This document shows positions 1 through 64,000 of a DNA stretch of 64,000 bases, one piece after another. Each line of letters starts with the position of its first letter. The stretch's first letter is position 1. Position numbers and translations under genes: made by a program. A model generated the notes under the pieces. The model made no database searches and was not told where the DNA came from. It saw only the letters and a list, made by a program, of their open reading frames with translations. The DNA is from Tubulanus polymorphus (taxonomy: Eukaryota; Animalia; Nemertea), in assembly GCF_964204645.1 (NCBI RefSeq), contig NC_134026.1, positions 16,526,150-16,590,149 of the forward strand, read 5' to 3'.

Positions 1-166
1 TCCATACATCGATACACATGAAAATAATGATGGTTTATATTATGTAATACCTTGTAATATAGCTTTGATATTTGATCCTATTTTCAAAATTTATAAAACT
101 AAACTAATAGAAATCGATAATAATAAAAGTGGTGTTGTTGATAATTTAAGTAATGTAATTGATAAT

Positions 167-244
167 AATAATGTAATACCTTCTACATCTAATAATGTAA
201 TACCTTCTACATCTAATAATGTAATACCTTCTACATCTAATAAT
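167..244 (+). repeat. 24-bp coding tandem repeat x3 (NNVIPSTS)
   Basis: aataatgtaataccttctacatct repeated three times in ORF 65..280. Confidence 0.9.
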
Positions 245-489
245 AAACATATAATACAAAGGTACATATTACTAATGTAATAGAACGTGTTGGTTTAAGA
301 GAATTTATAGAACACCCATTTAAATATGTTACAAAATTTGTTTCAAATAAAAAAGTAAATGGTAAAGAATTATATGAAGATTTATTATTAGCAACACCTA
401 ATAAAGATGAATTAGATTTAACCGATGCTAATAAAATATTAGGATCAAACACTGTAAATGAAATATTAGGAGCAATTACTACTAACTAT

Positions 490-580
490 TAATTCTATTC
501 CATAATTCTGAAACGTTAGAATATGATACTTCACTTTCTGGGTTATAATATAACTCTCTTAAATATTGTTCTTTTTTCAT
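490..580 (-). pseudogene. Polinton integrase N-terminal stub (about 30 aa, truncated)
   Basis: MKKEQYLRELYYNPESEVSYSNVSELW matches the start of the copy B integrase at 39864. Confidence 0.75.
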
Positions 581-589
581 CTTTTAATC

Positions 590-961
590 CATTAATAATA
601 ATTTAGATTTAGTTTCAACGGCTTTATGATTTGACTTATTTTCTGGTATGATAGGTTTATCATCATTGGAATCATCTTTATCATCAGATTTGAATTTTGA
701 TTTATATATTACACCGGATAATATAATAATTGTGATTTACCCAATTGTAATATATAAGTAATTATTTCTTCCACTATTAGAAGAATTAGAAGAATTAGAT
801 GGATTATTATTTGAATCAATAACAGATAATTTCAGTGATTCATTTATATCAGTTAATTTCTTTTTCTTAGCTTTTTTTAATTCTGAAGATCTTTTACCTA
901 ATTCTCTTGCCCATTTAATTTGTTTCTCGGATCTGGGATTTTTCTTAACGCCATCACTCAT
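590..961 (-). pseudogene. small basic/TM protein of Polinton-like element
   Basis: ORF 737..961 (RSEKQIKWARELGKRS) continuing past a stop into a hydrophobic segment; homolog at about 39880-40220. Confidence 0.55.
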
Positions 962-1568
962 TTATTTTAGTTAATTTTTGTTCTGATTCATTTTCTGTTT
1001 CGCCGTTTGGTTGTAGTACAGCGTCATCTGTTTCGTTCTTACCTGATTTATATTCCATAGGTTTGATGTTCGAAAATGTTATGACACCAGTAGAAATTAA
1101 CGTCATAACCGATCCTAATTGAAATGAAGCATAACCAACCCATTTTTGTAATTCAGTCATAACTAAGTAGTCATTTTTCAAATCACTATATAATTTATTT
1201 TCATCATCAATTGGTATTAACTGGTTACATAACTTAGAATAACATTTGACAATACCATCTGAAAAAGAATCATTTATTCTAGCCAATCTAGCTTCTTCAT
1301 AAATCTTAAAATATTTTATTACTTTATCGGGTTTCATAGAGTCTAATTCTTGAAAAGTTATTATTTTCCCGATAAACTGATTACATTTACCACTAACAAT
1401 TAGTAATTCAAGATGGTGTTTACAATATAAGTAGTATTCATAATATATATTACAATTAACTTGAATATTATTTTCAATTTTGGTTGTAATATCCTTATTA
1501 TCACTAATGCCTAAATCATCTAATGTTTTTTCAATATCAATCCTTTTCTTACTCGATTTCTTTGACAT
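954..1568 (-). CDS. conserved hypothetical protein of Polinton-like element (204 aa, intact)
   Basis: Open ORF with TAAATG start; disrupted homolog at 40215-40794. Confidence 0.7.
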   Translation of the reverse strand: MSKKSSKKRIDIEKTLDDLGISDNKDITTKIENNIQVNCNIYYEYYLYCKHHLELLIVSGKCNQFIGKIITFQELDSMKPDKVIKYFKIYEEARLARINDSFSDGIVKCYSKLCNQLIPIDDENKLYSDLKNDYLVMTELQKWVGYASFQLGSVMTLISTGVITFSNIKPMEYKSGKNETDDAVLQPNGETENESEQKLTKINE

Positions 1569-1668
1569 TTATATTAGAGAAATTTAATAAGAAAAATATT
1601 ATAAGTATTATAAAATGATACCAGTATCTCTTTAGATTAATACTAGCTTAGTTAAAGGTAAAGAATTT

Positions 1669-1762
1669 TAGTATTAGTCATTGTTTTTTTAGTATTTTTT
1701 ATTTGTGATATAAAGTATTCTTTTTTGAAAAGAAAATATTAAAAAAACAATAACTAATACTA
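1669..1762. terminator. long AT-rich hairpin downstream of HNH gene
   Basis: tagtattagtcattgtttttttagtatttt pairs with aaaatattaaaaaaacaataactaatacta (about 30-bp stem); terminator function inferred only. Confidence 0.45.
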
Positions 1763-1815
1763 GCTAGTTGAAGATATGTAATTTTTAATACTTTTTATTT
1801 AAATTCTATTATTCT

Positions 1816-2473
1816 TTAACCACTCATTAAAGACTCAACGTATTGTCCATTATTTGGGTCATTGTTCCATTGATCAATAAATTTCTTTGCCTTTGTTAAC
1901 TGTTCTAAATATAACTGTAAATCTAGTTTATTAGATTTGATTTGATTTTCTTTCTTTTCAAGAGGTCTTAAATTTTTCCAACCCCAAATAAGTTTTTTAT
2001 TGTATTCATCATTCATGTTAAATTTAGATATCGGTAATGTATGATCAATATGAATGTATTCACCATAATTATCTATATTCATTTTATCATCGAATTGAAA
2101 TATAATCCATGATTTGAGAAATTCATCTGAACAACCCAACAAATTAGATAGAGTTTCTGAATGTGTTTCTTTGTTGAATAATTGTGTTAATCTAGATCTT
2201 CAATCTCAAATTAAGATCTGTTTGATATCTTTCTCTCATATATTCTGCCATATAATAATTATAATGTTCTATATTATCTTCTCGATATTGTTTGGTATAT
2301 AGTTTAGTGCAAGTTTTACAGCAATATTGAAAACCATCTTTGCTAATCTTACGCTTACTAAATTCTGTTAAAGCTAATTTATCTAATTCACACTTAGAAC
2401 ACTTCTTGTAGTATATATTTATAACACCAGCGTTATTTGTAATATTGATAGTTTGAGGTTGTTCTGGTTCCAT
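1816..2473 (-). pseudogene. HNH endonuclease with N-terminal CxxC...CxxC zinc ribbon (NCLDV/phage-type), disrupted near 2192
   Basis: KKCSKC...KDGFQYCCKTC; LGCSDEFLKSW...NYGEYIHIDHTLPISKFNM...WKNLRPLEKKENQIKSNK. Confidence 0.8.
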
Positions 2474-2480
2474 TTTAATA

Positions 2481-3337
2481 TCAAATTTTTTTACTAAATT
2501 GATTTCCATATTTGGAGTTATGATATTTTGATTGAAGATGGTGTGATTTATTGCCTCGAGTATAATATTTTCCACAATTACATAAAACGCTTTCATTAGG
2601 ATTATATTTAGGCGTAACAATTTCATTATCTAAGTTGCATTGAGTTCCAACATTTTTAAATGATTTTTCATTATCTAATTCACATTGAATACCAATAATT
2701 GATGAATTTTCATTATAGATAATTGGTTTATCATCAAAATTTAAATAATATAATTTTTTTTTCAATTCTTAAGTTAATCAAATTATTGCAACCTCTAGAA
2801 AGTATTAAATCATCATTTCTTGCATTGAAAGGAGTTTCAAGAATATTTATAATTTTTTCATCTAAAGTTCCTTAATGATTTAAAACTGTATTAAATATGT
2901 TAGGATTTTTGATTCCATTATCTATCAGTTCAATAATTAAATATGCTTCATTTGATAATATTTGATTGATTATAGAAATATTATCAATTTTATATTGTCT
3001 TCCATACACTAAATTTGTTGCTGAGATATAATTTTTAATGTTAAATAATGAAAATAAGTTATCATTATTCATATTTCTAATATGGCTTTTAGATTTTAAA
3101 TGTTCATTATAAATGTTCATTATAACATCTTTTATCACTGAATGATTGATTACATGTATCACATTTATATGTTTCTTTTTCATTCTTTAATTATTTTAAT
3201 TTAGTTTCTAATACATCCTCTTTATATTCTAGTTTCAATTTATTCTCTAAATGTGTTTTAGTTTTATTGTGTCTTGATTTTTGGGATTTATCTATATTGA
3301 TATTACATGTTGAACAGTAGTACTAATTTGCTTCCAT
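2481..3337 (-). pseudogene. multi-zinc-finger protein whose N-terminus is homologous to the pPolB N-terminus of copy B
   Basis: MEAN*YYCSTC...YKCDTCNQSFSDKRCY...HLKSKSH vs 43799..44293; C-terminal CNCGKYYTRGNKSHHLQSKYH finger; frameshifts. Confidence 0.65.
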
Positions 3338-3856
3338 TACTAAATTTTTTACTAGAATTGATTTTAGAAGTTATTCATTTATATTTTATTCATATATATG
3401 AATATTTTAAGAGTAATAGGGGTTTAGTTGTTTCATATCAAAGGTTGAAGGGGTGAGTGAGTAAAAAATAAAAAATAAATTCGAGTGTGCGAGCCGAATG
3501 TCAAAAAAGGGTGTAAGTAAGCACCCATCATTTTTTAGAAAGTAGGATACATTAGACGAATACCAACCAAACTAGCTAATGAAATGCAGGCCTCCATATC
3601 AATCCCTCGTACCTTAGGTGGTTAAGGCTTGGTCGGACGGGTTGTCACATGGTCGATTGCTACACGAAATAGAACCGGGTTCTTACTTAATGGCAGAGCT
3701 CGTAGAGGTTTCTACATGAATTAGAAACGACCAATACGTCCATCTAATTGGCCGAGGACGATTGACCGGGTTTTAAGAAGAAGAACGTAAAGGAGATAAA
3801 TCATGGACGATAAATCGAATTAATTTTGCACCATTTTCTGCTTTATTTATGTGTAC

Positions 3857-3964
3857 ATAGACAATGACTTGGAGTTGATCCTCAGGTACACGTGTAAGAA
3901 CCATCCAAGTTCATACAGTTTCCGCCGGTAAAACATACATGGGTGCCTTTGCATTCGTTGATAT
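3857..3964 (-). CDS. host exon: calcium-binding EGF domain with in-frame TGA at 3882-3884
   Basis: tttcag acceptor; DINECKGTHVCFTGGNCMNLDGSYTCT*GSTPSHCL; 108 nt, phase 1-1 like exons 12314-12421 and 51788-51895; donor weak. Confidence 0.75.
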
Positions 3965-5158
3965 CTGAAAAGAAATTTAGGCGCCTCTAACAGCCGTATC
4001 GCACAGGTTGTAAATTAACCATACCATAAGACATCGCACCTACTGTGCTCACTCTTCATAACAAAAGAAAGTTTTCCCTCCACATTCTTAATTTCGATCC
4101 ACCGCAATGAAATGCTTGAAAGTCTGACAATATGAGAAACAACTTTGCGGTATGTGGTTCGAACCATGCAACAATTCCAATATGAAATGAATTGAATTGC
4201 TGAATGTATGCATATATAGTCTCAAATATCGACACTACCGCTGAAATGTATAACGATCTGTGAAACGAATTAACGAGGGCTGTGTTTTCTTTGTTATTCA
4301 CGGTCAGTAGAAGGCTGTACTCTCGTCAACCAGTCGACAGCAATCTGAGGAGGAGAGCGTTAACTACTATCTTTCAAAAAATATGGATTTGACGAGAATA
4401 CTTATTTTTACGTAAAACCATCAATCTTATTAGATAACGCAAGTCGGCCTTTACGCTTTATTTTCACGACTCGCAGACGATCCTTATTGTTTGTCTCTCC
4501 AGTCAGCCTCAGGACTCAATTAGCTTTTGACAGTTCTTCGTGACAGATACGGTTACTTGATATTTGAGTAGATATGAGTAGAGAATATCGGAGAAGTATT
4601 ATTGAATTGAATAGTAGTAGTATTTGACAGATAATTATAAGATACACATTTTCAAACTATCAAGCTGTAAAACCCCTATTTCATAACAGCTGGACGACTG
4701 GATGACTGGCCAACTGCGCTAACCGGGTGACTGGTCGACTACGAGACTGCACGACTAGGTGAATTATGGCGACGACGATGGCGATATCCCAGCCTTGTTT
4801 TCATACGAATGTAGGGTAATAAGAGCCTTTAAAATTACGTATAGGATGTTTGGAATTCTTGACCACGTTATATGAGAATTAACAGGAAAACAATCTTAAT
4901 GGATGTGATAAGGAAAATTGACACAATTTTATCTCAAAAAAGAATCCTAACCTAAACTTTGTCAAAAATTGACTAGATTCAATCTCATGACATCATACCA
5001 TCCTTTTTCGCTAGTCCTCATTTTCAGTCTTGTTGTGACAGACAAATGTACCTGCGCGTTTAAAGAATACTGGAGAGTTGAAGTCCTCCAATGTAAAATT
5101 GCCACATATTTTGTTTCTTGCATTATTCTATATAATCGAAACTTGTCCAATATGGTTA

Positions 5159-5628
5159 CTGACTTAGGGAGCATCTCAAACTTTCGATAGTTGCTTCAAT
5201 TAGGATCACTCGCGGAAGGGGGTGGGATGGAGGCCTCCCACGGATTCATCACGACTGCCGAACTATCGAGTTAATGCGGAGCAATAAAGATAACGTTGAA
5301 TTGAATTGCAGTTTCAAATATATATATTACAAGCAGTAGATTTAACCGCCTCTCTTTTAGATGCTGTTGGTTTAGATATATTTGATTTTGTTTATAAAGT
5401 CTATTAGAGTTGAATAGGTTTTCCACTTGTAATTTTGCTAATCTATTCTTCAATTAAAAGTTTTGAACACTCGTGAGAATGTCTTATCTTTGTCTCGTGG
5501 TCTCTCATTAGTAAATCAATAGTTCCAACTTTGGCATGTGTCTAATCAAAGGGGGGGGGGTTAAAACCAATTAGACACTTATTCTAAATGAGGGAACTAT
5601 TGACATTTTGAGATGCTCCCTAAGTCAG
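5159..5628. mobile_element. MITE with about 22-bp terminal inverted repeats
   Basis: ctgacttagggagcatctcaaa ... tttgagatgctccctaagtcag. Confidence 0.7.
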
Positions 5629-7418
5629 ACTATGGGTGGTCCACGTGAAGCCAATTTGAGACATGTAGACCCTATACTTTACCGTAATAAAAACCAGAAA
5701 TGTTAAATGAAGCAATTCATCTAATGATTTATTTTCGAAAATTCAATAAAGTTGAACGATACAGATCCCCTAGATCGAATATACTTTTAATCATTCAGCA
5801 AACGATGTGTAGGTACAACAAAAACAACCTACCCCTCGCAAGTATTTATGTACTGAACATTAGATATCATGTTAGGTAAACTCAGTTATCAATGTATACT
5901 TCACAAAACGTGTAACGCCTTTTCCTTCGTTCTATCATAGTTTGTTTTCTTGTTTTTAAATTTTTCATTGACCTCAGTGAATAGACCACCCAACGACTAT
6001 ACTCTTAGAACTATAGGCTCATAGTTTTTATGAGTTCTTCGTGGAACCTTGGGGTTCTTCAGCACCTAAAAGGGTTCTTCATCGTATAAAGGGGTTCTTG
6101 GGTGAGCGAAAGGTTCTTCAAAGAACCCGCAATTTCTATTCCATTAGAGGATCATAGTTACCCTCGTTTCTGAACAAATATTTATATCAGCACATTTTTA
6201 GAATAGGGAATCTTACAACATATACTCATGATTTTAAATCGTAATGATTTGGCCGGTAGATCAAAATATGAGGCCTAGATTTGTATACCACTGATCTGCA
6301 ATCCACTCAGGCCAATTTTCAGATTTTTCTTCAATCACCACTTCAGGTAAAAGTTAGTCAATACATTCGAGACATTCATTTCCTGTTTTCACTACAGAAT
6401 ATTTCATGACAAAATCGCCATTCATCTCGTTATTAAGAATTCAATAGCTAAATACAAGTTTTAACTACTAAGTGATCATATGAAAACTTAGTGTTATGTA
6501 CAATCTATAATTCATTTTCTTTGTCACATGGCGAAATTAGGCCAATAAGAAGAGAATTTAGGCCAACAAGACGTTTTCTTTGTCAATAGTAGGGTTATAG
6601 GAAACTGGAAATTCATATTCTAATACATCATTTCACCATTTTTATGATATTGAGACTGTTTCATTCATAGACACTAAGATTTTAAGTAGGTAATTTTGAA
6701 AATATCTTGCTCATTCCTTAAGATTTTTGTTTTTCACTCTTTAGGTTTCAACTATGAATAAAGGACTGGTATACTAGCTATCTAGGCTGTGCTACAAGAT
6801 CAGCACAGTCACATGGATTCATACCTTAACAAGACAGAGTTTTTCCTTAGTGGATGCAAACTCTGGACATTTTGGACATTCGAGCATTGCAGTTCTTGAA
6901 TACTTTCAAATCAGTTTTTAATTCGTGGATATTCCAGAAGTGTTACCTGGAGATATTCGGATGCGCTTTGTTTATGGATTACGTTGAACAAGACGCTTGT
7001 ATCACTCACTTCATATCATTATAAAGCCTAAGTAAAATGGCTGTCAATGTATACTCATGTCAAATCTCTAGTCGTTAATATTTAAGTTCAAATTAGAGAC
7101 ACGTCTGACTTCAGTTCCCATTAAGTCTAAACGGTTTCGTGTCCATGAAATTGAGTAAAAAGTTAAAGAAGTTAAATGGAAACAATCATCGAAATAAAAA
7201 ATTTAATGATTTAAAAGAATTAGAGGATTAAAACAGCATCTTTTAATTTCATTTATTTTATATATTTTAACTATAAAAATGAGTGAGAGTAAGGTATTAG
7301 AAATATTACACCTTATTTATAAAAAAAACATCTGTTTTAATGACTAAATTGAAAAAGAAACTAAACCTGAAAGCATATTAATTGATTTAATATTCTGTTG
7401 ATTTTTATAAATAAGGTG

Positions 7419-7420
<2 letters not shown>

Positions 7421-7468
<48 letters not shown>

Positions 7469-7476
7469 ATATATAT

Positions 7477-7562
<86 letters not shown>
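7421..7562. repeat. (TA)n microsatellite
   Basis: direct observation. Confidence 0.98.
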
Positions 7563-7564
<2 letters not shown>

Positions 7565-7674
7565 TTCCTTGAAATCATTAGAGATTATCCATATATTAAA
7601 CTGCAATACTCCTAGAATCTGCTGAAATCACTAATCCGTTAGTATATAGGAATATAGGGGTTCATACCAAAGGT

Positions 7675-7676
<2 letters not shown>

Positions 7677-7758
<82 letters not shown>
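7677..7758. repeat. (TA)n microsatellite
   Basis: direct observation. Confidence 0.98.
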
Positions 7759-7762
<4 letters not shown>

Positions 7763-10700
7763 CCCTCTTCCAATCAGTGATGTAATGTGCATGAACTTCC
7801 GCCCAGTTGAATGAATACAGGCGGAATAAGCATTTTATTTTGATGTCCGTCAAATAACTTCAAATCATCCCTGGTTGTATAAATACCATTTGCTGATATC
7901 TCAAGCCTTTGACAAACTATTTCAAGATTCCGAGAATGCCCGCGCAGCATTTTCGTGAGTTAATATAAGTGCCGATTTAACAATTTCTAAATGTTTGCAA
8001 ATTTGATACTACCAACATCATCTCGTAACGTAATAATGAATCTATCTGAATCAGCTCACCATCGTTCTCATACCATTCATCTGGAATAATTTCATTTTAA
8101 ATATACACGCCATTCATAAAACAATCGATCTATATTAATGGAGGGTGATATTTCCCTAGCTAGTATTAAAATGGCTGCTAAATTATACTTGGGAGGTGTG
8201 CCTACTTGGCTGTAGGCATCTTGCATTGTGATTGCATGTTTTGGTAGTTCTGTCTAGTGTAGAGATACACCAACAGTTAGCATAAATGACGTCGTTCCAA
8301 GCTTTTTTGATTTTCACGCACGCTTCTCACTCTGATCATTCGTATTCTCACCAAAATCAGCATCATCGAGCCATTTCTGGCTAGATTTAATGTCGACTGA
8401 TTTAAGGTGATAAAGTTTATTAGCTGGGTTGCCGTGTTTCCAACATTACCGAATTTATGCAATCTTCGCATCGTCCCCATCCTTCCCCGACAGGGATTCG
8501 AATCTGGTGGCATCGAGATTGCCACGCCGGTGCGAAACCCTGCCACACTAGACCGAGTGCGCAGCTACACGTGCAGCTTAAATGATGTCATTATCAGCCA
8601 ATCAGATATCCCGTTTTATTTTAGCCCGAGTTTTCCGATTTATTGTTCTTCCGTGAAATTTATCTCAGCGATTATACAACGAGCAATCTGATTGGTGCGA
8701 ATACCTGCCGAGGGAGGATGCATTGCCCTGGACAAATCGACAATCCTACCGCAAGTAGAATAAGTAACATTTGCGCTGAAAAACTTCCATAGCCAACTTC
8801 AAGTCTGCTCTTGCGACATTATCTTTCGGACAGTTGCTCTGGTTTTTCCGGTTTTTCTGGTTTTGTTTGTCAATCAACGCGAGTACTAGTGGAGGGTGGA
8901 CCTTTTTGGCAAAAAAAGTTGTCGCTAACATTTAGAAAAATCATAGATCTTCCTTACGTTGCCCTTTGTCGGAGCATGCTGGTTGGAGTTGTAGCAATTC
9001 TTGATTGTTACGTTTTATCACGGTCACACAGATTTTACAGTAGGGGCACACCCGATACTCCGCAGATTCGATACTCCGACGCTGATAATTGTAGATATCA
9101 ATTGTAGATACCTAATGCGCCAGTACACAGAGAATCTGACTATTTGTTGTAAACCAGTGATTCAACACTCATTCAATTCAATTAAATTTTGATTCAATAT
9201 TTATTCCACGGAAAAGAAGTCAGTTGGAAATCAATCTGAACACGAGCCATAAAAGCAACTGGGATTCCACCTGGGACCGGCTAACCACGGAGGGATGTAA
9301 AGATTCCAGACGAGTGATAATGCACCAAATACATTTTACAAACTATTATACAAAGATATTTCAATCAATGCACTCGATCAATAATTGATCAAATGTTGAT
9401 AACAGACAAGACTTTCAAACGAGCACAGATATATAAAAAATCGCTGCAAATCTGGACAAGGTGTTATACACCATCCTTCCAATATGAACTACAGTATCCA
9501 CAAGTAGCAATTCGATAACGCTATTACATGTTTTAACCTATTATCGAGAAAGCGTACCTAACTAAGGACCTAACTTATATTTAGGGGCCTATAAGTAATT
9601 CATTTCCATGGGCATGATATTCAATTACGATTATTCGCATTCCTGGAGAGGTTGAACGACAAAACTAATATACTAATGGCATAACTGTTTACAATTTAAC
9701 CGTAGGCCTATATGGGGGATAATTTGACAGCAATTTGCTATCCAAGTAGCGGCAGCATTCCCTATTTTACAGGCAAATAAATCACTGTTTGGGAAAGAAA
9801 TAACTTTCAAAAATCTCGGAAATTACTTAGTAGTTAGATGTCTCCTGAAAGCGACCAACGTTTTTGAATAGGAACTCATCTCCAATTTGCTCTTTAAATC
9901 AATCCCCATTAAATTTGTTTTATTTCCAAGCAGTGATCCTTTCTTAAACTTTCATCAAATATTTACTCATCTGACGAAAGCCTATCATGTCTATGAAGAA
10001 AGGCAATTAATTTAATGTACGGTACCTCTAGGTGGCAATCATACTGACAAAAACATGGGTTGTTTGAAAATATATCAACACATTTAAAGTATTGACAACG
10101 TTTAAAAAAAGCAATAACTCGAAATTATTCAGACAAACCATTTGAAAACTGGATACTGTAAAGACTTAATGGATATTATATGACGCATGAGACCAATACC
10201 AAAATTTCAATCCAAAGATACACTGGCGATTATCGGAGTATCGACGAGTCGGAATATAGAAGTGCCGGGGTACCTATGCGTCGGAGTATCGAGGCGTCAG
10301 AGCATCGGGAGGTCCCGTTGCTATCGGTAATCTGGAAAAAGGAAGTGGACATTGGATTTTATGGATCTTATTCAATATAAGAATTGGCTTGTTAGTAAAA
10401 ATCATCTTTTTATTGAAGACAAATGGAACCAGATGATACATGAAGTGAGAATACAGTACATCAACTGCAATACTTAATCCAGGTAAACTTTAATCATTAT
10501 GAATTAAAAAGTCTCGTCTTAAATTAGGCCTATGGATATGCTGTTGACTTTCATTCACCACGGGTTTAATACATTACTATCATTTACTTCGTTATTGAGT
10601 TATAAGAGAAGTATTATTAGAGATGCTGCAAAATCAATTTTTAACATTTTAATGGATTGGTTATAGCTAGGATGAATTACTATCATCATTCCATGTAACT

Positions 10701-11475
10701 TTTATGTAGTTTTGGTCAAGGATATCAGATACATATTACAGATACATATACATTTACAAACAAAGATGGTTGTCAAACTCTGTATACTCACATGCTTCAT
10801 ATAAGATAAACGTTAAGCACAAAAAGAAACCATCGATGATATTTACCCATTAACCAACTGCATTTGTGTAATAATTAAACCCCTTACAGCATAGGGTATT
10901 AATGATTAAGGTGCACCAATCATCCTTTCTCAAAAGCGATAATTTTTTGCATCAAATATGAAAGTAAATACACCACCATTCACGACACTTGAAAACGCAC
11001 GTTGGCAATCTATTCTGCGAAAATGTGAGGAATATAGAAAAAATTTTTGCACAAATAGGAGGTTTATAGAATTTCTATAGAAAATATAGCAAAATAGGAG
11101 ACATGTGGTGATGGGATGTACTGTAATAATGATGGTGGAACGAGTGGCGAAAAAGATGATGGGTTTGATGGGGAGATGGTGACGATGGGATAAAGTGGGG
11201 TGATAGTCATGATATGATGATAATAGAGATGGGGATGATGATGATGCCATCATATTGACTAGTCATGTAGCGCCCTATTCATCCAGTTAACCAGTAAACA
11301 AGTCATCGGTCGTCCAATCGACGAGTGAAACAGTCCCTCAGTATACCTTTCACCTGTTCACAGTTGGCGGATCATCGAATCATATCAGAATAAAGAATCA
11401 AACCAAATGTATGCAATATATTCCTACATCATTGCACTATTACCCCGTATTCTACTCTTGGCCCAGGAGACTTAC

Positions 11476-11529
11476 CTACACAGCGGTTAGTAAATTCGTC
11501 AAAGTAATACCCATTTCCACAAACCATGT
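11476..11529 (-). CDS. host exon: short Cys-containing (half-EGF-like) exon
   Basis: tatctag acceptor, gtaagt donor; DMVCGNGYYFDEFTNRCV; 54 nt, phase 1-1. Confidence 0.7.
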   Translation of the reverse strand, partial: TWFVEMGITLTNLLTAV

Positions 11530-11601
11530 CTAGATACAATAGAGAAAGTTTATGATTTGAAAAATACTTTTGCCAACCCTAAAGAATTGCTTTATGATTA
11601 C

Positions 11602-12147
11602 CGTGAGCCAATTGAAATGCTATATTTTCAGCAATATTCTCGTTCGATTCGCGCAAGTAATAATGCAATTCCTGGTGGTACGGCTTTGGGATGACTTGTT
11701 TAATGATATTATCCTCTATGGTATAGGAGGCCTCGTAGATCCGAATCGACTGCGTTTGAAGATTTCTCATTGCGTAGAACGTCTCTCTACGGTTCATCGA
11801 TACACCACTTCCAACGTAGATTAGGACTTTTTTGGCACCTTTTCGATGACCTTTCATTAACATATCAGTACGTGCCAGAGTAAGGGCTTCATTTGTTTTA
11901 GGATCAAAACCATTCCATAATAACTGTTTTACGTAGTCCATAGCGCAAGTTGAATTTGTGCATGTAGACAGCGACGTAAGAATCCCGAGCTTAGAAGAGT
12001 AGCTTGCAATTGATAAATGCACAAAATCAGGATCTATATAGAATTGATTGATTATATCTTCAGCTAAATCAATCAGTAATTCCCATTGGTTCTGATAGAT
12101 CGCACTGGAAGAATCCATGAGGAAAGCCACATCAACCTTCACCATTT
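11602..12147 (-). CDS. host exon: von Willebrand factor A domain
   Basis: VDVAFLMDSSSAI...VHLSIASYSS...TNEALTLAR...RKGAKKVLIYVGSG; ttccag acceptor, gtaatc donor; 546 nt. Confidence 0.9.
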
Positions 12148-12313
12148 CTGGAATTAAGAAGGATGATCTTTGTCATAGCAAACTGCACTTCTCTTTCGGG
12201 TGCCCAACAATTCACTATATGTCCGTTAAGATCCGGAGCGAGGGGATATCATGTGTGATTTTCCTAAGAATATTTGATGAAAATAACGGTTCATGGTCCG
12301 ACATTGCGCTTAC

Positions 12314-12421
12314 CTTTACATTTATCGTCATGGCGAAGGCAAGCACATTCATACGAGCCTGGTGTGTTGTAGCATGCACCATTATTGGGACACGTCTTTG
12401 ATCCAGTACACTCGTTAACGT
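12314..12421 (-). CDS. host exon: calcium-binding EGF domain
   Basis: DVNECTGSKTCPNNGACYNTPGSYECACLRHDDKCK; tttcag/gtaagc; 108 nt. Confidence 0.9.
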
Positions 12422-12919
12422 CTGAAATTATGTAGTTAAACAGGTAATCATAATGAACGGATAGTCACAAAACACTCGACATCCCAACATACCAGGCATT
12501 TCCCGACATAGTTGCAATTTCTTTATAATGCTCTGGAAACTTTTTTTCTGTACAACTTTTCATATTCCGTGGTAGGAAAAGAAACAAGATTGGTTTTGTT
12601 GGTGCGCATAAACGAAAATTATAGCGCAAGATAAATTCTGTTCATTTCCTCTGAATTCAATTCCTTTTGCATTTTCCATGACCGAAGTCATAAATAATGC
12701 ATGTGCCCTTATCAGGCACCGCACGCATTGCAATTTGTTAGGAGATGTTTCGTGTTTTCGTTCGTCAAGAAAATGGTCGAACCGCACGCTTGCTTCGTGT
12801 AGCAACTTAAGTCATAATGAAACTTGCGGACGATTCGGCAAATGAATACCTGAAATTTTTTCATAAGCAATAAGATCATTGGTCATTGGGGATAGTTTTC
12901 TATTTAACGTATCAATGGG

Positions 12920-13620
12920 AACAAGTCAATTCGATACTACGTATCTATGTCCCCGCGATAGCCAGTAGGGAATGAATGACCCCTGAAGACACTGATATTT
13001 GGTATAGAAAAATGATGAGTGTATCTAGGGATAACCATGCTATAAATATAATTTTCCTGCTATGAATGGTTATTTAAGAATTGAGTTTACAGGGTTTTAG
13101 GCAAAAGACGTCTACCAACCTTGACCTTTGACCCTAGAACTCCAAAATCACTAATCCACATCCTCTCCCCAGGGGTAATCATACTATGATATAGCATTGT
13201 TCTGTTATCAATGATTCTTCTTGAATCGTGTTAACAAGGTTTCATATGAATGATATCTAGTGACCTTGACCTTTTCCCCCAAAATCAATAGGGCACAGCC
13301 TCGCCCTAGGGGTAATCATGCGATGTAATATCATTGTATAGCTATCAACAGTTCTTTCTGAATCACATTCACGACACAAGGTTTCACATGAATGACCCAG
13401 CTATCAACGGTTCTTCTTGAATCACGTTCACAATGTTTTACATGAATGACCTGTAGTGACCTTGACCTCCTATGGGTAATCATACTGTGTAATATCATAG
13501 TCCTGCGATCAACGGTTCTTCTCGAGTCGCGTTCACAAGCTCATGCGGACGGACGGAAAGTCGGACGGACGGACGGAGGCGGATACCAAGTCCCCCGCTC
13601 GCGGCCTACGCCTTCTTTTA
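12920..13620. mobile_element. HINE/DINE-like (Helentron-associated) non-autonomous element with internal about 145-bp repeats
   Basis: Homologous to 36391-37507; degenerate ccttgacctt repeats and (GACG)n microsatellite near end. Confidence 0.75.
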
Positions 13621-14137
13621 TAAATAATGCACCAATGAATTGATTGTGTATTCACATTTCATTTCATTGTTTAACTGTGATTTAGTTATTTTGACGTAGT
13701 TAGTGAGGATGCTGATTCCTTTTTGTCCCCACGGCGCACGTTGGCCGATAACGTTCCGGCAAGAGTGCGTTACATTTATGACAGGAACCGAATCTGTCCG
13801 CGGGATGTCTGGCACATGTCGAGTATTGAGGTATATGACGAAGGTCATACTTTCCCTGATTGAATATTCTCGAAGAAATCCTCTTTTTGAATGACGCAGA
13901 GATCAATCTGAAGGTCGTCGGGTTTAATTATGAAGTTAGGGATAAGAAATAAACGAATGGCGAATCCTTTATCTAGTTCGGTGTCTGTATTTTCGACGCG
14001 AGATTAATTCGGCGAATACATTTAAAAAGATTCTAGCACACGTAGTCGGAGCGCAATAACGCTCGCCACATTGATTAGTGTGTTTCATTACTTAATAGTA
14101 GTCGAATCTGAGTGAAGATACATTTTTTTGTAAAAAA

Positions 14138-14450
14138 TTAAGTGGATGAATAATAATCCCGGCGATTACAAGAGTGTTTTCTGTGAAACAACAGAAAACT
14201 CTTATAATGGTAATAATGATAAAAAATGGTAGTGGTAGCCAAATGTAACTCTTGATGTATCGGAGTTATATGATCATCTCTCTTTGCTCCAACAATCATC
14301 CGAGCAGGATTATTTTGTACAAGCTGCAACTTGCGTCGAAGTTCAACGGATGAGAGCAATGAGTTAGCATAATCTAATTTAGATATAACATAAGAATTAA
14401 CAGCCATTTAACATGTAGCGGTGTCTAAAAATGTCAGATTGCACTACAGG
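14138..14450 (-). mobile_element. L2/CR1-group LINE RT C-terminal fragment
   Basis: SYVISKLDYANSLL...KLQLVQNNPARMIVGAKRDDHITPIHQELH. Confidence 0.8.
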
Positions 14451-14519
14451 CAATAAAAATATTTACTCAGACAGTACAAATGGGAAATAGCCTTTTTGCA
14501 CACCTGCACGGCTCATACA

Positions 14520-15570
14520 TAAGGCCAAAAATGATACCTTGTTCACATTTTCAAAATCCCCGAAAGTGACCTTGGAGGCAGGTGGTTTTTCCAATATAAA
14601 AAAAAAGAATATGATTTTTGGGAATATTATGGCCAGACAGATAGCCTTCCAATAGATATATTTGGAAGCATCAAAACATTGCCAATAACTAAAGCCAGCC
14701 TATAAAAAGCTCACAAGACACAAACTTTCATAAAGAACATATTCGTGGCATGTTAGCTTTACGTCGTAATACATGCAAACATATTCAAATATTTTACAAT
14801 CAGACAGAATTTGAGTTTCTACCTCGGTACTTGGAGGGGATGTTACATCAATAGTAAGTTTATCTTCAGTTTTCTCGTATAGGTCATTTCTTATATCACG
14901 ATATGCGTTATATACACAAAGGAAATACAATTGGGACTCTACGTGATTTTTATTACACATACTACAGACACGCAATGCAAACGGCGAACTTCTACACCTT
15001 CTTTATTCTACATTAAGAGATGGCTGAACTTTTTCACAGCACTCATAGTTTTTGAGTCTCTATACTGCCCTTAATCCATGATTGGAACCGTAGTTGGATT
15101 ATATATTTTACTATGAGGTTTATGCGAAAACGCATGAATTAAAGTGTTTACAAATGAGGCTACCTATTGCATTGCTAGATGCGTTAGCAAGGATATCGTA
15201 TGGCCAAAATCTAAATATTCATTCATTTCTATACCTAAATATCAGTATAAATTCACATTTGCAATAGTTTGAACTGAAAGTTGGTCACTGGAGCAGATTT
15301 GTTTCTGAAGTGCATTATTTTGGACTTTTCATGATTAACAGTCAGTTTCCATTTTCATACCATTGCATATTAAGTTCATCTATAAGAAAATGTAACCAGT
15401 GTTCATCTTCTGCTATAAGGACAATATCATCAGCATAGAGAGATTCAATTTCTGAGGCTAACACATCCAGTTACAACGAAAAAAAAAGTGTTGGCCATAG
15501 GCAGTCCCTTGTCTTACACCTGATTATACCTGATTATAATGTACACGGAAAACGATCTGACAATTGCCCA
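14520..15570 (-). mobile_element. decayed LINE RT and C-terminal CCHC-like fragment
   Basis: GVRQG and LYADDIVL motifs near 15430-15520; RVCSMCNKNHVESQLYFLCVY C-terminal motif. Confidence 0.65.
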
Positions 15571-15699
15571 TTTATTCTGACCCGTACATCGTTTCTTTCT
15601 TTTCATTTTATTGTAACTTTGTACAAAGTACAGTATACAAATAACATTCAATACAATAATATAGTGGCAATACATACATAAAAAGCAGTGAATGGTGTA

Positions 15700-17520
15700 A
15701 TAATTTAGGCGGATACATCATGGAGGTTCAAAGGCTGCTTATTTGCAATAGACCATGCAATTTGGTGTAGACCGGTTTAGATGTAGTAAATATTTACAAA
15801 AACACAGGTGTTTCTCTAAAATAAAAGTTGATTCACAACCCCATATTTCACATGCACGTGTAAGGATTGGCTCGACCATAGCGTCAAAAAGTTCTAAACC
15901 TGTGTCTGTATCTAAAGAGTACTGTTTGACTTTTTTCAAAACACGAAATAGAGCCTTGTTATGAAATGAGTATATTTAATTATAGGGGCAACATAGAGGC
16001 GTGTTTGTTTGTAGCATTATTACTATATATATATATCTTAATCAATAATTAATATCTGTCTGACACTGCTTGTCGTTGAGTGATCTTTGATGACTGTTTG
16101 GACAGGTGTTATCACAGTTCCTACACCTGTCCTGACATGTGCGAGATGACCGCTCAACCAGGGGTATAAATATAAGGGGCTTTAGTTTAAGGGAAGCGGA
16201 GTTTTAGATAGAAAGTCAGATTCGGGGCTCCTCGAGCTTCGACATATCTATGGGTCGACTATAGTCGTGAGGTCGTGTGTATATCAATAAATACAGATCG
16301 TGAATCAATCGTGGATTACCAGTTATATACTACTACATTCTGGGTCGCTCGGTGAAGTTATCGACGCGACGGATCAGGCGGATAAGGAATCAGATTAGAC
16401 ACCACAATTATCTGATTTCTTTCATTTTGCAAATGTACCAGTAAAATTAGATAATATTCATCAGTAGAAAAATTCGTCAACGACTTCGACTTCTTGTTGG
16501 TGTGTAAAAAAGTTGGTTTTAATCTCAATTTTCTTTTTTGGAATATTAGTATTTTAGTTTTTGTTGTGTTGATTTTCAATTTCCATAGGCAATAATAATC
16601 AGACAAAGAATTGAGTGCTTATTGCAGGCCCTCCATCGAGTCAGATGAAATAAGGCTATCATCTGCACAAAGCACTAAAAGTCTCAACCAGAAATTTACT
16701 TCATCACTATTATCAATACATACACTCTGGCGGCCTTGACCCAATGGAAAGTTATCAAGGTCGTTTACATTTAGACTAAAATGAAATTGGGTTAAATTAT
16801 CTCCCTGCTTGAGACCAAAATGACTATGAAAGAACTCGGAATTCCTTCCGTTAGTCGAAACCCAACATTTAACAGACGTGTACATTTCTACTACGATATT
16901 GTAAAATTTACGTGGTTATCTAATTTTTTCATATTGTTTTTCTCCAGATTTTATCAAACGCTTTTTTTCAAAATCTATAGATACACAGTATAATTTGCGA
17001 TTCTCACCCAAAAACATGTCGACAACTGATTTCAGTGTAAATATATATGGTAGGTAACCCCATGTTTCTTGCGGAAGCCGGTTTGAATAAGATTTAACAA
17101 CTAGTTGCACTCTGCTACCATACCAGTAAATAGGCTAGTTTGCCTAACAGCTCGTTAGCTCAATGCCCTGGTAGTTATCTGGGCAATTAGGACCCCTTTG
17201 TTTTTAAAAAGCGGAATTATTTTTGATAATCCCCAGTAAATTCCTGAGTCCAAGATACGAGTAAATAAGGTAGTGAGAACAGGTGATAAATTATTTGCAA
17301 CTGATTTAAGCATTTCGTTGATTATCTCATCGGGTCCGGGTGACTTATTTTTTTTGTTTTTTCGATCGCAGTTATAACCACTTTTTCAGTTAGGTCTCCA
17401 TTAAATGCATCAAAATTCAGCGTTGGAACATCGAAATTCAAATGTCCCTGTGAGGGTTCAGTATAATAATGAATGGGTTTTTTATTTAGTGTATTAAAAC
17501 GGTTAACCAAGTCGTCAAAA
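15700..17520 (-). mobile_element. decayed LINE (RT domain fragments), interrupted by an LTR-like insertion
   Basis: LYCVSIDFEK, GLKQGDNL...F.L.VNDL, LLVLCADD, WKLKINTTKTKIL, LFDAMVEPILTRACEIWG. Confidence 0.8.
16010..16337 (+). mobile_element. LTR-like sequence followed by PBS-like motif
   Basis: TGTAG...CTACA termini, TATAAATA and AATAAA inside, followed by ttctgggtcgctcgg. Confidence 0.5.
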
Positions 17521-17779
17521 CTTGCTTCGCATACTTTTAATAATTCTAAGGAAGTTTCTTTTTATACCGAATTCATTAAGTTTGTACAGAAGGTACGAGC
17601 GATCCACACAATCGAATGCTTTAGCAAAATCGACACAACAAATAGACGTAGGACGATTTTCTAAAAGCCTGTTTTTACAATGGATGTTAGGCTATAGATA
17701 TGATCAAGGTATGGTCACCTTTTCCGACAACCATTTTGTTAGTCAGTCAATTCACCGTTCAAATTTGAATAAAACGTCG

Positions 17780-18360
17780 GACGATTATTTATATTGGAAC
17801 TGAAAAGCTTTTCCCCGTTTGAGCTAAGGCTAATATCTCAATATATTCAAACGGTGTAAGTTCGTATTTACCTTGTTTATGAATAGGATGCAAAATACTC
17901 CGGTTCCAAATCGATGAAACTTTACCGGCACGAAGAACCTTTGTGAACAACCAAATATTGCTAACGCTTGTGTTATCATTAGCAGCTGGGTTGTATAATT
18001 TTTCAAACTCATGTTTCCATTTCTTTATGATGTCATTTTTGTTTTCTGAAATTGTGCCGTTTTCCATTCTTACAGCTCAGCGTTATCTCTATGTCCAGGC
18101 CCTGGCTTCTTATTATGGTTCGAAAATTCCGTTGGGTTGCTGGCCTGCAAGTGGTCTATTTCATTCAATTTCTGGAATTAACGTTTTGAATATCGAAAAC
18201 GCTTTTCAAAATAGCTTTTGATTATTTTTAAACTCATTTCGAAGTTTTGATTTTTCACTCGAATTGCCTTAACTTGATAAACCGTTTTTCGGCCTGAAAA
18301 CACACGTTTCGAAATCGCAATAGTTCATCGGTCCACCATGGGGCTTTTTACTTCGAAGTC
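17780..18360 (-). mobile_element. LINE fragment (pre-RT region)
   Basis: DIIKKWKHEFEKLYNP; WNRSILHPIHKQGK. Confidence 0.6.
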
Positions 18361-18539
18361 TTTTTATGGAAAGAAACCTTAACATATCTATGCGGTAGGT
18401 GCGGTAGGGATCCGGTATCGTCATATCGCTGAATCTCGGAACCGCAGAATTTCTTAATTTTCACTATGGATAAAAATCGGGTTTTCCTGCGGCGATCGTT
18501 CCTTTCGTGGTTTCCAAACGTCATTTTGTAATTACTATT

Positions 18540-19130
18540 CTAATATGATGATTTTTATCCAATTAGTACTGTCAAAAATACCCGGTATTCTAGCCGTCAA
18601 CAACCTTGGATGTCTAATGGGTTACTTATTTCTCTTTTGCATAAAAACTTGTTGTATAAACGATTCAAATTACGTACAACCCGGCAGTTAAAAGAAAGAT
18701 ATTTTTAATTTAGAAATTTATTCAACAAGCCATTGGGTATTGCTAAGAAAAATTATTACATCAAAAAAGTAAGTGGTGATATGGAACAAACTTGGCAAAA
18801 AAATTGATAATATTCTAGGTAAAAGCAAAGATCAAAATTACCCTGACTATTTCAAAAACGGTGTTACAGTCATTCAGGACGATCAAAATGTTGCAAATGC
18901 CTTTAATGAATATTTTGTGTCAATTGGGCCCCAATTGGCAGAAAATATCCTGATTCATCCAAACATTTTACTGAGTATTTTAGTAACATGAACGATTAGA
19001 GTTTATTTCTATATCCAAGCCTGAGTAAAGAAATAGAGAAACTAGCCAAATCTATGAAATGCAAAAGCACATGTGGTTCTGATGGAATTAGTCAAATGTT
19101 TCTGAAATCAGTCATTGATTTGATATAAAC
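18540..19130 (+). mobile_element. CR1/L2-group LINE fragment
   Basis: QPWMSNGLLISL..KNLLYK; VANAFNEYFVSIGPQLAENI; GSDGIS. Confidence 0.75.
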
Positions 19131-20389
19131 TCAACGGATGTTTGTTTCCCTCGCAACCTTTCAAGCGCAGCACCCGGATGATAGTCATATATTTCCTGAA
19201 ATATAAATATCAATGATATTGAGAAAAATTGATAATGTAACAAAATCGATTACGTTTTGCAATGACGCATACTCGTTGCAGCGAGTAAATATGAACCCTT
19301 TACGACAGTACATGCATAAGTTCCAAATACATTTGTCGATAGAAAAGACAAACGAAGTTAAAAGTGGGATTTGATTTAGAAAAATACGAACCTTTTTAAC
19401 GGTTTTCAGCCTTTTCGCATCCTCTCTCAAAATCCTTGGTAATACCCGAAGCTCTGCTATTATCATCATATCTGAAAATCAGTGAATGTATAAATTAAAA
19501 ATGATTATCTTCTATCAAAATATAGTCACACATTTTTAAGGTCATGAATCAAGATTAACTGACCTGTTTGTGCAATTTTGAAGCGACACGATTGCCAAAT
19601 GTACAGACTTTGTACATTTCTTTAATTTCTTTCCGCCATAGGTATGAGATTGGAAAAGATATTTCGCACCGCGCTCACAATATGGTCAACTTCCATGGAA
19701 CAGTTACTATAACAAATACAAAAGTGATGGGAAAGTTTCAAACAATAAACGTCAGATCCGATTCTGAGTCACTCGACTTTATGGCCTCTATAACGAATAT
19801 CATCACAAATGTTATATTTATTCATAAAATGGTACTTACCAGAGTTAATTAATTTCCGAGCCCCAAATATTTCATCGTACAAAAACATTGAGAAGAACGA
19901 GTCAATAAACTATACACTGAACAACGTTTGTGTGTCGTGGTGGCAGATAATTATATAATTGTGAGTTGCGTGAACAAGGGAATAATTGCATGATCATGTA
20001 CACATGGCCCTACAGGCTCGAAACTACAATAGTACGATAATAATTAGGCCGAAAGCATTACGTTACTTTAAATGTTGACTACACTCTATGTTTTAATTCA
20101 ACAAAAAATTTACGATGACTTTAACTGAGTGTTCTTTTTTTAAATAGCCGAAAATACAAACAATTTTCATTTTTGAGTTGCATAAGAACTTCGAATTTGA
20201 TAGGATTTACTAAATTCTTAATTGACAATTGTAACCACTTTATAGTTCTTGTCAAGAACCCTAATGTCTTGAAGAACCTCAATCTCCATTTCACGTTGCT
20301 AAAGCCTCACCATGAACCCCTGGGTTCTTCGAACAACCCCTGAAGAACCCTTTGTTCTAAGAGTGTAATACTACAGCTAGAGCCGACGA

Positions 20390-21800
20390 TAATCCGTCAA
20401 TGACGGTATGTTTTCGCGACGTACGAATGCTGGTGTATAAGGCCAGAACAAACAGCAAGGACCCACAACTGCGTATAGTAGAAGATCTTCCGAAAGAAGT
20501 TAGATACAGAAGGCGCTTATTGTTCGAGCGGATGAACTACCAAAAAGCGAATAACCCATCCCTTAACGCGTTTGAAATCTTCGATAAATTGATCGTTGGC
20601 TCTAATACTTTCAAAGTGATCAATGGAGAGATCACGCAGATAAACATTCGCCCCTATGAACTAAACCTTAATCCAGAAAAGAAAAGCGCGGATTAACCAG
20701 CGGCCACATAGGACACATAAACCTATCAACTTAATATACTGTCATGGAACGTACGTCTAAGTGATTATAAGTGGGAAACTCCGGACTTTCGTAATTTAAC
20801 AGCAAATGCAGATATAATTAGTTTCACGGAAAAGTGGGCTCTAAAAGACAAGGAACAGTTTCTTGATGGTTATTCTAGCATAAAAATCTTGTTACGTTTT
20901 TGCTGCAAAATATTTTTTGGACCTTTTTTGATAGGGGCACACTTGAATTTTCAAGGGGGTGGACCGGTCCACCCCTGGATCCGCCCTTGACTAGGATCAA
21001 AAAACGTAAAGCAAAGAGAAATTCTGTTGGCATAGCAGTCTTTTACAAGAATGAACTGAAGGATGACATTCAGAAATTCAAAAACTCACATCCTGATATC
21101 TTATGGGTTAAACTCTGTAAAAAATACATAAATTCGGAAATCCGATTTGTATATATGTAATGTATACGTTATGCCACGTCTCGGCGTGATATAGATGATG
21201 TTAGCATTTTTCAAGCGATAGAAAATGATATGGCCACTATATTGACCCTAATGCATATATCTTTGCGGCGATTTAAATGCAAGAACATTGGACTTAGATG
21301 AGAATGTCAGCCGTGGATTCAGCAGATGGGCTTCATATATTTAATACCGATTTATTTCTAAATCATGACTATTTAAATGTGAAAAGAGTATCCTGTGATA
21401 GGAAAATGAATACCAATGTTCGCAGAACTATAAAACTATGCCCACTCGGGGGCTGTTTATCCTAGATGGTAGGGCATTCAACGATATGAATACTGGTAAT
21501 TTTACATGTGTAAACACTAATCGACATAGTGTAGTTGATAATGTGTTACTAAATGAACAATCCATAGATTTGCTGAATGCTTTTGAGGTTTTACCAAACA
21601 CTGTGTTAAACACTGTCAGATCACTCTGACATTAAAACTAGGCTATCTATTTCTTCAAAAAGACAGCTATCCAATACCAGGCAGTGGAGTCATAAAGTGA
21701 ATGGGATGAAAACAAACGGCAACAACATTTAATCAATTTACGATCATGAATCTGAAGATATGGTAAATAATCTGGTATTATCTGAACAAAACCAAAAATA
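20390..21800 (+). mobile_element. LINE fragment: ORF1 end plus APE endonuclease, decayed
   Basis: LRIVEDLPKEVRYRRRLL ORF1 motif; NILSWNV, LCGDLNART, SVVDNVL, SDH endonuclease motifs. Confidence 0.8.
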
Positions 21801-21809
21801 GGTCGACGA

Positions 21810-23386
21810 TGCTGTGTCATGTTCGGTTCCGTACATTCGTCGCAAATAGGGTCGAGGTCATCCGAGACGGGTCCGATATCAGCCACTGGAACCACGTCTC
21901 CTCGCAGGGGAATCCAGCGGAAATTGCTTCACGCGGACTACAGCTTAACGATAGTCATCGCCTGGACCAGTGGCTGAGAGGCCCAGACTTTCTTCATCAG
22001 ACTCGTAGCGATGGTAGTTGGCGTTCACCCATCACCGAGTGGTCGTTACCGATTGAGGATCCTGAGTTAAAGATATCTAGCAATGGATGCGCTTGTACAG
22101 TGATCGCCAATCATCCCGTGGAATATCTGCTCTAACGCTTCCCGAGTTGGTCTGAAATTAAGAGAATGGGTGCGATCGTAATGTCAGCTATTGACAAGTC
22201 TAAGGGCGGCCGATGCGACGATAGTCCTGCTGAGATAGGACTCGATCAACTGGAAGCATCCGAGAAATTCATCGTCAAGGGTGTACAGCGTCAGCACTTG
22301 TCAAACGAGATCGCAGAACTGTCGAAAGAGGAGAAATGCCTCAGCAAGGCTAATCCCATTGCGAAACTGGACCCGTTCTTAGACGAAGGGACAGTTCGAG
22401 TCGGTGGACGGTTAGCACGAGCTGCAATCCCGTATGACGCGAAGCACCCGGCCATTCCGAAAGAATCGACAATCACGGTGCGACTAATAGAACACGCTCA
22501 TATACAGGTCGGCCACCTCGGTACGGAATCCGTCCTTAGCGAACTCCCTAGGATGGGCTATTGGCTGTTGCCGGCTTGTAAGCTCATCGAAATCGCTGTG
22601 TATCACTGCGTTTGTTGCCGGAAGTATCAGGGCCGCCTCATCAGCCAAAGATGGCGGACTTGCCGAATGAGCAGGTAACGCCTAACAAGCCACTGGTTGC
22701 GCGGATCGGAGTCGACTATTTCGGTCCTTTCGAAATAAAAATCGGTAGAAGTGTGGTCAAACGTGCATCCAGAACCTAAACCAGCAGGAGATAACTCTGC
22801 AAGCAGCGCGGAATCGAATAGAGCTTTAACCCCCCGCTGGGGTCCCATCACGGCGGCGTTTGAGAACGTCACATAAGATCTGTACGAAAAGTCTTACATT
22901 CGCGCGATGAATCGTTTCGTACCCTGTTTTGTGAAGTCGAGGTCATTCTCTACAGTCAGCCAAGTATGCGGGTCTCCCACGACCCTAATGATTTGGAAGC
23001 GTTATTCCCGAATCATCTTTGTGCGCAAAACCAGGGCAAAACATGACCTCCGGGTTTTTTTCGAAATCCGAAAATTACCCGAGGTGCTACTGGCGCCAAG
23101 TGCTATACCTGGCAGATGTGTTTTGGCACCGGTGGCTGAAGGAATACGTGTCGCTACTTAAGTCACGCCAAAAGTGGTTATCAAAGCGTTGGAATGTTTC
23201 GTCGGTGATTTCGTCTTGCTCGCAGACAGCAACACCAGGAATAGCTGGGCAATGGGAAAGGTCGTGAAGACATTCCCTGATAAAAAGGGCTTCGTGCGAT
23301 CGGTCACTGTCAAAACCACCAGCAACGAGTTGGTGCGGCCGATAGATAAATTGGTCCTACTCCTGGAGGCAGACGGTCAACCATAA
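21810..23386 (+). mobile_element. BEL/Pao LTR retrotransposon pol 3' part (RNase H end, integrase, C-terminal domain), decayed
   Basis: FVANRV...WNHVSSQGNPAEIASRG; LDPFLDEGTVRVGGRL; HHCC zinc finger; GVDYFGPF; FWHRWLKEYVSLLKSRQKW; VRSVTVKT...RPIDKLVLL. Confidence 0.92.
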
Positions 23387-23534
23387 ACTTGCGTGTAGTG
23401 ATTGTAGTTCGGAGGTCAAGTCATCTCTTATGTTAAACTGTGAGAATGTTAGTTTCGTTTGAGCCGTTTTAGAGATTTATACCTATAGGTTTATTATGTA
23501 AAATTGTAATAGGCATTTCAATTTTGGAGGCAGG

Positions 23535-24056
23535 TGTAAAGGTCCGACCCGGTGAGCCCTACGGTACTGCGTACTACTACGTATTTCGGTCCGCTAGTGC
23601 TACGGTCCGCTCCGTGTTCCCTTTATGTGTTGAACGTCGTGTGGAGAAAAATCGGCCACGTAGCAGATTATAGTTTAGTTGTGGACTCGGTTCTTAATTT
23701 TTGTCCACTCAGTTTTGTATACGTTTGCCGTGTAGATATCTTTAGTAGGCTGCCACAGTCTGGTAGGTTTGATATATTTTGTACTTTCAATTTCAATTTG
23801 TCCTAAATTTATCGTGATTTTTAGATTTTTGTTCCGTCGTTTTGTAGTCGACCGCGTGTTCTTGTTGTACGTCGATATTGCAACAGCTTGGCTTGTGCTG
23901 ATTTGTGTGATTAAAGCCTGATTCTTCTTCAAGTGACCCGTGAATTGTCGTTTTTTCGTTTGTCTATCTATTTCAATTTTACTTAATAATAGTAGGAAAG
24001 TTTTCAGCGTACTGCGATCTGTAAAAGTTATACTGTGCGTGTACTAGAACGCTACA
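23535..24056 (+). mobile_element. 3' LTR of BEL/Pao element (end approximate)
   Basis: purine tract ggaggcagg followed by TGTA; candidate TACA end at 24056. Confidence 0.55.
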
Positions 24057-24936
24057 TGAACGCTTAGTAATTTTCAAGAAAATGCCAAACTTTCGGGCAA
24101 TAAACGACAAAATAAATTTCGTGATATCTTTATACGGAAATAAACAACTTAAATCAGAGAATTGGCCTATGTAAAGTGCTATTTCAAAAATGTATGAGTG
24201 GCACTATTTTAAGCGCGGACTAATACAAATTTACTTTTAGACAGGGGCGACGCAACTTAAGAGTTTCAATTTTTTATTTCGGCAATATTTGATTAACCCA
24301 GGAAGAAAGACACTAAATATTTGGATGTATATATGAAAGCTGTTGGTACTGGAGTGTGTAATGGGTAGTGTAGTGTGATCTGTGTGCATTTGTGGCCAGC
24401 ACACAGATCACATTGTTCATTAGGGTTTGGTCCAGGACTCGCGAGATTTTCAACAACACGGAAGTAACGTGTAATAAATGATGACTTGAATTGCATGACT
24501 ACCTACCACCCCTCATTATTGTTGGAAAACTAAACGTTCCGCACTGACTAAAAATTAGTAATAAAATTTTAGAAATGGCCAGAATTTTAACTTAGGTTCT
24601 ATCTCATTTTTATTTTACAATTGCGATTGGTATAATTTTCTTTAACGGCCGTTAAGGCTTCATGTTTCGTCTGCAATTCACTGCAAATAGTTACGCAACT
24701 ACGCACATTGCAGCGTTTTTGGCAGCTGTACACTCAATCGGCACCGTTCGTGACTAGCTTCACTGCGGAATTATCATTCATTAACATCGCCATGTCATCA
24801 ACTTATATTGTGCCTTAGAACCCCCGAACCCCCTTAGAACAGCCGAAATAATTGAAATGCACACACGATTTCTATCATTGAAAATTGAGAGAGTGGCCAT
24901 GTTTGTGTTCTGCTGCTTCGCGTAAATACCGCGCGG

Positions 24937-25430
24937 TGGCGCAACCGCGCGGAGTGGGGCCGATACGTCTAGTAACAAAAATTCACTATTTACGAACTCA
25001 ACCTTCTGTGTTTCATATTTAAGCGACTGTAAACGTTTCAGACGCGTACGTGGCGTTAAACAGACTTAATCGTTGAATCTTAAAGACAAATCGAATATTT
25101 ATTTCTATTTAACTCTCCTGATTGACGTAATTGAATTTGGTCTCGAAATTGTGACTATTTTTCAACCGAATAGCATATTTGATTGGCGCAACCGCGCGGA
25201 GTGGGGCCGATACGTCTAGTAACAAAAATTCACTATTTACGAACTCAACCTTCTGTGTTTCATATTTAAGCGACTGTAAACGTTTCAGACGCGTACGTGG
25301 CGTTAAACAGACTTAATCGTTGAATCTTAAAGACAAATCGAATATTTATTTCTATTTAACTCTCCTGATTGACGTAATTGAATTTGGTCTCGAAATTGTG
25401 ACTATTTTTCAACCGAATAGCGTATTTGAT
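24937..25430. repeat. near-perfect 247-bp tandem duplication
   Basis: tggcgcaaccgcgcggagtgggg at 24937 and 25184; one visible mismatch. Confidence 0.92.
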
Positions 25431-26443
25431 TCGGTAATTCTAATTCAAATTTGTTACAAATATTAACTAAAACTACATGGGGGTATCAGTGCAATCAGTT
25501 AATCAGATTTTGCCAACTGTCACTTGGGGTTATGCGTGGCAAATTGTCTCATTTTCAAAATTGATGAGAAATTCCATAATCATTTTTCTTTCTCAAATGA
25601 ACAGATCACGAAATATATTTTCATCAAACATTTTTGACAAACCTTCACTTTAGAGTTACCAATCCAATATGGCGCCCGTTTCAAAAATCATGACGATCTT
25701 CAGTCAAAAACCAGGCCAAAAATCTACTTTCTCGTGGAGATATTTACGTATAAAATGAACCACAGGTACTGCATTTCTGATGACGTTTCGAGCCCGAAGT
25801 GTAAGTTGTTAATTGAACCATTAACGAGAGGTGCGGATCTGCACTTTTACACCCGTGATTTTACGTGCACCAGACTTATGATTGAGTCGAGTTCCTTTTA
25901 TCTGAAGAATGATTACTTGTATTAGTATTGTTTCATTGAATAGTTGGCATCGTTTCAAGTGAAGCGGTGTTAACAAAGGAAGTTTCATTTTACTAATTAA
26001 CTTTATTTATCATGAATAATCATTTTAACCATTATAGCAGTGAGATGATGAGCACGACCTTTTCTGTTTCGTAGCATTTGTTGTAAACGTTCATCAATAA
26101 ATATTTTCAGTATGTCACACCATTCCATTCAGTACACGCACCGTAGCCAAGATGTCTACACGATAACAAAACACTTACCTTTCATTGTTCTAAAGGCTAC
26201 ATCCAGTGTCAAAAATGGTCAGTCACAACTGCGCATGCGTGAACAGCAGCAATAAAGCAAGAATGAATAGTTAGCCGTATCACGACGCCGACGGCAAAAT
26301 AGTTCGACATAGAGTTACGTTGATTGAATATCTGAAAAATCCTTGTCAATCTTATTTCTTCTCATATTGTTTTTTTATTACAGAATTTCATACATTCTAC
26401 AATTGATGTATGATAGGCCTACTAGTGAATTCGAGAGATAACA

Positions 26444-27058
26444 GGGTCATTCTAAAGTACGAAACGACGAAATTACGAAATACTAAAAACTAAATTATCG
26501 TCGGTTTATGTTAATAATCGATGCATGTGGTCGGCAGTATCGCACTGTGTCATTTACAAGGGATAAGGATTCGTAAAGACAGTTCAAGGTCAGGAATCGT
26601 TCAAATTGCTTGTCACTACTTTGTTTTGCGTTAAAAAGATCGACATGTAGGATGAGTATCGCTTCACCATGCTTTACTGCGTCTGAGTTCATGGAATGGC
26701 GGAGCGTATTCATTTGGTTTTGAGAACATTCTACAATTATTTCTACTAATTGTAGGATACTTTTAAACCAACAAGAAAAGTTTAGAAAATAAAGTCCTAC
26801 ATGTAACGACAAAAATTTTGAGAGTACGGCCCGTGATGGGCGTTATAATGAGCTTTGACTATACCATAGTCGTGTTTGAAATATTACCATTTCGTTTCGT
26901 GCTTCAGTAATAGTCGCAAAAATGAACGTTTCGTAATTTCGTTTCCCATTTCGTAATTTCGTTTTGCGTTTGTACTTTCGTTTCGTTATTTCGCTTCATA
27001 TTTCGTCATTTTGTTTCATATTTTCGCAATTTCGTCGTTTCGTACTTTAGCTGGACCC
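26444..27058. mobile_element. MITE with TIRs and subterminal ACGAAA repeats
   Basis: gggtc..ctaaagtacgaaacgacgaaatt vs aatttcgtcgtttcgtactttag..gaccc. Confidence 0.75.
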
Positions 27059-28869
27059 CAGGAAATATTGTACGAATCCGCTCATGTTTTACGTTAGTAG
27101 ATCAAGTTCACTTCATACTACATCGCTAAAATCCCCCAAAACCACATACGCTAGTTTACTGTTTCTGATGTTTTGCCTCTAAACTCGGTCTCACCGCCGC
27201 GACAGCTGGAAAGCTGCCTCCGTTTTTGACTTAAGGGTGGCAGGCTTAGTCTATCTATCTCATTAAAAACTTCCAAAAACCTAATCGTGACAATGTAAAT
27301 AAAACCCGATCAACACTGTTTATACGTTAGAGTGTACACATGTATTCAATATCCATGTGCCTACGCCGCTTTCTGTATATTAGAAACACAAAACTGCTCC
27401 CCGTGTGAAAAACTTTTACTTTTAGGCAAACTCAGCACCAGATGTGAAGTACCGATTGCGCACCCCACTACGGAGAAACCCATCCTCATCGGAGCTACAC
27501 CGTCGATGTTATAAACTGCACTTCCGTTACTCAAGGACCATACTCTCATCTGGAGAATTTGCGTTTCGAAATGTGCTTCCTTTCTATCTAGTCAACACGC
27601 GGGACAATCAACTTAGAGGACTTTATACATCAACATCAATCTATCCGAGAAAAGAACTACGATAAACTATCGGACTATTTACATGTAGAAAACGACAAAA
27701 AAATGAAAAAAATGGAAAAAAATCTTCAACCTTGTAACAAAGCTATTTCCAAAATTTCGATGCATTGAAATAGGTAGCCAGAAAAATTTACCCCAATCAG
27801 TCGCTTGCCGGTTCAGACTGGAAGATTGTTTGAATGAACCGGAACCGAATTTCCCAGTTATGTACTTTAATTTAAACAAAAAATTCTGTAAACTCGACCG
27901 CCGATCACACAAATATCTGTACTTCGATTTCCGATTTCAAAATCAAACCCCCTGTTTCGCTCCCGTCAGGTTTGGTGAGTCTGTAAGGGACACTCAATCA
28001 AAAAAATCAAACGAAATTTACCGACCAAATAAATAACAGGGACAATCCCTAATTTAAGATCAAAATCCCCAAAAAGCGGCATAAAATTGCCCATTTACAA
28101 CCAAATTAAGAACCAAATTAAGGCCTTATCAATAGCCCTCAGAAGCAGTCGCCATTTTACTGCTTTATAAAACTGCATTATTTTTCCTAAGCCCGTTAAT
28201 CATTTTGGATGAGATATCAGTAAACACGAATTTAACATCCCGTTTTAAACTAACAGATCCAGTGCAGCTGAATCTAAAATCTGGGAAACTAACTGCATTT
28301 CCCATATTCCTAGGGTATGGACTTCATTATATGCTTAAGATCCACTCCCATAGCATAGGAAAAATCCTTATCACAGCTTATATCGGAATGTGATTCGAAT
28401 CGTATTTGCTTCAGATGCTTCTGGTTTTCCATGATTTTCTGGGTAGTTCGCACTGATCCACCCATGTTAAACAACCACGTTTGTAGGGACAGATGGATGG
28501 ACCCAGGTAATGGTCCTCATTCGAAAGGCTTACCTTTGCATACGTCATTTACCATTGCGTAACCGAACGTACAATTAGAATCTGAAATTCGAGAATAAAA
28601 ATTCATCGATTAGCAGCAAAATCTTTACACACTGACGCAGATTCAGCACTGGGAAAAAATGAAAATTAGATGCAAGTTGGTGGTTCATTTGGCAAATGTG
28701 GATTAACAAATACGAGTATGTGCACCACACTACAAAAACAAAAACCTTTAAAGACTGGTTGCCGGGTTGCTTCTGGGAGCACCTGACGGATATATTCAAT
28801 TTTCGGTTCGAGTCCTGGTACTTTCCATATTTTCATTATGGATCTTCGATTGCAGTGCCGTAAAAATTA

Positions 28870-29160
28870 ATTTCATTTCATTATCAACTGTTTTGTAGCC
28901 CGCAAAAGATTCATCCCGTAACAAAGTGATGACACTCTTATTCAGTAGCACTGTCTGGCGGGCTCAATCCTCTCCAAGAGCTCCGTCTAGCGGGACAAAT
29001 TCAATTCAAACTCATTTTTAACACCCTCAACCCGCTGGGGGAGAGACCAGCGAAGAACATTCAACCAAGAAACTCTGTCGCCACCAGGGTTTGAACCCAT
29101 AAACCCTGGATTGACGAGACCAGTGACCGGCGGCTTACCCCACTCGGCCACTGCGCTTCA
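28870..29160 (-). mobile_element. tRNA-derived SINE-like element
   Basis: A-box TGGCCGAGTGG and B-box GGTTCAAACC on minus strand at 29080-29158; no clean cloverleaf; 3' end approximate. Confidence 0.55.
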
Positions 29161-31894
29161 AAGTTCAAATCAATACAGTTAATACTTTATAGCTTTCTTA
29201 AACAAAACATCAGTTTTTGCACTCCTCGTGGCTGATATTTTATCCGAATATAATAAACCCGGAACAAAAAACTTTGAACCGTTTGATCTTTGTTGAAGCA
29301 TTAAATTTCTCTCCTCGTAATTCTATTTCATCCTAGTATATTTTTACATTTTAGTAGTCGAATGAACAATAATCAGTGTATGCTTTCAGTGATACATTCT
29401 ATCATATAAAATTCAATTGTGGGACTTTGTTATTAATATTTCTCCATCTCTATCTACCGCAGCTACAATTATTAGAAATCTACTCCATTAAAGACGGCAT
29501 GTTCTCCGAGTCCCTTTATTAAACATCTTGATGGTCTTTAGAAAGAGTTCAAATTTGATTCTAATTTTCTAAATAATGAAATTCTTTTGTAATCTTTTAA
29601 GCTGTTCATTTACGCTGGTTCTATTAAAACCTATATCAGGTATGTACTTCCAAAACTGTACTGTGCCAGCGTCCTCGAGTCAATTTATTTTTGAAGCTCT
29701 TTGTGTAAACTTCAAGAACGGACAATTATTGGTCGTGGATCGTTTTACTTCCCATTCAAAACATTTTTAGAACTCTTAAACACCTCAATGTGTCGCACGA
29801 TATTTCTCCCAGAAATTGACCGTGTAGGCATTTGTAGTCATGTCTAGCCTTTGGAGTGAGTGAGTTTTACCGTACCCATCGCATCGTTAGGATGTCATAC
29901 TTAAAGGCACCCGCCGCGCACGAGCGCATTTTTGGTAGGTATTTAGCGCAGAATTACAGGCCCACGCACACGAACCGAAAAATGAACTCATCAAAGGGAG
30001 CTGTGGCAAGTGTGTATGAAAAACCATATTTATGACATGATCTGCACCATTTACAAGGACTACATATTGTCCTCGTCAAATCTTTTTGGATATTGGGAAA
30101 TTTTTCTATTCGCCATACATCTATAATCGGGATGAGGGGAAAATTCAAGTAACCCCATATCATACAGAGAGTGATACTTATGTAATAAATCTACGTTTTT
30201 CTAATCTGACATCAAAATACTAGCCGCTATCATCAGGTTTTGAGGAATGCAGCGCAAAATGCGCTGAATTTCCCGCACATGAGTGCGTAAATTGCGCTGC
30301 GTCGAATAATATCAAACGTGCTAGATATTTGGCGAACAGCAAAGATGCGCTGGGAAACTGCTGCGCTGCGCTTAAACGATGGATTTTAAACCAAAATTAA
30401 TCGGGGACAACTTAGGCCGGTAAAAATTCATTCGGACCGGGCCTAATTTAAAAAGCACGTTTACTCATAAATCCCTCACTCAATACTGGATTGTTATCGA
30501 AACGATGCTTTGGCAAGCCTGGTGTAGCACTTCGGGTGATTTTTTTTCACAAGAGCGTTTCCACCATCTTGTTCGCAGTGTGCATGCTCTGCTGTATTTG
30601 TAACCAAATGCACGTGGAATCGCTGAGCACCGTGTGTCACTGCAGTGTAGGGCGTGTGCCTACGTAATAGAAGTGCATTGTTGAAGCAATAGTTATAGGG
30701 TTTTATCAAAAAAACATAAAGTGGAAAAATGTACAGCTTATAAAAGCGTGTAAACCACCAATCTTAGGTGGAAAATAGCTCACAAACAAATAGTCGTAAA
30801 GATATGATCTTGGTATCACTGGTTTCAGCTAGCCTAATGAATAAGTTCAATGAAACCTTTTATGCGTTGGTATTCCACTAGATGGCAAGTGAGTTTGAGC
30901 AATTTCTAACACTCGAGGGGTGTTCACATGCATTGTAGTGGGCTCTATGGTTGTTATCAGATGACTCTGGTAGTAGTAGCCATCATATAAGCATATGGAT
31001 GTAAACAAGAGGTTACAGCACAACAGAGGATGCGATTGGCTGATAAATTAAGACTCAGGATATCGCTATTTCAGCATGACCTGAATACATGAGCATAGGG
31101 CAAAGGCAACTTAAAGGGAACATATTCCGATTTGTTCTACAAACATGATAGCACTCCGCTTGGAGTATACCAGAGGAAAATAGCAAAATTTAAGATTTTG
31201 CTGATTTTTTTACTGAAATGTCATTTCACTTTCTTTTCGATAATTTGAATTTGAGAGTCTGATGTTTAATAAATTCTAAAATTCTAGATAAATTATAAAG
31301 CCATAACAGCCCAGAAAACTCTTGAAAACTAAAGGGTAGATATTGAAAAAATGAAATATATACTGATATTATGATAATTATTTCTTACTTAGAATTAAAT
31401 ATTTGCATTGTTCGTGGCAATCATATCTTGAATCATAATTGAAAAACCCATATATGAATAACATCATAATTTCATAAAAGCATACGTATTTTTGATGACA
31501 TTTTGAGTTTACTGAAAATATATGAACCCAACACCAAGTTTTCAGGGAATTCATGTTGCCGTCGATAAATAAACATCTAGCAATTTATTTTCTCAATCCT
31601 TACAACATGAAATACTGTCACAGTATGATAACCAACAAGAGTTCACAAATCATTGATTGATTAGTTACATCACAGACTCTCAAAGGAGAGTCCAATCATT
31701 GGTATAACTTTGAGCATTTTGTGTTTACATCATGGGTGTATAAATGAGTCAGAAATACGTAAGGATTATCCATTTATTTTGCTAGAGTGTATAGGTCCAT
31801 GGTTACAAATGTGAGGTCACTCAAATAGGCCTAACCCCAATAAAAGAATGGCAGTTACCATCCATAAAGATGACACATTCCAGATGGGAGGCCA

Positions 31895-32235
31895 TTAGAA
31901 TTTGAAAATGATTTAAAAGTTAAAAAGAAAAGAAAAGCAAAATTATATATCATTTTATTATAAGTGGTTCGGTTACAATTAGTTCGGTGATTATATTTTT
32001 AGCAATATTCTCGCCATTAACACCTTTAGCCATATCAATTGGTGTGCTAGGTTTAAGTTCTAGTGTATTGACTGGCATAAGCTCAAAGTTGAATATAAAA
32101 AGTAATAAAGAAAAAATAAAATCTAATATAAAAGAAATAAATTAAAAAATGCATTAAATTATATAATAAGTTTAAATGGTAATATTACAATTGAAGAGCA
32201 GGATAAATTATTAAAAGAATTAATCAAATATTAAT
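31895..32235 (+). pseudogene. membrane protein fragment, homolog of 60175..60608
   Basis: near-identical DNA (ttagaatttgaaa...gcaatattctc.cc.ttaacacctttagc). Confidence 0.7.
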
Positions 32236-32250
32236 TTTCTTATTATATAA

Positions 32251-33399
32251 ATGGGGTTTCCAAAAGCTTTCCAATTTAATAAATCAATTAAATATAATAT
32301 TCCTGTAATAGACTTTAATAAAAAATATTCCCTTTAAAAATTTAGTTTTAAATTCATTAATTGATTTAGAAATTTATTTTACTGAAACAAAGTTTTTTTA
32401 TTTCTATAATGGAAAATATATTCAATACATAAGAAGTTACTTTTACTCGAGATGAATATACTATATATAAAATAAAATCTAATATGAAATATTGGCATAA
32501 TCAATTAGATTTTGCTGTTTATTGTGCAACAACAGGATGTGGTATAAGTTGGAACAATCATCTTAATAACTTAGATAAAAATTTGAATTATGCTGATTTA
32601 AAATTACTTCATACAATATTTATATTTCACACGTATTTTCAAATCAGAATATATTAAATGAATTAGAATGTCCTTTCTTGGATCGAAATATTTTAAAGAA
32701 TTGGATAATAATATTAATCTATCTAAAGTTTTATAAAATATGTAATGAATTTAATATAGATATAAATAATTCCGACATTAGAGCGCATGGTAAATTGCAT
32801 GGTGTTGGTGAACAGTTTGAAATAATAAGAATTGACTATATGCCTAGAAATGGAGCTTATCATAATTATAAAAATGATAATAATAATGGTTGGATCTATT
32901 TTATTTCAGAAAATAGTGAAGGTTTTTCCAAGCCAAATCAATCTATTAGAATTCATTTAATTTGTATTTTAGGATCACAGGTTGAAACAAGATCACCAAT
33001 AGTTGGCAATGATAATACTCCATATGATATACAAAAACAAAGTTTTATTTGAAGATTCTTTTCATAATAAAAATAGATCGATTCCAGAAAATAAAGTAAG
33101 ATATCAAAATTAATTTGGATTAAAGGATTTAAATAAAAAAATTATTACTGCACCAAAACTAATGGAAGGTGACAGAATTTAGAAAAAATATACAATCAAC
33201 AGAAACTGAAACTAAGAATATTAAATTAAATAATGATTCTAAAATAAAAGATTACAATACATCAGAAAATATAAAAACTGATAATATTCAGCATGAAATA
33301 ATTAAAACTAATAATGATAATAAATCACATGAAAATACTAAATTAGCTATAACTTGTATAGGAATTGTAATAGGAGGAATATTATATTTTAAATTTTAA
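32251..33399 (+). pseudogene. conserved Polinton-like hypothetical protein (QLDFAVYCATTGCG motif, C-terminal TM)
   Basis: MGFPKAFQ start shared with 60626; multiple frameshifts. Confidence 0.6.
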
Positions 33400-33415
33400 T
33401 TTTTATAAGATATAA

Positions 33416-36232
33416 ATGGATGTAGAAGGTGGAGAAGATATTCCAATGGATACTTTCGATGAACCCGGTATAACCGATGAAAAACCACCTGATTTTAATG
33501 AAATTAATATTGATAATGATAATGAAACAGCATATAATAATAATCTAGCTGATGATGATGAATATTCTACTTTAGATTCTTATAATAGTGGTTCTTATTA
33601 TGAATTACATGAAAAATTAGAATAATATAAAGAATTGCATGTGGTAGAATTTCAACTAGATCAGAAAGAAAAGATTTCATGAATCAATTACAACAAACAG
33701 AATTTCCCAGTAGAAGGAAGGAATTATATTTAATGAAAACTAGAGTAACAGATACAGTTGTAAACGAATTATTACTAAGAGATGTAGCATATAACGTTGA
33801 TTCAGAAGGAATTGTAATACAGATTTTAAAAGATTACCCATATTTCATATATAATTTAGAATTTAGAAAATGATACATGGTATTATAATGTTGAATTAAA
33901 TATAAAAAATTGTATCAATTCAATTATCTAAAATGGGTCAAGAAAATATGTTTGAACCTGGAATGTTAGCAAGATCTACTATTGAAAAATCAAAAGGTGG
34001 CTCAGAAATTCTCAGAATTGTATGGAATGCACTCGAAAAAGTAAATAAAAAAGAACCAATTCAGAATATTGATATTAACAAATATTCACCATTTAAAAAT
34101 CCAAATTTTAATCCTTTTGATGTTTATCCAGAAATGGAAGAGTATGGAGATCGATTAGATAAATTAAGAACTTCAACACCAGAAACATCGAGAAGAGACA
34201 CGCAACCAATTAATAATGATTCAAGTCAATTACAGTTAGTAATAGAAAAACAAATGGATTGACTAAATAATTCAGAAGAATAGATAAATAGTACTTTAGA
34301 TAAATTTGGTACTGAAACTGGAACAAATCAAACGCAATCTTTATTTAAAAAAGGATTTCCTGATTTAACTTATGAAGATTTAGAAATATTTCCTAAACAA
34401 GCACGTAGAGAAATTAAAGGGGCACAAATATCAGCTGATAAAACTGCGCACGATAAAATGATTAGAGATCAAAAAATAAATTGCCCATGGGCAAAGTGTG
34501 GTTTACCTTGAAAGCTAGAGGTTGTTTGGAGTAAGGGCATTGCTTGAAAAATCTTATTAATTCGTGTCTTCAAAGTTCTAGAAGTTTATATTGTATTTTA
34601 TCTTTCTTACAGTATTATTTTGTAGTCAAATAAGACCAAATATAAACATTTGTTTATGGTCTACGTCCAAAATTTCGTAGGGTACGGGCAGGCGCGGCAG
34701 GGAAACTATTTCATATTTTCAAAAAAATATTTTTAACAATATGAAAAAATATTCAAATAAAATTCATATGATGTCACATATCAGAGGGTGGCTGAATATT
34801 GAGTCTTGGGAACGAAACCTCTTCCAATGTATGGCCGCGGAAGCTAAAACAACGGGGCGTAGTATTAGATCGTTTTAAATCCTGGAATGTATCACTACAA
34901 TATTCAGACCTCGACCTATACCTATAGTTTGCTGCTTAGTATTTTCAGGTCACAAGAAATTACAATTCATTACAAATTCTATTAAACAGAAAACACAGCG
35001 CTTATCTTCTGTTACGGCGATTATTCAGCCTGTTATCATAGCAAACGTGCACGCGCCAAGCAGCGCTACAGCATCACCATATAGTAGTCTGTATGAGCGA
35101 GCGTGTGTTTGTGTGTGCAACAGTCCAATGTTTAGCACTCTTGCGCAAGTGGATGCCTTGTGTAGTGAACGTTCGCTTCACTTCAATCTCAATCACCAAT
35201 CACCGGGTATCAAAATGAAACAATACCTATGGCGGTATGTGAAATAATTATATTCGTACCAGCAATGAGCATCTAAAATTCGCACATATACGGTACCAGT
35301 CCAATGAACGTTCGCCATTAATGGCTTTCCCATAATTATTCTTTAGTAGCGCCGGAATTCCCCGTATATCCCAAAAACAGCCAATCACATTCGCTCGTAG
35401 AGACGAGACCCCCGATCGAGGTCATTGCAATTTTATACGCAAGTGCAAAGATTTTTCCCGCCAAAATCAGTTTTTCGTCGAATTTAAACAAAGTTGACCA
35501 TGTCATCGATGGAGGTTCGTCATGTCTTCAATCGCATCGATAATACGTCGTTTAACCCGAGAACCAATCAAAAAAATGCTCACATAAAAAAAGGTACCGC
35601 GATTTTACATGAATTGGCTCAATGCCAACCTCATACTGCTGACCAATTAAAAAACCAATTAATACATTAGAAGATGAATGAACTAAATCAAGTAAAGGAT
35701 TAGAACAATTAGTGTCCGATTTAGATCATCAAGTAATTGATGAAATAGAATATAGACAAAAAGAATTAATTTAGAAAAATAAATTGATGATTTAAAATAT
35801 AATTCAGAATTACAGAAAGAAGAAATTAAATGATTATTAAAATCATACGATTATAATATTAAAAGATTAAAAGTTTTTTTTAAAGATTTTTTGATAAAAC
35901 CTAATTCTTAAGTATCATGGAAAGATAGAATAAAATTATCATTTAAATTAGAAGGTATAACAATTCTTTCAATTCTAACAGCTGTAACTATGGTATTTAC
36001 AACAATAGGTTTAGCTATATCAAATTCATTAAAATCTCCACCAAATCCTAATAAACCGGATAAACCACCGAGTCATAATTCTGTAGAAGATAAAGTTAAG
36101 GATGGTTTGAAAGAATTGCAAAATATTTAAGGGAACTATCTAAAAAAATATGCTCCAGCTTTACCGGGCGTTATAGCATCAATTGTTGGTTTTGTTTTAA
36201 AATCTGCTGGAAATATTAAATATTATGCTGGA
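33416..36232 (+). pseudogene. large acidic/coiled-coil protein with C-terminal hydrophobic helices, interrupted by about 1.1-kb insertion
   Basis: ORF pieces 33416, 33679, 33933; C-terminal EGITILSILTAV...ALPGVIASIVGFVL, a motif I recall from invertebrate Polinton-like elements. Confidence 0.55.
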
Positions 36233-37600
36233 AAGTAACTGGTAATGATAATAATTATGTCGTAGATAATGTTGGAAGATATCTATTTAAAAAATCAATT
36301 ATAAAGATTGGACCAGAAACAGTTTTTCATTAGATGATTATCATTTATTTACGCATTATTAAGTTTTATGATTAACAAAAGAAAATAGAAACAAGGCAAT
36401 TTGATACTACGTATCTATTTCCCCCGCGATAGCCAGTAGGGAATTAATGACCCCTGAAGACACTGATCTTTGGTAAAGAAAAATGATGAGTGTATCCAGG
36501 GATAACCATACTATGAAATATCATTTTCCTGCCATGAATGATTATTTAAGAATTGAGTTTACAGGGTTTTAGGCAAAAGACGTCTACCAACCTTGACATT
36601 TGACCCTAGAACTCCAAAATCACTAATGCACATCCTCTCCCCAGGGGTAATCATTCTATGAAATAGCATTGTTCTGTTATCAATGGTTCTTCTTGAATCG
36701 TATTTACAAGGTTTCAAATGAATGACCTGTAGTGACCTTGACCTTTGGTCCTTGGACCCCAAAATCAATAGGGCACATCCTCTACTTAGGGGTAATCATA
36801 CTACATAATATCGTGGTCCTGCTATCGACGGTTCTTCTTGATCACGTTCACAAGGTTTTACACGAATGACCTGTAGTGACCTCGACCTTTGATCCTTGGA
36901 CTCCAGAATCTATAGGGCACATCCTCTCCCTAGGGGTAATCATGCTACGTAATATCATGGTCCTGCTATCAACGGTTCTTCTTGAATCGCGTTCTTAAGG
37001 TTTTACATGAATGACCTTTAGTGAACTTGACCTTTGGTCCTTGGACGCCAAAATCAAGAGGGCACATCCTCTCCCTAGGGGTAATCATACTACGTAATAT
37101 CATGGTCCTGCGATCGACGGTTCTTCTTGAATCACGTTCACAAGGTTTTACATGAATGACCTGTAGTAACCTTGACCTTTGGTCCTTGTACCCCAAAATC
37201 ACTAGGGCACATCCTCTCCCTAGGGGTAATCATACTACTTAATATCATGGTCCTGCGATCAATGGTTCTTCTTGAATCACGTTCACAATGATTTACATGA
37301 ATGGCCTGTAGTGACCTTGACCTTTGGTCCTTGGACCCCAAAATTAATAGGGCACATCCTCTCCCTAGGGGTAATCATACTGTGCAATATCATAGTCCTG
37401 CGATCAACGGTTCTTCTTGAATCGCGTTCACAAGCTCACGCGGACGGACGGACGGACGGATGCGGATACCAAGTCCCCGCTCGCAGCCTACGCCGCGCGG
37501 TGGACAATAATATGATATTTCAAGGTATCCAATCAGAAAACCAAAATAAATTAAGATCAGAAGCTAATAATGCAGTAGTAACTTATGACATAGATAAAAA
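36233..37600 (+). pseudogene. probable major capsid protein internal fragment split by the HINE insertion
   Basis: Joined flanks read NNYVVDNVGRYLFKKSIIKIG...LTKENR|NNMIFQGIQSENQNKLRS, resembling from memory the major capsid of this Polinton group. Confidence 0.5.
36391..37507. mobile_element. HINE/DINE-like element with about six 145-bp internal tandem repeats
   Basis: repeat anchors at 36721, 36865, 37010, 37155 and 37300; (GACG)n and short hairpin near end; inserted at an A|A site without TSD. Confidence 0.85.
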
Positions 37601-37639
37601 AAACTATATTTGTACATAAAGAATATATCTTTACATTAT

Positions 37640-38009
37640 TAGTAACATTTATTCATCACTCAGATTTATTATATATATTACTGTTTCAATAATAATATTT
37701 ATTTATCACACAGATTTATTATATATATTACTGTTTCAATAATAATATTTATTTATCTCAAAGATTTATTATATTACTGTTTCAATAATGATATTCATTT
37801 ATCTCACAGATTTATTAGATATATTTGATTCAGTAATATTTATTTATCTCACACATTTATTATATATTACTCTTTCAGTAATGATAAATCTATGTGTCTC
37901 TATTGTCTTGAGTAGTTTAGTAGTTTCAAAAATAATTTAAATCAGTAAGAATAAAATAAAGTTTTATTCTTTATATACTAAAAGTACTAAGACTACTAAA
38001 GACATAAAG

Positions 38010-38080
<71 letters not shown>

Positions 38081-38216
38081 ATTCAGTAATACATATCATA
38101 GATTTATTTATCTCACAGATTCATCATATATATTTTATTTTTTCAAGTACTAATACAATACAGATTTATTCTTTATGTACTCAAAGTACTAAGACTACTA
38201 AAGACAACAAAGACAC
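37640..38216. repeat. AT-rich about 50-bp tandem repeats, hairpins and (TA)n at the convergent gene junction of copy B
   Basis: cacagatttattatatatattactgtttcaataat units; inverted repeat 37893-38013; (TA)n 38013-38077. Confidence 0.8.
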
Positions 38217-38239
38217 GGGGGGGGGGGGTATTAATTGAA

Positions 38240-38815
38240 ATATCTTTTACTGAGGTTATTTTGTAAGTTTATATTCATCGGCAAATTGAAGCATCAGAAG
38301 TAATTTGGAACCTTTATTATTTTTATCCGAAAAGTAATTTTTAACCTTTATTATTCATATATTCATCATGTAATTCAGTAGGTATAATTTGATTTACTTC
38401 CGGAGATTATTGCATAGATTTTTTTTATCTTTATTGTAGAATAAAACTAAAAATCTTATATTCTCCCTAAAATCTTTAACAATTGAATTATATTTTTGAT
38501 TTAAAACCCATGTTGTATTTCCAAAATGTCTCCCAGAGAAAGCTATATAGCATAGTTCACTTTCTCTAATTTTTGAATCATGTAAATTTGCACAATCATA
38601 TATGATGAATGATGTATTTGATCCTGTATAAATATCAATTGCTATTTTATTACAATTAACTAAATTTTCTTTTACAGTTTTAGGATCTAATATAATAAAC
38701 TTTTTTATCTCAACTATATCCATATTATATGTTAAATTCATTTCATAAGGAGGACAGAATAATATTATATTAGCAAAATGATTTTTATAACAAAATGTGT
38801 TTTACCACAGTTTAT
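38240..38815 (-). pseudogene. A32/FtsK-like DNA packaging ATPase
   Basis: Walker A remnant NCGKTHF; FIIYDC (degenerate Walker B); AFSGRHFG..WVLNQKY...FRENIRFLVLF. Confidence 0.85.
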
Positions 38816-39864
38816 TTATCATCATACCCTTTATATTCAACCAAACAATATTTCTTGCCACGTTATGTTTTTGTTTTCATTACTTTTTCTTTTTAGTATT
38901 ATATATCATCTGGGTTTGGTACCAGTGATAATTCTTGTTGATAAAAATAACCTAATATTTCTTCATCTTTTAGATCTTCTAATTTATAAACAAGTTTAGT
39001 TTAGTTAATATTATTTTTTTAATTTTGAATATTTCTTCAGTAAAATTTGGAGTATAACCTTTATAAAATGTTTTTCGAATGTTTTTCGATATTTAGATAT
39101 TCTAACATGTTGTCCAATTTTAAATTTAGGTTCTCCGAAATCATGTGTAACAAACACTCCATATAAATTGTTCTAAACAACCTCTAAATTATATTCTTTT
39201 CTAGCTTTTATAGGTTTCATACTAATACTTGAATGTTTAGAATTATTATAACCTTCCACTAAATCATCTTATACATCATTATATTTATATGTTTCATTAG
39301 CAGTAAAATATTTCCATATTCTAGATTTCAATGTTTTATTAAATCTTTCTATAATAGATGCTTTTTTGTCAGAGTTTGTTGAAAAATATTCTATATTGTT
39401 ATCAGATAATAATTTTCTAAAATGTTTATTATAAATTTTTTTACCTTCATCAAATTGTATCTTATCTGAAATAGCTTCTTTAAATATTAATTTGAACGCA
39501 TTAGTAACTTCTATACCAGTTTTATTTTTGATTGTAATTGACCATGCGTATCTACTGAATATATCTATAACATTTAATATCCAAAGATATACTTTATTGT
39601 ATTCGTCTAGGTATCTTCATATCTATTAAATCTGCTTGCCATTGTTGATCAATATATGAAACCATAACTTTTCTTGTTAGATAACTTCTATCTATTTTGT
39701 CATGGATTTGATTTGTTGGTTGATTTTGTAACCATACTTTTAATTCACTATATGTTATATTTTCATTATTAAATTTTATTTGATCCCAAAATTCTGAAAC
39801 ACTAGAATATGATACTTCACTCTCCGGGTTATAATATATATCTTCAATATTGTTCTTTTTTCAT
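38815..39864 (-). pseudogene. retroviral-like (rve) integrase with C-terminal chromodomain
   Basis: QQWQADLIDM, VIDIFSRYAW, IQFDEGKKFYN, KASIIERFNKTLK, KFKIGQHVRISK, KGYTPNFTEEIFKI, CLVEYKGYDD. Confidence 0.92.
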
Positions 39865-40214
39865 CTTATTTTAATCCATTAATAATAATTAAGATCAATG
39901 ATAATTTCAATGATTTTATCATTTGATTTATTTTCTGGTAATATAGGTTTATTATCATCATTATTACTATTAAATTTGAATTTATATATTACATCAGAAA
40001 ATATAATTACTGTGATTAATCCAGTTGTAATATAAAAGTTATTATTTCTCTTAGTATTAGAAGAATTAGATTGATTATTATTCGAATTAATAACAGATAA
40101 TTTCTGTGATTTATTTATATCAGTTAATTTCTTTTTCTTAACTCGTTTTAACTCAGAATATCTTTTACCTAATTTAATTTGTTTTTCAGATCTAGGCTTT
40201 TTCGTAATATAATC

Positions 40215-40794
40215 ACTAATTTATTTTACTTGATTTTTGTTCTGATTCAATATCTGTATCGATATTATCTGATTTTTATCTTTGTATTCTATAGGTTTCA
40301 TATTAGAAAATGTTATTACACCAGTAGAAATTAATGTCATTTTTCCAACTAATTGAAAAGAAGCATATCCAACCCATTTTGGTAATTCTTTCATGACTAA
40401 GTAATCATTGTTTAAATCAGTATTTAATTTATTTTCATCATTAGTTGGTATTATCCGGTTGCATACCTAAGAATAACATTTTACTATTCCATCACTAATA
40501 TAATCATTTATTCCAGCTAATCTAGCTTCTTCATATATTTTAGAATATTTTATTACTTTTTCTTTGTCCATAGAGTCTAATTCTTGATATGTTATAACTT
40601 TTACTTAGGAATTCTTTGCATTTACCACTAGCAATTAGTAATTCGAGTTGATGTTTATAATATAAATAGTATTCAATATCAATATTATTATTTTGAATAC
40701 AATTAGTTGCTACATTATCATTATTATCAGTAATACCTAAATCTTCAATTGTCCTTTCAATATCAATATTATTCTTATTGGATTTCTTAGACAT
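40215..40794 (-). pseudogene. disrupted homolog of 954..1568
   Basis: MSKKSNK...YYLYYKHQLELLIASGKC, frameshift and stops. Confidence 0.75.
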
Positions 40795-41668
40795 TTATTT
40801 TAGAAAAAAGTGAAGAAAATTTTATACTTATTCTTCAAATGATACTAGTAACTCTTTGGGTTAATACTAGCTAGTTAAGTTAAATAATTCTAGTATTAAC
40901 TAGATTTGAATATCTATTTGAAGTTATGTAATTTTTATTCAATTCTTATCAAAATCTATTTAATATAGTGTTAATTAGAATTAAATAAGAATATATTAAA
41001 ATTATAATAGAATTCAATAGCTAGTTATAGATACGTAATTCTAAATACTTTCAATATGAATTAGGATTTAATATCTCACTACTTTTGTTTATCTATAAGG
41101 AGCAATTAAATTGTCCAGATAAGTCATTTCGGATCCTTGATATTACTCCCTAAAACTGAAAATTAATTTCGAAAATAATAGAAACCGCTATTCGGGCAAA
41201 ATATCATACATTGAAAATCTATACAGTATGACAAAACAGCTAAGTCTCATTCGATGTAACATCCATAATTTCTGATTCTGCATCTTCACTTTCTTGTGAT
41301 AAACTTCTTGTTACCTAAAAGAGAAATCTATCTAGATCGTAGAATAGAATTAACTTGAAGTTGTAGTTGCCAAATATAAATTGCTGCACTTAAACATATT
41401 TAAAGGTTTCTTTTTAAGTATCCCCTTTCCCGAATTCTTAATAACAACAAAAACGGTACTTAGATTTATTGCTGGAACCGAAAACTCCGAATTGTATTGC
41501 AAGAGAGAAATCCTGTGCGTATGTCGACCACGGGTGTTCGTTTATAATGAAATTAATCAATTTTATGTGTGCAATTATGTGACAGGTGTTTTGACATACA
41601 GGCAGTTTTACGATCGGGCGTTGTTGCTGGTTTTCTAAGCGCTTAATAAAGTCTCAGTATACGGTTCT

Positions 41669-42262
41669 TTATTTGGGTCACTATTCCATTGCTCAATAAA
41701 TGTCTTTGCTTTATCTAACTGATCTAATTACAATTTCATATCTAGTTTGTTAGACTTAATTATATTTTCTTTCTTTTCGAGAGGTTTTAGATTCTTCCAA
41801 TTCCATATCAATTTCTTATTGTATTCATCATTCATGTTAAATTTAGATATCGGCAATACGTGATCTATATGGAAATAATCTCCGTAAATATTTGTGTTCA
41901 TTTCATCATCGAAATGATATACAAACCATGATTTTAAGAATTCATCCGAACAATCCAATAAATTAGATAGCGTAACTGAATGTTTATCTTAACTGAATGA
42001 ATTTGATAATCTATAACCTAGACATTGTTTTAATTTAAAATTAAAATCTGTTTGATATTTTTCTTTATGATAATTATTTTGAAACGGTTTAACATGGTCT
42101 GGATTATTTTCTTTCCATTGCTTAATTTTATCTTTGCGTGTTTCAATATTATCTCTATAATATTGTTGACTACTTACTTAATTCACACTTCGAATATTTC
42201 TTATGATAAATATTTACTACACTATGCGTAATATTTATAGTTTGTGGCTGTTTACTTTCCAT
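41669..42262 (-). pseudogene. HNH endonuclease, homolog of 1816..2473
   Basis: CSDEFLKSW...YGDYFHIDHVLPISKFNM...WNWKNLKPLEKKENIIKSNK. Confidence 0.8.
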
Positions 42263-42292
42263 TTATTATACATATTTTTTACTAAAATTGAT

Positions 42293-44293
42293 TAACATGT
42301 TATAATCCCTTTAATAATCTCATTTTCTTTCTCTTCATCCCTTTTGAACTTTAAGTATTCATCTAAATTGCAACCATAAGCAACTGTTTGAATTCCATCA
42401 TCTAATATATATCTTTTATCATCAAATGGGTTTAGACTAACTTCTTCTATTTCTTCTATAAACATTTCGTGGTACTCAGATCTTTAACATTTCATCTTAT
42501 GTTTTCTAACTTCTTCATTAAATAAACAATTGATGTTATCTTTAAAATGAATATTTTTTTCAACAAGGCTTTTTGTAATACCTTTCAATCTTTTAGATTC
42601 ATGAGTTTTATAACTATACATTTTAGATCGAATTCCAATGAACTCTATCATTTCTTCACCACCGAATTCATCCTTAAACTTCCCAGGAACTTTTCTATTA
42701 TCATCGTTAAACAATCCATGATTTTTAGGATAATTACTGAAATCCAAATGATGTTTTAATGTTTTTAAATCATCTGTTATTTAGTAGTTTTTATTACTAG
42801 TAAATTTTATCGCAGCCAAAACAAGGAATTTTGTACACTCCGCAGTCCAAAGGTTTAGATTTATTGTTTTTTACCAAAGTCTTACTAATATTGTTTTCAT
42901 AAGTGAAAATAATTTGTTTTTCCAATAAAGGGAGAGAGTGACGAAACTTTTCCAAAACATGTGCATACGGAACTACACTGAATTCTGAAATGTGTTTTTT
43001 ATTTTCTGGAGGTTTAGAATTGAAGAAAGTTCGTTTAGCCTGAAAATAGCGATTTTCAAAATGTGATCAGGGTATGCCAATTTTTTGAGTGAGTTAGATA
43101 TATGGTCAAATTCAGCCGAAAGCAAGGTTTCATCGCAGATCCGTAATGCACGGAGAAAGAGGCCTTGAGCGAGACAAATTTTGATTGATTTAGCAGTAAA
43201 CGAAAAGAAGTTAAGGTATGCCTCGGTGTTGATAGGTTTACGGTAAACTGAGCAAATCAAATGAGAATATTTATTGTGAATTAGAACATCTAAAAACGGA
43301 ATTTGGTCATTTTGTTCCCATTCAAAAGTGAATTTCAAAGAGGGATATTGGGAGTTGATGAAGTCGATAAAAGTGGTAAGATCAAAATCATTAGAAACTA
43401 AGCACTCTTTTCAGAATTCATTGTAGTTCGAAATTAAGACTGGTGTAATACGCTCTCTAGACCTTGTCAGAGTGACTAATCTTGCTGCAAGGTTTTGGAT
43501 GAGCTGGAGTCTGTGTACTAAGCCAGCATTTACACCAACTGAACATGAATTGCAGAATGTATCGTCATAAATATCATTTCATCGAATATCAAACCAGATC
43601 CTTCAAAATATTTATCTTCTACGTTACTTTTTATTTCATTATTACATTTATTTTATCTATCATCTATATGTTGTTTTAAAATAATATGTTGTGAATGAGA
43701 ATTTATATTATATATTGGTTTATCTTCAGATTTTATGAATTTAACTATTCTACGTCTGTAATTATTTTTATAATATTTTTCATATTTTCTTAATGTTTCT
43801 AATTTTCTTCTAATGTTTTACCTTCATAAAATTTAAATTCAATAGCAGCTGGTCCTATATCACTTTTAAATGCTTCGGTTATTTCAATATCTTTTTTATC
43901 ATCTAATGAATTATTATAATTTCTAACATCTTCCATGTATGGTATTTTATTGTTTAATTTATTTTTTATTCTTTTAATTGTGCTTTGTTCTTTATCATTA
44001 TTTTCATCGAAATAATCTTCACCTAAAATATCATTATTAACATCTCTAATATGATTTTTCGATTTCAAATGTTGTTCATAATATCTTTTGTTACTGAATG
44101 ATTGATTACATGTATCACATTTATATATTTCTTTTTCATTCTTAAATTCTTCTAATTTAGTTTCTAATATATCATTATTATATTGCAATTTCAATTCATT
44201 CTCTAAGTGTGTTAAAGTTGTATTAAGTCTTGCTTTTTTAGATTTATCTATAATTTTACATGTTGGACAGTTGTACTTCTTGTTTGCTTCCAT
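42293..44293 (-). pseudogene. protein-primed PolB with large internal deletion filled by foreign DNA
   Basis: N-terminus (ZnFs, IGPAA, YFEGSG) 43561-44293 and C-terminus (DFSNYP, PGKFKDE, GIRSKMYSY, NPFDDKRY) 42293-42800. Confidence 0.88.
42801..43402 (-). mobile_element. Penelope-like element fragment (RT thumb to start of GIY-YIG)
   Basis: KFTFEWEQNDQIPFLDVLI...VYRKP...YLNFFS...RALRIC; ends GVYKIPCFGCDKIY. Confidence 0.88.
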
Positions 44294-44330
44294 TTATTAT
44301 ATAAATTTTTTTATTAAAATTGATTTTATA

Positions 44331-44679
44331 TTATTCGAAATCAATATCATGGTGTCCTTTTTCATTCTTACCTTTGTATATGAAATAGAAATCACCTGAA
44401 TATAATTCTTCTAGATCTTCACTATATAATCTATAAAATCTATCTGGTAAATATGTTCTGAATTTATATTTATTTCCTTTTAATCCTTCATACTCTCAGT
44501 GAAAAACTAATTTATTACCAAATCTATGAGTAATTGTTTCAATATTTGTAATTAAATATTTCTAATGTAATGTTGATTCTGTTAACTTTTTGAATTTATA
44601 ATCTACAGATTTGACATTTGTAGTATCTTTAATTCTATTTTAGAAATCACTGTGTATTTATTTACTCTCCACTTATCAT
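44331..44679 (-). pseudogene. small terminal gene of copy B (unknown function)
   Basis: fragmented reading frame ...ITHRFGNK...KFRTYLPDRFY...FIYKGKNEKGHHDIDFE; shares upstream motif with neighbouring genes. Confidence 0.45.
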
Positions 44680-45600
44680 ACATATTTCTTATTAAAATTG
44701 ATTTTCATAAATATGATATTCATTTATATAATGTTCATATATATGAATATTGTTAGAAGTAATGGGGAAGTGTTTTTTCAGATTAAAGGTTGAAAAGTTG
44801 AGTGAAAAATAAAAATTAAATTCGAGCGTGTGAGAATTTATTTCAATTTTTATGAGCTCGACCTTTCGACTGAGGCGAAATATTTGACTAGGCGAAAGAG
44901 GAGAGTGAATCTTTGAAAAAGATAAAATCTGCGTGGGATGCAGATCAAGCGCGAAATAGTAAGTTTTGTCATATTTCAGTTTCCAGATTATTGCATCACA
45001 CCACTCAATGCTGCGTAGGGAAGTTCATGGACATCAAAATAAAACAAAAGAATCTTATACCGGGATAAACCTCTGTACACGAAAGATGTGCCTTTGATGA
45101 GGAATTAAGATGCATGTTGTGTAAATTTAAATAGCTTTATTTCCTATTTATATATCAAATATTGAAAATTGTATTTTTGTGAAATTGGTAGACATATAAA
45201 TTCAAATATAAAACTTATCAATTCATAATACTTTTTTTGATATTTCTATTAGCCAATAATCTCTTTCTTAGTCTTTTTTGTCGTCTTTGAAGTCGATGAT
45301 TTCTTGGCAGCAGCTCTGGTATTCGATGCTGAAGAACAACGCAAATTTGCCTTGCTGACACTGTATAATTGTTTACGTAGATTTGAACCGCCCTTTAGCC
45401 GTTTACCAGCCTTTTAACTCAATTTCTCGAAGTGACCCACAATAAATCCATTTATACGCGCATGTTTATACTTTTTTTTATAAAATCTTGCCAAACCAAA
45501 TAAATGTTCGGTGACAATTCTTGGGCTAATGCCAATCCAAGTCTGGTAGTTGTCAAGTTAACGAAAACAGATTCCATCCATTTGTTCGGCAGAACTTCAG

Positions 45601-46751
45601 CGCTGTTGTCATATCGCGGAAAGACGGAATCGCGGAATTTTCCAAAAACGCGGAATTTCTTCATTTTTACTATAAATAGTAAACGGGTTTTCCCACGGGG
45701 ATACCCACTGTCGGACAGGGCACCGGACCCAGGTTTTCAACACCGGGAATTAGTATTTGATAATTTATTATATCGCCAGTCAACAACTTAACGATACTGT
45801 TCCAAATAATGGAGAACCTAGGCAATACGTGCTTTGCGAATTCAGTGATACAGAGTATCGCTGCATTAACTGAAGGAATACAAATCGATGGTACGTAAAC
45901 GTAGGATTTGTGATGACACCATGGGTCATTCTCAAGGACTCACTTCCGAGTTAAGATTTGACTCTGGTCTCTGGATTTAAAACATTGGAAATGAATTGAT
46001 TCTAAGTAACTCAGAGTTAACTCACAACTGTGGAACTGGATCGATGTCAGACGAAAATAAATAGACATTATGTTTATTTCATTCTGGCTTAGGATTGTTC
46101 ATGCGTGTTGTGTCTCTACATTGTTGTTATAAGCGAAGAATGTGGTTTAGCTTTTAGAATTAAATGATATGAAAGATTATAAAATGGTTTCGTTTTTTTT
46201 AATTTTTACTTTGTGAGTGCTATAACATATATGTTCTTATGCTGATTATTTGGATCAAAAAAATTTTATTGGTACCGGTACTGGACGGCCGTAAAATTAT
46301 AATAATTTCAAAGGAATTTGAACCGGTACTTGTTTGGTCGTAGGATTTCATGTTTGCAACCATCTACAACTACGGTCCGACACCGCGAACGTGCTCAATA
46401 TTTATCTGATAATATTCGTTTCTGAAGTTCTCAAAAAGTCGATGAACTTCGATAACCGAAGTTTGCCTAGTAGAAATAGACATAAGGTGCCTGGTCTCTT
46501 TCACCTCACTTGATTCTGACTTCTTCTACAGGTGGCAGCCAGTCAACGGTATCGTAATATAATAATTCCATATAAAATTGCCTGCAAATAATGGGATTCG
46601 AACCTAAGTCGTTGCATCGATCAGTCCGGTGCCCTGTCCGACAGTGGGTATTCCCGTGGGAAAACCCGTTTACTATTTATAGTAAAAATAAAGAAATTCC
46701 GCGTTTTTGGAAAATTCCGCGATTCCGTCTTTCCGCGATATGACAACACCG
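45601..46751. mobile_element. Mutator-like non-autonomous element (about 128-bp TIRs, 9-bp TSD GAACTTCAG)
   Basis: TIRs 45601-45728 and 46623-46751 nearly perfect; GAACTTCAG at 45592-45600 and 46752-46760. Confidence 0.9.
45809..45890 (+). other. ubiquitin-specific protease (peptidase C19) Cys-box exon fragment inside the MULE
   Basis: MENLGNTCFANSVIQSIAAL followed by gtacgt donor. Confidence 0.7.
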
Positions 46752-49700
46752 GAACTTCAGTAGTGGCATTCTAAAAAAATAAATGGATTAGTTAGAATAT
46801 TGAAATCCGGTTACGTACCTGATTCAAATGATGTAACAGTAGAATTTTTATTACCTTAATCAGAGCTTTCTTTTGTTTTTTAAACTCCTGTTCGTTTACT
46901 ATGCGAATAATTGTATTATCAAGTAATTTCAATAATTCCATATATTCTCTCCTGAATACATATAGCCCACCTCTGTCACGACATCGTAATTCCACCGGTA
47001 TCTTTTTATCCAAAACAATTATACGTCCCAAAACAGTTAGATTTCCCTTCGCTGATATATTTCCATTTCGTTGTTGTCTTTTGTACAATGAAAACAAGAC
47101 CGAGACAACCACCCAAAAGTACATAAATACCAGTTTCTGTTTGAAATTGAGTATATTCTGATTTGTCGCCGTCAGTAGTGGTGTCCGATTTATCCAAAGA
47201 ATTCAGAATTCTATATATGAAGTGCCCACATAATCGCCAATGGAGTGGATAAGAGCAGCTATACCAATCTCCGTGGTTTCGTCTGTAGGCATACCCAACA
47301 CAAATTTTCGAAATTCAGTTGGACGTATAAACTAGATAGTTTATACGTCCATGGTTTGACTAACATATTTGTCAGTCAATGGTTTTCCGATATAATCCGA
47401 CAGCAATAACTTCCATCTAAGCAGAAAATGGACGTAGGGGTCCTTGAGCCGTTGAGAGTCAGCATAAATGTTTTTGAATGCTAGTACTAAATCAAATATT
47501 AAGAGTTTAACAAGATGTTTTTCAAGTAGAAATGTCTTTTCCTCGTTTCGCAAAAAAGGATATGACCATCGGATACTAATTGATTCTGCAAACCGTTGAA
47601 AATATCTTCAATTGAGATCGTACTCAGAAAATCCGGATTCAGTTTCTTTACCATCATCAGTGTAAATGAGTTGTCAGACTGGTGGCCGCTTAGTAGCATC
47701 AGCCTGTCCAAAGAAACCTTGGGCAATAATAAGACCATTGAAGGTTTGACCATTGAAGGGTTTATGTAGCGGTAGGGAATCAAACCCTTGCAAGGAATGG
47801 ATGAAGGTCTCTGAATTCTTGCATGAATTACACCACGAACCTTAGTGTCTGATAAGGTTCGTGTAGAGCGAAAAGGTGAAGCCAAAATCAGTCGACCTTT
47901 TTGGGGAACAAAAAATGTAACTCACAGCCGACTTGTGTCCGACAGACCGATTTCATAAGCTGATGGGCACTTCGTAGATACAAATATGAGAATTATTGAT
48001 TGATCAAAGCATGGCTTCAAAATTTCCCTTGAAAATCAAAAAATAATGTGTAAATATAGCTGCAAGCAGCGATAACGGGTTTCTGGCTTCTGGATAGAAT
48101 GTCGTTCAGGGATGCGAGCAAAGATTTCACCCGAAATCAGTTCGTTACATTCCGTTTTTTGAAAGAGTGCCACCTAGGTGTCAACTCACAACATAGATAT
48201 GTTGACCCACATGTGCTACTACGCGCATGTGCTACTACGCGCAAAGTACTAATGTGTCAGGTTTTGGGGGAAATAACATCGAGAAGAACGAAGCTACAGT
48301 GTTTTTACCATTCCCTAGTGACAGTTTAATCGCATATTCGGTTATTATTAGTTCCGAAAAAAGTCGACTAGATATGAATTTCGAATTTGGCCCAAAGCAC
48401 AAATTTGGCTCATAGGGTAAACTATGCAGGGGGAAGGCCTTATAGTGTTACTATTAGTAGAGGAGTGACAAGTCAGTCTGACAAGTCAAGCGATCAGATG
48501 GGGACTACAATTCACATATGAAATTGACGTCCAGTAACCATTATAAAAACATAATCACGAACGGTACCATCACTCCCCATTACTGGCTGTCACTGGTCTC
48601 TGGCTTGCAATCATTCTTTATCGGTGCAGTGGGTAGGTATTTTTAACTGACTTTGTTCTTCTATGACATTACCATCGCCGCTGCGTCACGATGTGATGTA
48701 CATGTACAAGGGACCTCCAATTTGTAATGTATGTGACGTATAAACTGACCGTTTAATATCGACGATAACAAGGTATCACCGACGCTGACATTTTCTGACG
48801 CTAACTAGTATGATCCGCCTTTTGGACCGGACCAATTAAATTCAATTAAGAAAACGCGTACCGGTACAATACATAAATAAACCGCTGTTGATTTTTCGAA
48901 ATATTGATATCCACGAACAAAACTATACTATTATAGAATGTTTAAAAGGAACTGCTTTTAATAACAGTATGAATAAACTTACATCACAAACAAGGAAGTA
49001 TATTTTAACTTGTGAATCGTCGAACCCCAGTTATTCACAGTAACCTGTGATTTGGATATTCTCGGAGCCTTCCTTCTTTATTTGTCTATGAAATGACGTC
49101 ACAAACTTTCATATTCGCGCGCCATGATTGATGATTGCTATTTCCACCTTTTATCTTTAAGTAACTTCAAGTTTAAAATAGGAAGCACAGTACATCCATA
49201 GAAACTACGCCCAGAAAGAGACTGTTATATTATTATCAGAGTTTAACATTTCGTTTCAAAATTGTTAGTAGTCAAATCTAATAGAAGATGATTTTTATGT
49301 GACGAAACTCAGTGGAAAATATGTTAAAATAATAATCAGCAGGAATCCAATAGGGTTTCTGCCGATGCAGCAGAAACCCTAAAAATTGCTGATTTCGGCA
49401 ATCGGCCATCTTGATACTGATCAGGTCAGTTTTTGGGTACAGGATCACCGACGGGGCGTTATTCCTGTTATATATGGGCCTTATTTTGCCCATAGTAATT
49501 TGCTCTGATTAGAATCCCACACTAATCCCTCGACTCAAAAAATCTGTAGAAAAAATACAACATACAGAGAAGAACAGTATTCGAACTCAGGCCTGCAAGC
49601 GCTAGTACAGTGATACTGCTAGACCACCGAGGCAGCCAAATACAGTTGGAATGTTATACCTACATATGACCCTCAACCTAACCTTAACCCAAACCATCTG

Positions 49701-49997
49701 GACCATATATATCATCTATTAAATGCATTATGAAATAAGATTCGATTTTGAATGAAGTGAATTTGACGCGTCGTTTGACGAGTCAAAAATGCTATTTTAA
49801 TTTTGACATTTTTTCCATGCAATACGAGTGCTTGGGGTGCTAGAGCACCAACCCCTCCCCCTTGGAAAATTAACATCGTAATACCCATGTTTATGTTTCA
49901 AAATTGCCCGGGGATGAGAAGAGAATATTCAAAATTTTGAACCACGCATTATGCATTATGATGCTTTAAAGGGAGTGAAACTCCTAGACGAACCTAC

Positions 49998-50555
49998 CTC
50001 TTGATATCTGCGATATTACAGTTTTGGCAAGTTCTGTTCGCCATGCATTCGTGTAGTTTGTGATGAGGAATTTGAAGCTCAATGGGACGACCTTGCCTAA
50101 TACATCCGACTTCTCGTCAAAGGTTATTGTGTATATTCGGATACTGCTTAGGGCTAAGCAGTTAGCTATCTTTCGTAGTTTCCATTCATCCATTGTTCCC
50201 CCACTACCAACAACGATTACCGTTTTAGGGACCTTTTTTCTGGATGCCAGTGACTTAAACACGATTTCCCGTGCATGAGCTAATGCCACCTCTGAACTGA
50301 CATCGGTACTGCTAGATTGGGAAAGTTTCAACAAATCAAACCGTTCGGCAATGCAGTGCTGATTGTCGCATATATCAAGGTCAATACCGGGTCTGACTTC
50401 CGTATCAAACGGGTATACGGCTAACCTCGTAAAGTCGAGATGAACCGAGCTTGTGAGTATTAATTCCTTGACGATGTCTTTAAGAGCTTGCAACTTCATC
50501 GGACTAACGGCCGCCGACTTGTCAATATACAGTGAAATATCAATTGGAGAACTAT
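49998..50555 (-). CDS. host exon: VWA domain
   Basis: PIDISLYIDKSAAV...TRLAVYPFDT...RKKVPKTVIVVGSG; ttgcag/gtaggt; 558 nt. Confidence 0.9.
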
Positions 50556-50624
50556 CTGCAATATAGAGTATCATAATGCTTAGACAATAACTTATGGAAG
50601 CGCAGAAGATATATTCAAGTTTAC

Positions 50625-50741
50625 CTAAGCATTCTGGTGACCTATCTCCTGGGGGGCACTTGCATTTGAACGAACCATCGGAATTGACACATGCCCCGCC
50701 ATTGGGGCAAACATTTCTGATACTAGTGCATTCATCGAGGT
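50625..50741 (-). CDS. host exon: calcium-binding EGF domain
   Basis: DLDECTSIRNVCPNGGACVNSDGSFKCKCPPGDRSPECL; ttatag/gtaaac. Confidence 0.9.
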   Translation of the reverse strand, partial: TSMNALVSEMFAPMAGHVSIPMVRSNASAPQEIGHQNA

Positions 50742-50831
50742 CTATAAATTATACATCAATTTTTTGTACGATACAAAGCATGTTTCTCTTTCTCGAATCT
50801 CAGGTATTGCTATTTCTCATTAATTGTTTAC

Positions 50832-50912
50832 CTTCACACATTTCGTGCGGATGTGCTCTGTCACTAGAAGGGCCCCTCCAAACGCTGTGATAACCGTGTT
50901 TACAGTGGGACT
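50832..50912 (-). CDS. host exon: short Cys-containing exon
   Basis: SHCKHGYHSVWRGPSSDRAHPHEMCE; ttacag/gtaaac; 81 nt, phase 1-1. Confidence 0.7.
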
Positions 50913-51015
50913 CTGTAATAATAGACAGTGATGCAGAGTATAAATGGACGTATGCGTATTTAAACGAACCTTTCGGATATTAAATGGAAATAATAAGTAA
51001 AAGACTGTTTCTTGC

Positions 51016-51301
51016 CATTAATTGCGCGAGATATGAGATTTCCTGTAATTGCATTGAGTTCTTTTTCTGTTAATGCTGTAAATGAGGTGACTTCCGTTAG
51101 ACCATTTACAGGAATCATGTCAGCTACCACATTATTTTTTGATTTTGTAGTGACTGCTACCATAGCGATATCTTCGTTAAGATATCGCGTGATCGAATCT
51201 AAAGCTCGGTCTTCGTTTGTGTCGGTTCCAGATCCGACGTATATTACCATTTTCTTTACAGCAGGTCGCGCCTTGACTCCATTCAAGATTTCGGCATTTG
51301 C
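51016..51301 (-). CDS. host exon: C-terminal half of VWA domain (predicted GC donor)
   Basis: ANAEILNGVKARPAVKKMVIYVGSG...ISRAIN; ttag acceptor; gcaag donor at the position equivalent to paralogous exon ends. Confidence 0.75.
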
Positions 51302-51415
51302 CTAACGTACGACATACGCAAGTAACAGGTATAAACATCGAAGATAAATGTATATATACAACATGTATGTTTCTAGATCAGTATTGTCATCACTTAACCA
51401 TCATTCGGGGCGTAC

Positions 51416-51690
51416 CTTTTCGAGAGCTATTGACATATGCGGTGGCTTATTTCGCCAAGTCCACAGGCTGATATCATTTGAGATACAACTAGGATCCTCG
51501 CATCTATCTAACTCGGTAGCGTACCAAACTGTGTCCGCATAAGCTAGCGTTGCTATCTTTATATATCGACCATGGTGCATAAACAGCTTCTCAGTTAGTA
51601 ATTTGAAAATTGCAAATGCTTTAACCCATTCCTCGTGGCTTAGAGCATTTGAACAATCCAGAATCATCACAATATCTATTTGTCCGACGC
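51416..51690 (-). CDS. host exon: N-terminal half of VWA domain
   Basis: QIDIVMILDCSNAL...IKIATLAYAD...HMSIALEK; ttatag/gtacgc. Confidence 0.85.
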
Positions 51691-51787
51691 CTATAAAAGA
51701 AAAAAAAACATACAACCCCAACTCATTCGGTGATATGATGATTTGAACAGTCTGGATAAATAATGGAATAATAAGAATCAGTATTAC

Positions 51788-51895
51788 CCAAACAGTTAGT
51801 CCTGTTCCTTGGACAAGGGCACCAAAATCCTTTATCAAGATCAGTACACTCTCCTTGGTTAAAACATGGATTAGCATTGTCACACTCATCGGTAT
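51788..51895 (-). CDS. host exon: calcium-binding EGF domain
   Basis: DTDECDNANPCFNQGECTDLDKGFWCPCPRNRTNCL; tttag/gtaata; 108 nt. Confidence 0.9.
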
Positions 51896-52337
51896 CTAAA
51901 AGTATTTGTCGATTGAGTAATAATGGAATAGGTAATCGCAATTTGTCATGGTATATCCAGCTTTGTGATTTGCCACATCAAGGATTTGTGCAAATATTTC
52001 GTTGAAATCAATCTTATCAGTACATGACGTAGGCTATTTCAAAGGAGCACCACCTAGACGGTGAACACATATAATGGATAGTGGATGCATATGGGCGACT
52101 AGGTACAAACTTCTGAAGTACCGAGTTTAGCAAATTTAGGAAATGGCCATACAAAATTGATAGCGTGTTTTAAGCTGGTTTCTCAGAAGTAACGAGAGAG
52201 ACAGTTGTTTAATTTAACCGCTTTCTAGCAGTAAAGTAGTACCGACAATACAAGTAATTAGAAGATGGCGTTTTCAAACCAGAGTACTAGAGTACTAGCT
52301 CCCACTCATCACCACAAGTAATTTTTTTTCCTTATAA

Positions 52338-55300
52338 ATGGGGGAGAATGAACACCAGACAGAAAACAATAATGTTAATAAAAATCAATTTTATTGTCCA
52401 TATTGTAAAAAATACATCATGAAAAATCATATAAAAAATGTTATAGATTTTGAAACTTCAGAAAATTCCAATGAAAGAAAAGAACGATTAGAAAATATGA
52501 ATGTGGATGAAATTAAATGTGAAGTTTGTAATGAATTTATAGTAAAAAGGAATTATAATAGACATCTCGAATCACAAAAACACCATCAAAATTTGAGTAA
52601 TAATGTTTTAGGAGAAGATTATTTCGATGATAAACCTCAACAAGTTAAAAAACCAACTTCAAAAACTAAATCCATTTCAAATAAACCCTACATGGAAAAT
52701 GTTAGAAATTATATTGATTCAATAGAAATAAAAGATACAATTGAAATTTTAGAAACAATACATAGTAAAATTGGACCTGCAGCTATTATATTTAGATTTT
52801 TTAAAGGTACAACAATAGAAGATTATAATAAATTTAATGAAATAATAGAAAAAATACTAGATTTGATAACAGATGTTGAATATCCAAAAATTAGTATCTC
52901 TGGGAAAGTAAGTTTTATAAAGTCAGAAGAAAAAAATGGATTATAATATTCAAACACTCTCTGAAGAAATAATTTCAAAAACACAAATAGAAGAGAAGTT
53001 AGAAAAAATATTTAATGAATTTAAACGTCATATTGAAGAAAGATATTTTGAGGGTTCTGGTTTATCATTAAATGAAATTATATATTTAGATTTAAATGTT
53101 TATAATGCAAAAAGAAATAAAACATCAAAAAGTAATAAAATGTTTAAAAATGATACAAACTTTATAACAGAAAAGGATATTAAAGCATCATCTTATATTA
53201 AATTACCATTAACATCAAAAGCAGTAATACATGTTCAAAATGAAGATAATAAATGTTTTCTATGGTCAATTATTAGTTGCTTACACCCAACAGAAGATAT
53301 TAAGCATAGATTTAGAATAACAAATTACCGGGAATATGAAACATTATATAAAATTGATCAATATCCAGTAACTATAAAAATGATACCCAAAATAGATTTT
53401 TAATAATCTAAAAATTAATGTATTCGAATTAATGCAATTACCAAAGACAAAAGGCGAAAATTGGAAGCTTTATATTTAACAGAATATTATGATGATGAAA
53501 ATGCTATAGATTTGTTATATTACAAAAAAGATGAAAATGAACATTATATGTGGTTAAAACAAATTGATTTATTCTTTAGAACAGAAAGTGATTTTAACAG
53601 TCATAAAATTTATCTATGTAGAAAATGTATATCTAAATTTAGAACTGAGAATGCGTTACTAAAACATAAAGAATTATGTGATAATTATGTGATAATAAAG
53701 ATTTTTGTAAATTAATAATGCCACCAAGATTATAAATTGAAATTTACTAATCATAAATTTAAGAATATTGTTCCATTTGTAATATATGGGGATTTTGAAT
53801 CGTTGAATAAAGAATTAACCGATCAAGATAGAAAAGAAATATATAACAAAAAGCAATTATTAAAATTAATGGATAAAGGAAATGAATTAAATGAAGACAC
53901 AACACAAGACCCACCAATTATAAATACAATTAAAAAAAATCATCAAAGAGCTGCTGCTTCTGGAATTTACATAAAATCAAATTATCCCGAATTATATGGA
54001 AGTCAATATATTTCTTTTAGAGGTGAAAATGTAGTTAATGATTTTTGTAATAAAATAATTGAATTAGAAAGTGATTTTGCAGAATTATTAAACAAAAATA
54101 AAAGAATAGTTATGACAAAAGAAGATGAAATTGATTTTAATTATGTAACTCATTGTTGTTATTGTGAAAACGTTTTTATTCATTTGATAAAAAAGTTAGA
54201 GATCATGATCATTTAAATTCAAAATACCGCGGAGCTGCTCATGAAGATTGTAATTTAAAAGCTAAGAAAGTTAATTTCGTACCAATATTATTTCATAATT
54301 TATCAGGTTATGATACCCATATATTTATAAAACAATTATCAGGAAAATTGGGCGCAATTAATCAAGAAATAGAAGAATATAATGCTATGAATGGTGCAAA
54401 TTTAAGAAAATATGATTTTAAACAATTGGCTTAATCATCTGAAAATTATATTTCATTTCAATTTGGTTGCATTAGATTTTTAGATTCTTATAGATTTCTA
54501 GCAAGTTCATTAGATAATTTATCAAAAAGTTTAGTTGATAATGATTTTATAATAACTCGACATTACTATCCAAATGAACAAGATTTTAAATTATTGAGAT
54601 ATAAAGGCGCAATTCCTTATTCATTTTATAAAACACATGATGATTTTAATGTAACAGAATTATTAAAAGATCAATTTTATGATCAATTAAAAGAGGAGTA
54701 TGTGAAAGATGAAGTGTTTAATAGAACATTAAATATTTGGAACCATTTTATGATGAAAAATCATGGTGAATTAGTTGATTTATATTTAAAATCAGATGTT
54801 ATGATATTGGCTGACATATTTGAAAAATTCAGAGAAGTTAATTTAAATCATTTTAATGTTGATCCTTGTTATTGTTATTCAAGCCCCGGTTTAACCTGGC
54901 AATGTGTTTTAAAATATACAAATGTAGAATTAGATTTATTAAAAGAACCAGACATGGTTTTATTATTTGAAAAATCAATTAGGGGTGGAATTAGTGGTGT
55001 TATGGCAGATATATATTTTAAAGCAAATGATGAATATAAATTATTATATATTGACGCCAATGATTTTTATGGTTGGGCAATGATGCAACCTCAACCATAG
55101 AAAAATTTTATATTAACAGAAGTTGAAAATGATGATAAATCTGACTGGGAAAGCGCAATTGCGAGTTTAAAAGATGAAGCACCAATTGGCTATTTCTTTG
55201 TAGTTGATTTAGAATATCCTGAAAATATAAAGTTTAAAACAAGAAACTAACCTTATTGCCTAGAACATTTAACTGTAGATGATAGTTATTTAAGTGAATA

Positions 55301-57367
55301 CCAGAAGAAAATAAAACCGAAAGATCATGTTTTTACAGAAAAATTAATACTTACTCAAAATAATAAATACAATTATATCGTTCATTATAGAATGTTAAAA
55401 TTTTATCTAAAACAAGGAATGAAATTAAAGAAAGTACATAGATATATTGAATTTAATCAATCGAAGTGGTTAGAAAAATATATAGATTTCAATACTCAAC
55501 AGAGAACAATATCTAAAACAGATTTTGAAAAAGATTTTTTTAAATTAATGAACAATAGTTTTTATGGAAAAACATGTGAAAATATTAGAAATAGAAATGA
55601 TATTGAATTAGTAAATAATTCTGAACGATTAAGACATTTACAATCAAGTCCTAGACATTTAGGAAATAAAAGATTTGAAGATTATTTAACAGCAGTTAAA
55701 TTAAAAAGAACGTCAATGAAATTTAATAAACCTATATTCATTGGTTCAAATGTTTTAGAAGTATCAAAATTATTAATGTATGATTTTTATTATAATGTTT
55801 TACAACCACTTTTTGGGGAAAAGCATATTGAAATATTATATTTTGATTCTGTAACAGCTGACACCCCAATATTATTAAAATGTAATGATAAAATATTGAT
55901 AAGAAGAATTTCAGAAATAATTCCAAAACAAAATGAATGTTATATTTCGTATGGTGAAAAAGAATTAATACAAATAAATGAATTAATGGATGTTTGGACA
56001 AGAAACGGATGGAAAAAATTAAAGAATATTATTAGGCATAAAACAAATAAGAAAATCTATAGAGTTAGAACTAAATTAGGGTTTGTAGATGTTACAGAAG
56101 ATCATAGTTTAATTAAACGAAATGGCGATGAAATAAAACCAACTGATATAAAAATTGGAGATGAATTATTACATAAAAGATTTTTCCAAAGAATGAATCA
56201 TATGTCATTCAACGAAATTATTGATAATATTTATAATATAGAACCTGAAACATTAGAAGAAAAAGAATATTTTATCAAAGGATTTTTCATTGGTGATGGT
56301 TCAGCAGGTGTGTATAAATATGTTAATCGCACTCAATATTGCTGGTATTTATGCAATCAAGATTTGAAATTATTAGAAAGAATAAAGAAATTCTGTGAAG
56401 AAGTTTATTCACATAAAAAATTTAAAATCATAGATGTTATGAAATCATCACAATGTTATAGAATACATGTGAATAATACTAAAGATTTTGCAATTAAATA
56501 TAATGATGAATTCTATATTCATGCAATAGTGAAAAGTAATACTTCAACAAAAGAAAAGATAGTTCCAGATTATGTATTAAATGCAAAAGATAATTTAAGA
56601 AAATGGTTCTTCATTGGGTTCTATGCTGCAGATGGTTCAAAAAGTTTCAAAAACCACAAAACAATATCTTTAGCTCAAAAAGGAAAAGTTACTATATCAG
56701 GATTGAATATATTATGTAATTCATTAGGTTTTAATATGAATATTGGATTGATTAAATCTAAACCAAATTGCTTTAATTTAAGCCATGTAGAAAATGAGTT
56801 AACTGAAGAAGTTAAAGATTTATTCGAAATATATAACCCAACAGATTATGTTTATGATTTATCATCTGAAGATGGCACATTCAACTGTGGATTTCCATTA
56901 ATTGCGTTCAATACTGACGCCTACATACTAAAAATCAAGACAAATGATATAACAAAAGACTTAAAAACATCAAAACATCATTTTGATTTTAGCAATTATC
57001 CCAAAGATCATGAACTATTTAGCAATGATAATAAAAAGATTCCTGGTAAATTTAAAGATGAATTAGGGGGTGATGAAATGATTGAATTTGTTGGGATAAG
57101 AAGTAAAATGTAAAGTTACAGAACAAAAGATCATGAAGCTAAAAAATTAAAAGGATTAAAAAACATGTAGTTGATAAACACATAGAATTTAAAGATTATA
57201 TAAAGTGTTTATATAACTCAATTGTAATGAAACATAAAATGAATTGTTTAAGATCAGAAGATCACGAGATGTATATTAATGAAGTTGAGAAACTAGTTTA
57301 AATCCATTTGATGATAAAAGACATATTTCAGATGATGGTATAAAAAACATTACCTTATGGTTATTAA
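52338..57367 (+). pseudogene. polB: protein-primed family B DNA polymerase (pPolB), full length, intein-containing, with stops/frameshifts in the exteins
   Basis: NEDNKCFLWS; ExoI VIYGDFES; RDHDH...YRGAAHEDCNL; ExoII FHNLSGYD; FLDSYRFL; ExoIII YLKSDV; motif A YIDANDFYGWAM; motif B KLMNNSFYGK; motif C YFD|TD; PGKFKDE; NPFDDKR. Confidence 0.95.
55848..56912 (+). mobile_element. intein (355 aa) with LAGLIDADG homing endonuclease inserted in pPolB motif C
   Basis: Block A SVTADTPILL; block B VDVTEDHSL; LAGLIDADG motifs FIKGFFIGDGS and FFIGFYAADGS; block F YVYDLSSEDGTF; C-terminal Asn followed by Thr; removal restores YFDTD. Confidence 0.95.
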
Positions 57368-57735
57368 AATGGATCAATATCATCAAACTCGAAATCACTA
57401 TTGGTTCCTTCTTTTTCATTTAATTGTTCTTGTATAATTTGTTTAGGTTCTTCCATTTCATTTTTCTCATTTAAATAAAGTTCTATCTTGTACCACATTT
57501 CATCTCGCTCTCTTTGTTTCTTTTTGTTTGTTAATTCATCAAATGGAATTATAATATCGATGTTTAAATAATTTACAATCTTATTTAAAAAGAATTCATA
57601 ATTAATTGAATCTGTTATTCTATTATCCACATAATATCTTAATATTTGTTTGAATATGTCTTTTATATTTTCAATATCTTTTTCTGTTAATTTAGGTTTT
57701 TTATAATAATTGTTAAATAATAAATATAAATGCAT
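57364..57735 (-). CDS. hypothetical protein of copy C
   Basis: 123-aa AT-rich ORF convergent with pPolB. Confidence 0.5.
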   Translation of the reverse strand: MHLYLLFNNYYKKPKLTEKDIENIKDIFKQILRYYVDNRITDSINYEFFLNKIVNYLNIDIIIPFDELTNKKKQRERDEMWYKIELYLNEKNEMEEPKQIIQEQLNEKEGTNSDFEFDDIDPF

Positions 57736-57798
57736 TTTCTCTTCTTGTGTGTTAAATGTTGATGGAATAATTGTTTTTATTATATCTTTTTAGTTATT

Positions 57799-58398
57799 TC
57801 ACCATTTTAATTTTCTATTATTTTCAAGCCATTGCTTATATTCTGGTGTATGATCTTCCATAGAAAATATATTAAATATTTCATCTAGATATTTTAATTT
57901 TGGTTCTATGAGAAAATCTCTAGTTTTTTCATCACCCCATGAATTTTTTTCCCATCCACATACATTACAAAATATCACAGAACCTTCTTGTCTTAAGTAC
58001 TCATAAATACATTTTGGACATTTTTGTCTATCATTTCTTAGTAATAGCTCTTCGTTAAGCTCTTGGTATTTTCTTACGTTTTCTTTATGTTTTATTGTTC
58101 TATTATGTAGATTTGAATTACTTGTTGTAATAATCAATTTATAATATTTACAATAATATGTTTTTCTTGTTAATTCATTGTATTGTTTTTCCAACTTTTT
58201 AAGCGTTTCTTCATTATCTGGCAACGTTTTCTCATATTTAATTTTTTCTAATATTTTATTTTGTCTTTCATTGAATTCAGTTTCAAATTTATTAGAAATT
58301 TTATCTATATGTATTTTACGAAATTGATGATTTTCCCAAGCTTCTATATTTTTAGGACTATATTTCATTCGACAAGGCTCGCAGAAATGATCTGTCAT
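57799..58398 (-). CDS. zinc-finger/zinc-ribbon protein of copy C
   Basis: FCEPC...HQFRKIH; YYCKY...HNRTIKH; KCPKC...FCNVCGW. Confidence 0.6.
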   Translation of the reverse strand: MTDHFCEPCRMKYSPKNIEAWENHQFRKIHIDKISNKFETEFNERQNKILEKIKYEKTLPDNEETLKKLEKQYNELTRKTYYCKYYKLIITTSNSNLHNRTIKHKENVRKYQELNEELLLRNDRQKCPKCIYEYLRQEGSVIFCNVCGWEKNSWGDEKTRDFLIEPKLKYLDEIFNIFSMEDHTPEYKQWLENNRKLKW

Positions 58399-58404
58399 AT
58401 TATC

Positions 58405-58680
58405 CTTGTCATATAATAAGAAAGGTCTTTTCCAAATAATTTCAGATTCAACTTCAGCAGAATTACTATTACTTTCATAACTATCAACATTAGCCGTTGC
58501 GCCATTAATTTTACACTTCTCTCAATGTTTTTTAACATAATTTCTTGAGAATAATTTATTACATTTTGGGCAGTTTATTTTAGGGGGTTTATAATTTTCA
58601 TCATGTTTTTTCATATGTCGAGCCATATTACTTTTTCTTAGAAGTTCACCACAAATTTCACATGCTATCTTCTCATCCAT
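58405..58680 (-). pseudogene. small C2H2-type zinc finger gene
   Basis: MDEKIACEICGELLRKSNMARHMKKH...NCPKCNKLFSRNYVKKH*; TAAATG start. Confidence 0.6.
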
Positions 58681-58748
58681 TTATTTAGGAAAAATTTTAT
58701 TAAAATTAATTTTTAGTGATTAGCGGTAATTTTTTTATGTTATGAATA

Positions 58749-59350
58749 ATGGTAGAATTAAAAGAATACAGAATATTTGTTGATTCTAGAAGACTTACAA
58801 ATTATAAATCTCATAATTTACTAGTACAATTAGATAGAGAATTTAAGGATTGTGTGGATTGTGTTGATTTAAAATTAGTAAATATAAGTTTATGTAATTC
58901 TTTTTATAATGTATCGGGTAAATGTATTGAACATAGATTGTTTATTTTTGATAGAAATGCCGATAAATGGTATCATATATTTATAAGACCAGGATTATAT
59001 AATTTAGAAACATTAGCGCAAGAAATTAATAGGGCGCGGCTGCTGGATTTGTAATTAAATTTTCAAAAAGTGATATCAATAATAAAGTAAGAATAAAGTT
59101 AGATAAAGATGAACAACATAAATTTTTAGTTAAAAAACCTATGGCTAAACTGTTAGGAATTAATCTAAATAAACTTTATTCAAATGTTGACATTGCACCA
59201 AACTTAATACCTTACACGCATTTTTATAATTATTGCAATTTAATTGATCCTACAAAAACATTCGAAGCAACTAAACATATAACTTGTAATTCTGGTTTAT
59301 TAAACATTTTACCATTGAAGAATGTTAAATGGAACGCAAATAAATTATAA
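58749..59350 (+). pseudogene. probable minor capsid (penton-like) protein, frameshifted
   Basis: LVNISLCNSFYNV...IRPGLYNLETLAQEI...AKLLGI...YCNLID...LLNILP pattern typical of Polinton-like pentons (recalled, not searched). Confidence 0.55.
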
Positions 59351-59582
59351 TTTAACAGAATAATTATAATTTAAAGAAAATTATAATATAGAAAAAGTAA
59401 TTGATTTAATTAAAACGCCTTTAGAATATTATGAATTAAATGAAGATGGAATTATTGATGATATTAAAAACATATTAACCAAAATATATGATAATCATAA
59501 AAGTAGTAATGAAATAAATGTTGAAATAATCATAACTAAGAAAAATAAATATTTTGAAGATAGTAATTTTTTTGATAAATAA

Positions 59583-60152
59583 ATGAGTGATAATAAGTGG
59601 ATAATAACTGGATTATATAATGGAGCATTACTATCAGTTGGAACTGTTGATTATTCAATGGTATTTAAAAAAAGTATTTAAAATGGGAAGTGTTAATGTT
59701 GATAGATTTGATATGATATTTTAAAATTAACATTAGCTTCTGTAATTCTAACTACTATAGGAACAGCAATTGTTAACGCTTTAGCATTTACTGGTGGTAG
59801 TTATTTATTTAGGCATATAGATAAAAATAGTTCATTAAAAGAACAAAAAAGACATAACTTAGCATTAGAGAAATACAATAAAGCAGCAGAAGAATACAGA
59901 GAAAAGAGGCAAAACTATATGGATTATATTAACAAGGAATTATATGATCAGAAGATTTCACATAGAGATTTTCAATCAGTTGATGATGCAATGAGTTTAT
60001 ATAACGCGGTAACCAATAAAGAAAAATTACATCTATACAAACCTAAATTATTAGATTATTATACCCCAGGTAAATAACAACAGAAATATGAAATAATTTG
60101 GATTTTAGGTGAAACAGTTATTGTTATATTTGTTGCATATAAATTTACTAAT
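59583..60152 (+). pseudogene. two small hydrophobic/coiled-coil genes of Polinton-like element
   Basis: MSDNKWIITGLYNGALL...; GTAIVNALAFTGGSYLF...EQKRHNLALEK...DFQSVDDAM...PKLLDYYTP. Confidence 0.55.
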
Positions 60153-60174
60153 TAGTAATTTTTTTGTTAGATAA

Positions 60175-60608
60175 ATGGATGATAAAGTTGATAAAATTGA
60201 TATTATTCCCCATGATATGAATAAAACTAAATTAAAAATATATTTAGAAAAACAAATATTAGAATTTGAAAGTGACTTAAAGATAAAAAAGAAAAAATAT
60301 TTAAAAAGTAAAATTATATATTATCTTATTAATAGTGTTTCAGTTACAAATAGTTCTGTAATAACATTTCTAGCAATATTCTCACCTTTAACACCTTTAG
60401 CTATATCAATTGGTGTGCTAGGTTTAAGTTCAAGTGTTTTAACCGGTATAAGTTCAAAATTAAATATAAAAAGTAATAAAGAAAAAATTAAAAATAATAT
60501 AAAATAAATTAATAAATTGAAGAATACACTAGATTATATAATGAGTTTAAATGGCCATATAACAGTTGAAGAACAAGATAAATTATTAAAAGAATTAATA
60601 AATTATTA
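60175..60608 (+). pseudogene. coiled-coil plus two-TM protein, premature stop at 60507
   Basis: ORF 60175..60507 with hydrophobic hairpin; homolog at 31895-32235. Confidence 0.6.
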
Positions 60609-60625
60609 ATTTTTCAATTATATAA

Positions 60626-60960
60626 ATGGGGTTTCCAAAAGCTTTCCAATATAATAAATCATATAGATATTTAATTCCACCTATAAATTTTTAATAGTTT
60701 TATAACATATAAAAATGTAGTTTTACCTTCATTAATTAATTTAGAAATTTATGTTACTGAAACAAAGTTTTTCATTTCTAGAATGGAAAATATATTTAAT
60801 ACATATGAAGTTACTTTTACTCGAGGTGAATATAATATATATAAAATAAAATGATGAAATATGAAATATGAAATATTGGCAGAATCAATTACATTTTGCT
60901 GTTTATTGTGCAACAACAGGGTGTGGTATAAGTTGGAATGATCACTTGAATAATTTATAT
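60626..60960 (+). pseudogene. truncated homolog of 32251..33399
   Basis: atggggtttccaaaagctttccaa start; QLHFAVYCATTGCGISWN. Confidence 0.65.
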
Positions 60961-61779
60961 AACAATTTGTCTTATAAGGGTTTTCTGTTTCTTCACAGAA
61001 AACCCTATTGAAATTCGCGTGATTATTATTTTTTTCCCTTTTCCACATAGTTTTTGTTAAAAGTGTAAAGGCTTCCTTACCTTACCGCTGTCGCCGATAC
61101 AATCCGTATGGTGTCCTTCAGCTCACTTCAATCTCCAGATACTGCATGGGAATTTTGATAAATCCACGTTATAAAGGCACTGTCGAGCCGTAAACATCGG
61201 AAATTTGGCTCCATTCAATTAGTTGCCATGTTGTGTTTTCTTACCGATATTTCTCTCTTCTTTTCGAGGAAGAGCTATCGAATAATTCCCTCTCTTCTCC
61301 ACAATCAATTTCAAAGTCAATTTTATGAATTTATTGCTCAGCGGGTCCGAGTCCAAGAGTTTGCGAGTCCGGCGTTCGCGTGTCTGACAGGTTTACGGGC
61401 ATTTGTTTGTTACCTCTTTAATATGTTTGATTTCTTGTTATTCCGCTTATTTTATTTAAGTATATTGCTGATCAGTTCATGTAACCAAAAGCGTCAATAA
61501 ACAGACTTTGAATTGATCAAGTTTAAATCAAGGTCGTTGAGTCGCGGAAGGCTACTAGAATTACGTTCGTCTTCGTCTCAGAGAGAAAACAAACGACAGA
61601 AAAGTATCAGGTGATTATCGATAGCCTACAACGGTACACACAGTTGACAAACAGTGTTAGGCCTGTGCCGGTTGGTGCGTACTGGGACTAAATATACTGG
61701 TTGGTCAGTTGGTTCGGTTGTGAAGTGTGGAAGCTAAGATTATAAGAAAGCCTACCGGTATTTATTTGTCTATAGGCCT

Positions 61780-62385
61780 AGAAGCCAATACCATTTTAAG
61801 TACGTAGTTGTTAACCGCACGTGACTGTACGGTGATCTCCACAGGTTAACCGCGTACGTGAGGTCCCTACTAAGTTTATAATGCCATACGTGAGTTCCTA
61901 GTAGCCAATACCATTTTAAGTACGAAATTGTAATGCGTACGTGACTGTACGGTGATATCCACAGGTTAACCGTACGTGAGTTCCCTACTTACGCCGTACG
62001 TGAGTTCCTAGTAGCCAATACCATTTTAAGTACGAAATTGTAACGCGTACGTGACTGTACGGTGATATCCACAGGTTAACCGTACGTGAGTTCCCTAAAA
62101 ACGCTGTACGTGAGTTCCTATAATCTGCAAACGCGCATGCGTAAAAGAATAGAGTTTGGGTTAGGTGAGGCTAGGCTATTTGTAAATCAAATTTCATCCA
62201 CCCACCAGTTACGTTCTGTGGCACAGTGGGTAAATCACTGGACTACTACTGGATTTTTTTTTCGTTTGGTTTCGAATCCCAATATTGCAAGTCCTAGCGT
62301 CAACGTACTCACATATAGCTTACCTGTAGAAATCACCGTACAGTCACGTACAGGTAACAACAGCGTTTTAAGTATTAAGTGAGTA
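61780..62385. repeat. about 110-120-bp tandem repeats with an inverted copy (probable non-autonomous DNA transposon)
   Basis: agccaataccattttaagtacg at 61782, 61903 and 62013; inverted gtacgtgactgtacggtgat copy near 62330-62350. Confidence 0.7.
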
Positions 62386-63407
62386 CGACAAGCCTACCAT
62401 GCCTATGTACTACAAACACAACTTTTTCCCTCTCGTCGGCCCTACAGTGATGTTACTATAACTGGTGCCATTATAATATGGATAGGATTTGGTCAGGACT
62501 AGCCTAAAGTCTAATTCATTCTATGTACTAATTCACTCGATAGGCCTATTTTTAAAACAATACAGTGAAATATTCACACGCAGAAAGGCTAATTGATTTG
62601 AGCCATGTGATTAAGTTTGGCCAGGCCTTCTCTGACCTGCTGACATTAATAGTCAAACCAAAACGTTCATGTGGTCACGGCTTGTATTACCATAAATCAT
62701 TGTAGGCCTGTACATTATGCTGTTCGTAGGTTTGGTATACCGATTTCTCCATTCTTGACTGATAAGTGTACGGTACAGCTGTACGCATTATATAATTGTT
62801 CCAATGGGAATAGGGCCTATTGATTGGGCTTATTATTTCCTGCTTTAGAGTACTGAAATAAACCTAATGTTCATTCAAATATCCAACATCGGTGAAAGTT
62901 TGATTAATACTGTATACATGTACTGTAGGTTTTCATGTTGTATGAATATTTTGCAGTTCAAATGGGTATGATGCTGATTCCATTGTCAAACGCATGAAGT
63001 TAGATGGTCAAGGACAGTCAACACCAAGATATCTCTCTTCGACCGATGTTGTACCATAGAAGATCTGATTCTTTCAACTCAAGGAAAGTGATTCAACACG
63101 ATCGACAACACTGGAATAGGTTTGCAGTAACTAACCGTTCATTTCATTTAGTCCTATGTACTTTTTAGCCAATTTGGATTTGATTGTAATTGAAACTCTG
63201 GAACTGTTAACAAAAGACAAGTAAGACAAGTTGAAAAAACACAAGTTATGCTTGATTCTCATGTTCAAATTTAATTCAAATTTATTTTATTACATCATAT
63301 TTACAAAGCATATCATTGGTTCATACAGTAATAAAAATTAGGGCAGAACAAATATTATTACAGAAACTCCAAAAAGGCAATGAATTTCTATGACTAAATG
63401 AACATTA

Positions 63408-63960
63408 TTTTTAGCCCACTTGGGACTTTAGTCCCAGCGGGCTATTGCGTTCACATTTCGTCCGTCGTCCGTCCGTAGACGGAAATCAGTTATTTTAGGA
63501 AGTTTTGAAGACGCTTCAATGTAATGTCTTGATATTTGGGTTACACATGTATCTACCCTAGACACATCTTCAGCTCAAAAACTGGCCCTGTCAGAATCAA
63601 GATGGCCGACTGGCAGCCATTGTTGTTCGCCAAAATCAACACTTTTTACACATTTTTGAGGGAAATTTTGAAGATGCTTTGATCAATTACCTTGATCTTT
63701 CGGATATATGTGAATGCCCCTGGGCCCATCAGCATAACAAAAATTGGGATACGGACTCAAGATGGCCGTCCTATGACCTTTTTTAGTGCCCAAAAATGTC
63801 AATTTTGGCCCGAATTCTGAGTTTGCCATTTCTCATTGCAATTTGTGATGGGTATTCTTTGAAAAGGGATGTTTTATACCTTTGATACCTGAATTGTTAG
63901 ATTGTTGAGCATTTGGAACCACTTCCCAAGTGGGCATGGTGTCCCTGGACCCCTAGTTCT
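63408..63960. mobile_element. HINE/DINE-like element end (different family)
   Basis: tttttagcccacttgggactttagtcccagcgggcta hairpin followed by tccgtcgtccgtccgt microsatellite; far end approximate. Confidence 0.6.
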
Positions 63961-64000
63961 AATAACTCAGATCAAGAGTGACTCTCCCGTTATTAGGAAA

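Follow-up and report, generated by a model that had tools for sequence, protein, structure and literature searches.

A predicted self-splicing intein, likely to spread by homing, at the motif C site of a Polinton protein-primed DNA polymerase

We analyzed a 64,000-nucleotide stretch of DNA (the window) and find, in the protein-primed PolB (pPolB) gene of a Polinton remnant, an intein placed at the pol-c (motif C) site. From its sequence we predict that this intein is self-splicing, and we consider it likely to spread by homing; the probability that we attach to this reading is roughly 0.78. The insert lies on the plus strand at positions 55848–56912 and its translation is stop-free over 355 residues, running from SVTADTP to FPLIAFN, with the following parts:

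55848..56912, plus strand: intein of 355 aa, in which a LAGLIDADG endonuclease with two motifs interrupts the Hint splicing domain
56094..56105, plus strand: block B TEDH (Thr83, His86), read from the sequence and invariant in all eight aligned inteins
56268..56303, plus strand: first LAGLIDADG helix, FIKGFFIGDG, read from the sequence; helix 136–150 in the model
56604..56639, plus strand: second LAGLIDADG helix, FFIGFYAADG, read from the sequence; helix 248–266 in the model

The features of a class 1 (canonical) intein are present: the N-terminal Ser (Ser1), the block B TxxH, the block F Asp (within YVYDL), the terminal Asn, which is preceded by Phe, and Thr at position +1 in the C-extein. 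Likewise, the two LAGLIDADG helices have acidic ends, the catalytic-type Asp150 (codon 56295) and Asp262 (codon 56631), and the fold is I-DmoI-like (the monomeric, two-motif type). Each aspartate is invariant in 8 of 8 aligned inteins, and both are present in all nine cluster representatives that cover the complete intein. The coordinates, the length of the insert, Ser1, TEDH, the two LAGLIDADG aspartates, YVYDL, the terminal Asn and the +1 Thr had all been given in the original prediction and match the sequence; the prediction was silent on the penultimate Phe and on the breaks found elsewhere in the polymerase gene.

Hint and LAGLIDADG profile searches had been named as a check on the prediction, and both types of profile scored above cut-off: TIGR01445 intein_Nterm (NCBIfam) with 30.2 bits (cut-off 24.5) and LAGLIDADG_3 (Pfam) with 31.2 bits (cut-off 22.5). 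The Pfam profile Intein_splicing gave an E-value of 2.3e-6 and 27.9 bits, below its cut-off of 35.8. The top sequence match of the intein in the PDB is PI-PkoII (E 2.7e-6). An AlphaFold model built on the 8-sequence alignment (pLDDT 73, pTM 0.79) resembles, as judged by Foldseek, archaeal endonuclease-bearing inteins over most of its length, with 7qsu as the top match (E 2.6e-15, TM 0.62); the TliVMA, PhoVMA, PI-PkoII and PI-PfuI inteins (E 1e-9 to 1e-15) and I-DmoI are also among its partners. The penultimate residue is Phe and not the usual, non-universal His; among 93 extracted relatives, this position holds Lys in 46, His in 32, Ser in 8, Phe in 2 and other residues in 5. The GC content of the intein (0.25) does not differ clearly from that of the exteins (0.21 and 0.28). 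Sequence and model together confirm 55848–56912 as an intact endonuclease-bearing intein, for which splicing is predicted.

The ORF at 55392..57113 (573 aa) that contains the insert is only the last open piece of a broken polymerase gene, which comprises:

52338..57370, plus strand: whole protein-primed PolB gene, broken (tblastn with full-length relatives, stop-to-stop map, DNA_pol_B_2 above cut-off)
55251..55847, plus strand: N-extein, an open pPolB palm stretch with motif B that ends in EILYFD; 91% identical to the intein-less P0123/P0272
56913..57110, plus strand: C-extein, beginning with TDAY (TDAYIL); premature stop at 57111

The DNA_pol_B_2 match bears out the protein-primed host that had been claimed, and the pol-c site holds equally well: the insert is in frame at motif C (YFD/TD) and splits its two catalytic aspartates, so that splicing would be obligatory. 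A 152-aa N-extein query retrieved 5449 relatives; among the 120 listed, the insert is present only in P0002, and two end before the site. The closest of the listed relatives without an intein (P0123, 91%; P0124/P0125, 79%; P0126, 73%) have an uninterrupted YFD/TDS, which fixes the boundaries of the intein and places the insert between the motif C aspartates. The N-extein is also 41–54% identical to the Polinton pPolBs of spiders, a beetle, a pearl oyster and a gorgonian. Among the intein-free polymerases, P0127, P0128 and P0130 carry the source labels Bartonella sp. and Sulfurimonas sp., and are likely eukaryotic or viral contigs that were mis-binned into bacterial genomes.

A nuclease inserted without splicing activity, comparable to the HNH and VSR domains in nematode, oomycete and mollusc pPolB2, would have precedents in Polinton polymerases, as described in the main text of 10.1101/2023.08.22.554363. 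We regard such an origin of the present insert as scarcely credible given that the Hint fold and all splice-junction residues are present, and that the motif C aspartates are separated in several carriers that are full-length open polymerases of 1476–1693 aa, an arrangement that would be unworkable unspliced.

The polymerase gene as a whole contains stops at 53401, 53713–16, 54432, 55098, 55248 and 57111, and frame changes near 52930, 53400–53460, 54170–54210, 57150 and 57290. These roughly 11 breaks all fall outside 55251–57110 and leave the window copy unable to encode a working polymerase; the window copy is a dead polymerase in which the frame of the intein is still open. The flanks within 55251–57110 are mosaic: identity to P0272 is 57–80% in upstream pieces and reaches 91% over the 198 residues that precede the intein; of the two, P0125 (88%) is closer than P0272 (82%) to the 66 residues that follow it. 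At position +3, the window copy shares an Ala with the intein carrier P0279, where empty relatives have Ser. With about 11 breaks over 5032 bases, the probability that the 1065 bases of the intein are break-free is 0.07. Together with the mosaic flanks, this is no more than suggestive of a recent refreshing of the dead copy by homing, and we do not build on it.

The polymerase belongs to one of two Polinton remnants for which we could assign further genes:

52235..60975 (ends approximate), no strand assigned: Polinton remnant with the intein; 21–25% GC versus about 38% outside, with a depth step in the reads
57364..57735, minus strand: VLTF3-like late transcription factor ORF (Pox_VLTF3, 30.1 bits, cut-off 25)
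58749..59347, plus strand: broken ORF; no Pfam match, Atlas look-alikes without names
38200..44800, minus strand: sibling Polinton remnant with integrase (39272–39616), A32-like ATPase (38397–38801) and pPolB

The sequence AGTAGT at 52235 may be the terminus of the intein-bearing element. No terminal inverted repeat and no 6-bp target duplication were found for the window copy, which is consistent with truncation. By motif, the ORF at 58749..59347 resembles what we take to be a Polinton minor capsid (penton) protein; Atlas searches with two ORFs of the element returned only clusters without names. The integrase and the packaging ATPase are absent from the intein-bearing remnant and are seen in the sibling, where both matches fall below the Pfam cut-off (rve, E 1.2e-6; Pox_A32, E 1.6e-3). 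The element had been labeled a Polinton-like virus; the kind of polymerase and element stands, and the name is better replaced by Polinton/Maverick in view of the rve and A32-like ATPase matches in the sibling. Judged by sequence, the family looks like Polinton/Maverick. Like the invertebrate Polinton/Maverick elements (adintoviruses), it has a related pPolB, with putative integrase and ATPase matches, below cut-off, in the sibling copy; unlike them, it contains an intein, the copy is truncated and decayed, and no Pfam or named Atlas match to a major capsid protein or an adenovirus-type protease was found among the part of the open pieces scanned in these truncated remnants.

The sibling polymerase has lost its middle, the intein site with it, and a retroelement-like piece stands in its place. 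The sibling was therefore ruled out as an empty allele, the motif C region being absent. The retroelement-like fragment spans 42800–43560, has no Pfam match and is presumably of the Penelope type, by its motifs. Three further AT-rich Polinton remnants of related families are found at 1–3500, 31894–34500 and 38200–44800 of the window; where they share sequence with one another or with the main element, identity is 66–83%.

The element is flanked directly on its left by a gene of the host:

49984..51895, minus strand: host gene that has spliceosomal introns and encodes VWA and calcium-binding EGF domains

Exons of a VWA/EGF host gene also lie at 11582–12172 (minus strand). The three introns of the left neighbor have the borders GT-AG, GT-AG and GC-AG and are skipped by a contig in sequencing run X4, and its EGF_CA and VWA domains match collagen VI, Notch and fibrillin best. 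The animal-type context that had been claimed is found in this neighboring gene, and the host of the element is taken as an animal. A decayed LTR retrotransposon piece at 21767–23264, with matches to an integrase zinc-binding domain and DUF5641, is one that we take to be of the BEL/Pao type. The window also contains arrays of a ~145-base repeat (36384–37494 and 12914–13612) and a 110-base tandem repeat (61763–62120) with an inverted partner (62307–62366), all probably host repeats.

We examined read data to evaluate the linkage of the element to this DNA. In run X1, a low-depth contig of 2537 bases crosses from the host gene to position 52282, 48 bases past the putative terminus, and supports integration at this place. 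The proposed link to the host is supported at the left boundary; a long read bridging both ends of the element was not seen. Run X5 consists of whole-genome reads from another study with the same species label, used at a read likeness of 90%. Its depth is 8–9 over the host gene, 249 in the N-extein bin, 236 and 147 in the intein bins and 192 in the next bin. The intein is present at 17–28 times the depth of the host gene (single-copy), which indicates a multicopy family, although reads from related families or from free virus may contribute to this depth, and the host flank may be under-mapped. The junction between the 5' extein and the intein is bridged in 4 of the 23 contigs listed (three runs of one study), and the 3' junction in none of them. 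The original prediction had also called for alleles with and without the intein: empty alleles are found in relatives, and within the species itself no joint that skips the intein was found among the 15 joints listed, with 536 more beyond the listing.

These data also bear on whether the block is animal chromosomal DNA at all, or instead a contaminant, a free virus joined to the host in assembly, or the DNA of a non-animal host. Such an origin would be consistent with the absence of a long read spanning both ends among the reads seen, and the high depth could include extrachromosomal virus. It is nevertheless very unlikely, since the roughly 11 breaks in the gene are unlike a replicating virus, several related remnants are interleaved with host DNA in the window, the X1 contig joins the host gene to the element, and the surroundings include both a VWA/EGF gene with introns skipped by the X4 contig and the retroelement piece at 21767–23264.

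Database searches returned 22 further clusters with related inteins, mostly in protein-primed polymerases. Among the 120 longer intein homologues listed, eight are inserted at this motif C site of a protein-primed polymerase: P0002 (62% identity), P0003–P0006 (47–48%), P0008, P0011 and P0078. Most of the other listed homologues follow YGD in RNA-primed PolB. A search with proteins of similar length added 14 clusters of the same type (38–74%), which were judged by identity and flanks, and only two of these 14 cluster representatives were placed in a tree. The first intein tree was a quick, unrooted LG+G4 tree of 93 rows, with 28 of the 120 matches not extracted; in it, the eight pPolB rows lie on one side of a branch with an SH-aLRT of 100, and they adjoin, with support 90, a group of 23 inteins from RNA-primed PolB whose C-terminus is similar. 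In an unrooted 214-row tree, 13 pPolB-type rows group together (SH-aLRT 99), with the sister group unresolved. As judged by these trees, the pPolB inteins placed in them form one clade among the giant-virus-type pol-c inteins.

The best viral loci with a related intein, at 41%, are in giant-virus MAG contigs, and together with the nesting of the clade they suggest a giant-virus donor. YGD precedes the related intein at 179 of the 186 loci whose flank could be read. A protein-primed polymerase was found at none of the loci (at least 201) with a related intein in viral, metagenome and genome contig scans; a contig scan with P0272 gave no match, and a phage collection gave two weak matches only. 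A profile search of 50% representatives returned 3384 matches, and none of the 141 newly listed from it is in a pPolB, probably because the carriers sit in clusters with intein-free representatives.

One carrier departs from the others: the polymerase of P0005 shares no more than 22% identity with any of them, and its intein groups with those of the window and of P0002 (SH-aLRT 95 and 91). Based on these sequences, P0005 likely represents a jump of the intein between distant Polinton polymerase groups.

Related inteins were also observed at non-allelic sites that are similar to motif C: in an ADP-ribosylglycohydrolase (P0030; GGD/TDT), and in type II topoisomerases (P0007, P0104, P0109 and P0113), where DxD/TDG mimics motif C. 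In addition, stand-alone intein ORFs were found (P0276, P0281, P0287, P0316, P0317, P0319, P0324, P0345, P0346, P0349, P0350 and P0355), in clusters of 55 and 14 members and on contigs of up to 825 kb. They have their own Met 11 residues before the intein and, in the four that are complete, just 4–7 residues after it, with flanks that are similar to the polymerase site, and in the 214-row tree they nest with the intein of P0003. These ORFs possibly represent an intein and a short conversion tract that moved out of the polymerase.

We analyzed the distribution of the intein on a host-polymerase tree of 50 rows (10 carriers and 40 intein-free polymerases, picked from the listed relatives). Intein presence changes eight times on this tree, with at least seven of the changes forced by well-supported branches, and is no more clustered than shuffled labels (72–90 of 500 shuffles are as low). 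A single carrier clade is rejected with a p-AU of 1e-62, the long-branch P0005 being included. At depth, the intein tree mostly follows the host-polymerase tree.

The strongest sign of mobility comes from within families, here at the protein level. The P0004 cluster has 136 members, on contigs of up to 1.0 Mb, and of the 15 members listed, seven have the intein, six are without it and two end short of the site. Between carriers and non-carriers, identity is 98–99.7% for residues 1–1000, falls to 89% over the 41 residues that lead up to the site and to 75% over the 30 that follow, and is back at 97% at the end; the nine fixed differences in 1191 positions all fall within −7 to +44 of the site, and the six intein-free copies represent at least three different local sequence types. 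Homing with co-conversion, or resistant empty alleles, would leave local differences of this kind. In the P0006 cluster, P0261 is empty, with flanks that are identical to those of the carrier P0258 at 563 of 565 and 169 of 169 positions, and would be either an uninvaded or a precisely emptied site.

Much of this pattern could also follow from an intein that splices and does not home, i.e., one that was gained once long ago, inherited, and lost piecemeal by recombination with intein-free families around motif C. The deep congruence of intein and host trees is in line with such a history, as are the local types of the six empty P0004 copies, which independent replacements would give, and the near identity of P0261 to its carrier relative. 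We consider this history unlikely because both endonuclease aspartates are retained among inteins that are only 40–62% identical, the P0005 jump requires mobility, and the copies that remain intein-free depart from the carriers precisely at the presumed target, which resistance would predict. Under the argument of the homing cycle, endonuclease aspartates are hard to retain without selection for cutting.

We therefore return to the preferred reading, a pol-c intein that splices and spreads by homing. Here, Ser1, the block B His, the terminal Asn and the +1 Thr would perform class 1 splicing in intact family members, and the LAGLIDADG domain would cut empty motif C codons, with the carrier copy used in the repair. 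The many Polinton copies in each nucleus would serve as donors and targets. The intein would have originated in a giant-virus-type RNA-primed PolB, via the shared YxD/TD motif, and its lineage would then have been carried along one Polinton polymerase branch, with repeated gain and loss and at least one jump to a very distant polymerase (P0005). Counting against this reading are the penultimate Phe, the Intein_splicing score below cut-off, the intein tree that follows the host tree, and the dead window copy. A broader proposal is that the intein acts as a natural gene drive among Polinton copies, is derived from a giant virus, and has left conversion tracts, resistant alleles, jumps and an escape of free-standing inteins; we hold this to be slightly better than an even chance. 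If true, no intein family before this one would have been found to reside in the chromosomal DNA of animals, nor any in protein-primed polymerases.

Several known systems can be compared with the present one. The Mimivirus PolB intein, as given in the accessible part of Ogata et al. (2005, PMC549080), is located at the pol-c site YGD/TDS (position III) and has 351 aa. The intein described here is like these Mimivirus/Nucleocytoviricota pol-c inteins, so far as the accessible descriptions go, in its site, its similar length (355 aa), its Ser, Asn and +1 Thr, and its LAGLIDADG domain; it is unlike them in its DNA_pol_B_2 protein-primed host, its own clade and its presence in animal chromosomal DNA as part of a multicopy element. 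Klebsormidium, Tetrabaena and Hondaea have inteins in endogenous viral DNA polymerases (Gallot-Lavallee et al. 2023, PMC10710043), which are comparable in that a viral polymerase intein is cargo in a eukaryotic nuclear genome, with two algae and a labyrinthulid protist as hosts, unlike the animal here. None of the terms Polinton, Maverick, adintovirus, protein-primed and metazoa occurs in the text or two supplement files of PMC10710043.

For Polinton polymerases, HNH and VSR insertions in pPolB2 have been described (Jeong et al. 2023, 10.1101/2023.08.22.554363), and the words intein, Hint, homing and LAGLIDADG do not occur in the main text of that report. These inserts likewise place a nuclease domain within a Polinton polymerase, but as presented in that main text they are bare nucleases, whereas the insert in the window comprises a complete Hint and LAGLIDADG arrangement in the active site, with empty alleles. 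In the accessible part of Krupovic et al. (2024, PMC11071308), the nucleases inserted into polinton pPolBs are suggested to result from intein invasions, and no such intein is described. The part of a 2018 survey available to us (PMC5784728) gives 0 inteins in Metazoa, which agrees with the near-absence of metazoan inteins that had been claimed, and places the viral inteins in four families of NCLDV, Iridoviridae among them, plus unclassified viruses. The accessible parts of PMC12220804, PMC13768754, PMC3671162, PMC5718144, PMC2777158 and PMC10991399 add nothing on Polinton or animal inteins. Hint-type inteins in Polinton polymerases, or in the chromosomal DNA of animals, were not found reported in a literature search with subscription journals, InBase and Repbase outside its range, and in this respect the original prediction, by which no intein had been described in a Polinton/adintovirus pPolB, holds. 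Its further suggestion of a route for inteins into animal chromosomes stands for an intein that arrives as viral cargo and does not extend to host genes, as no animal host gene with an intein was seen.

What is new is (i) the protein-primed host, (ii) the animal setting and (iii) the visible polymorphism of filled and empty sites; the working mode and the allele group are those of known PolB inteins. Viral inteins within other eukaryotes' nuclear genomes, and in iridoviruses that infect animals, are already known.

The 2018 survey counts no animal inteins, and this find bears on the reason. A multicopy, apparently active intein in animal Polintons would mean that such elements do reach animal cells; the barrier to animal inteins would then lie elsewhere, for example in the target sites of host genes. 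In families where filled alleles occur beside empty ones, homing, co-conversion and resistance could be measured directly within the genome of an animal. Finally, the shared intein would document gene flow between giant viruses and Polintons, both of which must have shared a cell.

Follow-up and report, generated by a model that had tools for sequence, protein, structure and literature searches.

The intein of the Mimivirus (APMV) R322 PolB represents the pol-c, or site III, allele (Ogata et al. 2005, PMC549080). Nuclear inteins of eukaryotes have been described in fungal VMA1 and Prp8, in Anaeramoeba, and in endogenised giant-virus polymerases of algae (PMC5784728, PMC10710043), and Nucleocytoviricota are reported to carry inteins between eukaryotes (PMC10710043). 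The protein-primed polymerases (pPolBs) of Polintons are divided into an Alpha and a Beta type (Starrett et al. 2021, PMC8502044), and HNH and VSR endonuclease insertions have been reported in them (Jeong et al. 2023, PMC10748475), for which PMC11071308 speculates about 'intein invasions'. The main text of PMC10748475 contains none of the words 'intein', 'HINT', 'homing' and 'LAGLIDADG'. 'Polinton' and 'animal' do not occur in the covered part of PMC10710043, and PMC5784728 has no 'animal' in its text and no 'Polinton' in four supplements. Further papers (PMC12220804, PMC13768754, PMC5718144) mention inteins just in general terms in the parts covered. No HINT-LAGLIDADG intein in a protein-primed PolB or Polinton was found in the literature covered.

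Here, we analysed a stretch of DNA of 64,000 nucleotides (the window), in which an intein of the pol-c allele splits the catalytic motif C of a Polinton pPolB (Table 1). The allele itself is known (PMC549080); its presence in a Polinton pPolB is unreported in the literature covered. As far as the available parts of the sources describe it, the APMV R322 intein has the same insertion point in motif C, a Ser...Asn/Thr junction (slashes mark insertion points or splice junctions), a LAGLIDADG endonuclease, a similar length (351 vs 355 aa), a non-His penultimate residue and the internal motifs in common with the intein described here. It differs in its host, an RNA-primed instead of a protein-primed PolB, and in its site (YGD/TDS vs YFD/TDA); more generally, the site reads YFD/TD in the window and YGD/TD at viral loci. 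Compared by eye, the C-terminal block of the window's intein is one residue shorter and ends in Phe-Asn instead of Lys-Asn. The HNH and VSR inserts likewise place nuclease domains inside Polinton polymerases, whereas the window has a full splicing domain interrupting a catalytic motif. With the Beta adintoviruses and Polintons of PMC8502044, the locus shares the divergent extein class and a weak PF03175 match, and a sister copy within the window has matches below the cut-off to integrase and A32 ATPase; the covered part of that paper has no 'intein', and the window has no identified capsid, protease or terminal repeats. The eukaryotic nuclear inteins offer parallels in their virus-mediated spread and in homing between distant paralogues, DNA polymerases included (PMC5784728 and PMC10710043, in the parts covered).

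Table 1 Positions of the intein, its host gene and the surrounding Polinton copies in the window.
Feature	Positions	Strand	Basis
Intein, 355 aa, Ser1...Asn355, HINT with embedded two-motif LAGLIDADG homing endonuclease	55848..56912	+	Pfam, AlphaFold2, Foldseek, exact read skip
Block A (N1), Ser1 nucleophile, SVTADTPI	55848..55871	+	Motif check
Block B (N3), Thr-x-x-His (T83, H86)	56088..56111	+	Alignment, motif check
First LAGLIDADG helix, GFFIGDG, Asp150	56280..56300	+	Model and motif; acidic residue kept in 14/14 Polinton inteins examined
Second LAGLIDADG helix, GFYAADG, Asp262	56616..56636	+	Model and motif; kept in 14/14 Polinton inteins examined
Blocks F/G, DYVYDL...FNCGF-PLIAFN; Thr is +1 of the C-extein	56844..56915	+	Alignment, motif check
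Host gene, Beta-type protein-primed PolB of Polinton, ~10 reading-frame pieces	52338..57361	+	ORFs, Pfam, relatives
VLTF3-like gene fragment, same element	57364..57735	-	PF04947 E=4.7e-7
Decayed, right-truncated, AT-rich Polinton copy, approximate extent	52200..60975	.	GC 0.24, read depth, relatives
Second decayed related copy	38397..44336	-	Relatives, Pfam
rve integrase fragment in second copy	39272-39616	-	E=1.2e-6, under cut-off
A32 ATPase fragment in second copy	38397-38801	-	Pox_A32 E=0.0016, under cut-off
pPolB pieces in second copy	42367-42780, 43560-44269	-	Relatives

The intein comprises 1065 bp in frame within ORF 55392-57113. Its Ser codon at 55848 directly follows Tyr-Phe-Asp (55839-55847), and its terminal Asn ends at 56912 and is followed by Thr; the insertion thus falls between the first Asp and the Thr of motif C. 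A sequence-only reading made beforehand had proposed exactly these boundaries, and all 12 motifs that it listed are present, as is the non-His penultimate residue (FN). Two independent observations support the boundaries: in relatives that are 91% identical (P0158, P0400), the site is empty and reads YFD-TDS, and raw reads described below skip exactly 1065 bp. All residues expected of a class 1 intein are present (S1, TEDH in block B, YVYD in block F, N355, T+1), and in all 14 Polinton inteins examined Ser1, the His of block B, the two Asp residues of the endonuclease, the Asn and Thr+1 are conserved. Blocks F/G carry a one-residue deletion relative to most giant-virus inteins, and Phe replaces the usual, though not universal, His of class 1 inteins before the terminal Asn. 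Among 355 relatives, the terminal residue pairs are HN in 165, KN in 139, SN in 17 and FN in 10, so the family tolerates a non-His penultimate residue.

Domain and structure searches agree with this assignment. LAGLIDADG_3 (PF14528) matches above the Pfam cut-off (E=2.6e-7), Intein_splicing below it (E=2.3e-6, 27.9 bits against 35.8), and Hom_end at E=0.008. An AlphaFold2 model of the intein (pLDDT 81.6, pTM 0.86) finds homing-endonuclease inteins as its top PDB matches (7qsu, E=3.6e-14; 2cw7; PI-PfuI; PI-SceI), together with I-DmoI. The Foldseek matches for the HINT fold are 7qsu, 2cw7, 1dq3 and the mini-inteins 5o9i/5o9j, and giant-virus PolB inteins rank first among viral structure models. 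In the protein search, 2073 proteins match at E<=1e-3. We regard the intein in the catalytic motif of this Polinton pPolB as confirmed and complete; protein splicing and DNA cleavage are predicted for it.

The host gene has its motif A near 55045-55075 and its motif B near 55540-55571, with motif C split at 55847/56913; PF03175 matches 54594-55097 (E=2.7e-7). Piece by piece, it is 57-91% identical to the intact, intein-free P0400. Because frameshifts and in-frame stops break its frame, this copy is a pseudogene. The intein itself is unbroken; nine breaks in about 3960 bp of extein predict 2.4 per 1065 bp, and the chance of none, calculated by hand, is about 0.09 and not significant. Read depth climbs from about 8 to about 600 in the bin 52112-52412, around the approximate left limit of the Polinton copy; no terminal repeat was found for this copy, and its left end matches nothing else in the window. 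The integrase and A32 ATPase fragments sit in the second copy (38397-39616), not in the truncated intein-bearing one. In the second copy, the central part of the polymerase is missing, and with it the N-side of the intein site; a LINE-like fragment (42976-43578) occupies that place. Both copies are decayed; no capsid or adenain protease was matched by Pfam among the scanned fragments, no terminal inverted repeats were identified in the window, and tblastn found no second intein there.

Four decayed, related Polinton pieces lie in these 64 kb (1-3400, 31900-34500, 38400-44340 and 52200-61000), in both orientations and 67-83% identical over their shared parts. The element family also carries a VLTF3-like fragment and an ORF without a Pfam match that we take, from its motif, to be HNH-like (57364-57735, 1819-2199 and 41731-41988, all on the minus strand); both gene types are found in giant viruses too. 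Elsewhere in the window, there are von Willebrand A exon-like pieces (11579-12145 and, on the minus strand, 49984-51889; PF00092 E=9e-13 for 49987-50574), a BEL/Pao-like retroelement fragment (21809-22678) and tandem arrays (36496-37434 and 61777-62120). The window probably belongs to the nuclear genome of an animal.

The intein is not confined to this copy. Of 116 Beta pPolB stretches in which the site can be read, 24, the window's included, carry a motif-C intein and 92 are empty; this set is biased to carriers, as the search queries (ORF and intein) contained the intein, and two proteins without a readable site and one that was too short were set aside. In the extein tree, 22 of the 23 filled rows fall in one Beta subclade of 44 rows (SH-aLRT 99). 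P0271, P0272, P0275 and P0278 are full-length, uninterrupted carriers, so that a polymerase gene can contain the intein and still be intact. Relatives are labelled mollusc, spider, hagfish and crinoid. Two Polinton pPolBs appear under bacterial names (P0156 and P0170; a Thiodiazotropha MAG from a lucinid clam and Bartonella sp.), of which P0156 bears the intein; they are probably host DNA inside bacterial assemblies. The flanks inspected at listed viral and prokaryotic loci (68 of the 121 loci of one set) gave no DNA from further Polintons that carry the intein. A metagenome scan using P0271 found nothing, and in a separate set of 130 metagenome loci the best 80 reach at most 41% identity over the full length.

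For the phylogeny, trees of 97, 52 and 21 rows were drawn from 355 by clustering and by hand, with the nearest relatives retained; 24 of 316 extracted inteins and four identical ones were dropped. In the 52-row mixture-model tree, the Polinton inteins other than P0164 form one clade (9 of 9 rows, 100/100), and the same clade appears in two other trees (13 of 13 rows, support 100 or 100/100). It is nested in a 97/92 clade of 43 rows, mainly giant-virus-type inteins, outside of which lie four divergent archaeal rows and an Asgard-MAG row; the 97-row quick tree agrees. This clade, free of archaeal rows, bears out the proposal that the element holds a Nucleocytoviricota PolB-type pol-c intein. As the archaeal outgroup rows did not form one clade, we can only infer the root and the direction of the jump. 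The proposed direction, from RNA-primed to protein-primed PolB, is probably right and is the best reading of the tree.

'Mimivirus', the label chosen by the sequence-only reading, is too narrow, and 'giant-virus type' holds. APMV, absent from the trees, was compared by eye from its row in the supplement of PMC5784728: 11 internal motifs match, while APMV ends in Lys-Asn and has the longer C-terminal block. Six patterns derived from the motifs occur throughout the family, in 50-223 (depending on the pattern) of 318 inteins that are neither Polinton nor archaeal, so that the motifs are not specific to Mimivirus. A pattern search aimed at the Mimivirus intein returned five other viruses; P0373, tried as R322, has the same length but is a different protein.

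The feature that narrows the kinship is the short C-terminal block (a GF motif with a one-residue deletion), found in 22 of 23 Polinton inteins versus 47 of 332 others. Of the GF-type GVMAGs, the taxonomy table of PMC8575486 lists four, each as IM_01 (Mesomimiviridae), and four more are absent from it. Four further GF inteins sit at the same motif-C site in gp43-type polymerases of T4-like phages (P0013, P0017, P0283 and P0285; phrog_262 E<=2e-77). Of 14 Polinton inteins, 12 find their closest outside match in a GF intein, at 44-48% identity. The best tree found unites the Polinton and GF clades (lnL 4.26 above the free search, AU p=0.577). In the free tree, this union has a support of just 82/83 with one intruder row, and it is an open fork in two other trees; FastTree, regarded as the least reliable method, instead places short or degenerate inteins next to the Polinton clade. 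The Mesomimiviridae and phage inteins differ in forming a separate clade and in their RNA-primed host polymerases, and the sister relation is not significant. The shared deletion points to one of these two groups as the nearest sister, rather than to the Mimivirus-like viruses that had been proposed as nearest kin, since APMV lacks it.

Could the donor, then, have been the PolB of a T4-like phage, or an unsampled intermediate, with the same subsequent spread among Polintons? The four phage inteins at the same site speak for this, a tree with Polinton and phage inteins monophyletic is 3.37 lnL units lower and not rejected (AU p=0.419), and one of the four best outside matches of P0272 is a phage intein. 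However, phages account for 4 of the 47 GF rows, and their place is within the GF clade (99/92) beside the IM_01 viruses, so that they look like recipients, and the top outside match is viral, not phage, for 14 of 14 Polinton rows. Phage DNA, moreover, does not normally replicate inside eukaryotic cells. We consider a phage donor unlikely. The DNA of the target site, whose comparison the sequence-only reading had suggested, carries no donor signal: of 18 nt, GF viruses match the window's site at 11.4 (n=17), other viruses at 11.0 (n=48) and archaea at 11.6 (n=14), a likeness imposed by the motif. Among full-length carriers, P0271 has the intein nearest to the window's; its site reads Tyr-Gly-Asp as in viruses, which shows that Polintons do contain a bridge sequence.

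Several other members of the intein family stand out in their own right. The phage inteins P0013, P0017, P0283 and P0285 group with Mesomimiviridae PolB inteins, another cross-domain motif-C jump. The PolBs of an Asgard (Promethearchaeota) MAG and an uncultured archaeon (L123:4001-5008 and L124:4001-5008) hold giant-virus-like pol-c inteins, 36% identical to the query and unlike other archaeal pol-c inteins. The pol-c intein of P0358, named 'catalytic subunit of DNA polymerase delta [Chloropicon primus]', groups with viral inteins (FastTree). Outside polymerases, P0294 carries a same-family intein (41% identical) in an ADP-ribosylglycohydrolase at Gly-Gly-Asp/Thr-Asp-Thr, a look-alike target, and P0274, P0024, P0135, P0363 and P0367 are type II topoisomerases, identified by Pfam labels or, for P0024, by its flanks, with one or two same-family inteins at Asp/Ser sites.

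Filled and empty alleles of the element coexist. Raw reads under the same species label (run X6) include 19 with an exact skip of 1065 bp; another 28 lack the intein and have Thr-Asp-Ser where the window has Thr-Asp-Ala, a variant +3 codon. The mean depth is about 8 in near-unique host DNA, 438 over the extein and 207 over the intein (intein/extein 0.47). Roughly 55 element copies are estimated from these depths, about half of them filled; the estimate stems from one run, of which 12% was read, the host baseline of about 8x may include paralogues, and the depth counts reads of >=80% identity and misses divergent copies. Similar pairs exist in other families. P0154 (filled) and P0407 (empty) share a 90% cluster and have exteins that are 100%/98.8% identical, and P0272 (filled, 1537 aa) shares a 90% cluster with the empty P0392, P0393 and P0395 (1191-1193 aa). 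Against these three mates, P0272 shows 13-14 differences in 65 residues near the site versus 9-17 in the other 1126 (p<=7e-11), for an interval, -7 to +53 of the site, that was chosen after the data were seen. In sequence terms, this cluster is a gene-conversion signature, in either direction; the tract could reflect homing, recombination with an empty copy that erased the intein, or resistant sites that survived. Across the extein tree, there are nine changes between the filled and empty state, at least seven of them forced by starred branches.

These data bear on a second alternative, namely that a single old capture was followed by vertical descent and repeated precise loss, with no homing now and with the empty alleles as losses or recombinants. 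The equal intein and extein identities between deep lineages and the agreement of their trees fit such a history, as does the P0272 family, where the filled flank resembles filled relatives (diagnostic residues: 7 vs 2 for P0153, 6 vs 1 for P0152, 5 vs 3 for P0151) and the empty allele may be the derived one. Homing endonucleases that are out of use decay, yet none of the 14 inteins, at about 45% identity, has lost either catalytic Asp. In addition, P0152 and P0272 are placed differently in the intein and extein trees, and the Alpha-type P0273 cannot hold its intein by descent. We regard loss without homing as improbable, to the same degree as a phage donor; persistence by homing between Polinton copies, through the predicted endonuclease, is likely.

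P0273 is an Alpha-type pPolB that is 20-31% identical to Beta N-exteins. Compared with the window, its extein is 24%/37% identical and its intein 49%, and none of its 119 Alpha relatives carries the intein, including 80-90% identical proteins labelled Mytilus. Its intein falls inside the Polinton clade (100/100), together with seven Beta rows (98/96), and, given this incongruence, arrived laterally. The direction was likely Beta to Alpha, with Beta-only monophyly not rejected (AU p=0.191). The other outlier, P0164, belongs to another Beta clade and has a long C-terminus; its intein is 51-52% identical to giant-virus inteins vs at most 42% to Polinton ones and groups with the former (98/93). 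P0164 is probably a second capture, which is compatible with the preferred reading of one old capture and homing for the rest. That P0164 and P0273 each received an intein directly from a virus, in a history of several separate giant-virus captures, is less probable than either alternative above: the features of P0164 speak for it, while a single origin including P0164 is not rejected (AU p=0.242) and P0273 sits inside the Polinton clade. AU tests rejected no alternative tried (p=0.242, 0.577, 0.419 and 0.191).

The divergence of the intein matches that of its host. Between the window and P0271, N-extein, intein and C-extein are 62, 62 and 61% identical; the values are 51, 51 and 51% for P0272 and 45, 51 and 52% for P0154. 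Four Beta lineages branch identically in the intein and extein trees. Since intein and extein are equally diverged between deep Beta lineages and share their branching, the capture is likely old, ancestral to the 44-row Beta subclade, and not an event in this element or host as had first been supposed. The phylogenetic pattern expected by the sequence-only reading was found, with the intein nested among giant-virus-type PolB inteins and the extein among Beta Polintons; the Polinton inteins also form a deep clade congruent with the extein. This congruent clade is half of what that reading had named as speaking against itself; it dates the capture and does not refute it. In the least credible alternative of all, the intein recently passed straight from a Mimiviridae-like virus to this element while both were infecting this host. 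This reading can call on the likeness to APMV, the Mimivirus site YGD/TDS (PMC549080) and the Polinton-like viruses that accompany entomopoxvirus infections (PMC11296320, in the part covered), but the data contradict it: the nearest inteins are those of other Polintons (74% over a fragment, 62%) vs about 44% for giant-virus ones, intein and extein are alike in GC/GC3 (0.25/0.16 vs 0.22-0.28/0.12-0.21), and the C-terminal deletion is missing from APMV.

Taken together, we favour, as the probable explanation, that the window's intein belongs to a clade specific to Polintons, which goes back to a single ancient capture from the RNA-primed PolB of a giant virus (Imitervirales-type, most likely Mesomimiviridae-related) and has since persisted by homing. 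The first capture would have required donor and Polinton DNA in one cell, once. It may have been eased by an 18-nt motif that is about 60% alike in all PolBs examined, probably via an intermediate site like the Tyr-Gly-Asp of P0271. The donor DNA could have arrived by co-infection or ingestion or have lain in an endogenous viral segment, and the cell could have been that of an animal or of a protist. The sequence-only reading took co-infection by a Mimiviridae-like virus as implied, which the data do not require; a phage donor is not rejected by the AU test. From intein chemistry and the conserved residues, the precursor is predicted to self-splice (Ser1, block B Thr/His, block F Asp, Asn355, Thr+1) and to rejoin Y-x-D-T-D. 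An intact carrier would so keep a working polymerase; the window's broken copy would not. The LAGLIDADG domain would cleave the motif-C site of a further Polinton copy that lacks the intein; with a filled copy as repair template, that site would be converted together with the codons flanking it. With tens of chromosomal copies per nucleus as targets, the intein would act as a gene drive within a transposon family. Filled and empty alleles are observed side by side in the species label and in two other families, with differences clustered at the site in one. A later jump would have led from a Beta to the Alpha pPolB P0273, where the incongruence is observed and the direction is our reading of it.

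The carriers named in surveys of eukaryotic inteins are fungi, algal plastids, some protists and giant viruses. The Polinton intein would serve as a heritable record that animal-type Polintons and giant viruses have been in contact, and it bears on the question of Polinton dependence on such viruses. It also provides natural filled/empty pairs at >=98% identity, usable for studying homing, co-conversion and target resistance in multi-copy elements. Furthermore, an intein allele is seen here to cross polymerase classes that have little more than the motif-C site in common, a step for which Ogata et al. supposed a cascade of transfers (PMC549080, in the part covered). We put forward more tentatively, as a possibility somewhat short of even, that a living, giant-virus-derived intein gene drive operates in animal genomes, having cycled for long among Polintons, crossed the divides between RNA-primed and protein-primed and between Beta and Alpha polymerases, entered at least twice, and selected for resistant motif-C sequences. 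If true, it would record an ancestral co-replication of animal Polintons with Imitervirales-type viruses.
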